Origin: Geosiphon pyriformis uo1
Taxonomy: Eukaryota; Fungi; Glomeromycota
DNA length: 64,000 bases
Reading direction: 5' to 3'
NCBI GenBank assembly: GCA_016748015.1
Contig: JAAOMT010000352.1
Span: 124,001-188,000, forward strand
Part shown: in pieces, positions 1 through 64,000 of the stretch
Position numbering within the stretch: position 1 is the first letter of the stretch
How the letters are laid out: each line of letters begins with the position of its first letter
Notes under the pieces: generated by a model
What the model saw: only the letters and a program-made list of their open reading frames with translations
What the model was told of the DNA's origin: nothing
Databases searched by the model: none
Position numbers and translations under genes: made by a program

Positions 1-476
1 TAGTATTTACTTAAAAAAAACAAAAACAATATTTAAAACAATTAAATATTAGACTTTGTAAATATTGCCTAATTTTTAATAACTTTGAATATTGTACAAT
101 TGTAATTTTATTTACAATTCACTATCAAGCATAATCTATTTGATTTCCAAAGAGAAAGAACCAATTAGCAGCTGCACTTCAGAATTAAAATCAAAATTCA
201 ATTGTAATTTAGACTTTAATAATAACAACAATAACAGTTTTAATACTATTTATTATGGCAACAATAATAATAATAATTCAAACTTTAATTACAATTTTAA
301 ACAATATATTATGCCCTCAGATTTTTTCAAGAAGCAGAAAATCAAATAGTTTAGCAAAAATAATGAAGATATTATGTTAGAACAAATACATAATACTGAT
401 ACAAAGTTTAATTTTAAATATCTTAAAAAAACTGTCATTAAATTAAAACCTTACTTACATACCAGTATAGATTTAA
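1..476 (+). pseudogene. pol: Family B pol fragment (end of Cys-rich region, Asn-rich linker, start of dUTPase)
   Basis: Colinear with 34070-34540 and 58690-59150 (LCKYCL...YCxxCxxIYN...EPISSCTSE, then NTDxxFxL); many stops; ends at a junction with a family B 3' end. Confidence 0.85.
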
Positions 477-524
477 GAGATTTAAAAAATTTCAATAGAG
501 TTCAATATTAAAAGAAAAAAATAA

Positions 525-1415
525 TATTACTTATAGAAATTAAGAATTATAATAAGTAGATAAAATAGCCAATTAAAAATAGGTGTAGTAAAAAGAAATT
601 TCAAAATTTCTCTTAAGAAATTGCGAAATTCCAAAATTTCAGAATTTCAGAATTTTTCTTAAGGAATTGTAAAATTCCAAAATTGCAGAATTGCAGAATT
701 TTTTTTAAAAAATTTAAAAATTTCAAGAAATCTCATATAATACAAATTATATATTTATAGTAAAAGTATTAAAAGCAGAAAAAAAGCATTGAATACAATT
801 CAATTCAAGTTAAAAATAACAACTTATTCTATATCTCTCTCTTTAAAAGATAGTTTTCTATAACTTAAAATGAAATCACATTAATATCAATAAAAATATC
901 TAATTATTATCTAAATTTATGTTATTATTATTTAATTAAGAATATTAATCACTTTCTTTACTATTAACAATTTATGTTAATAAATTTTAATACTTAATCA
1001 TACTAAACTAATAGCTCTTAATTATAGCTATTGACAAAATACTAATTTTTTATTTTCAATTTTTTATTTTTATTTATTTTTTTTTGTTTTATTTCTTTGT
1101 TGTTTACTAATTGATAAAAAAAATTAAGTGCTGAGCATTTAACATTAAGAATAGCTTAATAAAAAACCTGGAAACAAGAATAAAAATTTAAAAATAGCTT
1201 ATTAAAAAAATATAACTGTCAAAATAAACTGGTTATTATACTAAAAAAAAAATTCACAGAAGAAACTATCAATTAAATTTCTGTCTATTATACAAAAAAC
1301 TCAACCAAAATCTTTAAACTCCAAAACTTTTGGAAATTACCAATATTTTCAACTATTGAGCACCAAGTTACAAATTTGTTATTTGTTCTAATATTCCAAA
1401 TAATCACTTATAACA
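525..1415 (+). repeat. Family B-type LTR (variant), preceded by a polypurine tract
   Basis: Starts TATTAC (degenerate TGTTAC) after AGAGTTCAATATTAAAAGAAAAAAATAA, ends TAATCACTTATAACA; similar to 39711-40577 and to the reverse complement of 61413-62305. Confidence 0.85.
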
Positions 1416-3163
1416 ATAAACAAAAAGAGTATTATTTGCTATAACCAAAACAGTTGGAGCAAATAAACTTGGAAAATTTAGATTTACTTTAACATATACA
1501 ACTCAAAATACTACTTAATAATTTTACTGACATCTTTATAAGTAAAAATAAATTCAGTAGAATTGACATTATTCAGCACCAGATCAAAACTAGAAATGCA
1601 ATATCAATTAAACAAAGAACATACAAAGTACCACCTACCAGTCATAAAATTATCTGATAAAAAATCAATCATATGTTAGACAATGGGTTAATTCAACTAT
1701 CAATAAGTCTATGGTTATCACTAGTTGTACTTATCCAAAAAAAGAATAAAAAAATTCATTTTTGTATAGACTACTAAAAATTCAATAGTGTAATATATAG
1801 AGACAGCTACCCAACTCCATAAATTCAGAAATTATTTAATGCTTTTGGAAGAAAAAAATAATTCTTTACATTGAACTTAGACAGTAGTTATTGGCAAGTA
1901 GTTATAAATTTAAATAACAAAGAAAAAACAGTATTTACAACCAGAGAAAAGAATTTTGAATTTGATATTATGTCATTTAGCTTAACCAATGCTCTAATTA
2001 TTTTTCAACAGCTTATGAAAATTGTTTATACTGAATTGTTATAGAAATTTATAATGGTCTACTTAGATAACACCAATATGTTTTTAAAAACATTTGATAA
2101 TTATTTCTATTATTTCCAACAAGTATTCAAAAGATTAAGAAAAGTTGAATTAAAATTAAATGCAACCAAATACTTCTTTGGCAAAATTAAACTCAAGTTT
2201 TTGGAACATATTGTAAATAAAAATAGCATAAAAACAAATCCAGACAAGATTAAGATAGTCAAAAACTTTTTAGTATCAATAAATCTTATAGAATTAAAAA
2301 CATTCTTGGAATCTGCTAGATATTATCACTGCTTTATTCAAAACTTCTCCAAATTGGCTCAACTACTTCACCAGTTTCAAGCCAAGAACATTAAATATAA
2401 ATAAACTGAAAACCAAAAAAAGCTTTTAATATCTTAAAAAAAAAGCTCATTTAAGCTTTAGTATTAATCTATCTAAATCATAATAAGCCATTTATTATTA
2501 TTACTGATACATTTGGTTAAACATTAAGAGTTATATTGTCACAAAAAAGAGCTGATAAATAAAAACATTTAATAGTATATGCTAGTCAAAATTTGAGTTT
2601 AGCCAAAAAAAATTATAAAACTCCAGCATTAAAATACTTAGCTATCTATTAGGCTGTTATCAAATAGAAAAAATACTTGAGTTAGAAGTTTGATATGTAT
2701 ATTAATCACAAAAGATTGATATTAATTCAGAAGCAAAAATTTGGAGATAATTATCATACAAGATAGAAAATAGAACTATTATTATTTAATTATATTATAT
2801 ATTATAAAAAAAAAAAAACAGAAAAGCTAACAACTTGCCATAAATGAAATAAATTTAAAAACATTTTAACTCAAAATATAACAAAAAATAAATACACAAA
2901 AATATTAACAACTTCAATATTATATTAATATTTAATAGTTCAATAAGAAATTATTTCAAAAAAAACAAAACAATATTAAACAATCAAAATATTTTATTAC
3001 TTACTAAAATATACTATATTAGAAAAACAAAAAAGATCCAGACCAATCATTTAAAGTAATTACAAAACCAGAAAAAGAAACAATATTGTTTAATATATAC
3101 TCAAATCAAACTGCAGAACATTTTCATATAGAAGCAATCATAGAAAAAACCAGAAAAAAATAC
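1416..3163 (+). pseudogene. pol: Family B RT, RNase H and integrase N-terminus, decayed
   Basis: ORF 2054-2404 VYLDNTN (YLDD-derived), LKFLEHIV; colinear with 35210-37940; cut by an A LTR at 3164. Confidence 0.9.
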
Positions 3164-3840
3164 TGTTATGATTAAAACCCACACTTTTTATTAATTATCA
3201 CATGTATTAGCCACTAATATTATATAATTAACCATTCTATTTTTAGATAGTAATTATTGACCTGATTATTGACTTGACTATTGACCTGGTTGTTGACCAC
3301 TTTAAATAGCTATATAAGTAATAAATCTCTTAGTTATAGAAAAATATGATCAAAGTAATAAAATAAAATCTATTATTAATTATTTCCTTTTATATCACTT
3401 ATTTCTTTTTCTCTATCTTCAAGTATCTAAACATCTTAGAATAAAAGATTACTTGTTGGCATTCACATATCTTATTTTTTTCCCTTCTTAATTTGTATTT
3501 TTAGAATTAGCCTGAAAAGTAATTGTTTGCTCTTGTGATTTATTGAATAAAAAAATAATTAAAAAGCACAATGATATTTGTTATTGATTCTAAAAATTAT
3601 TGAGTTGAGACATAAAATAATAGCAGTAATATTATCTTGTTGACAATTATGAACTATTTCTCTACCTTCAGATTTCCAGAAAAGATTTACAACTATGATT
3701 TTTATAAGACTGATTATGTACATTAAATCTTTACTTATTTAATTTGCTTACCTATTGTAATTCTTTCTTTGATTATTTCTATTATCCTACAATTCTGTTC
3801 TTCTTTGCTATCTGTTAGCTTGTTACTCCAACTCATAACA
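3164..3840 (+). repeat. Family A 5' LTR
   Basis: TGTTATG...CATAACA, homologous to 17201-17866, followed by PBS and gag. Confidence 0.9.
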
Positions 3841-3846
3841 TAAAAG

Positions 3847-3863
3847 TAGTGCTCTCTGTAAAG
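3847..3863 (+). promoter_or_regulatory. Primer binding site, degenerate TGGTGCTCCCTGTGAGG
   Basis: TAGTGCTCTCTGTAAAG 6 nt after the LTR end; differs from the family B PBS consensus only by transitions. Confidence 0.7.
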
Positions 3864-3899
3864 TTGTCAAAATTCACTTTGTTTCCTATTGTATAAGTG

Positions 3900-6066
3900 A
3901 TTATTTATACTTGTTACAACAATCAGAAAAACACTTTGAAGCACACAACAAAAACAATCTAAATTTTATTGAATTCAATTTTTTGCTCTTCTGCTTGATT
4001 TGCTTTCTTATTAAAGAACAATTTAGTAGACAATTTCAAGATTTTTGGAACTGGTTTTTGAATGAATATTCAGCTGGAATCTATATAGTCTATATAATTT
4101 ATTACTTTAACCAAGCTTATTTTAAAGACAGCTTTGAAGAAAAAAATAACAGCATCAATTAGCTTTTATATTTCATAACTTTTGAACAACAGCTCTCTAA
4201 TTTTGAATACTTGAATCACCAAATTCACATCTGAATTGCTGCCCACCAGTTAGCTAAAACTTCCTTTGAAACAGAAAAAAAAGTTATTAAACTGCTCTTG
4301 TTTTTAATTTCTTTTTAAGTAAATTAGAACATTTTACACAAACAGCTATTTCTAAACCAATGGCTAATGACCCCATACAACAAAACATTTTGGCCACTTT
4401 CCAAGACATACAAACTGTTTTAGGGCAAAGAAATAACACTCCACTATTTTTATTTAGAGGTGATATACAAAACCCAATTAAATAGTTAGATGATTTTGAA
4501 AGAGCAATCACTGCCAATTAATATAATACTGAGTATAAGTTTCAAATTGTTAGTGGCTACCTCCAAGACTCTTCTGCTACTTGGTTTTTACAAAAAACTA
4601 ATGCTGGTGCTCACCAAAAAAACATTAGATAAACACCAACAAATACTGAAAAAGAAAACATTTCTTTTACAATCCAGTTTGAAACTAAATTTAGAACTCC
4701 TATCTTAATTTCAAAATGGCATATGAAATTAAAAAGAAGAATTTAAGGTTCTAGTAAAATTGTAACTGAGTATGCCAAAGCAATTAGAAAATTAATCAAG
4801 CAAGTAGACTTTGAAAGGAACTAAACAGAAGAGCAAAAAATTCATTCTTTTACAAAAGGGTTGAAAACTAATCTTTTATATGTTTTTTGGCCCCTTTTGG
4901 CTTCAAAAAATAATCCAACAATAAATATGGTTATTGAACTTGCCAACAAATTAAAGACAACCAAAGAATGTATTTGGGATCCACACTTCCAGTTTTTGCT
5001 CTTGTCTCTATTATGGCTTCTGTTCCTTAAATGGCTGCTACTTTTTTTGTTGCCCAAACTCAAAACCCAAATAAACAGTTAATAGACAGACTCACAGCCA
5101 ATCTTGTTTGATTACTGGAACTCTTAACCCAAACAGTCAGAGATAACCAGCAATTACAAAGATTCAGATTTGAATCCTATTTTAATTAGCCCCAGCAACT
5201 CTCTTATTAAAAACAACAAAATTGTGGTCCACCCATGTGTTATTACTGTGGATTAACTGAACATTTTTTCAGAAATTGCAACAATTCTTCTCTGTTTTTT
5301 TCAGCTCCAAAAAACAATAACAATTAAAACAACAAAACCATCAACAACAATATTCCCAATCAAAAATCCAATCATGCCAACATCAATTTCTTTGGAGAGG
5401 ATTTTCTAGTTGAAGCCACTATTTATTAGCCTTTAAACTGATAGGCACACCTCCAAAGAATAAGAGTACAAGCCAATCAGAAGAAAACTCTTTTTATGCT
5501 TTTAACTTAACTAATAATAATCATGACATAAATGAACTAGCAATCAACACTTTTGAATCAACAAGAAAAAAAAAAAGGCCAAAATTAATTTTTTTCTGAA
5601 CCTAAATAAAGCATCTACATCAACTGCTGATAACAATAAGCCACCAAAAACTAAAGTTTTTAAGAATCTTTTAAAGCTGGAATTCCCAAAAATTGTACAA
5701 AAATCTGGTCTTTATTCTATTGTCAAAAATCTTATAAAAACCCCAGTTCACATTATTTTTGGCCAGTTAATGACCCATTCACAATTCAGAAAAGACCTTT
5801 GCAAATCCTTGATCCCAAAGAAGAAAACACCAAAAACTAACAAGCATCTTTGTCAAGCTGAACTTATTAACAACAACAATATTACTTCTCTGATTTGCAA
5901 AGCCCAAGTGGCTACTTTATTAATCTGATCTTAGATAGTAGATTATCTGTTAGTGTTATTGCCAAATATTTCCTTAAAGCAATTGGCAGAAAGATTGATA
6001 AACCATTAACCAGACTTATGACCAATATACATAATAACAAAAAAAAAGGCTTGATATTGCCAAAGC
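3900..6066 (+). pseudogene. gag: Family A gag and protease, 3'-truncated
   Basis: Colinear with 11135-13100; zinc knuckle near 5235-5280; LILDS protease motif near 5925. Confidence 0.9.
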
Positions 6067-6500
6067 AAAAATGTGAAATATGAATAAACTAAAGCTCAGT
6101 AAGAAACTTTTGATGTTCTAAGAAAAAAGCTTATTCAAGCATTAGTATTGATCTATCCAAATTACAACAAGCTATTCATTATTACTACCAATGCATCTGG
6201 TTAAGCATTGGAAGTCATACTATTTCAGAGAAAACCAGATGAACAAAAACATCCAGTAGCATATGTCAGCCGAAGTTTGAGTCCAGCAGAAAAGAATTAT
6301 AGAACACCAGCACTAAAACACTTAGTTATTTATTAAGCAATCATGAAATGAAAAAAATATTTAAGCCAGAAATTCGAAATATATACTAATCACAAAGAAT
6401 TAACATTAATTCAGAAGCAAAAATTTGGAGATGACCACCATGTCAAATGGAAAATAGAACTTTCATCATTTAAATATACTGTATATTATAAAAAAGAAAA
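6067..6500 (+). pseudogene. pol: Family B RT-connection/RNase H fragment
   Basis: KNVKYE...TTNASG...HPVAYVSRSLSPAEKNY; colinear with 37160-37590; both ends are abrupt junctions with family A sequence. Confidence 0.85.
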
Positions 6501-7082
6501 ACTTATTACTTTAACCAAGCTTATTTTAAAGACAACTTTGAAGAAAGAAACAACAATATTAATCAGCTTTTATATTCTACAACCTTTGAATAATAGTTCT
6601 CTGATTTTGAATATCTAAATTACCAAATTCACATTTGGATTGCTGCCTATTAGCTAGCTAAAACACCCTTTGAAACAGAAAAAAAAAGCTATCAAACTGC
6701 TCTTGTTTTTGATCTCTTCTCAAATGAATCAAAACACTTTACATAAACAGCTACTCTTGAACCAATGGCTAATGACCCTATGCAACAAAACATTTTGATT
6801 ATCCTCCAAGACATGTAAACTGCTTTAGGACAAAAAAACAATACTCCATTACTATTATTCAAAGATAATGCACAAGATCCAATTAAATGGTTAAATAATT
6901 TTGAAAGAGTTGTTACAGCCAACCAATATGATAATAAATACAAGTTCCAAATCATTAATGGCTATCTTCAAGACTTTTCTGCTACTTGGTTCTTACAAGA
7001 AACCAATGCCAATGCTTAGCAAAGAATTATTAAATGAATACCAGCAAATGCTGAAAAAGACAATATCTTTTTTACTATTCAG

Positions 7083-7927
7083 TATTATAGGTGATTATTT
7101 GGGGTCTCAAATCAAATAACAAACTCATAATTTGGTGTTAATTCATTTGATGACATTGGTAATATCTGTAAGTTGTTAGTATCTGAAAGTTTTGTTTAAA
7201 TTCTTTGTATAATGGACAGAGATTTCCTAATTGTTTTATCTGTAGCTTTCTGAAACCACAATTCCATTAAATTTCTTTCTTAGTGTGATGGCTGGTAATC
7301 CTTCTGGTAAGCTATTCTCAATTAAGTGTTTTACTTTTATTTTTGGGTCTTTTATCAGTTACTTATATCTTGACATTAGTATTTTTGCATGTTAATCCTT
7401 TTTAATCAAGTTAGTAATCTAATAAACCAAAACAGAAAGAAAATCAAATAAAGAAATAGAATAAAAGAAAAAGAAAGAAATTAGCCAAAACAATGAATAT
7501 TAGTATTTCATCAATAGTCTTGATCAATCTTTATTGTTTCAGTATGGTCAAATATGGGTTATTATCAACATAAAGTATTGATAGTAAAGAGTGGATTAAG
7601 ATAGCAAATAGTTATTTTATTGATATTTGTGATTTGTAGAATTATTTAAATAAAATCTAAACTAAGAGGTCTCTCTTTTCTACTTCTAATACTACTGTTA
7701 TATATACATAATTGAGATTCCTCAATTTTTCAATTTTTCACCTCAAGAATTCTGGAATTCTTGAAATCTTGCAATTCCTTTGAAAGAAATTTTGGAATTC
7801 TGAAATCCTGCAATTTCTCATATAAAAATCCTGAAATTTCTGGAATCCTGAAATTCCACATTTACTATGGCTACTTTTGATTGGCTAATTTATATGCTAA
7901 TATACTTCTTATATTCTATAAGTAACA
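7083..7927 (-). repeat. Family B 3' LTR
   Basis: Direct repeat of 24648-25485; adjoins the PPT. Confidence 0.93.
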
Positions 7928-7949
7928 TTATTCTCTTATTTTTAATATT

Positions 7950-8640
7950 GAGCTCTATTGAGATCTCCTAATTCTAACTCTCTGTCTTTAAGTATTTCTT
8001 GAACTTTTTTTTCAAGAATTACTTGTGTTATTTTGTTCTGTAATTTTTTGAATTGGACATTGGTTATTTTTTTTATTTGGTTAATAGTAATAGTGTTTAT
8101 TACAAGATTAAATAAGATTTCTAGTTGGTTTTGAAATCCAATTTATAATCAATAAATGGCTTGTGCTTGTGTGGTTAGATTGTTTTTTTCTCACAAATTG
8201 TTTAAGTTGTTGTAAAATTTCTAGATTGAATAATCACTTTGTCTTATCTGTATATAAGTTTTGGATATTTAGATGTTGTTCCAAATAGAAATAACAAAAG
8301 TTTTTTGGAAATTCTTGTATCTACCACTTCCAAGTTTCTTTGGTTAATTCTTAATATAGAGTGACACTTATTGGCTCTTTTATTGCCAATTTTACTTTTA
8401 GAATTATTTTGTTGATGGTATTTTCTGGTTTCTTCTGTACTTTGTATTGGTGTATTTTTTTGGTATTTCTGTATTGAATGGTTTGTTGGTTGATAGTAAT
8501 TTCTATATTTTATTGTTGCATTAATTGAAAAAGTTGTTGTGTTAGCAAGTAAATCTTGTCAGTAATTTTTATTTTTCTGATATCTCCCATTGTATCTATT
8601 ATGTCTTTATATATTCTTTTGGTTGATTAATTTGATGTGT
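7950..8640 (-). pseudogene. Family B ORF-X (post-integrase accessory ORF), disrupted
   Basis: Homologous to 39043-39680; reads ...ELTKETWKW.IQEFPKNFCYFYLEQHLNIQ... Confidence 0.7.
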
Positions 8641-10001
8641 TTGTGTCAATGATAATGATTGGTTCTAGATTTTGTAAAATCTCATCTGGTCGAACTAGTA
8701 TTTTTTGTACTCTCAATTGTGAAATATTACTGGTAAATAATAATGCTATATTATAATATAGTTTCAATTAATCTTTATGTACTGCTTTGGTTAAAATTTT
8801 GTTGTTCAACCTTAATTTATAAGCTCTATTTCCTAAAATTTTTTCTATGTGAAATGGTTCATTCCATTTGGGATCAAATTTTCTACTCCATTGTTTTTCC
8901 ACTTTGGTATGATATAAAAGTACTTTGTCTCCAATCCTGAATTCAATTAGTTTATTTAGTAGTTGGTTGTTATGTTTTTTTTTTTGTTTTTTTTGTGACT
9001 TTTGGATGTTATCAGCTGCTTTTTGTCATTTGTTTTCTAGAGTTTTTATCAAGTCATATGTTCTTCTTAATAATATTTCTTAAAAATTGTCTTCTGTTAT
9101 TGGTTCCATTGGATATGTATTGACTTTTATTTCAACTGGTAATGTTAATATTCTACCATATACCAATTCAAATAGTATTGCTTGTATAGTGTCTTGTTTC
9201 ATTGTTTGATAAGCAAATAATACTGATGGTATACATAAATTCCAAGTTTTTTTGGCTGATTTTGACAATTGCTTTATACAATGTTCTATTAAATCTTTCT
9301 ACTAACCCATTGGTTTGTGGATAATATGATAATAATAATGGTCTTTTTATTCCAAATCTTTGACTTAATTCTGCCAATGTTCTATTTACAAAATGAGTTC
9401 TTTGGTTTAATAATAGTTCTTTTGGACATCTATGTTGACAAATTAGATCTTGATGAATGAATTCTACAATGGATTTTGCATCTGCTTTTTGAATGGCTTT
9501 TGCTTCTGGCCATTTAGTAAGATAATCCATGGCTACTACAATATATCTGTTTTCTCTGCTGGTTATTGTTAATAGTCCAACTAAGTTAATTCTAATGTAA
9601 TTAAATAGTTGTTCCACTTTAATTGGTCTTAATAGTTCACTTGGTTTTGTTCCTTCTCTTCTCTGACAAGCATCATAATTTTGAACATATTGGATAATGT
9701 CTAGATATATTGATGGCCAGTAATATCTTTTTTTGGTTTTTTCTATTGTTGCTTCTTTGTGGAAATGTTCTGCTGTTGAATTTGAGTGCATGTTGAACAG
9801 TATTGTTTCTCTTTTTGGTTCTGTAATTACTTTGATTGGTTGATCTAAATTTCTTCTATTCTTTTGATAAAGTATACTTTGATGAGTGATAAAATATTTT
9901 GATTGTTGTTTTATGCTGTTTCATTTTTTTTAAGATAATTTCTCCTTGAACTGTTAGGTATCTATATAATACTGGAGTTGTTGATATTTTTGTGTATTCA
10001 T
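8640..10001 (-). pseudogene. Family B integrase, own ATG at 10001
   Basis: ORF 9168-9791: H..H..C..C remnant, DYLTKWPEA, YPQTNGLVERFN; C-terminal KFDPKWNEPF-like (GPY/F) motif. Confidence 0.9.
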
Positions 10002-10095
10002 CTTTTGTTATATTTTTGGATTAAAATGTTTTTAGCTTTGTCTCATTTATGACAATTCATCAGCATTTCTATTCTCTTTTCCCTTTTTATAGTGT

Positions 10096-10741
10096 TGTTA
10101 CAGTTGAAACACATAGTTTTTATTAATTATTACATGTATTAGCCACTGATGTCATATAATTAGCCACCCTATTTTTAGATAGTGATCATTGACCTGATCA
10201 ATGACCTGACTGTTGACCTGATCATTGACCTGATCATTGACCTGATCAATGACCTGATCATTGACCTGATCATTAACCTGATCATTGACCTGATTGTTGA
10301 CCTGGTCGTTGACCACTTTAGACAGCTATATAAGTGATGATTCTCTCAGCTGTAGAAAGACATGATCAAAGTAACAAAATAAACAATATCAATTACTTCC
10401 TCTCATAATCACTTATTCCCCTTTCCTTACCTTCAAGTATCTACTTGTTGGCATTCACATACCTTATCTTTTCCCCTTCTTGATTTGTATTTGTTAGAAT
10501 TAGCCTGAGAAGCAATTGGCTTGCTCTTGTAATTCATTGAATAAAGAAACGATTGAAAAGTACAACGATACCTGTTATTGATTCTAAGAATTGCCGAGTT
10601 GAGGCATAAAATAATAGCAGCAGTGTTATCTTGTTGACAATCACAGACTATTCCTCTACCTTCAGATTTAAGAAAAGATTAGCGACTGTGATTTTTATGA
10701 GACTGATCACGCACATTGAATTCCTACTTATTCAATTTGCT
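10096..10741 (+). repeat. Family A 5' LTR (3' end lost in the assembly gap)
   Basis: Near-identical to 17201-17774 apart from transitions and tandem-array length. Confidence 0.93.
10190..10314 (+). repeat. 12-bp tandem array (TGACCTGATCAT)n in U3, just upstream of TATATAA
   Basis: About 10 units read directly; TATA-like GCTATATAAG at ~10325. Confidence 0.9.
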
Positions 10742-11134
10742 NNNNNNNNNNNNNNNNNNNNNNNNNNNNNNNNNNNNNNNNNNNNNNNNNNNNNNNNNNN
10801 NNNNNNNNNNNNNNNNNNNNNNNNNNNNNNNNNNNNNNNNNNNNNNNNNNNNNNNNNNNNNNNNNNNNNNNNNNNNNNNNNNNNNNNNNNNNNNNNNNNN
10901 NNNNNNNNNNNNNNNNNNNNNNNNNNNNNNNNNNNNNNNNNNNNNNNNNNNNNNNNNNNNNNNNNNNNNNNNNNNNNNNNNNNNNNNNNNNNNNNNNNNN
11001 NNNNNNNNNNNNNNNNNNNNNNNNNNNNNNNNNNNNNNNNNNNNNNNNNNNNNNNNNNNNNNNNNNNNNNNNNNNNNNNNNNNNNNNNNNNNNNNNNNNN
11101 NNNNNNNNNNNNNNNNNNNNNNNNNNNNNNNNNN
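10742..11134. other. Assembly gap (393 N)
   Basis: Run of N; size is close to the missing LTR end, PBS and leader judged from copy 3750-4100. Confidence 0.99.
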
Positions 11135-12472
11135 TATTACTTTGACCAAGCTTATTTTGAAAACGACTTTGAAGAAAGAAACAACAGTATCAATCAGCTC
11201 TTATATTCTGCAACCTTTGAACAACAGCCCCCTGATTTCGAATATCTGAATCATCAAATCCACATTTGGATTGCTGCCCATCAAGCAACTGAAACTCCCT
11301 TTGAAACAGAAGAAGAAAGCTACCAAACTGCCTCTGTTTTTGATCTTTTATCAAGCGAATCAGACTCGTCTACACAAACAGTTACCCCTGAACCAATGGC
11401 TAATGACCTCATGCAAGCAAACATTCTGGCCACCCTCCAAAGTATACAAACTGCTTTAGGGCAAAGAAACAACACCCCAATATCATTATTTAGAGATGAT
11501 GCACAAGATCCAATTAAATGGTTGAATGACTTTGAAAGAGCCACTACAGCCAATCAATATGATGATGAGTACAAGTTCCAAATTGTTGGTGGCTACTTTC
11601 AAGGATCCCCTGCTATCTGGTTCTTACAAGAAACAGATGCCAATGCCCAGCAATGAATTGTTAGATGGACACCAGCAAATGTGGAAGAAATCAACACTTT
11701 TTTCACTACCCAGTTTGAAAACAAGTTCAGAACCCCAATATTAATATCAAAATGGCATATGGAATTGGAAAAAAAAAACCAAGGTCCCAGTGAAGTTGTA
11801 ACCGAATACGCCAAAGCAATCAGAAAATTAATCAAATGAGTAGACACTGGAAGAAATTGGACAGAAGAGCAGAAAATTCACTCCTTCACAAAAGGATTAA
11901 GAACTGATCTATTGTATGCTCTTTGGCTCCTCCTGGCCCTGAAAAATAATCTCACCATAGATATGGCCATTGAATTAGCACAAAGAATTGAAGACAACCA
12001 AAGGATGCACTTGGGATCCACACTATCAGTTTTTGCTCCTGTTCCTGTCATGGCTTCTGCCCCTCAAATGGCTGCTACTTCTTTTGCCACTTACACTTAA
12101 GATCCAAATGAACAGTTAATAGACAGACTCACAGCAAATCTTGCCTGGTTATTAGAACTCTTAGCCCAAGCAGTCAGTGAAAATCAGCAACTACAAAGAC
12201 CCAGATTTGAACCATGTTTCAATCAGCCCCAGCAACCACCTTATTAAAGACAACAAAATCATGGCCCACCTGTATGTTATCACTGTGGATTAACTGAACA
12301 CTTTTCAAGAGATTGCAACAATCCTCCACCAGTCCCCAGAAACAATGATGCTCAGAACAACAGGATCAACAACAACAATGTGCCCAACCAAAGACCCAAT
12401 CATGCCAACATCAATTTCTTTGGAGAGGATCCCCTAGTTAAAGCCACTGTTTATTAGCCTTTAAACTGGTAG
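11135..12472 (+). pseudogene. gag: Family A gag (capsid-like domain and CCHC zinc knuckle), with premature stops
   Basis: FRDDAQDPIKWLNDFE...; CYHCGLTEHFSRDC at ~12275-12316. Confidence 0.9.
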
Positions 12473-15154
12473 GCGCACCTTCAAAGGGTGAGAGTGCAAG
12501 CCAACCAGAAGAAAACCCCTTTTACATTTTTAACTTAACTGATGATGACCATGACATGGATGAATTAGCAATCAACCTCTCTGAATCCACAAGAAAGAAG
12601 AAAAAAGCCAAAGTTGATTTCGTTCTAGACCCCAATAAAGCTTTTACATCAACTGCTAACAACAATGAGCCCCCAAAAGCCAAAGTTTTCAAGAACTCTC
12701 CAAAGTTAGAACCCCCAGAAATAGTACAAAAATCCGGTTCCTATTCTGTTGTCAAAGACCTTATGAAAACCCCAGCACATATAACCTTTGGCCAATTAAT
12801 GACCCATCCACAATTCAGAAAAGATCTTCGCAAATCCCTGATTCCAAAGAAAAAGACACCCAAAACCAACAAACGCTCTCGCCAAGCTAGACTTGCTGAC
12901 AATAGCAATGTTACTCCTCTAATTTGTAAAGCCCAAGTGGCTGGCTACTTCATTGATTTGATCCTAGACAGTGGATCATCTGTTAGTGTTATTGCCAAAC
13001 ACTTTCTTGAAGCAATTGGCAGAAAAATTGATGAATCATCCACACAACCAATGACCAATGTGCATGGTAATAAGAAAAAAGGGCTTGGCATAGCCAAAGC
13101 TATTCCTGTCTGCATCAATGGCATCAGCATTGAAACTGATATGGAAGTGTCTGAAGCAAAAGAATACACCATCATTGTTGGCAATGAATGGCTCAAGAAA
13201 GCAAAGGCTTTGCTTGATTATGAACTCTGTGAACTAACCATTAGATGTGATGAAAAACCCATTGTGGTTAAGTGTTGCCATTGAACAACTCCCCCAGTAC
13301 CCAAGCAGAGCCCAGAAGAAAATGAATCAGATGAATCAGATGATGAAGAAAGTGAGGAAGAAGAAGAACAAGAAGAACAAAAAAGAAACTGCTGAACTTG
13401 CCTATACCATCTTCACTAGCAATGGCAAACCACTGGATAATGTCAAGGCAAATAAAAAAGGAATTATTGTCAATGGCAAGCTGATCTGCTGGTCTTATTA
13501 TGACATGCTCAGAAGAACCTTTGACAGAAAGCCAGACAAGAAAGCCAAATACAGTTATTGGTAGCATGGTCCTTGTGCCCAGTACTGGTGCAACAAACCA
13601 TTGTATTTTCCTAGCGATGAATGCATGTCCTGCCTGATCTATTACAAAGATTGGGAACTAATCAGCTTGATACCCCGAGAAGAAATAAAAGAAGTCCAAA
13701 AGTCCTTTGAAAACGAACCACCTGAAATCCAATCATTGGTTGTAGAACAAAGAGAACCCTCTTCAGAAAAAAGAAAAGTAGACATTGAAAACCTGCTGGC
13801 TTGAAACAGCCCAGTTATCTCAAAAGAAGGTGAACCTCCTGGACATACACATGTGATACAACACACCATCATCACCAGAGAAACTTGCCCCATCCATTTG
13901 AAGCCCTATCAATCCAACCGGCACAATGATGAGTTTATCAAAAAGGAAATAACCCAAATGAAAACTCTTGGATTCATACAGAAAACCAAGAGTGAATGGG
14001 CATTCCCAGTTGTAGTGGTATTTAAGAAAGGAAGAACCCTATGCTTTTGTGTTGACTATTGCCAATTAAATGTCATTACTGAAAGAGACATGTACCCACT
14101 TCCCAAGATTGATGCAATGCTAGACCAATTCCATGGTGCTACTTTCTTCTCAACCATTGACTTAATTGCTGGATTCTGGCAAGTAGAGATGGATCCAGAA
14201 AGCAGAAAAAAAACTGCCTTCATCACCAAGTATGGTACCTACAAATTCACAGTCATGTTTTTTGGTCTCACAAATGCTCCTCCCACATTTCAACGCTTAA
14301 TGGACAAAGTATTTGAATCAGTAAAAGAAAACTTTGTTCTAGTCTACTTGAACGACATAATGGTATACTCAAAAACATGGGATGAACACCTTGAACATCT
14401 GCAAAAGGTTTTTAACCTCTTTAGAAATGCTGGTCTCAAGATCAATCCAATCAAATCATTCTTTGGACGTCAATTCACCCAGTTTCTTGGCCATCTTATT
14501 ACAAAAGATGGAATCTTCCTTGATCCAGCCAAAATTGAAAAAGTTCAAAACATTAGACAACCAATGAATGTTTATGAACTACGCTCTTTTCTTGGTTTGG
14601 CCTCTTATTATCGCAAGTTTGTCAAGGATTTCTTCAAAATCACTGCTCCTCTCAATCAGCTACTTAGGAAAAACATCAATTATTACTGGGGCACTCATCA
14701 ACAAAAAGCATTTGAAATTCTGAAGGAAAAACTGGTTACAGAACCCATCCTTATGCAACCTAATTTGGATCAATTTTTTATCCTTCACACTGATGCATCT
14801 GGCTATGGACTTGGTGCTGTTTTTTTCCAAAAAGATGAAGATAACAGAGAACACGCCGTAGCATATGCCAGTAAAACTCTCACACCAGTAGAAAGAAACT
14901 ACTCAGTTACTAAGCAGGAATGCTTAGTAGTAGTTTGGGCTATCAGCTACTGGGACAAATATCTTAAGAGTGTGAAATTTTTGGTGGTAACAGATCACCA
15001 AGCTTTGGTTTGGCTACGTAACAAAAGAAACCTGGAACATAAATGGATAACTCGCTGAATACTCCACTTGGATGAATTTGACTATGACATTCAACACCGC
15101 AAAGGAGCTAATCATCAAAACGCCGATGCTCTCTCCAGACTTATTATCCAGTGA
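12460..15154 (+). pseudogene. pol: Family A protease, acidic/Cys-rich linker, RT and RNase H
   Basis: LILDSGS protease motif; RT VDY.QLN, YPLPKID, FGLTNAP, YLND (YLDD in the copy at 29382); RNase H TDASGYG, VTDHQAL, NADALSR, then TGA TAG TAA. Confidence 0.93.
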
Positions 15155-15213
15155 TAGTAAAACCCTCTCAAACCAAACCAACTTAATTATTTGTAACTCC
15201 CCCACAAACAAAC

Positions 15214-16528
15214 ATGATAATGGACTTGGACAACTACTCTGCTTTAATGAAATTTTTGGGTAAAGGACAATATCTGCCAGACTATATTCGACAGCAAAGA
15301 GAACATTTGCACAAACAATCAAATTTCTATTTGATTTGCCAGAACCAGTTATATAAAAGAAATAAAAAAGATCCTGACCACCCCCAGAGAGTTATTAGAT
15401 TTGAAGAAAGAGAAATTGTAATCTACAATATGCACACTGATCTATTAGCTGGACACTTTGGAAAAACAAAAACAATTCAGAAAACTTTAGCTCGCTATTA
15501 TTGGCCTACCTTGGGAAAAGACATTGCTGAATACATCAAAACCTGTAATACCTGCCAAAAAAGAGGAAAACCCAATTGCAAGAAAGATATCCGTCCAATC
15601 TCTGTTGGTTAACCATTTAATAGAATTGGTATAGATGTTGTTGGACCTTTAACAGTAACTTCTGATGGCAACAGATACATTATCACAGCTACCGACTATC
15701 TTACAAAGTGGATAGAAGCAAAAGCCACTCCAGATCAAACAGCAGTCTCAATTGCCAATTTTATTTATGAAGATATTATCTGTCACCACAGCTGCCCCAA
15801 AGAACTTTTATCTGATAAAGAAAGAGCTTTTCTCAGTACACTGGTTGAAGAACTTTGCAGAAAAATGGAAATACGTCATAAACTCTCTTCCCCTTATCAC
15901 TCCCAAACAAATGGCCTAGTAGAACGTTTTAATAGAACACTATGTAAAACCTTAGCCAAAACCAGTGAAGAAACCAACCTATGGGACAAAGTATTGCCTT
16001 CAGCCTTGTTTGCTTACAAAACTGTGAATTATGACATAACAAGTTATGAATCCTTTTATTTGCTCTATGGACGAATGACAACTCTACCAATAGAAACAGA
16101 TATAGAAACAATACCTTTAGAAGAAATAACAATAGGAGATTACAAAGACATTTTGCAAAGAAGACTTGATACCATTCTTGATTCATTAGTAGAAGCACGG
16201 ATAATTGCCTTTGAAAAGATAAAACAGGTTCAAGAGAAGCTCAAAAAGAAAAAGACCTATAAAACACTTTCCTTAAGTGTTGGTAACTTAGTTTTGGAAT
16301 ACCATTCAGACAGAGACAATGTCTATGGTGATAAATTCTCTAGCTGGTGAAAAGGACCTTTTATAGTCAACAAAGTTTTGAACAATGGTTCTTATATCTT
16401 ACAAGATCAATATGGAACAATATTCAGTGATCACCCTGTTTATGGCACATGACTCAAGAAATATTACAAACGACTTGATTGGTTATCTGTTGTGGTAATA
16501 CCGACCCAAATGATCAGCAAAAATTAGA
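15214..16528 (+). pseudogene. Family A integrase, stand-alone ORF with internal stops
   Basis: HTDLLAGH...CNTC, IGIDVVGP, LSDK, NGLVERFN, W.GPF; no chromodomain seen. Confidence 0.92.
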
Positions 16529-16574
16529 TATAAATAAATGCACCATTCCCAAAACAGAGATATCTTCAATCAAC

Positions 16575-17231
16575 ATGAACAATTATTTCCTGGATCAAAA
16601 CATTCAAAACGCTTTCTATACTTTCCATGAGTACTGAATCAAGAACTATCCAAATGCTACTCTGACTATCGGAAAACAAACCACTATAACAGACAACAGT
16701 GGAATTCACACTGTTATTAGACCAAAGAAAACAACTACCAGAAGAGAAAGAATTGGTGGCAAAATGGATAAATACCTGCTGGAAAGCATAACAGCAGTGA
16801 TATTTTTATCTTTCAGCACAATTGGAAAAACAATACAAGAAATCTTGCCCATAAACAAAAACTTGTCATATGGAAGACAACTAGAACTCTATGGTCGTCT
16901 TAGTGAAATCATAGAAGACATGAAGCTCATAAAGAAAACAACTTCAGAGATACAAGTGGAAATTTTGGGCATTATACAATTGGATGTCCCAAGAGTTTTG
17001 ACCATTGCTAGAAGAGCCAGAACTCTAATACAAAGATTTGGTCTCTTGAATACAAAGCTTATTTTGCCTCAAGTACTATATACTCTATTCACAAAAGACT
17101 TCAACAAACTAGTTAGTTTTGAGTTAGACAAAACCCTTCACATAGACTATCCCATAAATAGTTTGATTTCGCCGGAGCTCAATCTCTTTGGAAAGGATGA
17201 TGTTATGGTTGAAATACATAGTTTTTATTAA
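16575..17231 (+). CDS. Family A ORF-X, unknown ~218-aa protein (one TGG>TGA stop at 16635) reading into the 3' LTR
   Basis: ATG 16575 is in frame with ORF 16764-17231; the second copy has TGG at the same codon (~41323). Confidence 0.75.
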
Positions 17232-17866
17232 TTATCACATGTATTAGCCATTGATGTCATATAATTAGCCACCCTATTTTTAGATAGTGATTGTTGACCT
17301 AATCAATAACCTGACTGTTGACCTGATCATTGACCTGGTCGTTGACCATTTTAGACAGCTATATAAGTGATGATTCCCTCAGCTGTAGAAAGACATGATC
17401 AAAGTAACAAAATAAACAATATTAATTACTTCCTCTCATAATCGCTTATTCCCCTTTCCTTACCTTCAAGTATCTACTTGTTGGCATTCACATACCTTAT
17501 CTTTTCCCCTTCTTAATTTGTATTTGTTAGAATTAGCCTAAGAAGCAATTGGCTTGCTCTTGTAATTCATTGAATAAAGAAATGATTGAAAAATACAACG
17601 ATACCTGTTATTGATTCTAAAAATCGCCGAGTTGAGGCATAGAATAATAGCAGCAGTGTTATCTTGTTGACAATCACGGACTATTCCTCTACCTTCAAAT
17701 TTAAGAAAAGATTAGCGACTGTGATTTTTATGAGACTAATCATGCACATTGAATTCCTACTTATTCAATTTGCTCCCTTATTGTAATTCTTTCTTTGTTT
17801 ATTTTCATTACCATACAATACTGTTCTCCCTTGCTATCTGTTAGCTTGTTACTCCAACCTGTAACA
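17201..17866 (+). repeat. Family A 3' LTR
   Basis: TG...CA ends, PPT upstream, 4 array units. Confidence 0.95.
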
Positions 17867-17870
17867 ATGT

Positions 17871-19240
17871 ATTGTAAAAGTGTATAATAATAGTGTTATT
17901 TTTTATTTCACATGTCAATTGTCTCCAAATTTTTGTTTCTGGATTGAAGTCAATCTTTTGTGATCTATGTGCATTTCAAATTTCTGGCTTAAGCATTTCT
18001 TCTATTTAATAACTGTCCAATAAATTGCTAAGTGTTTTAGTATGGGTGTTTCATAATTTTTTTTGGCTGGCATTAAGCTTTGGCTGGCATATGCTACTGG
18101 ATGTTCTCTTCTATCTGGTTTTTTTTGTGATAATATTACTCCTAATATTTGATCTGATGCATTAGTGGTAATAATAAATGGTTTGCTATAATCTGGATAG
18201 ATCAGTACTGGAGCTTGAATGAGCTTTTTTTTTAGTATGTTAAAAGCTTTTTGTTGTATTTTAGTCTATTTATATTGAACATTCTTGGTTTGTAGATAAT
18301 ATAATAATTGAGCCAGTTTGAAAAAGTTTTTGATAAAGTAATAATAGTATCCTGCGAATTCCAAGAATACTTGTAATTCAGTCAGGTTGGTGAGTACTAA
18401 AAAAGACTTAACTATTTCAATTTTATCTGGATCTGTTTTAATGCTCTTTTTGTTTATGACATATCTTAAAAACTTGAGTTCTGTCTTGTCAAAGAAACAT
18501 TTAATTGCATTTAGTTTCAATTCTGCTCTTTTTAGTCTTTTAAACATTTGCTAGAGATAATGAAAATAATCATCAAATGTTTTTAAGAACACATTGGTGT
18601 TATCTAAGTACACGACTACTGATTTTCATAGCAGTCTGGTGTAAACAATTTCTATTAGCTGTTGAAATGTAGTTGGTATATTGGTTAAGCCAAATGGTAT
18701 TACTTCAAATTCAAAATTTTTTTCTTTCATGGTAAATGCTATTTTCTCTTTATCTTCTGAATTCATAGCTACTTGCTAGTAACCACTATCTAGATCTAAT
18801 GTCAAGAACTATTTCTTTCCTCCAAAAGTGTCAAATAATTTCTGAATCCATGAAGTTGGATAATTGTCTTTACAAGTTACACTATTGAGTTTTCTGTAAT
18901 CCACACAAAAGTAAATTTTCTCATTTTTCTTATGAACTAGTACCACTAGTGACAATTATGGGCTCATTAATAGCTAAATTAGCCTGTTGTCAAGCATCTA
19001 ATGGATTTCTTGGCAAATAATCTCATGGCTAGCTGGTAGTATTCAGTATGTTCTTTGTTTGATTGACATTGCATCTTTAGTCTTGATTTGGTGCTGAATT
19101 ATGTTAGTTCTGCCAAATTCATTTTCACTTGTAAAAATGTCAATAAAATTGTTAAGTGATATTTTAAGTTGTATATGTTGAAGTGGGTCTAAGTTTCCCA
19201 TGTTTATTTGTTTCAATTGTTTTGGTTGGAGCAAATAACA
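17871..19240 (-). pseudogene. pol: Family B RT and RNase H
   Basis: ORF 18266-18547; VYLDNTN, PFGLTN, TTDASD; continues at 10095 across the nested A element. Confidence 0.9.
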
Positions 19241-19619
19241 TTTATTCTATTCATAGATGGTTTGTGATATTATGTCGATGTATCTACACAGTTGTGAAAA
19301 ATTTAGAATGAAGTTTGGTGGTTGGTTTTCAATTTCAGTGGTTAAATATTCAATGATAGTTCTTTTTGGTATCTCAATAACATTTTTCGTGTTGTTGTAA
19401 ATAGAAATTTTGATGTGACTGTGGTTTTTGGCTGATATGTGTAGATTGACTAATCCAATCCTTCCTGATTTACAAACAGTTGGTTCCACTTCAAAATTTT
19501 GTGCCTGATCTTTTACTTTTTTTTTTATTGTTAACATATGTCTGTTATATGGTAAAATAGAAATTGTTTGACAGATAGAAATAATTTTTTTTTTGTCAAC
19601 AATTTTTTCCTCTGCCATG

Positions 19620-20050
19620 TTAACTGGTACATCTATTCTATCTATGGATCTGAATCCACTTATCTCTCTTGCTGTTATCCCTAATTCTTTCCAGTTTCCT
19701 ACTAATATTAACTGAGCTATTTTAACCAGAGGCAGAAATATTGTCTGTGCTATTTTTTTGTTTGGTTCTATGATGTAGGTCTTTTCTGAATTATTTTGTA
19801 GTATTGCAATAATATTTTCCACATATTTTGTGTCAATTATTTCTCCTCTTATATTAATCTTTTTTTTCACTAAACTACTTCTCAATACTAGTTGAACTAT
19901 TGTTGTTGCTGAAATTTTTAGTGCTATTTTAAGATCAATGCTTGTACACAAGTGTGGTTCTAATTTGATGGCTTTTTTTCTAGGATATCTTAGATCAAAC
20001 CCTGCATTAATATCATGTACATGTTCTAACATGATATTTTCATTATTATC
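19620..20050 (-). CDS. dut: Trimeric dUTPase domain in family B pol
   Basis: Motifs AGFDL, RSSL, G.IID..Y, KIAQ and REISGFRS (RG..GFGS) in order in ORF 19247-20032. Confidence 0.9.
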
Positions 20051-20249
20051 ATTAAACTATTTAAGTTTCTGCTCCTTAGTGAGGTCAGGAAGTGTGATAT
20101 ATTGTTCTAAGTTTGAATTAAAGTTTGAACTGCTGCTATTGTTATTGCTATTTTGAACAGAACTGGAACTGTAGTTGTTATTGTCATTGGGGTTTGAATT
20201 GGAATTGAACTGTGATTTCAATTCCAATGTGCAGCTGCTGATTGGTTTG

Positions 20250-21530
20250 TGTTTTTTTGGAATCATGTAAATCATGTACAGTAGTGGATTGTAAACAATG
20301 TTATAATCATTACAATATTTGAAATCACTGGAAATTAGGCAATATTTGCACAGTCTCGCATTTAGTTGTTTTAACTACTGTTCTTGCTCTTTTCAGGTAA
20401 GTGCTAAGTTTTGATAATGTTTATAGAACTCTTCTAGACCAGCTTTAATGTCCAAAAAAGCATCAGGATAATTGTTTTTTATTTCCAGGATCTTACTGAA
20501 TAAAGCATTTTCTATTTTGGCATTGACCATTTGCCAGATTTCATCTTTGTTATATGGATAGCCATCCAAGTGAGAAATCACTTGGTGCCATGTGGCAGTA
20601 ATAGATGTGCTACAACTAACCCAGTCACTTATGAAGATTGTGTACTGACATGAAGCATCACATATTTCTCCTCAACCAGGAATGTTATTCCATATTTTTT
20701 TGTTGAGTAACTGTTTTCCACAAGCAAAACATGGTTTATTGTTCCACTTGTTTTGTTATTTTGGATAGCCATACCATTTTCTGTGACACAGCTTGCAGTA
20801 ATAGTGGGTTCACATTCAGTAATCTTTGTTGGGCACTATTTAAGCTCCCATGGAAGAAAGTTTCTTGCCACAATCTTGGCATTTGAGTGGAATGTATGGT
20901 AGTTCTTTGATAGATTCATGTGAGTATGATTATTCCCAGCCACTGGTTATTTCTTCTGTGACTATAAGTTTTTCATGTTTGTCCTCTTCTTTTCCTTTCC
21001 TTTTGTTATTTCAAAAGAGTACTGGTGGCAGTTCATTGTGATTGGTGTTAGCCCACAAGACTTGGTAGGCTTTCCAGGTAGGTTTATTTACTTCTTCTTT
21101 CTCAAATTTGATTAATAGTGTTGGTATAGTAGTGGTCTTAAAATGTCCATAAGTGGCTGGTATACATGTGTGTTGGCCATTTTGGCTGAGCTGTAGCTCT
21201 TGGGTGTTCCAGTCAAGCACAGTATTGGTCTTGGACAGCCAGTTGTTACTAATGAAAGCTTGGTACTAAGTAGCTTCCATTACCAATACCTTGATTGGTA
21301 TTATGATGCTGTTGAGTTCAAATGGAAAGTCATCTATTTCACTGATTGGGGTTTTTGTCATTCCATCTGCAGTAATGATTTGGGCATTGGCAGCATGATT
21401 AACTCAGTGATCTAATTGGTTTATAAATTGTTTTGTGATGATACTGCCTGCTGAATCACTGTCTAATATTAGTTTAATGGGGTAACCATCAACTTTGGCA
21501 TCTGTATACATTGCTGTGATGAATTTTGCA
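20250..21530 (-). pseudogene. pol: Family B protease followed by a Cys-rich domain
   Basis: KLILDSDS (DSG-derived); CQDC, YYCKLC, CFAC, LCKYC...YCNDY clusters. Confidence 0.85.
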
Positions 21531-22099
21531 TCAAAAGCAGCTTTACTGAATAATAGTATGCTAGTTGATTCTACTTTAAATAGAAAAATTGCTGCAAGGG
21601 ATTCGTTTTCAGTAACAGTTGCTAGTGGAATATTGTTGATAAGTGGTTTCTGGTTGATTTCCAAGTGGTTGAGTAAGGTGTCTTTGGGGTTAACTAGAAG
21701 ACTTAAATAGTTTTGAAAATTTGGGTTTTGAAAGTACCTGGTTTCCAAACTCTGCTGGCATGATCCAGATTGTTGGTTGAAAGAACTAGGAATCAGTTAA
21801 TAGACTACTATTGCCAATTTTCAGTTTTGTTGGGTCATTTTTGGCCTTTGGTTCTTATGTAACATTGGAGCTGGGTTTTGTGACAGTGTTCAAATCAGTT
21901 GTAGTTGATAAATTATTTGTGGCTGCAGAGTTTGATAAATTACTGATACTGTTGACTAATATATTGGAGATACATATATTGGTTGCTGTGTTATTTGAGT
22001 GTAATAAGGTTGATATTGATCCTAATTTAATTAATAGTTTGGAGTTTGAAATCTGTGATCAGGGTTTTGGTATTGATTTTCTGATCATAAACTGCTATA

Positions 22100-24646
22100 A
22101 AAACAGCAGTTGGCTTTTAGGTAATCTTATTTATCATAATTGTGGCATGTACATGTCTCAGTCTGCCACAATTAATTGGTTGATGACAATGATGGCCACA
22201 ACTGATTTTGAAAGCGATTTGGGACTCCTTAATTGTTATGTTATTATGAGGTTTGATAAATTGTGTAATTGTCAACTAAGTATTTTTTCAGTTTTTGATT
22301 AATTGAATTACTGAATTGTTTCCATTTGGAATCCAAGTTAGATGATTTGTTTATCACTAAATTGACAGCTTGGGCATAGTTGGCTTTGAGTTCAGCTGCT
22401 TTAAAATCTCTGGCATTTGTAATTATGGTTTAAAAATCTACTGGGTATAATGAACATATGCGTTACAGGATGTTATTGCACAGATCTCTAATGAATTAAT
22501 TTAAAATTTGCAGCACTGTGAAATAATTGGCTTGTATTGCCTGAATTTGGCACAAATTTTTATGGAAGTGTTCTAGAAAAGTAGTAACTGCTTCAGTTTT
22601 TTTTTGCTTAATTGTGGTGAAAGTATTGGCTAAGCAATTAATACTATTATTGTTGCTAAAATATCTCAAGAACTCTGTTTTAAATGCATTGAAGATGATT
22701 GGTTTGTTGACCAAGCTTTAATACCATGAATCAGCAGTATCTTGTAAAAAGTATGGAATGATCTGTAGGGCTTTAGTGTCATCTCAATTGTTAGCAGTGA
22801 TTGCTTTGGCGACATTATTGAACCAAGCTTGGACATTATTCTTTTTGTCAGTAAATTTTTCTAATTTGGTAATAGAAATGTATGCTATTGGTACTAGTAG
22901 TAGTTGTTGTTGTTGTTGTGGTTGAGGTTGCTGTTGTAGTGGCTGCTAAGATAGTGGTAACTATTGTTGTTGCTGTTTGTTGATTGGTGGGACTGGTGAT
23001 GGATCAATTATGATTACTAAAGATAAGTTTTGAAGAATAATAGGAGTGGTGTTTGGATTATTCTGCTTTTGCTGAGTTGGAATGATCAGGATTTGAATTT
23101 CCATGTTTTCTGAAATCAGATTTTGACTATTAATTTCTTGATCGCTATCTTCTTTTTCCTCTGAGTTAGTTATCTCTCAAGGATTAGTGGCTCCAAAATC
23201 TGGTTGTGGTGGTGATAATCAAATTCCTAATGATTTTGGAAATCACAATTTAAATCCTTCAAAATAATTACCATACATTCCTAATAATTCTGCTTTCTTT
23301 TGTTTACTTTGAAATAAGATTCTGTTCAATAATATTGTCACACTTGCTGTCAATATGTCTATTATATTAATAGTGCTTCCAGTGTTACAGTTCAAGAATT
23401 TAATAGAAATTATAAATAATATAAATTAGCCAATCATGAAATAGCACAGCAACAATTTATAAAAAGAAATGATTTACAATAGTAGCAAGCACTATTGTGC
23501 AAAAGCAACAAGTATTATTTAGAAATAATAAAAATAGAGTATTACAAGACATTATTTTGTAAAACAATAATTATATATATATACAATAGTTTTTAATGAT
23601 GAAGAAAAAAACAGTTTCAACTCAAAGCAACAAATATTTAAATAAAATCTTATTTAAAAAGAATTAATAAAAATAATAAATTGAATGAACATCATAATTA
23701 CAAGATTAACAATAAAATTTACATACCCTCTCTAGCAAATAAAACTATTATTTCATCTTTGAATCCTTTAAAAGAATAATCCCTGATCAAGATTATTCAT
23801 GTGGTTACTAATTAAATTGAAAAAACTTTATTATATACTTAAAGAAATCAAGAAAAGACCATTAACATTCTATGTTTCTAGATTAGAAAAACACATTAGA
23901 CAATTGCAAGAATAGCCTCAGAGAAGACCTCAGACAGTGGGTAGATTTTAGATTAGCCTCTGGAAAGGAGTACACAATATACAAAGACAACTAGAATTAA
24001 AAATGAAAAGACTTATATCACAACATTAAGAGAAAATCTTCAATACATTATTATTAATATTCAACACATAAAATAAAGAAACTCACGAGAGACTGATTGC
24101 AATTAAAACAGGATATCAACAATTAAAATATACCAAAAAAACACTTCCATAACACTAAGTGTATGGTGATATGATGGATTGGCAGGTAAGTTAAATTTTT
24201 GTTTCTTCCAAGTAAATAATTGTATTTGCTTTGGAATTTTTGCTGGTGTTTATAACCTTCCTTTTTTTTTGTTTACAAAAGTGATAAGAAATCTTTGTTT
24301 AGTGTATTTTTTCAATTTTCCTGTTTATTTCTGTAATTATTGTTGCAAATAGATGATTCTGTGGTAATGTAATGTTTTGAAGTAGTTTACTGAAGAAATT
24401 GTTAAAGGCAGATTTTGGATTTTCTTGTCCTCTCAAGTAATATACAATTTTTTCATTGACATAACAATTGAAAGCTGATTTTGTTGGCCAATTATTATTT
24501 AATTCCAGATGACTTTTGTAGTACTGAAATAAGAATTTTGCAAATCCCAAGTGGTTTGTCTCTGTTTTTTTTAATTCTACCACTGTTTCATATGGTTGTT
24601 GCTGGTGGTGGTTTTTTGTTAGATTAAACCTCACAGAAAGCACCAA
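22100..24646 (-). pseudogene. gag: Family B gag with a long N-terminal extension, split by a solo LTR
   Basis: IAYISITKLEKFTD...FKTEFLRYFSNNNSIN; ORF 24299-24646 matches 31656-32084 and 52904-53344. Confidence 0.85.
23383..24154. repeat. Solo LTR of a fourth type (D)
   Basis: TGTTACAG...CCATAACA, 772 bp; host gag resumes on both sides; degenerate TSD CCAG/CTAA. Confidence 0.75.
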
Positions 24647-24647
24647 A

Positions 24648-25485
24648 TGTTACAGGTGATTATTTAAAGTCTTAAATTAAATAACAAATCCATAACTTGG
24701 TGTTAATTTGCTTGATGATGTTGGTAATATTTGTAAGTTGTCAGTATCTAAAAGTTTTGTTTGAGTTCTTTGTATAATAGACAGAGATTTCCTAATTGTT
24801 TTATTCATAGCTTCTCAGTACTGCAATTCCATCAAATTTCTTTCTCAATGTGATAGCTGGTAATTTTTTTGGTAAGCTATCCTCAATTGAGTATTTTACT
24901 CTTATTCTTAGATCTTTTATTAGTTACTTATATCTTAATATTAGTATCTCTGCATGTTAATCCTTTTTAATCAAGTTAGTAATCCAATAAACCAAGACAG
25001 AAAGAAAATAAAATAAAAAAAAAAGAAAAAAATAAGCCAAGGCAATGAATATTAATATTTCATCAATAGCCATGATCAAGAACTATTGTTTTAGTGTAAT
25101 CAAGTATGAATTATTATCAACATAAAGTGTTGATAGTAAAGAGTAGATTGAGATAGCAAATAATTATTTTATTAATATTTGTGATTTCTAAGATTGCCTA
25201 AATAAAATCTAAACTAAAAGATTTGTCTTTTCTACTTTTAATAATACTGCTATATATACATAATTGAGATTCCTCAATTCTTCAATTTTTTACCTCAGAA
25301 ATCCTGGAATTCCTTTGAGAAAAATCCTAGAATTCTGGAATCCTGCAATTTCTTGTATGAGAATTCTGAAATTTCTGGAATTCTGCAATTTCTTTGAGAA
25401 GAATCCTGGAATTCCATATTTACTATGGTTATTTCTGATTGGCTAATTTATATGCTAATATACTTCTTATATTCTATAAGTAACA
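24648..25485 (-). repeat. Family B 5' LTR
   Basis: Followed on the minus strand by PBS TTTGGTGCTTTCTGTGAGG. Confidence 0.93.
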
Positions 25486-25514
25486 CCAGTTTGAAATGAA
25501 ATTTAGAACTCTTA

Positions 25515-26767
25515 TGGTGCAAACCATTTATAATCATCAAAAATGTAGATCAGTCCAAAATTTTAAATGATGATCTTCATGTGTTTTTATTTATATAATT
25601 AAATTTTATTGGTTAATATACATGTATTTTTAATATATTATTTATAAATAAGAAGTTTATTAGGCTTTTACAAAAAAATCTGGGTTTTATCTACTTGAAC
25701 TAATACATTTCATACATTTTTTGCATCAAAACAAATTCATTAAAAAATGTACAACACTAATAAAAAAGAGCTATTCAAGGTTATGGGCTTTAAGACAACT
25801 TCAGTTTTTTTAATCAAGATAAAGCCAAAGATCTTTTAATTTCAATTTGATTCTCTTAAATTAACACCAATTAATGTAAATTTCTTGATTATTGTGATAA
25901 GCCATTATATATCACATTCTAATAAGTTGTTGAAATATTCTACAATCAAAATTTTTTTTACAGTCTAGGAACCAATTTTAAAACTAGAACTTAATTCGGT
26001 CGAATACACAATAAGTATTTTAGTTGTTATATTTTTCTTTGGTATATTCATCATTTAAATATTAAATTTAATCAGAAATCTTTAATACAGGAGATTTTAT
26101 ATATCTCTTAGATCCAAGCAATTTTTTGAAATGCAACATTATAGTCATTGAAAGATTATTTGTGAATTCAAAATAAGTATCTACATTATAATAATACAAG
26201 GTTATAAATAAAGTGCAAATGACATTTCCAAATTCTTTAACAATTGCTCATAGTACTTTTACAATTTTTTTGATGTCTGGTGTGAACAATATTGATATCT
26301 GAATTTCTGTTCTAATAATGACAACCAAATATAATAGTGGTGTGAATGGAATATTTATGGTTAATAGTGCCATGTTACCAGCAGAAAACACATAGGCCAA
26401 GAAATATTATATTTTTATAAAAAAGTGACTATCTAAAGATTAAATTAATATTAATTAAAAGCCTTTCTGAAAATAATAATACTTCGATAATTTATCACGT
26501 AGTAACGTGACTTTAATGATTGCTGATTGGCTAAAATCTAATTGATCAGCATCTGAAAATTAAAGATTAATAATAAAAGTGGTTAATTTTAAACTTTAAT
26601 AACTTTATAAATTATAATATAATTCAAAAAATTAAATCATAAATATAAAAAAGAAGAACTTAATCTATTATATTTATGGTTTAGTTTTTTAATATTATTA
26701 AAATTGGAAGACTAAATACAATTTAAAATTATATAAATTGTTTGATAACTATAAATAATTTGCATCA
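25515..26767. mobile_element. Non-autonomous TIR DNA transposon, Tc1/mariner-type by its TA TSD
   Basis: Left end TGGTGCAAACCATTTATAATCATCAAA versus right end reverse complement TGATGCAAATTATTTATAGTTATCAAA; TA on both sides; host gag (ACTCC-TA-TCTT) resumes; no ORF. Confidence 0.82.
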
Positions 26768-29700
26768 TATCTTGATCTCAAAATAGTATATAGAATTAGA
26801 AAAGAGAACCCAAGATCCTGGTAAAGTTGTAACTGAATATGTCAAAGCAAACAAAAAGTTAATCAAACAGATAAACTCTAGAAGAAACTAAACAGAAGAG
26901 CAGAAAATTTACTTTTTCACAAAAAAATTAAGAACTGATCTCTTATATGCTCTTTGGTCTCTTCTAGTCTTAAAAAACAATCCCACAATAGATATGGTCA
27001 TTGAATTAGTCCAACAAATTAAAAACAATTAAAGGATACACTTGAAATTTACACTTCTAGTTTTTGCTTCTGCTCTTGTTATAATTCCTGTTTTTCAAAT
27101 GGCTGCTATTTTTTTTACTGCCCAAACTCCAAATCCCAATAAACAATTAATAGATAGACTTACAGCCAATCTTGCCCAGCTATTAGAACCATTAGTTCAA
27201 GTAGTCTGAGATAATCAACAACTCCAAAAACCCAAATATGAATCCTATTTTAATTAGCATTAGCAATTTCCTTATCAACAAAATTGTGGCCCACCTGTGT
27301 GTTATTACTGTAGATTAACTGGACATTTCTCCAGAGATTACAACAATCTTTTTTTGCCTCCTTTAGCTCCCAAAAACAATGACAATTAAAATAACAGAAT
27401 TATTAACAACAATGTTTTCAATTAAAGATCCAATCATGCCAACATCAATTTCTTTAAAAAAAATTTCTTAATTGAAGCCACTGTTTATTAGCCTTTAAAC
27501 TAGTAAGCACACCTTCAAAGAGTAAGAGTACAAGCCAATTAGAAGAAAACCCCTTTTACACTTTTAATTTAACTAATGATGACCATAACATAGATGAACT
27601 AGCAATCAACACTTTTGAATTAACAAAAAAAAAGAAAAAAGCCAAGATTGATTTCGTTTTGGACCCAAACAAAACATCCATATTAACTGCAGATAACAAT
27701 GAGCCACTAAAAACTAAAGTTTTTTAAAATTCTCCAAAGTTGAAACCCCCAGAAATAGTACAAAAATCTGGTTCTTATTCTATTATTAAAAATTTTATGG
27801 AAACCTCAGCACACATTATATTTGGTCAATTAATAACTCATCTACAGTTCAAAAAAAATCTTTACAAATCATTGATTCTAAAGATGAAGACACCAAAAAC
27901 CAACAAGCATTCTTACCAAGCTGAACTTGCTGACAATAGTAATATTACCTCTCTAATTTGCAAAACCCAAGTGGCTGGTTATTTTATTAACTTGATCTTA
28001 AACAATAAATCATCTGTAAGTGTAATTGCCAAACACTTTTTAGAAGCCATTAGTAGAAAGATAGATGAACTCTCAACCAAATCAATGACCAATATGCATA
28101 GTGACAAAAAGAAAGGGCTTGGTATAGCCAAAGCTGTTCCTGTTCACATCAATGGCATCAGCATTGAGATTGACATGGAAGTATTTGAAGCAAAAAAATA
28201 CACTATTATTGTTAATAATAAATGATTCAAGAAGACAAAAGTCTTGCTTGATTATGAACTTTGTAAACTAATCATTAAATATGATGAAAAACTCATTGTA
28301 ATTAAATGTTATCATTGGAAAATTCCTTTAGTACCCAAGCAAAACCAAGAAAAAGAACAATCAGATAAATTAAATAATAATAAAAGTGATGAAGAAGAAA
28401 AAAAAATCAAGAAAAACAAAAAAAAACTGCTAAATTCACCTATACCATCTTCACCAGTAACAGCAAGCCATTGGACAATGTTAAAGCTAACAAAGAAAAA
28501 ATTATGGTAAATAATAAGCTGATCTGTTGGTCCTATTATGATATTCTTAGAAAAACCTTTGATAGAAAATCTGGCAAGAAAGCCAAATACAGTTATTGGT
28601 AGCATAGTTTTTGTGCCAAATGCTGATGTAATAAACCTTTATATTCTCCTAATGATGAATGCAAATTCTGCCTAATCTATTACAAAGATTGGAAACTTAT
28701 TAGCTTAATACCAAGAGAAAAATTAAGAGAAGTACAAAAATTTTTTAAAAGTAAACCACCTAAGATTTAATTACTTGCAGTAGAACAAAAAAAACCCTCT
28801 TTTAAAAAAAAAAAATTGAAATTGAAAATCTGTTGACTAAAAATAGCCCAGTTATCTCAAAAAAAAGTAATAGTTCTGAATAAACTTATGTGATACAACA
28901 CATTATCACCACCAAAAAAACTCATTCCATCCATTTGAAGCCTTATCAATCTAATTGACACAATAATGAATTTATCAAGAAAAAGATAACCCAAATAAAA
29001 AATCTTGAATTCATACAAAAAACCAAGAGTGAATAGACTTTTTCAGTTGTAATAGTATCCAAGAAAGATGGAATCCTATGCTTTTGTGTTGACTACTACC
29101 AATTAAATGCCATTACTATAAGAGATATGTATTTACTTTCCAAAATTGATGCAATGTTAGATAAATTTAATGATGCTGCTTTCTTCTTAACTATTGACTT
29201 AACTGCTAGATTCTGGCAAGTAGAGATAGATCCAAAAAGTAGAAAGAAAACTGCTTTCATTACCAAGTATGACATCTATAAATTCACAGTTATGTCTTTT
29301 AGTCTTATCAATGCTTTTTTCACTTTTTAATACTTAATAAACAAAGTATTTGAATCAGTAAAAAAAAACTTTGTTCTAGTCTATTTGGACGACATAATAA
29401 TATACTCAAAAACCTGGAATAAACACTTTGAACACTTGCAAAAAGTTTTTGATCTCTTTAGAAATGCTGACTTTAAGATAAATCTAATCAAATTTTTTTT
29501 TAGATGACAATTCACCCAATTTTTTGGTCATCTTATTACAAAAAATAAAATCTTCTCTGACCCAGCCAAAGTTGAAAAAGTTCAAAACATTAGACAACCA
29601 ATAAATGTTTTGAACTATGCTCTTTCCTTGGTTTGGCTTTTTACTATTGCAAATTTATCAAAGATTTCTCCAAAATTGCCTTTCCTTTCAATTAACTACT

Positions 29701-30910
29701 TAGGAAAAATGTCAATTATTACTGGAGCACACATCAGCAAAAAGTTTTTGAAATTCTGAAGAAAAAACTTATTACTGAACCAATCCTTAAACAATCTGAT
29801 CTGAACCAATCTTTTATCTTGCACACTGATACATCTGGCTATGAACTTGGTGCTGTTCTCTCACAAAAAAATGAAAATAACAGGAAACATGCTATAGCAC
29901 ATGTCAGTAGAACTCTTACACCAGCAGAAAAAAACTATTTAATTATTGAACAAGAATGCTTAGCAGTAGTATGAACTACTAGTTATTGAGACCAATATCT
30001 TTTTGGTGTAAAATTCTTAGTGGTAACAGATCATCAAGTCTGAGTTTGACTGTGTAACAAAAAGAAGCTGGAACATAAATGGATAACTTACTGAATTATT
30101 TATTTGGATGAATTCAACTATAATATTCAACACCACAAAGGAGCAAATCATCAAAACACTAATGCTCTCTTTAGACTAACTATCCAGTAATAGTACAATC
30201 TTTTAACCAAACCAACTTAATTATTAATAACTCTCTTATAAACAAACACAATAATAGACTTGGACAATTACTCTGCCTTAATAGAATTTTTGGGTAAAGA
30301 ACAATACCCACCAGAATACACTTAACAGCAAAAAAAACATTTGTGCAAACAATCAAATTTCTATTTGATTTGTCAGAACCAGTTATATAAAAGAAATAGA
30401 AAAAATTCTGACCACCCCCAAAGAGTTATCAGATTTAAAAAAAGAGAAATTGTAATATACAACATGCACACTAATCCATTAGCTAGACACTTTAGAAAAA
30501 CAAAAACAATTCAGAAAATCTTAACTTGCTATTATTGATCTATCTTGGGAAAAGATATTACTGAATATATCAAAATCTGTCATATCTGCCAAAGAAGAAA
30601 AAAACCCAATTACAAGAAAAATATTTATCTAATCTTTGTTAATCAACTATTTGACAGAATTGGTATAGATGTTGTTAAACTTTTAATAATAACTTCTAAT
30701 GACAATAGATACATTATTACAGCTACTGACTATCTTACAAAGTGGATAAAAACAAGAGCCATTCCAGACCAAACAGCAGTCTTAATAGCCAATTTCATTT
30801 ATGAAGATATTATCTGCTGTTATGGCTACCTCAAAGAACTTTTATCTGATAAAAGAAAAGCTTTTTTTAGTATACTGGTTGAAAAACTTTGTAGAAAAAT
30901 GGAAATATGT

Positions 30911-31654
30911 TGTTACTCATAGAATATAGGAAGTATATTAGTATATAATTAGCCAATCAGAGATAGACATAGTAAATGTGAAATTCCAGGATTCCTCTTA
31001 AAGGAATTAAGAAATTTTGATTATATATATATAGCAGTAGTATTAGAAATAAAAAAAACAGATCTCTTAGTTTAGATTTCATTTAAGCAACCTTTTAATT
31101 CACAAATATTAATAAATAAGTATTTGTTTTCTCAATTTACTTTTCTACTATTAATACTCCATGTTGATAGTAACTGATACTTAACTCCACTGGAACAATA
31201 GCTTTTGATCACAGCTATTGACAAAATACTAATATTCATTGCCTTGACTTATTTTTTTTTTTTCTTTTCTTTTATTTTCTTTTCTTATTTTTTTTTATTT
31301 TATTTTCTGTCTTTGTTTATTTTTACTAACTTGATTAAAAGAATTAACATGTAAAGATACTAATGTCAGAATATAAATGACTGGTAAAAGACCCAGGAAT
31401 AAGAGTAAAACACTTGATTAAAGATAGCTTACTAGGAGAATTACTGGCCATCATGCTGAGAAAAAAATTTGATGGAATTGTGGTTCTGGGAAGCTATGGA
31501 TAAAACAATAAGTGAATCTTTGTCTATTATACAAAGAACTCAACCAAAACCTTTAGATACCAAAACTTTCAGATATTACCAATGAGATTAATTATTGAGT
31601 ACCAAGTTATGGGTTTGTTATTTGATTTGAAACTCCAAATAATTACCTGTAACA
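30911..31654 (+). repeat. Family B 5' LTR
   Basis: TGTTACTC...CTGTAACA. Confidence 0.95.
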
Positions 31655-31655
31655 T

Positions 31656-33420
31656 TTGGTGCTCCCTGTAAGGTATAATTTAACAGAAAACTGGCACCAA
31701 CAACACATATTCAAAACAGTGGCAGAATTTAAAGAAACAAAGACAAATCATTTGGAATTTGCAAAATTCTTATTTCAATATTATTATACTTATCTCGGAT
31801 TAACAAATAATAATTGGCCAACAGAATCAGCTTTCAATTGCTACATCAACAAGAGAATAGTATATCATTTGAAAGGCCAAGAAGATCCAGAATCCATCTT
31901 CAACAATTTTTTCAGTGAACTATTCCAAAGCACTACTCTTTCACAAAACTACTTATTTGTATCTTTAATTACAGAAATAAACAGGAAAATTGAAAAATAC
32001 ACCAAGCAGAAATTTTTTATCACTTTTACCGACAAAGAAAAAGAAAGGTTACAAACACCAGCAGGAACACCAAAGCAAATTTAACTATTCACTCGAAAGA
32101 AACAAAGATTTGATTCACCTGTTAATTCATTATATTATCACACACCCAGAAGTATTATCAATATAATAAACATGACTACAGCAAGTACAACAATGCTACT
32201 GAACAGAATTCCATTTTAAAGTAAACAAAAGAAAGCAGAGTTATTAGAAACATATAATGATTATTTTGAGAGATTTAAATCATAATTTCTAATGCCATCA
32301 GAAATTTAATTACCACCACCACAACCAGATTTCGAAACCACCAGTTTCTAGAAAATAACCAATTTTAAGGAAGAAAAAAACAGTAATCAAGAAATTAATA
32401 AACAAAATTCAATTACAGAAAACCCAGAAAATCAAATTCCGAATATTCAAACTCAAGAAAATCAGAACAATCTCAACTCTAACATAATTAATTAACAACA
32501 CTTATCTTCAATAATCATAATCAATCAGCCACTAATTGAACCAATTGTCAAACCAATTCAATAGCTGTAAATACTATCTTAACAACAACCACTTCAACAA
32601 CCACTTCAACAGCCACCCCAATAACTGCTAATTATACCAATGGCCTATACATCAATTGCCAAGCTAGAAAAATTTACTGGTAAAGAAAATAACATCCAAG
32701 TTTGGCTCAATAATGTAGCCAAAGCAATAACTGCCAACAACTGGAACAATACTAAAGCAATGGAAGCCATTTCATACTTTTTACAAGACACTACTGATTT
32801 TTGGTACCAAAATCTTGTAAACAAATCTCAAGATTTTAACATGTTCAAAGTCACATTTCTGCAATATTTCAATGATCATAACAGTATTAATTGCTTAGCA
32901 ACTAATTTCACTACTATCAAGCAAGGAGACACTAAAGCAGTCACACCTTACTTGGGACACTTCCACCAAAATCTGTGTCAAATTTAGATCATTAATGCAA
33001 ACTACTTTACAATACTCCAGATTTTGAATCAGTTTATTTGCAAGTTGTACAGCAGTCTACTATAATGCATATACTCACTATGCCCAGCTATTCTTTAGAA
33101 CATTATTAACCATGCCAAAAATTTAGAATTAGCTGAATTAGAAGCCAATCATGTCCAAGCTGTAAATCTAGTAATAAATGGATCATTTAACTTAGATTCC
33201 AAGCTAAAGCAATTTAGCAACTCAATTAATCAGAAATTAGAAGAATACTTAGCTAACAATCAAGTCATTTATCAATCTTTATAACAACAAAATAATTAGG
33301 AAAATGCTAATTGTTTCCAAAATCAGTCATGTTCATCTTTCTTATACAATCAGCTATGGCAACAAGAAATGCATATCTGCTACAACTATAGTAAACAAGA
33401 TCACCTAAGAGCCAACTGCC
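31656..33420 (+). pseudogene. gag: Family B gag (N-terminal extension, capsid-like domain, zinc knuckle)
   Basis: ORFs 31656-32084 and 32640-32987; decayed C..C....HLRANC knuckle at ~33378-33420. Confidence 0.88.
31657..31673 (+). promoter_or_regulatory. PBS TGGTGCTCCCTGTAAGG, elongator tRNA-Met-like
   Basis: 2 nt after the LTR end and starts TGG; four family B copies give consensus TGGTGCTCCCTGTGAGG. Confidence 0.8.
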
Positions 33421-34438
33421 AATTTTATAATAACTCACAATTGGAACATCAATACAGAAACCCCAATTGCAGATTTCAAACTCTGAACTATCACTCAAAT
33501 CAAGATTAATATTAACCTAATTACACTCAAATAATACAACAGCCAATATATGTACTCCCAATTTATTAGCCAACTGCCTCAATAATTTATCAATCACCAC
33601 AGTCACAAGTAATCTATCAGCCCCAACTGATTTAAATGCTGCCTCAAAATTCAGCTCCAATGTTATTTGGAAACCAAAAACCGAGAATGATCCAACAAAA
33701 CTGGAGATTAGTAATAATAGTCTATTAACCAACCCCCAATTCTTCTAACTAACAATCAGAATTATGCCAGCAGAGTTCAGGAACTAAATACTCTCAAAAC
33801 CCAAATTCTCAGAACTATTTAAGTCTTCTGGTTACCCCAAAAGACACTGCGCCCAACAAACCAGAACTCAATCAAAAGCAACCACTTATTAGCAACATAT
33901 TGCCAGCAATCATTACCAATAATGACTTTTTAGCAGCAAAATATTGGAGATTAAGAATAACCCACCAGAACTAATTGAAACTTTTCTTATTTCCAACCCA
34001 GATGCTTTCCTCAACATTGAAGCCAGTCCAGAAAAATTCTATAAACATTATTAGAATTTGGCACTTATTCAAAAAGAACAAGAGCAATGTTTGGAAAAAA
34101 TAAACACACAACTATGTAATCACTGTTTGATTTTATGTGATTTTGAATATTGTAATGAGTGTAATCTTATTTACAATCTACCATCATACATAATCTACAC
34201 AATTTTCAAAGAGAAAAAATGAATTAGCAGCTACACATTGAAATCAGAATCAAATTTCAATTCCAATTCAAACTCTGACAATGATAACAACAAAAACAAC
34301 AGTTTCAGCTCTGTGCAAAATAGCAATTACAACAACAATGATTTAAACTCTGATTCAAACTCTGAACAATACATTGTGCTCTTTAATCTTACCAAGAAGC
34401 AGAAATTGAAATAGTTCAATGATAATAATGAAAGTATT

Positions 34439-34820
34439 ATGTCAGAACATGCACATAATACTGATGCCAGGTTTAATCTGAGATATTCAGGGAAAGATGC
34501 CATCAAATTAGAACCACATTTGCATATATGCATTGATCTGAAAATAGCACTAGAAATTCTAACAACAATAATAGTTCAGTTAGCATTCAGAAGTAGTTTA
34601 GTGAAAAAAAAAATTAACATCAAAGAAGAAATAATTGATGCAAAATATGTGGAAAATATTATTGCAATACTACAAAATGATTCAGAAAAGGCCTACATCA
34701 TAGAGCCAAATGAAGGCAATATTTCTGTCTCTGGTTAAAATAGTTCAATTAGTGGGAAACCAGGAAGAATTAGAGATTACAGCTAGAGGGATTAGTGGAT
34801 TTGAATCCATGGGTAGAATA
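34439..34820 (+). pseudogene. dut: dUTPase domain, frameshifted
   Basis: TDARFNL, FRSSL, IIDAKY, RGISGFESMG. Confidence 0.88.
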
Positions 34821-35219
34821 GATGTACTAGTTAATATGGCAGAGAAAAAAGTTATTGACAAAAGAGAAATTATCTCCACCCATCAATCAATTTCTATTTC
34901 ATTATATGACCAGTACATATTAATCATAGAGAGAAAAGTAAAGAATCAGATTCAGATTTTTGAAGCAGAAGCAACACTTTGTAAATTAGAAAAGATTGGA
35001 TTAGTCAATTTACACATACCAGCCAAGAATCACAGTTATATTAAAATTTCTATTTACAACAACATGAGAGATATTATTAAGATACCAAAAGAAACTACTA
35101 TTGGATATTTAACCACCAAAATTGAAAACCAACCACCAAACCCCATTCCAGACTTTCCACAACTGTGTGAATATGTTGACATAACATTACAAATAATCTA
35201 CAGATAAGACAAATATTAT

Positions 35220-37635
35220 TTGCTCCAATCAGAACAATTGGAACAAATAAATCTGGAAAACTTAAATCCATTCCAGTATATACAACTCAAAATATTACTC
35301 AACAACTTCACTAACATTTTTGCAAGTGAAAACAAATTTGGCAGAACTGGCATAATTCAGCACCAGATTAAAACTGGAGATACAATGTCAATTAAACAAA
35401 GAGCATACCAAGTACTACCAGCCAGCCATAAGATCATTCATCAAGAAATCAATTAGATGTTGGACAACAGATTAATTCAACTATTAATGAGTCCATAGTC
35501 ATTACCAGTAGTACTAGTCTATAAGAAAAATGAGAAAATCTGCTTTTGTGTGAATTACCAGAAACTTAATAGAGTAACCAAGAGAGATAGCTACCCAACT
35601 CCAAAAATCCAAGAACTTTTCAATGCTTTTGGAGGAAAAAAATGGTTCTTGACTTTAGACTTAGACAGTGGTTACTGGCAAGTAGCCATGAAACTAGAAA
35701 ATAAAAAAAAATGGCTTTTACAACCCAATGTTACAGATAAACTTGGTGGGATATAGTGGTAATATTTGGTGTTCTAATTTAGTGTTCTAAAGTTGTATGT
35801 TTTTTACAAGGTTGATGTTTATCAGTTTCTAAAGGTCTTTTCTAAATGTGAATTTACCCATTGAGTTCTTTGGTTATAAGGCACAGAGTTTTGGTTCTTG
35901 CTGATTGCAACTTCTTATAAAGATAAGCTTTTTTCTCTGAGCTAACAAGCAGTTATTAGGATCTGGCATTGTCTTTTTACTCTTTTGATAAGCTAACAAG
36001 ATAATGTTAATATCCAAAACTTAGGAGGAGCCTTCTTCTTTTACCAGGCTATCATGAAGTCTATTCCCAAACAGTCAATTTTTCTATGTTGTCACTCCAC
36101 AAGAGAAAAATAAAAATAAAAATAAAAATAAAAAAAAATAAAAAAATAAAAAAAATAAAATAAAAAATAAATGTCCTGTTAATAGCCATAATCAAAAGCT
36201 ATTGTGCCAGCAGATTAAGTAGTGGATAATAACATGAATTTGAAGAATTAAAGAAATATTTTATTGATATAATTCCATTTCAGTTGATAGCAACTATTCT
36301 TAAAAGGAGGAGTATTTAATAATTATAACCTGCAAGTCTAATTAACTTTGAGAGTCTAATTGACTCCTAAAAGTCTAATTTTTTTTCTGGATGTCTTTCT
36401 AACTTTTACAGCTACTTATTTTATACATTCTTTTTGTTCTACAGAATTGCTTCTGATTGTTTTGTTATTGCTAACTATTGTTTTGCTATTTCTGTAATTG
36501 TTTTATTTTTTTACATTATTACTAGTTATCTTATATTATAACATATTATCTGGTGTTATTACATGTTATTCTGTGTTATCCTATGTTATAATGCATTATT
36601 CTGTGTTATTCTAAGTTATAATGTATTATCCAATATTATTGCATGCTATTCTGTATTATGTTACGTTTTGGTCATGTTTCTTTATAATTTTGGATCAGTT
36701 TTTCTACTTAGGTAACACCAAGAAGGAAATTTTAAGTTTAAAGTTATGTCATTTGGTTTGATGAATGTTCTAGCAACGTTCCAATGGCTTATAAAAATCA
36801 TCTATACTGGACTATTATGAAAATCAGTAGTCATATATTTGAATGATACTAATGTGTTCTTAAAGACATTCAATGATCATTTACACCATCTTCAATAAAT
36901 ATTTGAAAAACTAAAAAGAGCTGGATTAAAGTTAAATGCCACCAAATGCTTCTTTGGCAAAACAGAATTGAAGTTTTTGGGACATATTGTAAGTAAAAAT
37001 AGAATCAAGATGGATCCAAACAAAATTAAGATAGTTAAAAACTTTCCAGTACTTACTAACTTGACCAAATTACAAGCATTCTTGGAATTTACAAGTTATT
37101 ACTGTCACTTCATCAAAGATTTCTCCAAACCGGCTCAGCTATTATACCAGCTCCAAACAAAGAACACTAAATATGAATAGACAGAAAACCAGCAAGAAGC
37201 TTTTAATACATTAAGAAGAAAGCTTATTTAAGCTTTAGTACTAATCTATTTAGATTATAGCAAGCCATTCATAATCACAACTGATGTGTCAGATCAAACA
37301 TTAGGAGCAGTACTATCTCAAAAAAAACCAGATGAAAGAGAACATCCAGTAGCATATATTAGTCACAACTTAAGTTCAGCTGAAAAGAACTATAGAACAC
37401 CAGCATTGGAACACTTAGCAATCTATTGGGCAGTCATAAAGTGAAAAAAATACTTAAACCAAAAATTTGACATATACACTGACCATAAAGAATTAACTTC
37501 AATCCAAAAGCAAAAATTTGGAGATAATTGCCATGGTAGATAAAAAATAGAACTTTCACTATTTAATTATACAGTACATTATAAAAAAAAAAAAATAGAA
37601 ATGCTAATGGCTTGTCATAAATGAAACAAATCTAA
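35220..37635 (+). pseudogene. pol: Family B RT and RNase H, interrupted by solo LTR 35729-36717
   Basis: DSYPTP, LDLDSGYWQ, YLNDTN, TDVSD; ends NANGLS.MKQI*. Confidence 0.9.
35729..36717 (-). repeat. Solo LTR of a fifth type (E), distantly B-like
   Basis: TGTTACAG...GGTAACA, 989 bp, perfect TSD CCAA; RT resumes (AFTT|QEGNF); shares the AATAGC..GCTATT hairpin; TGTTATT-rich array at 36530-36660; strand inferred from B similarity. Confidence 0.88.
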
Positions 37636-37665
37636 AAACATTACAACCCAAAAATATAATAAAAG

Positions 37666-39042
37666 ATAAATATCCAAAAATATTAACAACTCTAACACTA
37701 TATTAATACCCAGCAGTTCAAGAAAAAATTATTTCCAAAAGAATAAAACCATATTAAACAACAATCCAAATATTTTATTATTCACCAAAATATACTTTAT
37801 TGGAAAAACAAAAAAAATTCAGATCAACCAATTAGGGTAATTACAGAACCAGAAAAAGAAATAATATTATTCAACATGCACTCTGATCCAACAGCAGAAC
37901 ATTTTCACAAAGAAGCAATTATAAAAAGAATTAGAAAAAGATACTATTGGCCATCTATGCATCCAGACATCATCCAATATATACAAAATTGTGATGCTTG
38001 TCAGAAAAAAAGAGGAACAAAACCCAGTGAGCCATTGAGACCAATCAAAATGAGACAACCATTTAATTGCATTGGAATTAACTTAGTTGAACCATTAATA
38101 ATTACCAGCAAAGGCAACAGATATATTGCAGTAGTTATAGATTATCTCACTAAATGACCAAAAGCTAAAGCTATTCAAAGAGCAGATGCAGAATTCATTG
38201 CCAAATTCATCCACCAAAATTTGATTTGTCAATACAGATACTCAAAAAAACTACTATCCAACCAAAAAACTCATTTTGTAAATAAAATATTAGCAGAATT
38301 AAGTCAAAGATTTGGAATAAAAAGACCATTATTATCACCATATCATCTACAAACCAATAGCTTAGTTGAAAGATTCAATAGAACATTATATAAAGCAATC
38401 GCCAAAATTAGCTAAAAAAATCAAGACAAATAAGATTTGTTTATACTATTAGTATTATTTGCTTATCGAACAATAAAATAAGATACTACACAAACAACAC
38501 TATTTAAACTAGTGTACAGTAAAACAACAACACTACCAGTGGAAATAAAAATCAGTAGGTATCCAACTGAACCAATAAAAGAAGACAACTTCCAAGAAAC
38601 ATTATTGAAAAAAACATATGACTTAATAGAAACACTAGAAAACAAATAAAGAAGAACAGCTGATAATATTCAAAAGTTACAAGAAAAACAAAAAAAAAAC
38701 ATAATAACCAACTACCAGATAAACTAATTGAATTCAGAATTGGAGACAAAATACTTCTATATTATACCAAAGTGGAAAAACAATAGAGTAGAAAATTTGA
38801 TCCCAAATGAGATAGACCATTTTACATAGAAGAAATTCTAAAAAATAGAGCTTATAAATTAAGATGGGACAACAAAATCTTAGCCAAAGCAGCACATGGT
38901 GATTGACTAAAATCATATTACAATATAATATTATTATCTACCAGTAATATTCCACAGTTAGAAGTACAGAAAATACTAGTTTGACCAAATGAGATTCCAC
39001 AAGATCTAGAACCAATCATTATTATCAACACCAACACATTAA
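37666..39042 (+). pseudogene. Family B integrase
   Basis: ORFs 37876-38157 (HSDPTAEH...CDAC) and 38221-38415 (LVERFN). Confidence 0.9.
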
Positions 39043-39680
39043 ATGGAACAACTAAAAGAATATAAAGACATTGTAGATATGATAAAAGACATCAGAAAAA
39101 TGGAAATTACTAATAATATTCACTAGTACAACAACTTTTTTAACTAATTTAACAACAAGAAATGGAAATTACAATTAATCAACAAATCATCAGATACAAA
39201 AACACCAGAAAAAGATCACAAAATAAAATACAGAGAAAAACAAAAAACACTATTGACAAAATAAACACAACCAAAAGTTATCTAATATTAAGAGTTGACA
39301 ATAGAAACATGAAATTGGTGGACACAACAATTTCCAAGAAACTTTTGTTATTTTCACTTGAGACAACATCTGAATATTCAGGACTTATATACAGATAAAA
39401 CAAAACAATTATTCAACACAACAATACTACAGCAACTTAAACAATTTGTGGAAAAGAACAATCTAATAACACAAGCAAGAACCATCTATTAATTACAAGT
39501 TGGATTTCAAGACTGACCAGAAATCTTACTCAATTCAGCAATAGACACCATTACTATTAACCAAATGAGAAAAATAACTAATGTCCAATTTGAAAAATTA
39601 CAGAACAAGATAATACAAGTAATTCTCAAAAAAGAAGTTCAAGAAATACTTAAAGATAGAGATAGAATTAGGGAATCTTG
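39043..39680 (+). pseudogene. Family B ORF-X, disrupted
   Basis: ATG at 39043; reads FPRNFCYFHLRQHL...QARTIY.LQ...ITINQMRKITNVQFEKL. Confidence 0.72.
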
Positions 39681-39710
39681 ATGGAGCTCAATATTAAAAG
39701 AAAGAAATAA

Positions 39711-40577
39711 TGTTACTCATAGAATATAAAAAGTATATTAGTATATAATTAGCCAATTAGAGGTAGATGTAATAAATGTAAAATTCCAGGATTCCTTTCA
39801 AAGAAATTGCAGGATTCTAGGAATTTTAGAATTCTTGTATAAGGAATTGCAAGATTTCAGAATTCCAGAATTTTTCTTAAAGAAATTCTAAAATTCCAAA
39901 AATTTCAGGATTCCTGATGTGAAAAATTGAGAAATTGAAAAATTTTGATTATGTATATATAACAGTAATATTAGAAATAGAAAAAACAAAATTTTTAGTT
40001 TAGATTTCATCTAAGCAATTTTCTAATTCACAAATATCAATAAATAAGTATTTGTTCTCTTAATCCACTCATCCATTATCAACACTTTATGTTGATAGTA
40101 ACTGATACTTAACCCCACTGGAACAATAGCTTTTGATCACAGCTATTGACAAAATACTAATATTCATTGTCTTGGCTTATTTCTTTCTTTTCTTTTATCT
40201 TTTTTTCTTATTTTTCTTTATTTTATTTTCTGTCTTTATTTATTTTTATTAACTTGATTAAAAAGATTAACATGTAAAGATACTGACATCAGGATATAAG
40301 TAATTGGTAAAAGACTCAGAAATAAGAGTAGAACACTCGATTGAGGATAGCTTACTAAAAGGATTACCAGTTATTATGCTGAGAAAAAAATTTGATAGAA
40401 TTGTGGTTCTGGAAAGTTATGGATAAAACAATAAGTAAATCTCTGTTCATTATACAAAAGACTTAACCAAAACCTTCAGATACCAAAATTTTCAGATATT
40501 ACCAATGAGATTAGTTATTGAGCACTAAATTATGGATTTGTTATTTAATTTGAGACTCCAAATAATCACCTGTAATA
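39711..40577 (+). repeat. Family B 3' LTR
   Basis: Direct repeat of 30911-31654 with a longer GAATTC-type array. Confidence 0.95.
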
Positions 40578-41262
40578 ACATCATAAACTTTTTTCTCCTT
40601 ATCACTCTCAAACAAATGGCCTAATAGAACATTATATGAAACCTTAGCCAAACCAGTAAAGAAATAAACTTATAAGACAAAGTACTGCCTTCAGCTTTGT
40701 TTGCTTATAGAACTGTAAATTATGACATAACAAATTATGAATTTTTTTATCTGCTTTATAGACATATGACAACACTACCAATAAAAACTAACATTGAAAC
40801 AATACCCTTTAAAAAAATTACAATAGGAAATTATAAAAACATTTTGCAAAAAAGACTTGATACTATTCTTAACTCTTTAGTAGAAGCACAAATAATTGCT
40901 TTTGAAAAGATAAAACAGTTCCAAGAAAAGCTTAAGAAAAAAAACTTATAAATACTTTTCTTAAATATTGATAATTTAGTATTGGAATACTGTTTAAACA
41001 GAGACAATATTTATAATGATAAATTCTCTAGCCAGTAAAAAAGATCTTTTTTAGTCAATAAAGTTTTGAACAATAGTTCTTATATTTTTCAAGATTAATT
41101 TGAAACAATCTTTAATAATTGTTCTGTTCATAGTATATAACTTAAGAAATATTATAAATGATCTGATTGGTTGCCTGTTGTGGTAATATTGACTCAAATA
41201 ATCAGCAAAAATTAAGTATAAATAAATGCATTATTCCCAAAACAAAGATATCTTCAATTGAC

Positions 41263-41888
41263 ATGAATAATTATTTTCTGAATTAAAACATTCAAAATGT
41301 CTTCTATATTTTCTATGAGTATTGGATCAAAAACTATCCAAATACTACTCTGACTATTGGAAAACAGACTACTATAACTGATAACAGTGGAACACATACT
41401 GTTATTAGACCAAAAAAAACCACTACCAGAAGAGAAAAAATTGGTAGCAAAATAGATAAATATCTGTTGGAAAGTATAACAACAGCTATATTTCTATTTT
41501 CCAGCACAATTAGAAAACTACTTTAAGAAATCTTATCTATAGACAAAAACTTGTCATATAGAAAGCAATTAGAACTCTATGGTTGTCTTAGTAAAATTAT
41601 TGAGGACATAAAACTAATAAAAAAAACAACTTTAGAGATACAGACAGAAATTTTGGACATTATACGATTAGATGTCTCAAGAGTTTTAACTATTGCTAAA
41701 AGAGCCAAAACTTTAATACAAAGATTTAATCTCTTAAATATGAAACTCATTTCATCTTAAATATTATATACTTTATTTACCAAAGATTTTAATAAACTAG
41801 TTAGTTTTGAATTAGACAAAACTTTTTAAATAGATTATTCCATGAATAGCTTGATTTTGCCAGAGCTCAATCTCTTTAAAAAGGATAA
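41263..41888 (+). pseudogene. Family A ORF-X, second copy
   Basis: ORF 41551-41760 matches 16860-17070. Confidence 0.8.
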
Positions 41889-42659
41889 TATTATGATTAA
41901 AACTCACATTTTTTATTAGTTATCACATATATTAGCCATTAATATTATATAATTAGCCACCCTATTTTAAATAATAATCATTGATCTGATCAATAACCTG
42001 ACCATTAACCTGACTGTTAACCTAATCATTAATTTGACCATTAACCTAATCAATAACTTGATCATTAACCTAATTATTGATCTGATTATTAATCTAATTA
42101 TTGATCTGATCATTAACCACTTTTGATAACTATATAAACAATAAATTTCTTAACTGTAAAATGGCATGTTAGAATACAAGACATGTTAGAAATCAAAGAA
42201 ATAAAATAACAACTTTTATCTCAATTCTTCTCTTATTGCTAATTTCTTTTTTTCTTATTTTTAAATATCTGAACATCTTAAGATAAAAGATTACTTGTTG
42301 GTTATTTTCTACCTTTTCCTGAAAACATATAATTGTAGTATTTAAAGATTATTGAATAAAATATAACTAAAAAATACATCTAATACCTGATATTAAATTT
42401 TAAAAGCACTGACATGAGGCATAAAATTATATTAGATGTGATTATTTGTTGACAGTACAGATTATTCCTCTACCTTCAGATTCCCCAGTTATTTTTTGAA
42501 AAGAATAGTGACTGAGATATTTTATGAGACTGATTTCATACATTGAATTCATACTCATTCAATTCACTTTTTAAAGTTGAATTCCTTTTGATTTCTTTTA
42601 TCACTCTACAATCTTGTTTTTTTTTGCTATCCATTAGCTTGTTATTTCAACTTATAACA
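41889..42659 (+). repeat. Family A 3' LTR (divergent subfamily)
   Basis: After PPT AAAAAGGATAA; about 11 array units; ends CTTATAACA. Confidence 0.9.
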
Positions 42660-43470
42660 TTATAAAAGAAATTAACATAAATAAATTGGTTTTGGTAATT
42701 AATGGTTTGCTTAATAACAAGACTATCAGACTTTTTGAAATATCTAATAAACTATAAAAGCATTGTAGTAAAGTTATAATAAAATGTTTTTTGAATTTAT
42801 TGAACTTATATTTATTTTTAATAATGTTTCAATTCTTTAGAAAAAAGCATAAGTTTTAATAATCTTTAAACTTTACAAGTAAAATAATGTTTTAATAAAT
42901 ATTCAATCTATTATACTAATTGAAACAGCTAGGAAAATTTTGTCTAAAATTTTTTTGATCAGATATTTTTTATGATGATAATTTTTTGGTGTTAAAAAAT
43001 ATTTCAACTTAGTTTTTTGCTTTTATTGTTGGTTTAATGATTAAGAATACTATGAAAAAAAACAAAAAACTTTAATTGGTTTTACAAGATATGTGCAAAG
43101 CTTATAACTTAGTTAGATAATATTATCTAAGAATTAACTTATAATATATTAAGATATGTAATCAGTTATTAAGTTTTTTGACAATATACATAATAATTAA
43201 TTTTAGGCTTTTGAATAAATACAAAATACATAATAGACTGGATCAGAGTAAGTTTTTTTCTTTTTTTCTTTAAATGATTTTTTATAATTTTTTCTTGTGT
43301 AAAGTCAAAAGACATAAACATTTGTATAAGTATTAAATTAATGCTAAATTTGTGACCAAAACTAGTAAGATAGAAAACAGTAAAAAAAAAATGTTATTTT
43401 TTGCTGTAAATATTTTTGTTGATGACACAATTTATGTCAAGAGTAATCAAACTTCAACACAGCATATTTT
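42660..43470 (+). pseudogene. Non-LTR retrotransposon (LINE) reverse transcriptase remnant
   Basis: Hand translation: ILIETARKILSKI (RPI.L region), LVLQDMCKAYN (D..KA.D), LDQ (G..QG), FVDDTI at 43415; absent from the ORF track because of stops. Confidence 0.82.
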
Positions 43471-45542
43471 AGATATTGGTGAGTATTGTTCTTTATCCAA
43501 AAATTTTATTAAGACAAAATAGTTATCCAAGTCCATTATTGTGTTTGTTTGTAAAGAAGTTACTAATAATTAGATTGGTTTGGTTTAAGAAGGTTGTACT
43601 GTTATTGGATAATAAGTCTAAAGAAAGTGTTAGTGTTTTAATGATTAACTCTTTTGCAATATTAAATATCATAGTCAATTTTATCTAGATAAAATATTTA
43701 ATAAGTTATTCATTTATATTCCAGCTTTTTTTTGTTGCATAGTCAAATCAAGACTTGGTATCTGTTATCACTAGGAATTTTATACTAAGAAAATATTGAT
43801 CTTAATAACTAGTAGTTCAAACTACTATTAAACATTCTTGTTTAGTAATTAAGTAGTTTTTTTCTGCTGGTGTGAAAGATCTATTGACATATGCTATAGC
43901 ATGTTTTCTGTTATCTTCATTTTTTTGTGAAAGAACAGTGATACATTAGTGTACAAAATAAAAAGTTGGTCCAGATCAAGTTGTTTACGAATTGGTTTAG
44001 TAACAAGTTTTTTCTTTAAAGTTTCAAAAGCTTTTTGTTAATAAGTGTCTTAGTAATAGTTAACATTTTTTCTGAGTAGCTGATTAAAAGAAAAAACAAT
44101 TTTGGAGAAATTTGTGATAGTAAGAAGCCAAACCAAGAAAAAAATATAGTTTAGAAATATTTATTAGTTGTCTAATGTTCTGGATCTTTTTAACTTTAGC
44201 TGAATTAAGGAAGATTCTGTTTTTTGTAATAAGATAACCAAAAAACTGGGTGGATTGTTATCCAAAAAAAAATTTGATTGGATTGATCTTGAGACCAGCA
44301 TTTCTAAAGAGGTCAAAAACCTTTTGTAAATGTTTTAAATATTTATTCCAAGTTTTTGAATATACTATTATGTCATCCAAATAGACCAGAACAAAGTTTT
44401 TTTTACTGATTCAAATACTTTGTTCATTAGACATTAAAAAGTGAAAGAGACATTGATAAGACCAAAAAACATGACTGTAAATTCATAGGTGCTGTACTTG
44501 GTAATAAAAGCTGTTTTTTTTCTGCTTTTGGATCTATCTCTACTTGCCAAAATTCAGCAGTTAAGTCAATAGTTGAAAAAAAAGCAGCACTATTGAATTT
44601 GTCTAGCATTGCATCAATCTTGGAAAGTGAGTACATGTTTCTTATAATGATAGTATTTAATTAACAATAGTCAACACAAAAGTGTAGGGTTTTATCTTTC
44701 TTAAATATTACTATAATTAAAAAAGCCTATTCACTTTTGGTTTTTTGTATAAATTCAAGGTTTTTTATTTGGTTTATTTCTTTTTTGATGAACTTATTAT
44801 TGTGTTAATTAACTTGATATGACTTTAAATAGATGAGATAAGTTTCTTTGATGGTAATAATGTGTTGTATCACATGGATTTGTTCAGAAATATCACTTTT
44901 TTTTGAGATAACTGGGCTATTTCTAGCCAACAGATTTTCAATGTCTACTTTTTTTCTTTAGGGGAGGGTTTTTTTTGTTCTACTGTAAATGATTGAATTT
45001 CAGATAATTCATTCTCAAAGAACTTTTGTACTTTTTTTAGTTTTTTTCTTGGTATTAGGCTAATGGATTCTCAATCTTTGTAGTAGATTAAGCAAGATTT
45101 GCATTCATCACTAAGAAAATACAAGAGTTTATTACACTAGCACTAGGCACAAGAGCCATATTATCAATAACTGTATTTTGCTTTTTGTCAGATTTTCTAT
45201 TGAAGGGTTTTCTAAGAATATCATAGTAAAGCCAACAGATTAACTTGTTATTTACAATAATTCTTTCTTTGTTAACTTTAACATTGTCTAGTGACTTGTT
45301 ATTGCTAATAAAAATAGTATAGACAAGTTTAGCAGTTTTTTTTTGTTCTTCTTAATCTTTTTTTTCATCACTTTCTTCATTATTTAATTTATCTAATTGC
45401 TCATTTTCTTGATTTTGCTTGGTTACTGAAAGAGTTGTCCAATAACAATACTTAACCACAATAGACTTTTTATTACATCTGATAATTAGCTTACAAAATT
45501 TATAATCAAAAAGTGCTTTGGCTTTTTTAAATCATTCATTGC
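43471..45542 (-). pseudogene. pol: Family A pol fragment (protease end to integrase start)
   Basis: Reverse complement colinear with 13180-15290; ORF 44427-44636; YLDD near 44375. Confidence 0.9.
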
Positions 45543-46524
45543 TGTTACTGGAGGTTTTTGGTCTCTTTTCTGTAATGTTGTTGATACTTATTTGCTGTGA
45601 ATTCACGTTTTCTGGATGTGGTTGAACCTTCAGTAACTGAATTTATCTTCAAATTATTTCCTATAATTTGAACTGCTGGGGTTATAAGTGGAATGGCCAA
45701 TTCCTTGCCAGTTACTTTATGTAGTTACATTGTAGTAAATGTCAACTCTTTCCCAGGAATTGCTCGTTTGGAAGCTCACTAAAATGTATAGTTACTTTGC
45801 TGTGAAAGTCAATTCTTCTACAGGAATCTCATCTGTAGGCTACCCTAATGATTGTAATAAGAAAAGAAAAGGAAAATAAAAGAAATGTAAACGAAAAATA
45901 GAATTTTGTCAAGAGAAATGTTTTCTATCCAGGCCTGGAATCACTAACAGTTTACTGAAATTGGTAGCTAATCAATTTCGAAATGTTAGTTGGGTTTTGG
46001 GGATTTTCCAAGTACAATAATTAAAGAATTTGGTTTTTTGAATTATTTGATATTTATTTCTTTTTGTGTGTGTAAGAATAGTCCTAAGTGATAAGTCTAA
46101 AGTAAGATACATTTTCTCAAAGAGAGAAGCTTTTCTTTTATACAACTTGTTATAACACTATTCTATGAACTTGAACTTTGCTATTTTCTACAATTTCACT
46201 GAACTAAAGATACATTTCGGCGAACTACAAGTTATTTCTGCAAACTTATTAGATATTTCAGTGAACTATCAATTATTTCAGTGAATTTCTATAAATTTTG
46301 GCGAACTTTTGAATGTTACATAGTTTGGGGTATTGCATAATTGATTATCGTAATTAAGTTATATTTGTGTTGTGTACAATTTGGGTTATTAATTAAATGA
46401 TAATTTCGGACATTCTTTACTAATGTAATAAGTGATAATTTGAAACGATAATATATGCTAATTAATGATAGGAATTATAAGATAGTTTCATGCTAAATGA
46501 TATCTCTAATTTCGTCTGGTAACA
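45543..46524 (-). repeat. Family C 3' LTR
   Basis: TGTTAC ends, PPT GAGGAGGAGG adjacent (46528-46537), homologous to 62599-63538; ~21-bp ATTTCNNNGAAC repeats at 46190-46310. Confidence 0.9.
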
Positions 46525-47212
46525 TAACCTCCTCCTCAAGACTGAGCTCCATCAAAGTCCAAGTACTGTCTGTTATTTCCAGATAATAATCCAAAATTAT
46601 TGAAGAAATTTGGTCTGAAAATTGTTGAAATTTCAGTTCTGTAAGCTTTCCAATGTATTGAATCTTCAAAGGTTGAAAAATTGGGTTTTGTAGTATGTTT
46701 TCACAGGTGTGGAATAGGTCATAAAGTCTAAGAGCAGCTCTAAGCCTGTAGCGACTGTTTGTTGATCCAGCTGTTGTCTTGAATTCGTTGTGGAGTTGTT
46801 TCTGAATAGCTTCTTTTGTGAAGTTTGCTGTTGTAAGTTCCAGTTTCTGTTCATAGAGTGTTTTTCCAATGTGAAAATATCTATAGATTGGAGGATATTC
46901 AGTGTTTTCCTCATTGAGACACAGTTGAAGTTTTTGTTGAATTGTAGCATTTGGTGGAATACTAATCGGAGTGAGCATTAGGTTTTCTCTTAAAGCAAGC
47001 TTTAAAAGTTCTGGCAAATAAATTCCAGTATAACTTCTTGTGTTCTTTTTATACGGGTGATATTTTTGTGAATTTGGGGCTAAATTTGTAACTACTTTTG
47101 TTTGGGTATAATTTATGTGGTTTCCAGTAACAGTAATGGATAATTTGGGTATTGTTTTTAAAGCTAACATTAGTTTTTGGGATAATTGTTGAATGTTTTG
47201 AGGAATAGTCAT
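46493..47212 (-). CDS. Family C ORF-X, intact unknown ~239-aa protein
   Basis: Open frame between the integrase stop and the LTR; YRYFHIG, AALRLYDLF, IGKLTELKFQQF. Confidence 0.8.
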   Translation of the reverse strand: MTIPQNIQQLSQKLMLALKTIPKLSITVTGNHINYTQTKVVTNLAPNSQKYHPYKKNTRSYTGIYLPELLKLALRENLMLTPISIPPNATIQQKLQLCLNEENTEYPPIYRYFHIGKTLYEQKLELTTANFTKEAIQKQLHNEFKTTAGSTNSRYRLRAALRLYDLFHTCENILQNPIFQPLKIQYIGKLTELKFQQFSDQISSIILDYYLEITDSTWTLMELSLEEEVMLPDEIRDII

Positions 47213-47330
47213 TATAAGCAATTAAAAAACTAAAAAAATTATTTTTGGTGTATGAGTTTTTATGTTATTTTTGTTTTGTTTTTTGTAAGATTGTTTTCTA
47301 AATTATAAGAGAATAACTAGTAAAATTAAA

Positions 47331-48716
47331 TTAAGTGTTCAGGTTGGAAGATTGTTCAATGACAACTATTGGTTCTAAGTTTTGGGGAATATCTTTGGGA
47401 CTGACCAAAGGGGAATGTGTACCAATTTGTGGAATTAATGGTTCAGGATTGTTTCTGGAATGATAGTGTTTCAAATGATCTCTATGTACAACTTTTGCTA
47501 GGATTTTGTCATCAAGTCTTAACTTGTATGATAAATTGCCTAGGACTTCATGGATAAAGAATGGTCTATCCCATTTATTTTCAAATTTTCCACTCCATTG
47601 TTTTTCAGCTTTAGTTCTGTGTAAAAGAACTTTGTTTCCAATTTTGAATTTATTGGTGACTGAAGGCAATTTGTCATTATGCTGTTCTTTTTGTTGAGCT
47701 TGGGAGTATTCAATATGGGTGGCTGCTATTCGTCGTTTTCCTTCCAATGTGCTAAGCAGAGTGTAGGCTCTTTGCTAAAGCGTTTCTTGGAAATTGTTTT
47801 CATCAATCGGTTGTGCTGGGTATGTTTCCACTGTGAAACTAATTGGTAACGTTGCCATCCTTTCATAAGTTAAATCAAATGGTGTGTGTTTTGTGGTATC
47901 TTGTTTTAATGTCCTATATGCTAGTAATACTGGTGGAATAAAGAGATCCCATTCTTGCTCAAAATTGGTTAAGACTTTGGCTAATGACTCACACAATGTT
48001 TTGTTAAAACGTTCTACAAGTCCATTTGTTTGTGGATGGTAGAGCAAAGACAGAGGTCTTTTAACATTAAATTGTTCACAAATTTTTTGTATCAGGTTGT
48101 TCACAAAGTGTGTTCCCTGATCAGATAAAAGTTCAATTGGACATTCATGTCTACAAATAATGTTTTTGTAGATGAAATTTGCTACTGATTTTGCATTTAC
48201 TTGTTGAATGGCTCTGGCTTCAGACCATTTAGTAAGATAGTTTACAGCTACTGCAATATAATGGTTTCCTTGAGTGGTAATAGATAGTGGTCCGACTAAA
48301 TCGATACCAACTCTGTCAAAAGGCTGTCCAACTTTGATTGAATTTAAAGATTCTGTAGGGCGAGTTCCTCCTTTTCTTTGACAACTATCACAAGATTCGA
48401 CATATTCGTGAATGTCGTTTCTCATTCGAGGCCAAAAGTAGTATTCTAATGTTTTTTGGGTGGTGCTATCTTTTCTGAAGTGTGCTGATGAAGAATCTGA
48501 GTGCATATTGTATAAAATGGTCTCTTTTTCTTGTTCTTGTATTAATCTGAGTGGTTTGGTTGGGTTTTTGAAATTTCGATGATAGATAATGTTGTTGTGT
48601 AGAAAATATTGTTTGGCTTGTTGTTGTAACTGATGTTTTTCATCTGGGGACCAATCTGTTGGGATTGTTAATGTCTCCAAATATTGTTTGAGATTGTTGT
48701 AGTTTTTGGGGTTCAT
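47331..48716 (-). CDS. Family C integrase, stand-alone ORF (one internal stop at 47775)
   Basis: Begins MNPKNY; HSDSSSAH...CDSC, VGIDLVGP, LSDQGTHF, NGLVERFN, KWDRPF. Confidence 0.92.
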
Positions 48717-48765
48717 TGTTTGTTGTTTTGATGCTGTTAATTCAAATGGATGTTGGTTTTATTTT

Positions 48766-48965
48766 CTAATCTTGTCTCATTCTTGAGAGACAATCAACGT
48801 TGGTGTGGAGTTTTCCTGGTTTGTGGTGTACAATGTATCGGTAATTAGCTAAAAATCCTGTCCATTGGGTTTGTTTTGCGTTCAGCTGGGTGTTTTTGTT
48901 TTAAAGCCATTTAAGTCCAATATTATCAGTGATAATATCAAATTTTTTGGGTCTGAGGTAAAAGT
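48766..48965 (-). pseudogene. pol: Family C RNase H C-terminus
   Basis: FDIITDNIGLKWL...HKPGKLHTNVDCLSRMRQD*. Confidence 0.85.
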
Positions 48966-51900
48966 TGCACTATTCACAGTTGGGAACTGAAGATCTTAAC
49001 AGTGAAACACTTGCCATTTACTTCCAAGAACTTAATTTTAACATTATCAAGTACTGTGAAGAAACATATTCAGTACAGTCTCAATACTCTATTGACTTTG
49101 AATCAAAAACAGAAACAAGTAACAAAGGCAAACAAAAAGTGAAACAATACTCAAAAACCACCCCAAATACTCCAATACTACCAAAGACAACTGCCAAACA
49201 CTTGCAAACACCTGAACAAAGAACCAGTGTCAAATTACTACTTTCTATTATGCCATTTCCAATTTCACTTGTTTAATCACAAACATCAAATTCACCACTC
49301 AACTGTTTCTTCAGACCAGAAGATTTTCAGTCACCTAGAAATCCTACTCAACAGCAGAAACCCATATCAACAAGCACCAATATTATTGAGTACTTACAGG
49401 AAATTGGAAGTAATCATTCAGAGAACTTGGAAAGTGAAAAAACTGAATCAAAATAAGAAGAAACCACAGAAAACAAAGAAGAAATGGCAACCACTTATAT
49501 TGCAAAGATTCCCAAATTTACTGGTGAAGATAATGATACCAGTCCTCAAGAATGGCTTGTCAAAGTTCAAAAAACAGGAGATGCAAATGGTTGGATTGCA
49601 GCAAGAATGCTCAAAGCAATTCCATACTTTCTCCAAGAAACTGCAGGAGAATGATTTGAAAACTTGGAAGAACCATTTGAAAATTGGCAAGCATTCAAAG
49701 ATGCTTTCTTACAACAATTTATTGACAACAACACTTCTATCACTTTCCACAATCACTTTCACAATATCAAACAAGAAACATCTAAAACTGTTATGACCTA
49801 TCTTGAAAGATTTAACAAACTCCTTCAATGAATTCGACAATTGGAAACCAATGACTACTATTTTAATGCTCAGATTCTGGATCAGTTTATAGCAGAGTTA
49901 AAAGACAAATTGATTAAGAAAGTTTGTTTACATGCACCAACAGACTTAGTAACTGTCATTAGACATGCAAAAAATTATGAAATAGCAATGGAAGAAGCAA
50001 ACCACACCAAACTTGTCAACCTAGCAATTGGAGAAACCAGCTCAGCAGCTGAAAAAAAAATAGACCAACTCACAAAGAAAGTTGAAAGCTACTTTACAAA
50101 CCAACAACAACAGCAACAACAACCACAAAGATATTAACCCCCACAAAGACACCATCAAAACAATTTTGGATCACCATCCAACAACCAACCTCAAAATTGT
50201 CATTATTGTGGAATTTCAAAACACTGGAAACGAGATTGTAGGAAATTGCAAAGAGACCAGCAAAACAGAAGTAATCAACATTACTTTTCACCACAACAAT
50301 TTTATTACCAACCTCCACCACCAATATATTACTCACCAAGACCACAAAATCAAAACAATTACTATCAACCAGCTCTACAATCAATGCAACAACAATATTA
50401 GCAATCTTTACCAATTCAGCAATATCAAACACCACCCACCCAACAATATCAAGTACTAGCCAGAAAATTGGTTCAATATAACCAATTCACACCCCAAAAT
50501 CAATTTCAGAATAACAACAATAGAACCAACCCAAATCACCAGTTGGTTCTCCGAAATTCTGGCCAGCAAAGACCCAACCACTACCACACTCAATCCAGTT
50601 ATCTTACAATGTCTAAAGAATCGAATTTTTAACAATCTGCACTTTCTGAAGGTGAAGTTGCAGCACCAAAATTAAACCCTTCCAACTATACTATTCCACT
50701 AGCCCAAATTGTCCAAAATGCCAACCTTTTAGATATATTCTTATTTGAATTTGAAGCCAATGAATCACCATTTTTGCTTAGCAATACAGCAGTTAATGAG
50801 CAAAAAGCTATTATGGTCATGTATACTAAAGCTACAGTAGAAGGAAAGCCCATTCAATTAATTCTAGACAGTGGATCAACTGGAAGTATTATCACTTACC
50901 AATTAATGCAACAGCTTCAAAAAACGATTGACAGACCAGCTCAAACTATAATTGTTACTGCAGATGGTATGAAAAAGACCCCAGTAGGAGAAATTGACAA
51001 TTTCTCATTTACCATTAATGGAATCACCATTTTAGTCAAAATTCTAGTCATGGATGCATTCCAATACCAAGCTCTTGTCAAAAATGATTGGCTTCTCAAG
51101 GCCAATGCAAAATTAGATTGGGAAACCCAGGAATTGAAGATTTCATACCAAAGATAATATATTATAGTACCTGCTACTTGTGGAACTTTCAACAAACGAT
51201 CAGAAAAAGCCCCAGTATTTGAATTTAAAGAGGAAAAAGAAATGCCACTTATTGAAACCTACATGGCTCTTGGATTAACATCCAATTGGGCTGAAGAAAC
51301 AGAACAGAAGATCTTTGAGGGATCAAGAGGATGGAGAAAAGTTAGATACTCTACACCAGAACCACAGAAACAACCACCTTACATCTCACTCAAATGCAAA
51401 GACTGCAATAAAAAACTTTTATTAATAGAAGCATGTATTTCTCCAGAAGAGAAATATGAAACTCGCACCTGTTACTACTGTAAAGCATGCCATAGAAAAC
51501 GATTTGAACACCCCAAAAGAAGTGGAAAATGGGACAACACTTCTTGTCTTACATGTAGAGATATGTTACCAGAAGAATACAACTGGATTGATGTTGCAAT
51601 GAGAGGAGGAGTATGTAATTAAACCTGCCAATATGCTCTATCAATTTCGAAAAAAGTCAGAAGAGAAACACCTTTTGATGCAGCATATAACAGTGCTCTC
51701 AACAAACTCTACCACTATCCTCATGATACTGAAATGATTTTTGATTTAGCAATAACATTAATCAATAGAGCTACCCAAAAAGATGTCCGCCAAATGAAAG
51801 AAGCTGAATACATTAAGTATATCATAGAATTAGCTGGATTTGATTATGAAAATAAAGTGGAAACATACCACCAAATTGCAAGCCACACATATTCAACCCA

Positions 51901-52072
51901 AGAAGCTCAAATTCAACAATTAGAGTAAATGAATATTCAATTGTGTGAAGAATGCATTATGCCTTGTGATGACAAATGGTGTTCAGAATGCTATACTCTT
52001 AGCATTCCTCTACCCAGTGAAAATAACCAAGAAGAAATTGAATTTGGAAGACCAGAAACAAAAGAAGAAATT
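48966..52072 (+). pseudogene. gag: gag, protease and Cys-rich region of a third family (probably C), one reading frame
   Basis: MATTYIAKIPKFTGED, CHYCGISKHWKRDC knuckle, LILDSGS, CKDC/YYCKAC/CLTC; assignment to family C is inferred. Confidence 0.8.
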
Positions 52073-54124
52073 GCTGGTGCAAAGTTCAGTAAAAGCATCC
52101 CAAGTAGATAGTAACTGCTTTAGTATTTTCTTGGTGAAAGTATTGGCTAAGCAGTTGATACTATTATTGTTACTAAAATATTTTAAAAACTTAAGTTTAA
52201 ACATGTTGAAATCTTGGAATTTATTTGTTAAGCTTTAATACCACAAGTTAATAGTATTCTAAAAAAAGTATGAAATGACTTATAGTGCTTTGGTGTCATT
52301 TTATTTATTGGCTGCAATAGCTTTTTCTTTATTATTTAGCTATGCTTGTGTGTTATTCTCTTTGCCAGTAAATTTTTCAATCTTGACAATTGGTACATAT
52401 GCCATTGGTACTAATTGTTGTGGTTGCTGTGAGTTTTAATAATGGAAAATAGAATTTGGGACTACTGGTGGATTGATTCAGATAACTGGAGGTAAGTTTT
52501 GCTAAATAATAGGGGCGGAATTTAAATTAATTAGGTTTTGTTGAGCCTGCACTATCAGAGTTAATATTTCCAGGTTTTTGAAGATTGAGTTTTAAGTATT
52601 AATTTCTCGATCACTATTTTTTTCCTCAAAGTTAGTTATTTTTCAAGGACTAATATTGCCAAAATCTGGTTGTGATAATAGTAATTGATGTTCTGATAGC
52701 ATGGTTGATCACAAATTAAATTCCTTAAAATAATCACTATAGGTTCTTAATAGTTTAGCTTTTTTTTGTTTACTTTGAAATGGAATTTTAGCTAATGGTG
52801 TTTTCATGTTTGCTATAAATACATCTGTTAATGTTATGTTAATAGTACTTTCAAGTATGTGATAATATGATAAATTAATTGGTGAATTGACTCTTGGTTT
52901 TTTTTAAGTAGGTGGTTGTATTAGTGTTAATGTTTCTGCTGGTGTTTGTAGTCTTCTTTTTCTTTTGTCTGCAAAGGTAATAGAAAATTTTTGTTTGGTG
53001 TACTTTTTAATTTCCCTGTTTATTTCTGTGATTAGGAATACAAATAGATAGTTTTGTGATAGGCTGATGTTTTGAAGTAGTTCATTAAAGAAATTGTTAA
53101 AAGCAAATTCTGGATCTCTTTGATCTTTTAAGTAGTATGCAATTTGTTCATTAACATAACAATTGAAAGCTGATTCTGTTGGCCAACTATTATTTGTTAA
53201 TTCAAGATGATTTTGGTAATGTTGGAATAAAAATTTTGCAAATTCCAAGTGGTTTGTCTCTATTTTTTCTGATTCTGTTACTGTTTTAAATGCTTGCTGT
53301 TGGTGCTGGTTCTTTGCTAAATTATATTTTACAGAGAGCATCAAATGTTATAAGTAATTATTTGGGTTTAAAAACAAATAACAAACCTGTAACTTGGTGC
53401 TTAATAGCTAATCTGATTGGTATTATCTGAAGGTTTTGGTATCTAAAAATTTTGGTTAAGTCTTTTGTATAATGGACAGAAATTCACTAGTAATTTTATT
53501 TGTTGTTTTCTAGAATCACAATTCCATCAAACTTTTTTCTCAGCATAATGGCTGGTAATTTTCCTAGTAAGTTATTCTCAATCCTTGAATGTTTTACCCT
53601 TATTTCTGGGTCTTTTACCAGTTACTTTAACATTGATAACTTCACACATTTAATCTTTTAATCAATTAGTAAATAATAAACAAACAAAAAAAAATAAAAA
53701 AAAATAAAAAAATTAAGCCAAGACAAGAAAGAGTTAGTATTCTGTCAATAACTGTAATCAAAAGCTATTGGTTCAGTGTAATTAAGTATTAGTAACTATT
53801 AACATGAGTTGTTAATAATAGAAAAATAGATTGTAATAATAACAAGTATTTTATTGATAATTAATGTTTTTACTTCAAGTTATAGAATACTATTATAAGA
53901 AGAGATGGATAAAAAATTAGAATTGAGTGTTCTAAACTAAGAATTCTAGCTGGAAATTCTGTTTTTTCTGCTTCTAATGCTACTGCTATATATACATAAA
54001 TTTCAGTGTACAAAATTCCTTGAATTCCTCAATTTTTTGGCCAGGAATCCTAGAATTCTACTTTTACTACATCTCATTTTAATTGACTACTTTGTGTACT
54101 AATATATATATTCTATAAGTAACA
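52073..54124 (-). mobile_element. Family B 5' fragment (LTR 53346-54124, PBS, partial gag)
   Basis: LTR homology, PBS TTTGATGCTCTCTGT, ORF 52904-53344. Confidence 0.88.
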
Positions 54125-56237
54125 CCATAAATTGGCAGTATTCTGAAAAAAATATGAAATTGTCTATAATGCTCTGGTATCATCTTATCTATTGGCTGTG
54201 ATGGCTTTTTCTATATTGTTGAGCCAAACTTACATGTTATCCTTTTTACCAGTGAATTTTTCAAGTTTTGCAATTGGTATATAAACTATTAGTACTAATA
54301 GCAAGTGTTATGATTGTGGTTGTGGTTGTTGTTAAAGTAGTTGCTAAGATGGTAGTTGTAGCTGTTGTTGTTGCTGTTCAGTAATTGGTACAACTAGTGG
54401 TGAATTGATTATAATTTCTGAAGATAAGTTTTAAGGAACAATAGGAATAGTGTTTTAATTGTTCTGATTTTGCTGAGTTGGACTGATCAGGGTTTGTATT
54501 TCTGGGTTTTCTGGAATCAGGTTTTGATAATTAAATTTCTGATCTTTATCTTCCTTTTCTTCCAATTCTGTTACTTCTCAAAAACTAGTGGTTCTAAAAT
54601 CTGGTTGGAGTAGTGGTAATCAAAATCCTGATGGCATTAATGATTATAATTTAAATTCCTAAAAATAATTTTCATAAGTTCTCAATAAATTGGCTTTTTT
54701 TTGGTTGTTTTAAAATGTTATTCTTGTTAATAGTGTTTTTGCAGTTGATGTGAATGTGTCTACTGATATTATATTAATAATACTTCCTAGTGTATAATGA
54801 TATGATAGACAAATAGAGAAAACTATTCTTGGTTTTTTTTAAGTAGGTAGTTGTATTTTTTTTGGTGTTCCTGCTGGTGTTTATAGTTTTCCCTTGCCTT
54901 TTTTTGCATAAGTAATAAGAAATGTTTGTTGGGTGTGATTTTCAATTTTTTTGTTGATTTTAGTAATGATTAGTACAAAGTTGTGATTTAATAGTAAGCT
55001 AATATATTGAATTAATTTACTGTAAAAATTTTTTTTGCTGATTCTGTATTTACTGGTTTTCCTAAGAAATATTTAATTCTTTTGTTGATGTAAAAGTTGA
55101 AAACTGATTCCACTAATAGTTGGTTGTTGGTTAATTCTAAGTGTTTACAGTAGTGTTAAAATAAGAATTTGGTGAATTTTAGATGGTTTGTTCTTCTTAT
55201 TTCTGATTTTGCTATTTTCGAATAGTTGTTTATTGGTGTTGGTTTTCTGTAGAATTATATCTCATAGGGAGCATCAAATGTTACAAATAATTATTTGGGG
55301 TCTGAAAACAAATAACAAACCCATAACTTGGTGCTCAATAGCTGATTTGGCTGGTAATATCTAAAAATTTTAATAATTCAAAGGTTTTGGTTGAATCTTT
55401 TGTATAATAAACAAAGATTCAATGTTGATATCTTGGTATAATGTTTTTAGTTTCCTTAACTCTTGAGTTGGTGTGCTTTGTTGTCTATTATTTCTCAGAA
55501 TATTTATATTTTATTAATTTTTTTTTCAGCTTGGTGGCCAGTATTTCCTGGTAAGCTATCCTCAATCTTGAATGTTTACCCTTATTTTTGGGTCTTTTAC
55601 CAATGCTATATCTTGATGTCAGTACTTTGCACATTAATTTTTTAATCAATTTGTAAATTCACAATAAACAAAAAAAATAAAATACTGAAAATACTGAAAA
55701 TACTAAAAATACTGAAAAAAAAATAAAGAAATAAGCCAAGACAAAAAAAAATTAGTATTCTATCAATAGTTGTAATCAAGAGTTATTGGTCTAATATAGT
55801 TAAGTATCAACAACTATCAACATAAGTTGTTGATAGTGGAAAGATGAATTGTGATGTTTAATAAGTATTTTATTGATATTTAATGTTTTTACTTCAAGTT
55901 ATAGAATACTATTATATAAAGAAATAGATAAAAAATTGGAACTGAAGATTCTAATTAAAAATTCTGTCTTTTTTTGCTTCTAATGCTACCACTATATGTA
56001 CATATATTTTATTGTATGAGATTTTTTAAATTTCTCAATTCTCTAGCCAGAAATTTTGGAATTCTTCAAAAAGAATTCTGAAATTTTGGAATTCTGCAAT
56101 TCTTCACATAGGAATTCTGTAATTCTAGAATCCTGCAATTTCTCTAAGAGGAATTCTGGAATTCTACTTTTACTATGTCTTATTTTGATTAGTTAACTAA
56201 TGTACTAATATATAATTTCTATATTCTATAAGTAATA
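54125..56237 (-). mobile_element. Family B 5' fragment (LTR 55279-56237, PBS, gag N-terminus)
   Basis: PBS TTTGATGCTCCCTATGAG; gag IAKLEKFTGK cut at NTANLW by the preceding element. Confidence 0.88.
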
Positions 56238-59200
56238 ATATTATTAAAGTAATTACAGCTAATAATTAAGATGACACCAAAGCCCTATAAGTCATTTCAT
56301 ACTTTTTGCAAGATATTGTTAATTCATGGTATTAGAGTTTAATTAACAAACCCATCACTTTTGATAAGTTTAAAACTGAATTTTTGAGATACTTTAGCAA
56401 TAACAATAGTATTAATTACTTGGCAATGATATTTACCACTATTAAACAAAGCAATACAAAAGCAGTTACCACTTATCTAAGATGCTTCCATAGAAATCTG
56501 TGCCAAATACAAGCAATTAATGTGAATTACTTTATAGCATCACAGATTTTGAATCAGTTTATCTGTGGTCTGTGCAGTAGTATTTTATAATACATATATT
56601 CACTATATCCATAAACACTCCAAAATACAGTCATGTATGCCAGAAATTTTGAATCAGCTAAATTAAAAGTTAACTATACCCAAGTCATAAATCTAGTAAT
56701 GAACAGATTATCTGACTTGGATTCCAAATTAAAACAATTCAGTAATTCAATCAATCAAAAATTGGAAGAATACTTAACTAACAATTAGGCAATTTATCAA
56801 CTTTCTCAATGTTGTGAAAATTTAGAAAATTCCAATTGTGTTCAACAACAGTCACATTTATTATCATTATTAAATTAACAGTAGCAACTAAAAATGTATA
56901 ATTGTTATCACTATAATAGACAAGATTATCTAAAAATAGATTGTCATTTCAAAGAAAATAATCAATAATTAGAAAATTAATACCAAAATTCTGATCACAG
57001 ATTTTAAATCCAAACTATGCCAGTAATTAATCACCAGAACAATACTAATATCAGCCATATTACACTTAAATACTGCAGCCAATTTATCAGCTATCAATCT
57101 ATTAGACACTAACACTAGTAATTTATTAACCACCTTAGTCCTAAATTATTTATTAGTCTCAACCAAATCAAAATCACTTCAAAATCTACCTCAAAACAGA
57201 AGTCAAAGACTGAGAACTATTCAAATCCATTAGAATTGACAATTGGTAATGGTAATATACCAACTGATCTCCAATTCAACAGCCCAGCAATCTGGAACAT
57301 GACAACCAAATTCAAGAATCAATTAAACCCAAAACCCAAATGTCCAATACTATTTAAGTCTTTTAATATTCCCAAAAATTACTATACTTAACTCATTAAA
57401 AACCAAGCAAGAATAAACTATACCTACCAGCAATATTTTATCAACTACTATTATAGAAAATAAATTGCTTGCTATAATATTCTCTTTTGAGATAAAAAAA
57501 CCAATCTTTACATTTTTATTCAGTAGAACTGCTCTTGAGACTAAATTCATTACAGCCATATACACCAATACCAAAGTAGATAACCACTCAATCAAATTAA
57601 TTTTGAATAGTAGTTTAGCAGACAGTATTATTACATAACAATTTATAAACCAATTAGGTTGCTAAGTTAATTGTGCTACTAGTATCAGAATTATTACTAC
57701 TGATAGAACAACAAAAACACCCATTGGTGAGATTAACAACTTTTCATTCAAAGTCAATGACATCAAAGTACTAATCAAGATGTTAATAATAGAAGTCACA
57801 CAGTACCAAGCTCTAGTTAATAATAACTGGCTGTCTAAAACCAATGCTGTACTTAACTGAAATACCCAGAAATTACAACTGAACTAGAATGGTCAAAACA
57901 TTCAGGTACCAGCCACTTGTGGATATTTTAAAACCATTACCAATAAGCAGCCACTAATTGAATTAGAAAAAGAAGAAAAAAAACCTATTTGGAAAGTGTA
58001 TTAAGTATTGTGGGTTAAAAAAAACATAATAAGCTACTGCTAATCTTATTGTAAGATAACAAAAGAAAAAAAAAGAATAAATCACAAACTACCACCAACA
58101 CTAGCAAAACTACTGACAGTTGGCACATACTGTACTCAGTAAACACGAAAAAAGAACCACTCTACATTTTTTTTAGATGTATTGGCTGCAAAAAGAAGCT
58201 GTTATCTATAAGAGCTTGAATAGTGCCAAATAAAGACTATTGATTATGTACCTATTATTACTGCAAACCATGCTACTGAAAATGTTTTGGTTACCCAAAA
58301 TGACAAAAAAAGTGAAACAACAAATCATGTTTCGCTTGTGGAGAAACACTATTTGATAAAAAAATGTGGAACAACATTCTTAATTAAGAAGGAATGTGTA
58401 ATATATTGTGTTAATACACGATTTTTATTAATGATTGGGTAAGCCAAAGAACACTTTTTAATGTCACATAGAACCAAACATTTTTTACACTTAAATGATT
58501 ATTCACATAATAAAGATGAAATTTAACAAATAACAAGTGCCAAAATCAAAAATGCTTCACCCAATAAAATATTAGTAATCAAAAACAACTTACTAAAACC
58601 AGTTGAAATCATTTTTATTCCCAAATTAGATGCATTTTTTAATATTTTAAGCAATTCAAAACAATTCTATAAACATTATTAAGATCTAGCACTCAAAAAA
58701 AACAAGAGCAGTATTGGAACAGCTAAATACAAAACTGTGTAAATATTGCTTAATTTTCAGTAACTTTAAATATTGTGATTATTGTGATCTTATCTATAAT
58801 CTATCACTATACATGATTTATTTAATTTTTAAAGATAAAGAACTAATCAGCAAATGCATAGCAAAATCAAAATTGAAAATCAATTGCAATTTAAACTCTG
58901 ATTATGACAACAAAAATGGTTTCAACTCTGTTTACTATGGTAATAATAACAATAATTCAAACTCCGATTATAATTTTAAACAATATATTATACTTCCAGA
59001 TTTGTTGATAGAGCAGGAACTAAAATGATTCAGTGTAATGAGGAAGATATTATGTCAGAATATACACAGAATACTGATGCAGAGTTTGATCTCAGATATT
59101 TGGAAAAAACAGTCATCAAATTAGAACTATATTTACACATCAGCATTGATCTAAAAATAGCACTGGAAATTCTGGCAACAACAATAGTTCAGTTAGCATC

Positions 59201-61412
59201 TAGATCTAATTTAACAAAAAAAGAGATTACTATCAGAAAAGAAATAATTAATGCAGAATATGTAGAAAATATCATTGCAATGCTACAAAATAATTCAGAA
59301 AAATCATATATAATTGAACCAAATGAAAAGATAACATAAGCAATATTCTTACTTTTGGTAAAAATAGCTCAATTAGTGCTAGTAGAAATAAGAAAAGAAT
59401 TAGAGATTACAACCAAAAAAAAAATAGATTCGGATCAATAAGTAGAATAAACATATCAATTAATATAACAGAAAAAAAAGCAATTAATAAGAGAAAAATT
59501 ATCTTTACCTATTAATCAATTTTTATTCCACTATATGACCAGTATATGTTAATAATAGAGAGAAAAATAAGGAACCAGTTCCAGATTTTTGAAGTAGAAC
59601 CAACTATTTGTGAATCAGAAAAGATTGGAATCACCAATTTCTACATATTGGCCAAAAACAATAAACACATTAAAATCTCCATCTACAACACAACTGAAAA
59701 CACCATTGAAATACCAAGTAAAATTACTGTCAGATATTTGAACACTAAAGTTAAGGACCAACTACCAAACATTATTCCAGATTTTTCACAATTGTGCAAA
59801 TATGTGAATATTATATTACAAATCATATACAGATAAAAAGAATGTTATTTGCTTTAACCAAAACAATTGAACCAAATAAACTTGGGAAACTTAAATCTGC
59901 TTTAACATATGCAGCTCAAAATACTACTCAACAATTTCACTAATATTTTTGCTAGTAAAAACAAATTTGGCAGAACTAACATCATCTAATATCAGATCAA
60001 AACTGTAAATACTATGTTAATCAAACAATGAGCATATCAAGTACTACTAGCAAGCCATAAAATTATTCAACAAGAAATTAACAGAATGTTAAACAATAGA
60101 TTAATTCAACTATCAATAAGTCTATGGTCATTACCAGTAATATTAGTTTGAAGAAAAATGAAAATTCACTTTGTGTAGATTATAAAAAACTTAACAGTAT
60201 AACTCATGGAGACAGTTATCTAACTTCATGAATTCAAGAATTATTTGATGTATTTGAAAAAAAGAAATGGTTTTCAATATTGGATCTAGACAGTAGTTAC
60301 TAGCAAGTAGCCATAAATCCAGCTAATAAAAAGAAGACAGTATTCACAACCAGAAAAAAGAACTTTGAATTTAACATTATGTTTTTTGGCTTAATAAATG
60401 CTTCAGCTATCTTTCAATGGCTAATGGAAATCATATATATTAGAATTACTATAAAAATCAGTAGTAGTCTACTTGGATAACACTAATGTATTCTTAAAAA
60501 CATTTAATAATCATCTTTATTATCTTTAATAAGTGTTTAAAAGACTAAGAAAAGCTAAATTAAAGTTGAATGCTACAAAATGTTTCTTTAATAAAACTGA
60601 ACTAAAATTTTTGAGACATATTATAAGCAAAGATGGCATCAAAATGGATTTAAATAAGATTAAAATTGTCAAGAACTTTCTAGTACCAACAAATCTCATA
60701 GAATTAAAAACATTTTTGGAATTTGCTGGATATTACTGCTGCTTTATTTAGAACTTCTCCAAACTGGCTTAACCATTTTACCAGCTCCAAACAAAGAATG
60801 TGAAATATGAATGGACTAAAACTTAACAAAAAGCTTTTGACATCTTAAAAAAAAAGCTTATTAAAGCACCAGTACTGATTTATTCAGATTACAGCAAGCC
60901 ATTTATTATTATCACTAATGCATTAGATTAAACATTGGAAACTGTACTATTACAAAAAAAACCAGATAGCAGAAAACACCCAGTAACATATGCTAGCTAA
61001 AGCTTAAGTTTAGCTAAAAAGAACTATAGAACTCCAGCATTAAAACATTTGGCTATTTATTAGACTGTTATTAAATAGAAGAAATATTTGAGTCAAAAAT
61101 TTGATGTGTATATTGATCACAAAGAATTGACATTAATTCAGAAACAAAAATTTGGAGATGATTACCATTCAAGATAAAAAATAGAATTATTACTATTTAA
61201 TTATATCATACATTATAAAAATAAAAAAAAAATAAAAATACTGACAGTTTGTTGCAAATAAGACAAATTTAAAAACATTATAACAAAAGATAAACACACA
61301 AAAATATCAACAACTTTAACATTATATTAATATTCAACAGTTTAAGAAGAAATTATCTTAAAAAGAACAAAATAATATAAAACAACAATTAAAATACTTT
61401 ATTACTTACTAT
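56238..61412 (+). pseudogene. pol: Family B internal region: gag, protease, Cys-rich domain, dUTPase, RT, RNase H, integrase start; heavily mutated
   Basis: ORFs 56384, 58714, 59025, 59546 and 60533 match the other B copies in order. Confidence 0.9.
59050..59445 (+). pseudogene. dut: dUTPase domain, third copy
   Basis: DAEFDL, LASRSNL, IINAEY, EKIT. Confidence 0.85.
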
Positions 61413-62305
61413 TGTTACAGATAATTATTTGGGTGGTTTAAAACAAATAACAAACCTGTAATTTGGTACTCAATAGCTAAATAATGTTGGTAAATCTGAA
61501 AGTTTTGGTATCTGAAGGTTTTGGTTGAGTTTTTTGTATAATAAACAGAGATTCAATAATAATATTCTTTGGTGATGTTTCTAGTTTTTTTCCCAACCCT
61601 TAAGTTGATATGCTTTGGTGTTTGTAGTCTCCTGAAATATTTTATTTCATTAATTTCTTTCTCAACTTGGTGGTTGGTTTTCTAATAAGCTATTCTCAAA
61701 TTCCGAATTGTTTATCATTATTTTTGGGTCTTTTACCAGTTCTATAGACATTAATTGCTTAGCATTTAATCTTTTTATTCCATTAGTAAATCAACACAAC
61801 AAAAGAAAATAAAAAAATAAAAAAAATAAAAGAAAATAATAAATTAATATTCTATCAATAACCATAATCAAGAGCTATTAGTCTAATATAGTTAAGTATT
61901 GAATTTTATCAACATGGAGTATTAATAATTAAAAAGTAATTAATATTTTTAATTAAGTAATAATAATATAGATTGGATAATAATTATATATTTTATTAAT
62001 ATTGATGAGTTTCCACTTCAAGTTATTAAAAACTCTCTTTTGAAGAAATAGTATTGGGGTTTTGAATTTTATTGAAATCTGAATACTTTTTTGTTTTTAA
62101 CACTTTCACTATATATACATAATTAGTGTTATATAAGATTTTTGGAGAATTTTACAATTCTTTAAGAGAATTCTGAAATTCTACAATTCCTTAAAAAGAA
62201 TCCTGTAATTTCTTGAGAAAAATCCTGAAATTTTTCATTTTACTATGTCTATTTTTGATTGGTTATTTTATCTATTATTATAATTTCTTATTTCTATAAA
62301 TAACA
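61413..62305 (-). repeat. Family B-type LTR with non-matching flanks
   Basis: TGTTACAG...ATAACA; same variant as 525-1415; flanks CTAT/ACAT. Confidence 0.85.
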
Positions 62306-62598
62306 ACATATATCTATAGAAATCTAATTATCAGAAAAAATCATAATATTAAAAAAAACTAAAACACACTCAAAAGCCAATACCATGGCCTGCAACTTAG
62401 CCAAAGTTGACAAAAGCAAACCATAAACTTTTACTTTTATGCCCAAATCTAGATTAGAAAAGTAAGCAACAGCATCACCAATTATATTAGAAGACTCAAA
62501 ATTTTTAACAGAACTATTAATGTAAATTGAAATCTTGGACAATAAATCATTTTTTAATTAAAAATAAATAACACAAAAGCCATCTACATTGAACACAC
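62306..62598 (-). pseudogene. RNase HI fragment, probably from a LINE
   Basis: IYINSS (YTDGS), STLAKLQAM (AEL.A), IFSDN (.SDS); cellular/LINE-type rather than Ty3-type RNase H. Confidence 0.72.
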
Positions 62599-63538
62599 TG
62601 TTATCAGAGGTTTTTGGTCTCTTTTCTTAAATGTTGTTAGTGCTTATTTGTTGTTAATTCACATTTTCTGAAAGCTAATAAATTTTTGATAACTGAATTT
62701 ATCTTCAAATTATCTCTTATAATTTAAACTGTTAGAGTTATATATAGAATGACCAATTCTATGCCAGTTATTTTATGTAGTTATATTGTAGTAAATATCA
62801 ACTCTTTCTCAAGAATTGCTTATCTAGAAGCTTACTAAAAATGTATAGTTACTTTGCTATAAAAGTTAATTTCTTTACAGAAATCTTATATCTAGACTAT
62901 TTTAATAATTATAATAAAAAAAATAAAAAAAAATAAAAAAAATGTAAAGAAAATAGAATTTTGTTAAAAGAATCAATTCTGGTCCAGGTTTGGAATAATT
63001 AATGTTTTATTGAAATTGGTAGCTAATTAATTTCAAAATATTAGTTGTGTTTAAGAAAATTTCAAGCATAATAATTAAGGATTTAAATTTTTAAATTTTT
63101 ATTTTTATTTGATTTGTAAAGATAATTTTAAGAAAGATAGATTTAAAGTAAAATATATTTTCTCAAAGAGTGAAGTTCTTCTTTTATACAATTTGTTATA
63201 ATACTAGTTTTTGAACTTGTACTTTTTTCTTTACTATTATTTCAGTAAATTAAAGATATATTTTAATAAATTATGAGTTATTTTTGCAAACTATTAATTA
63301 TTTCAGTAAATTATCAATTATTTTGGCAAATTTTTGAATATTAAATGGTTCGAAATATTGTGTAATTTGATCATTTTAATTTCTATAATACAAATTGGAT
63401 TATTAATTAAATAATAATATTTGATAATTTGATTAAATAATAAGTAATACTTGAATTAATAATAATATATGCTAATTAATAATAAGAATTATAAGGGTAA
63501 TTTCATGTTATTTAATAGCTAAAATTCTATTGATAACA
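62599..63538 (-). repeat. Family C LTR, solo-like, non-matching flanks
   Basis: Homologous to 45543-46524; no PBS or PPT next to it; flanks ACAC/ATGA. Confidence 0.88.
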
Positions 63539-64000
63539 ATGACTTAAGAAAACAAAAGCATTATTTGATTATAAATTGTACAAATTAACCATTAAATGTG
63601 ATAAAAAGCCTATTATAGTTAAATATTGCTATTAGACAACTCCTTCAGCACCCAAGCAAAATCAAGAAGAAAAACAATCAGATAAATCAGATGATAAAGA
63701 AAATGAAAAAAAAAAAAAAAAAACTGCTAAATTCACATATACTATCCTCACTAGCAATAGCAAACCACTGAATAATATTAAAACAAACAAAAAAAGAATT
63801 ATTGTAAATGGCAAAATAATCTGTTGGCCTTATTATAATATGCTCAAAAAAATTTTTAACTGAAAACCCAGCAAGAAAACCAAATACAGTTATTGGTAAT
63901 ATGATCCTTATGCCTAGTATTAGTGTGATAAATTTCTGTATTTTCCTAGTGATAAATACAAATTCTATTTAATATATTACAAAAATTGAGCATTTATTAG
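63539..64000 (+). pseudogene. pol: Family A pol fragment (protease end, acidic/Cys-rich linker)
   Basis: Colinear with 13187-13670. Confidence 0.88.

Follow-up and report, generated by a model that had tools for sequence, protein, structure and literature searches.

A Ty3/gypsy retrotransposon of Geosiphon pyriformis (Glomeromycotina), lying at 10096-17866 of the 64-kb stretch of DNA analysed here (the window), raises the question of what process removes cytosine from its copies, and whether that process is one already described in fungi. The element is flanked by GTGT (10092-10095) and ATGT (17867-17870), a target-site duplication whose two copies are a single G/A transition apart. Its 5' LTR is visible at 10096-10741, with the remainder inside an assembly gap of 393 N at 10742-11134, and its 3' LTR (TG...CA, 666 bp) occupies 17201-17866; a 12-bp tandem array is present in 11 copies in the former (10183-10314) and in five copies in the latter (17288-17347). 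Like the LTRs and the target duplication, the internal features are on the forward strand: a gag-like frame at 11138-12440 with stops at 11654, 11837, 12098 and 12245, labelled gag from its position, as a Pfam search of 11138-11653 gave no match; an aspartyl protease region at 12442-13284 (RVP_2, E 1.4e-07); a reverse transcriptase (RT) with RNase H at 13805-15058 (RVT_1, RT_RNaseH_2); an integrase at 15187-16350 (Integrase_H2C2, rve), split by a stop at 15610; and, upstream of the 3' LTR, an additional open frame of 197 codons without a Pfam family (16638-17231).

Other repeats lie around the element, and no host genes were recognised in the 64-kb window. An older sister copy, 80% identical, runs from 26769 to 30910 and resumes at 40578-42660 beyond a nested element, whose own LTRs (30911-31654 and 39711-40577) are flanked by ATGT at 30907-30910 and ACAT at 40578-40581. 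Two more old copies of the family are a gag-protease part at 4100-6066 (79%) and, on the reverse strand, an RT part at 43477-45542 (77%), the remainder being on the forward strand. A second family, on the reverse strand at 17867-22807 and continuing at 7085-10095 with the studied element inserted between, served as an independent replication. The protease region has at least 120 listed protein relatives, all from G. pyriformis, and was the query for the 120 protein copies used below. An RT search added no copies, as no Geosiphon name appeared among the best 120 listed. Metagenome scans matched 0/482 candidates with the protease region, and with the RT found 19 distant loci (22-53%), none from the studied element's family.

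The two LTRs of the element have diverged by transitions alone. Across 573 aligned columns there are 24 substitutions, all C/T or G/A; a single transversion in the blastn LTR row was an artefact of shifted register within the tandem array. An earlier note on this DNA had counted about 20 differences outside the array, all transitions, and our recount also gives 20, distributed as 7 CpG, 8 TpC, 4 ApC and 1 CpC where the note had 7, 9 and 4. Over the whole comparison changes fall on 9/22 CpG, 10/69 TpC and 5/113 other C, and TpC exceeds other non-CpG C with p=0.025. The LTR pair of the nested element differs by 87 transitions and 2 transversions, and with both pairs pooled the contrast is 53/159 TpC versus 42/247 other non-CpG C (p=0.0002). 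A context bias in non-CpG transitions is thus still found after normalisation, and the proposed TpC bias survives as a threefold preference, not as an exclusive target. The ancestral CG that the note described as resolved reciprocally is present as TGTTACAG / TGTTATGG, and a second lies at 10187-8. The nested element's target duplication was likewise correctly read as ACGT resolved to ATGT and ACAT; its unsplit counterpart in the studied element keeps ACGT uninterrupted at 15873-15876 (forward strand), which proves the ancestral state. The description of the process as transition-only holds for the LTR pairs (24:0; 87:2) but not for the old copies, in which transitions lead 1.1 to 39 fold and transversions are commoner in more distant pairs. 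Codons in older copies have decayed as claimed (GAA>AAA 55/147, GAT>AAT 35/84, TGG>stop 23/39, CAA>TAA 14/109).

Post-insertion C>T hypermutation of both strands in a non-CpA context is supported by four data sets, namely the two LTR pairs, the second family at the DNA level and the at least 120 genome-wide protein copies, all of them repeat copies, and the observation of hypermutation is confirmed. Contexts rank CpG > TpC > CpC > ApC > GpC, with per-site change of about 1.0 (a hazard) at CpG, 0.23 at TpC, 0.11 at CpC, 0.09 at ApC and 0.07 at GpC, compared with 0.0035 for T>C and 0.0004-0.004 for transversions. The 120 protein copies gave C>T at 948/4697 TpC, 276/2735 CpC, 345/4177 ApC and 291/4432 GpC, and T>C at 85/24566, C>A at 65/15419, C>G at 19/15544, T>A at 18/20007 and T>G at 9/24030. 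Read-derived contigs, of which 613/8952 match the window at 99% or better, carry C>T at 154 and G>A at 114 of 411 variable places; the variants stand at about 65-100-fold depth each, so these differences are fixed and not random damage.

A site model of 176 non-CpG sites (R2 0.48) assigns a 3.6-fold effect to T at -1 (t 8.8) and a 2.1-fold effect to a pyrimidine at +2 (t 6.3), with no effect of the -2 position (x1.19, t 1.5) and no preference for CpA (+1 A x0.85). In the second family the DNA-level analysis of 993 sites agrees (-1 T, t 6.1; +2 T, t 5.6; +2 C, t 3.6). The non-CpG rate is therefore approximately doubled by a pyrimidine two bases 3' (T-C-N-Y), while CpG loss is blind to its flanks, a feature not previously noted at this locus. 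As G at +2 also stands above A in the DNA pile-ups (t 2.7-2.9), the motif at this position may be "not A". In the two LTR pairs a pyrimidine at +2 brings no significant rise (odds ratio 1.4, p=0.18), and none at all within their TpC class (24/74 vs 25/78); among the 29 changes private to the RT of the studied copy TpC (12/160) is barely above GpC (6/89). Three other origins of the TpC bias were considered and rejected: hidden ancestral TCG, as TCT (0.19) and TCC (0.15) are raised as well; an amino-acid artefact, as each strand shows the effect (p=3.5e-4 and 3.7e-12) and it recurs in DNA; and a counting artefact, as the same count on L011 versus L013 gives TpC 294/769 equal to ApC 202/518. A short read-out of 14576-14617 is patchy, listing 11/18 C/G sites, with CpG at 0.72, 0.20 and 0.40, TpC at 0.23, 0.15 and 0.09, others at 0.03-0.11 and one third-position site at 0.54. 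It is given little weight because two of its seven unlisted sites (14591 and 14612) are predicted high, the other five being predicted low.

CpG forms a tier of its own, with an observed/expected ratio (o/e) of 0.11. Three CGC codons are kept in only 11/103, 15/95 and 12/88 protein copies and resolve about equally to His and Cys (43:41, 41:35 and 25:41). CpG dyads in the window copies became TG 169 times and CA 168 times, and the 5'-T side was lost in 52 cases versus 60, the choice of sites biasing this dyad test towards 50:50. In the second family the mutated share is 0.59 for ACG, 0.59 for CCG, 0.55 for GCG and 0.57 for TCG. Of the CpG contexts TCG is the least depleted (o/e 0.138 vs 0.082-0.112). 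This strong and symmetric loss looks, from sequence, like that expected for deamination of 5-methylcytosine at CpG in methylated transposons.

The changes are directional, copy-specific, strand-balanced and mostly unclustered. No per-copy strand skew was found in the protein copies (chi2 97 on 110 df), and the 120 copies showed no same-strand correlation at any distance (z within 1.7). Four long copy pairs gave C>T of 0.31-0.42 versus G>A of 0.34-0.38, and one of the four has same-strand runs (100 vs 123.7 +- 7.1, p=0.002). Bins of 100 columns revealed no clustering. Load per copy rises smoothly from 0.012 to 0.23, and the ratio of TpC to other contexts is constant at 2.5-2.9 across lightly and heavily mutated copies. 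Shared changes amount to 0.96 of the chance expectation and so were not inherited via active subfamilies.

Repeat-directed DNA methylation is likely behind this loss of cytosine. We favour, at somewhat better than an even chance, a process in which two layers of methylation mark the repeats and deamination of the methylcytosines follows, giving a steady post-insertion C-to-T decay of both strands. On this reading unique DNA would be spared. The first layer would be a near-complete, symmetric CG methylation of the DNMT1/DNMT5 type, which would explain the flank-blind, two-sided CpG loss; the second would be an incomplete non-CG methylation, laid down by an enzyme of the DIM-2 or RID type that reads the -1 and +2 bases, and would explain why the flank effect is limited to non-CpG sites. 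Deamination, whether spontaneous or helped by an enzyme, would together with poor T:G repair fix the changes, presumably little by little in vegetative nuclei and not in bursts. The arbuscular mycorrhizal (AM) fungal clade is said to retain DNMT1, DNMT2, DNMT5, DIM-2 and RID (PMC8298701), high CG methylation is reported at most transposon loci of R. irregularis (10.1101/2021.03.30.436303), and transposons of Phycomyces are reported to carry CG and CHH methylation alongside DIM2 and DNMT1 (PMC11258239).

Several described systems share part of this pattern. In Zymoseptoria tritici, mitotic C>T change in repeats is reported to be driven by Dim2, with more than 95% C>T, transposon targets, no required sexual cycle and a link to non-CG methylation (PMC8016269), and the Geosiphon repeats likewise show gradual non-CG C>T far above background (hazard 0.07-0.23 vs 0.004 or less). 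However, over 98% of those mutations are described as falling at CpA with CpG spared, whereas here CpG ranks first, CpA is unfavoured, and a 5' T and a +2 pyrimidine matter. The reported Dim2 contexts, CpA in Z. tritici (PMC8016269) and CpT in Neurospora (PMC13297926), are not 5'-T. TpCpG hypermutation in Pucciniomycotina (PMC3318451) resembles our case in its main target, CpG, and in the influence of a 5' T, but partial TpCpG matches are reported as not raised there, while here TpC without a following G is raised (TpC(H) x3.6) and CpG is lost without a 5'-T preference, TpCpG not standing above other CpG. CpG decay of methylated transposons through Masc2/Dnmt1, as described in PMC4352252, accounts for the flank-blind, symmetric CpG tier but leaves unexplained the non-CpG C>T, which runs at 16-50 times the commonest transversion.

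Other readings must be weighed against two-layer methylation. It is possible, if unlikely, that cytosine deaminates genome-wide and U:G is poorly repaired, through weak or lost uracil excision and long-lived nuclei, with CpG methylation as the top tier, T-C-N-Y as context-dependent repair and no repeat defence involved. All four 5' contexts are indeed mutated steadily on both strands, seven other Glomeromycetes genomes are reported at 26.5-28.8% GC irrespective of repeat share (PMC12543289), a faint excess of D>N/E>K changes over the reverse (58 vs 13) is seen in related elements that come from other sources, and the second family encodes a dUTPase. A flank effect of chemistry alone should however reach CpG, and where it predicts a sevenfold asymmetry at two CGC codons, 41:43 and 41:25 were observed. 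The related elements elsewhere, which are intact frames under selection, also show changes in ordinary proportions (of 594, 107 are transversion-type and 68 reverse, vs 133 and 24 of 2245 here). If unique DNA has the same spectrum, Geosiphon would have an extreme genome-wide mutation bias, relevant to the low GC of its group.

True premeiotic RIP by a RID homologue, with T-C-N-Y as a new target and many light rounds of cryptic sex atop CpG methylation decay, appears quite improbable. RID is said to occur in the AM fungal clade (PMC8298701), and as in Neurospora and other Pezizomycotina, where RID and DIM-2 act, repeats change after insertion mainly by C:G>T:A transitions that affect both strands, frames are destroyed and AT-rich nests result. 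Unlike in Pezizomycotina, CpA is not depleted (o/e 1.26), TpA is not raised (0.77), the composite RIP index is positive in 2/126 windows, and the host is outside Dikarya. The outcome thus fits the note's term "RIP-like", but the episodic, strand-skewed or clustered pattern expected of single RIP rounds is absent, runs being confined to the one DNA pair and load being smooth. The linked LTRs, with 24 changes over 2 x 204 C/G (0.059), are mutated no more than the internal RT (at least 29/523, 0.055), and the family nevertheless rose to very high copy number.

The alternative that the note called deaminase-like, in which the copies are edited by a DNA cytosine deaminase with a preference for TC (either APOBEC-like or a double-strand enzyme of the DddA kind, from the host or an endosymbiont), is disfavoured and in our view very doubtful. 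Such enzymes prefer TC > CC > AC > GC, the order found here, and APOBEC3 shares the 5'-TC preference. APOBEC3 edits single-stranded cDNA, leaving a clustered, one-strand G>A excess common to both LTRs, whereas the Geosiphon changes occur on both strands and, after insertion, have made the LTRs of one element differ from each other, which excludes editing during reverse transcription. The preference is also just threefold, a +2 effect is present where a -2 effect is absent, clustering is lacking and all four 5' contexts are mutated. Ultraviolet damage at dipyrimidines, or a sequencing or assembly artefact, is hardly credible: Geosiphon grows at the soil surface and 5'-pyrimidine contexts rank highest, but CC>TT is not in excess (odds ratio 1.19, p=0.24), purine-flanked C still mutates in the protein copies (ACA 0.084, GCA 0.063), and the depth of the variants in read-derived contigs speaks against artefact. 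A target other than CpA, the low RIP index, copy-specific and strand-balanced change and the lack of excess CC>TT indicate that the process is neither canonical RIP, TpCpG RIP, APOBEC-type editing nor UV damage, and the earlier note's interpretation as a whole is partly supported, its repeat defence being a conjecture.

A 2025 kingdom-wide screen reports RIP as confined to ascomycetes, with CpA preference, and covers seven Glomeromycetes, with no Geosiphon in its searched files (PMC12543289); RIP-like mutation has also been reported absent from Gigaspora and Mucoromycotina. None of these papers covers Geosiphon, and a Geosiphon genome paper could already mention the decay. The cytosine decay of Geosiphon is missed by the standard, CpA-based test for fungal repeat mutation, and it distorts the ages estimated from LTRs as well as many of this genome's "hypothetical proteins". 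With two-layer methylation as the preferred reading, it is conceivable, at a little short of an even chance, that Geosiphon has a repeat-targeted mutator outside Dikarya, namely a RID/DIM-2-type enzyme whose T-C-N-pyrimidine preference is undescribed, which erodes retrotransposons without sex and to which CpA-based RIP indices are blind. In an early-branching glomeromycete, a mutator that is strong for C>T and differs in context could tell whether repeat mutation predates Dikarya; it also bears on whether such mutation can proceed without meiosis where fungi are putatively asexual, and on the roles of the clade's RID and DIM-2 homologues. If such a RID/DIM-2-type mutator is real, the mycorrhizal lineage could no longer be regarded as devoid of RIP-like defence.

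Cytosine hypermutation of the Geosiphon retrotransposons is a real feature. The window is a 64-kb nest of decayed LTR retrotransposons, with GC contents of 20-41% and CpG observed/expected ratios of 0.0-0.34 in 2-kb bins, from a species whose LTR content is given as 41.2% in excerpts of PMC11952901. The element at 10096-17866 has the Ty3/gypsy domain arrangement (protease, RT, RNase H, integrase), and its LTRs show 24 differences over 573 aligned columns. In line with the earlier note's reading of those outside the tandem array, all of these differences are C/T or G/A (24/24 transitions; chance ~6e-5 assuming a two-thirds transition share), and they arose after insertion. Scored as C>T, eight fall in the 5' LTR (5 G>A, 3 C>T) and 16 in the 3' LTR (8 of each). 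The note's total of 20 differences outside the 12-bp array was reproduced, as were its 7 at CpG and 4 at ApC, but its 9 at TpC proved to be 8 at TpC and 1 at CpC. The suspected TpC bias survives normalisation, with changes at 9/22 CpG, 10/69 TpC, 4/53 ApC, 1/30 CpC and 0/30 GpC sites (TpC versus other non-CpG, p=0.025). Over 737 columns, the LTR pair of a nested element (30911-31654 and 39711-40577) has just 2 transversions, against 87 transitions at sites that could be scored (CpG 7/8, TpC 43/90, other 37/134; p=0.003). The ATGT/ACAT duplication does derive from ACGT, which is still present in the unsplit copy, and the codon changes described for older copies (GAA>AAA, TGG>TAG/TGA, CAA>TAA) hold.

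Several structural details of these elements were also recorded. The 12-bp tandem array (10183-10314, 17288-17347, 3253-3298 and 41977-42118) numbers 11 and 5 repeats in the two LTRs of one element and also varies among copies. A 393-base N gap (10742-11134) covers the 5' LTR end and the primer-binding site, and several ORFs called at 10610-11249 are artefacts of it. A 197-codon frame without a Pfam family lies between the integrase and the 3' LTR (16638-17231, +), and a 242-codon frame occupies a comparable position after another integrase (46493-47221, -).

Across 64 window alignments of at least 300 columns, 11027 transitions and 3507 transversions were counted; the differing share of C columns in these non-independent pairs was 0.88-0.95 at CpG, 0.54-0.60 at TpC outside CpG and 0.33-0.50 elsewhere. 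With the young element at 10096-17866 as reference, C>T affects 1563/4420 sites and T>C 413/7225. Among proteins matching its protease region (12442-13284), the best 120 of 176 are all named Geosiphon pyriformis (57-93% identity), and this member of the Glomeromycotina is accordingly taken as the host. The 120 copies were scored at codon positions 1 and 2, provided that the window residue was the majority in 30 copies or more and that identity was locally no lower than 60%. Per-site C>T hazards were 0.225 at TpC, 0.106 at CpC, 0.086 at ApC and 0.068 at GpC, against 0.0035 for T>C, 0.0042 for C>A, 0.0012 for C>G, 0.0009 for T>A and 0.0004 for T>G; nonsense changes and the worst-damaged copies are under-counted because the copies are gene models. 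The TpC excess holds by site (53 TpC versus 123 others, p=5e-16) and on both strands, and the CpG hazard, from three CGC codons, is ~1.0 per cytosine. Numerous Geosiphon "hypothetical proteins" in this set are decayed retrotransposon fragments in which D>N and E>K prevail. Read-derived contigs vary at 411 RT places, of which C>T accounts for 154, G>A for 114, T>C for 61, A>G for 33 and transversions for 49, although the run is perhaps from the window's own sample, so that the contigs test fixity rather than spread. At 29 of the variable places among the 40 listed, the element has T/A and the majority C/G.

A log-rate model of 176 non-CpG sites gave factors of 3.6 for T and 1.5 for C at -1, 2.1 for a pyrimidine at +2, 1.4 for a pyrimidine at -3 and 0.85 for A at +1, with no clear effect at -2. 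The -1 T and +2 T/C effects recur at the DNA level in the second family (17867-22807, -, with 7085-10095), where the mutated share is 0.47 with both flanks, 0.37 and 0.35 in intermediate cases and 0.27 with neither. There, +2 G likewise exceeds +2 A, which counts against a pyrimidine reading, and in the LTR pairs the +2 effect fell short of significance (p=0.18). Among 29 RT changes private to the element at 10096-17866, TpC is hardly ahead of GpC (TpC 12/160, GpC 6/89, CpC 6/120, ApC 3/128, CpG 2/26), which also counts against the context preference. Flanking bases had no influence on CpG loss in the CGC codons, the second family or the window copies; since the flank effect lies only outside CpG, decay has two tiers, a flank-blind CpG loss and a flank-sensitive non-CpG loss.

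As a control, 594 changes were counted in ten 15-member clusters of related RTs of other origin (one member is named Paraglomus brasilianum). They were two-way conservative changes with a faint D>N/E>K excess, 107 being transversion-type and 68 reverse, versus 133 and 24 of 2245 in Geosiphon; the control is weak because intact frames are under selection. Loci of another organism carrying distant RT relatives (L011-L016) are hypermutated at CpG and CpC without a 5'-T bias, so the counting method does not force the TpC result. Within these relatives, L011 164-5829 and L013 284-5964 differ by 832 transitions and 17 transversions (CpC 96/106, CpG 187/188), and observed/expected ratios in L011, L013, L014, L015 and L016 are 0-0.25 for CpG and 0.08-0.26 for CpC, both lost; L014 and L016 lie 100 transitions apart, chiefly in TC and CA context. 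The repeat-rich locus L018/L019 has a CpG ratio of 0.04, and its repeats at 2838-3464 and 9072-9701 differ by 68 transitions and 8 transversions (CpG 19/20).

The account we somewhat favour is that retrotransposon CGs would be methylated symmetrically and non-CG cytosines partly methylated by a putative enzyme with -1/+2 preferences, with deamination then following both. In excerpts of the respective papers, all five methyltransferase types are said to be present in the AM fungal clade (PMC8298701), R. irregularis TEs are CG-methylated (10.1101/2021.03.30.436303), Phycomyces TEs bear CG and CHH marks (PMC11258239), and mitotic C>T in Z. tritici is caused by Dim2, at CpA (PMC8016269). A genome-wide failure of repair is an unlikely source of the two-tiered spectrum. 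Premeiotic RIP run by RID with a new target is distinctly unlikely. Changes are independent in each copy (15742 shared versus 16471 expected among the 120 protein copies; none of 7140 copy pairs with z>4), and they accumulate gradually, with mutation load ranging smoothly from 0.012 to 0.23 at a constant TpC ratio. The decay falls outside canonical RIP, which targets CpA and is episodic, and outside the TpCpG hypermutation described in part of PMC3318451. A TC deaminase is also improbable: strands are balanced within individual copies, changes do not correlate by strand in any of five distance classes, there is no bin clustering, and the decay does not belong with APOBEC editing. In one of the four long DNA pairs, strand runs are fewer than after permutation (p=0.002, against p=0.08-0.34 in the other three), so weak local processivity may occur. 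UV or artefact is very improbable, and no CC>TT excess was seen.

The signatures given in excerpts of PMC4352252 are CpA, CpT and CpG only; RIP is reported as undetected in G. margarita and Mucoromycotina, restricted to ascomycetes (PMC12543289), and suggested by an index, with caveats, in Zoophthora (PMC10515909). Geosiphon had no match in 12 of the 19 PMC12543289 supplements, and the papers listed in our literature search included no account of the pattern in Geosiphon and none of a fungal TpC signature; the species' genome papers and the remaining PMC12543289 and bioRxiv supplements could bear on the point. The standard composite RIP index is positive in 2/126 windows, so index-based surveys would miss the Geosiphon pattern.

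In the way it works, the decay resembles repeat mutation linked to methylation. A dUTPase domain (PF00692, E 8.9e-15; 19247-20056, -) is present in the second retrotransposon family, and P0372, from one of the related RT clusters, is likewise named dUTPase. A retrotransposon-borne dUTPase is of interest given a host heavy in cytosine deamination.

Follow-up and report, generated by a model that had tools for sequence, protein, structure and literature searches.

Additional sense-oriented reading frames that sit between the 3' LTR and pol form a known class in Ty3/Gypsy elements, according to the available portion of a review (PMC7264820), and an 'add. ORF' of unknown function appears in the accessible text on fungal Gypsy elements (PMC2864245). 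Bdelloid ORF3s, as presented in an excerpt of their description, are another case of an extra ORF (PMC5408684). The frame that we describe here in elements of Geosiphon pyriformis, ORF-X, resembles the sense additional ORFs covered by the available parts of these sources (PMC7264820, PMC2864245) in its position, its sense, its occurrence in the majority of a family's copies, a conservation near that of the other element proteins and the lack of a known function. It is set apart by description from the sense ORFs in the available part of the review (PMC7264820): those are env-like and have membrane segments, whereas ORF-X has none, is 210-240 aa long and overlaps the polypurine tract and the LTR. 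The env or env-like ORF3 of errantiviruses and of plant elements of the Athila/Bagy2 type has the same place in the element, but ORF-X is much shorter and has neither a hydrophobic segment nor a family match. CERV of the C. elegans element Cer1 is likewise a novel soluble protein of an LTR retrotransposon that is neither Gag nor Pol; the available text shows CERV to be made from a spliced mRNA and to act in RNA export (PMC10309623).

An extra ORF at this position is of a known kind, and the ORF-X protein family seems undescribed. We found no description of it in the available text of the literature on transposons of these fungi (PMC11952901; bioRxiv 10.1101/2021.03.30.436303); the Geosiphon genome papers, their supplements and the repeat libraries (Repbase, Dfam and the authors' own) lie outside that search and could record it.

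ORF-X and its host elements

The window, i.e., the whole 64,000-nucleotide stretch of DNA analysed, consists of nested, decayed Ty3/Gypsy LTR retrotransposons. It is AT-rich (GC 20-41%) and strongly depleted in CpG (observed/expected 0.11), as expected from methylation-driven decay. The host elements, of three families (A, B and C), have the domain order of Ty3/Gypsy, and a polypurine tract stands in front of their TG...CA LTRs. In family A, gag, protease, RT, RNase H and integrase are complete in that order (11135-16540); family B has the same complete order, interrupted by an insertion. Family C is present only as a 3' fragment on the minus strand, from about 48975, within the end of RNase H, to the LTR. 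Its integrase (47331..48758, minus strand) has zinc-binding, core and SH3-like C-terminal domains and one in-frame stop. The protein stops shortly after the SH3-like domain and no chromodomain was found at E<=1 (Pfam); judged from this C-terminus, the element would not be assignable to the chromoviruses.

The family C ORF-X occupies 46493..47212 on the minus strand, with its ATG at 47212 and its stop at 46493 (239 aa), and is up to 92-94% identical to annotated hypothetical proteins of G. pyriformis. The sequence-only reading had called it intact and sense-strand: the 239-codon frame is indeed open and has the same sense as its own integrase, but the window strand is the minus one. The same reading had placed ORF-X between integrase and the 3' LTR. 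It does lie 3' of integrase, but in families C and A it extends across the polypurine tract, and its stop falls 31-32 nt within the LTR (45543..46524, minus strand, about 980 bp, TGTTAC...GTAACA in family C). In copy 1 of family A, an ORF-X-like frame of 218 codons with one in-frame stop (16575..17231, plus strand) ends 31 nt inside the LTR that follows it (17201-17866, plus strand); copy 2 (41263..41919, plus strand) has several stops and the same LTR overlap. The family B frames end before the polypurine tract: copy 1 (about 39070..39697, plus strand) has stops and frameshifts, and copy 2 (7942..8602, minus strand), which ends just before the tract, has stops and one frameshift. In all three families, as in the related metagenome contig L001, ORF-X is a separate ORF 3' of pol and on the same strand, and the three spaced motifs first noticed by eye were found in each of A, B and C.

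Between the pol stop and the ORF-X ATG, family C has an AT-rich spacer of 118 nt (47213..47330, minus strand), read from the sequence. In it, a T-rich stretch closes with AG some 20 nt ahead of the ATG and is a possible splice acceptor. The other end of the frame contains a GAGCTCA motif and the polypurine tract (46525..46549, minus strand). The motif is common to A, B, C and L001: in every family, and on that contig, GAGCTCA(A/G) precedes the 3' LTR by about 25 nt (46542-46549, minus strand; 17175; 41863; 39684; 7948-7955, minus strand; about 3092 in L001). Since family B reads it in another frame than A and C, the motif is a conserved cis-element beside the tract, perhaps serving plus-strand priming or recognition by integrase. 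The acidic tail that the C and A proteins carry likely arises as a side effect of the polypurine tract.

The window has other features as well. The near-complete family A element (10096-17866) has young-looking LTR parts (95% over 487 bp), an assembly gap of Ns (10742-11134) and a 12-bp tandem array in its LTR. A second C-type LTR lies at 62598-63526 (75% identity), and both C-type LTRs adjoin family A pol fragments (at window position 45542 and at 63526-63538) in opposite arrangements. These fragments begin at nearly one family A position, about 13181-13187, and the arrangement may possibly stem from one insertion that was rearranged later. A fragment of gag and protease (48962-52093, plus strand), from another Gypsy family and single-copy in the window, stands head to head with the C fragment. 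B-type elements carry a dUTPase domain between protease and RT (19247-20056, minus strand; Pfam E 9e-15), for which family A gave no hit; fungal Gypsy elements with a dUTPase are already described in the available text of PMC2864245. Several B-type LTRs are followed by a sequence starting with TGGTGCT and resembling a primer-binding site (24650, 31652, 53346 and 55279, just inside the LTR ends).

Coding constraint

The frames could in principle be no genes at all, being open by chance or held by cis-elements, and the polypurine tract and LTR plainly shape the final 10-20 codons. We compared copies within families, placing the same substitutions at random on the same bases (3000 permutations) and counting amino-acid changes. 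The two family A copies (218 codons, 112 differences) differ by 51 amino-acid changes where 68.5 are expected, and none of the 3000 permutations was as low. Two segments of family B gave 45 changes against 55.4 expected and 33 against 43.9 (P 0.001 and 0.0003). Among pol segments, four of five were constrained like ORF-X and one was not; shifted frames gave no signal, nor did five of six LTR pseudo-frames, the remaining one reaching P 0.04. By transversions alone, as had been suggested, 10 of 13 fall at third positions in A, and those of B carry no significant signal of constraint; with all substitutions, both families show it. Family C has a single copy in the window, which limits this within-family DNA test to A and B; between C and L001, the three codon positions of ORF-X are 0.45/0.60/0.42 identical, and synonymous sites are saturated.

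ORF-X is a real gene kept by purifying selection. The non-gene explanation is contradicted by a codon-position constraint that covers the whole ORF and that shifted frames and five of the six LTR pseudo-frames lack, and it also fits poorly with the protein-level conservation between families and the confident predicted fold; we regard it as scarcely credible.

Between the A copies (15874-17231 vs 40579-41919), most differences are C-to-T and G-to-A changes that run one way, and most lie outside CpG. Their contexts (CpA 85, CpT 72, CpC 32, CpG 11) are not well explained by plain CpG deamination.

Extent of the family

From end to end, the ORF-X proteins of B and C are homologues: hhalign aligns 164 columns with a probability of 75% and a pairwise E of 2.4e-5. 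The sequence-only reading had the protein shared by three families, and comparison of profiles bore this out for B and C but not for A, which is not significant by the standard tools (hhalign, BLAST). The A gene might be unrelated, a gene of like size that was captured independently into the same place: hhalign gives E 0.21 for A-C, 0.32 for A-B and 0.4-0.53 for A against deep profiles; BLAST gives E 0.052 for A copy 1 against L001 (full length, 24%) and E>5 for two other pairs; none of the 110 matches of a joint B+C profile is an A member; and our first home-made score was not significant. Against this, A matches the others in length, position and LTR overlap, and a collinear path runs from end to end through an N-terminal helix-strand motif, a basic linker and the core. 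A second home-made score (local, centred) reaches z 4.6-5.4 and exceeds every one of 150 block shuffles, whether the tract-encoded tail is kept or left out, whereas six unrelated element proteins used as controls score z -0.6 to 1.5. The integrase of A is also the most distant one (41-45% vs 49-57%), so its ORF-X is expected to be the most distant too. Given this second score and the shared position, length and layout, family A ORF-X is probably related to B and C, and an independent capture is unlikely.

The joint B+C profile, searched over 1.84 billion representatives, retrieved 110 proteins. Among the 30 whose source was traced, 27 are from G. pyriformis and three from metagenomes. The search adds three Geosiphon families (P0286, P0305/P0309 and P0304 types) and the metagenome proteins P0292, P0295 and P0356, and these further families bridge B and C. 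On L001, the contig of P0295, an integrase 57% identical to that of C is followed, after a gap of 316 nt, by an ORF-X 34% identical to that of C, so that ORF-X diverges faster than integrase; the contig has the GAGCTCA motif and the polypurine tract, and the ORF-X stop falls 32 nt within what resembles the start of an LTR. The same peptide encoded by the tract also forms the end of P0292. In total, homology covers six or so families at 20-35% identity, with few residues invariant over them. Close protein matches are all from G. pyriformis among the matches listed: 120 of 120 for C (of 194 found), 120 of 120 for A (of 131) and 13 of 13 for B. The corresponding clusters (194, 131 and 13) imply many copies. 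Many annotated G. pyriformis proteins consist of ORF-X fused with pieces of gag, integrase, dUTPase or non-LTR elements; such chimeras are likely artefacts of gene prediction over nested elements.

The predicted protein and its possible role

The product of ORF-X is predicted to be a soluble helical bundle. Its N-terminus is modelled, at low confidence, as a helix and a beta-hairpin; a basic, disordered linker follows, possibly a nuclear signal, and residues about 85-215 are predicted to form the bundle, in which a basic helix follows directly on a conserved G-x-x-N turn. By hydropathy alone, the highest 19-residue Kyte-Doolittle window is 0.30-1.33 in nine of nine proteins; with none above 1.33, ORF-X is not env-like, in agreement with the earlier statement that it has no signal peptide or transmembrane segment. 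Homology, fold model, constraint and hydropathy all agree with an accessory protein that is restricted to its lineage, soluble and largely helical, and that is under selection. Structure prediction, as proposed, gave a confidently predicted helical fold, but the family and fold matches were not significant: Pfam and profile searches returned no significant named family, and the fold matches of the model are within the tool's stated noise.

Within that noise, the weak fold pointers go to DNA-binding domains (helix-turn-helix of ParB/Spo0J and sigma factor type). DUF1016_N (PF17761, the N-terminal domain of bacterial YhcG) scores 16.8 bits for the window protein, below the Pfam gathering score of 32.8 bits, and is matched by two of 58 ORF-X members at E<=1; hhalign gives it a probability of 9% and a pairwise E of 0.0035, above 39 of 39 block shuffles, with a profile of only 11 bacterial sequences, and the home-made score is z 3.9. 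At scores below every threshold, ORF-X resembles DUF1016_N and ParB/Spo0J-type domains in a three-helix pattern that is collinear across about 76 columns (aromatic-x-I-G, a G-K turn and a helix ending R-x-Y-x-x-F); it differs in having no nuclease partner domain and an extra N-terminal module. A match to FtsQ (E 0.00046; 14 of 58 members, all of family C) was set aside as implausible though better-scoring.

We infer, as had been suggested from the sequence, that ORF-X might be a nucleic-acid binder, trans-activator or anti-silencing factor. Our tentative preference, short of an even chance, is that it binds element DNA and favours expression of the element against host silencing. The protein would be translated from its own shorter or spliced RNA, or by reinitiation, as suggested by its own ATG 40-320 nt past the pol stop. 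It would then enter the nucleus by the basic linker, bind the element's own DNA, with a target within the LTR, through the turn and basic helix of a helix-turn-helix-like core, and promote transcription of its cognate element. The faster divergence of ORF-X than of integrase fits family-specific recognition, without proving it. VANC anti-silencing proteins of the Arabidopsis VANDAL transposons are fast-evolving, element-specific DNA-binding accessory proteins. They serve as a model for the preferred mechanism only: VANDAL elements are plant DNA transposons, there is no sequence or fold link, and anti-silencing by ORF-X is putative. Several observations count against the DNA-binding reading: no DNA-binding pointer is significant, FtsQ outscores DUF1016_N, few residues are invariant over the families, ORF-X diverges faster than integrase (34% vs 57%) and, as the copies are heavily CpG-depleted, any protection would be incomplete.

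Two other roles are each rather doubtful. A small, soluble protein with basic patches, encoded behind pol in its own ORF with a candidate splice acceptor upstream in C, could bind the unspliced genomic RNA and help in its export, stabilisation or packaging, as do CERV, the precedent in an LTR retrotransposon (PMC10309623, available text), or Rev of lentiviruses; yet neither its sequence nor its fold shows an apparent link to CERV or Rev, and the weak fold pointers go to DNA-binding domains. ORF-X could instead be a protein adaptor that does not bind nucleic acid, and either tethers the integration complex to chromatin, in line with an integrase C-terminus without a chromodomain match, or binds a host defence protein, for example an Argonaute or a methyltransferase, and blocks it, quick divergence with a kept fold and hydrophobic pattern being suited to an arms-race interface. 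The basic helix and turn, however, are conserved, by eye, in a way that suits nucleic-acid binding. DNA binding with an anti-silencing role is favoured over both. A bolder version of it is quite improbable: a bacterial or phage domain of the DUF1016_N/ParB helix-turn-helix type, captured by one Gypsy lineage in early-branching Glomeromycotina, would counter silencing there by family-specific DNA binding. It would be the first factor of this sort in a fungal retrotransposon and would partly explain the 41% LTR share of the Geosiphon genome.

The finding matters for annotation, since hundreds of G. pyriformis 'hypothetical proteins' (194 + 131 + 13 clusters) are retrotransposon ORFs and not host genes. 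It also adds an unnamed protein family whose core is confidently predicted and has no fold match. In relatives of G. pyriformis, transposons are methylated and targeted by small RNAs. In G. pyriformis itself, LTR elements cover 41.2% of the genome, according to the available text of PMC11952901, and ORF-X, kept by at least five to six Gypsy families, is a concrete candidate for how such elements persist.
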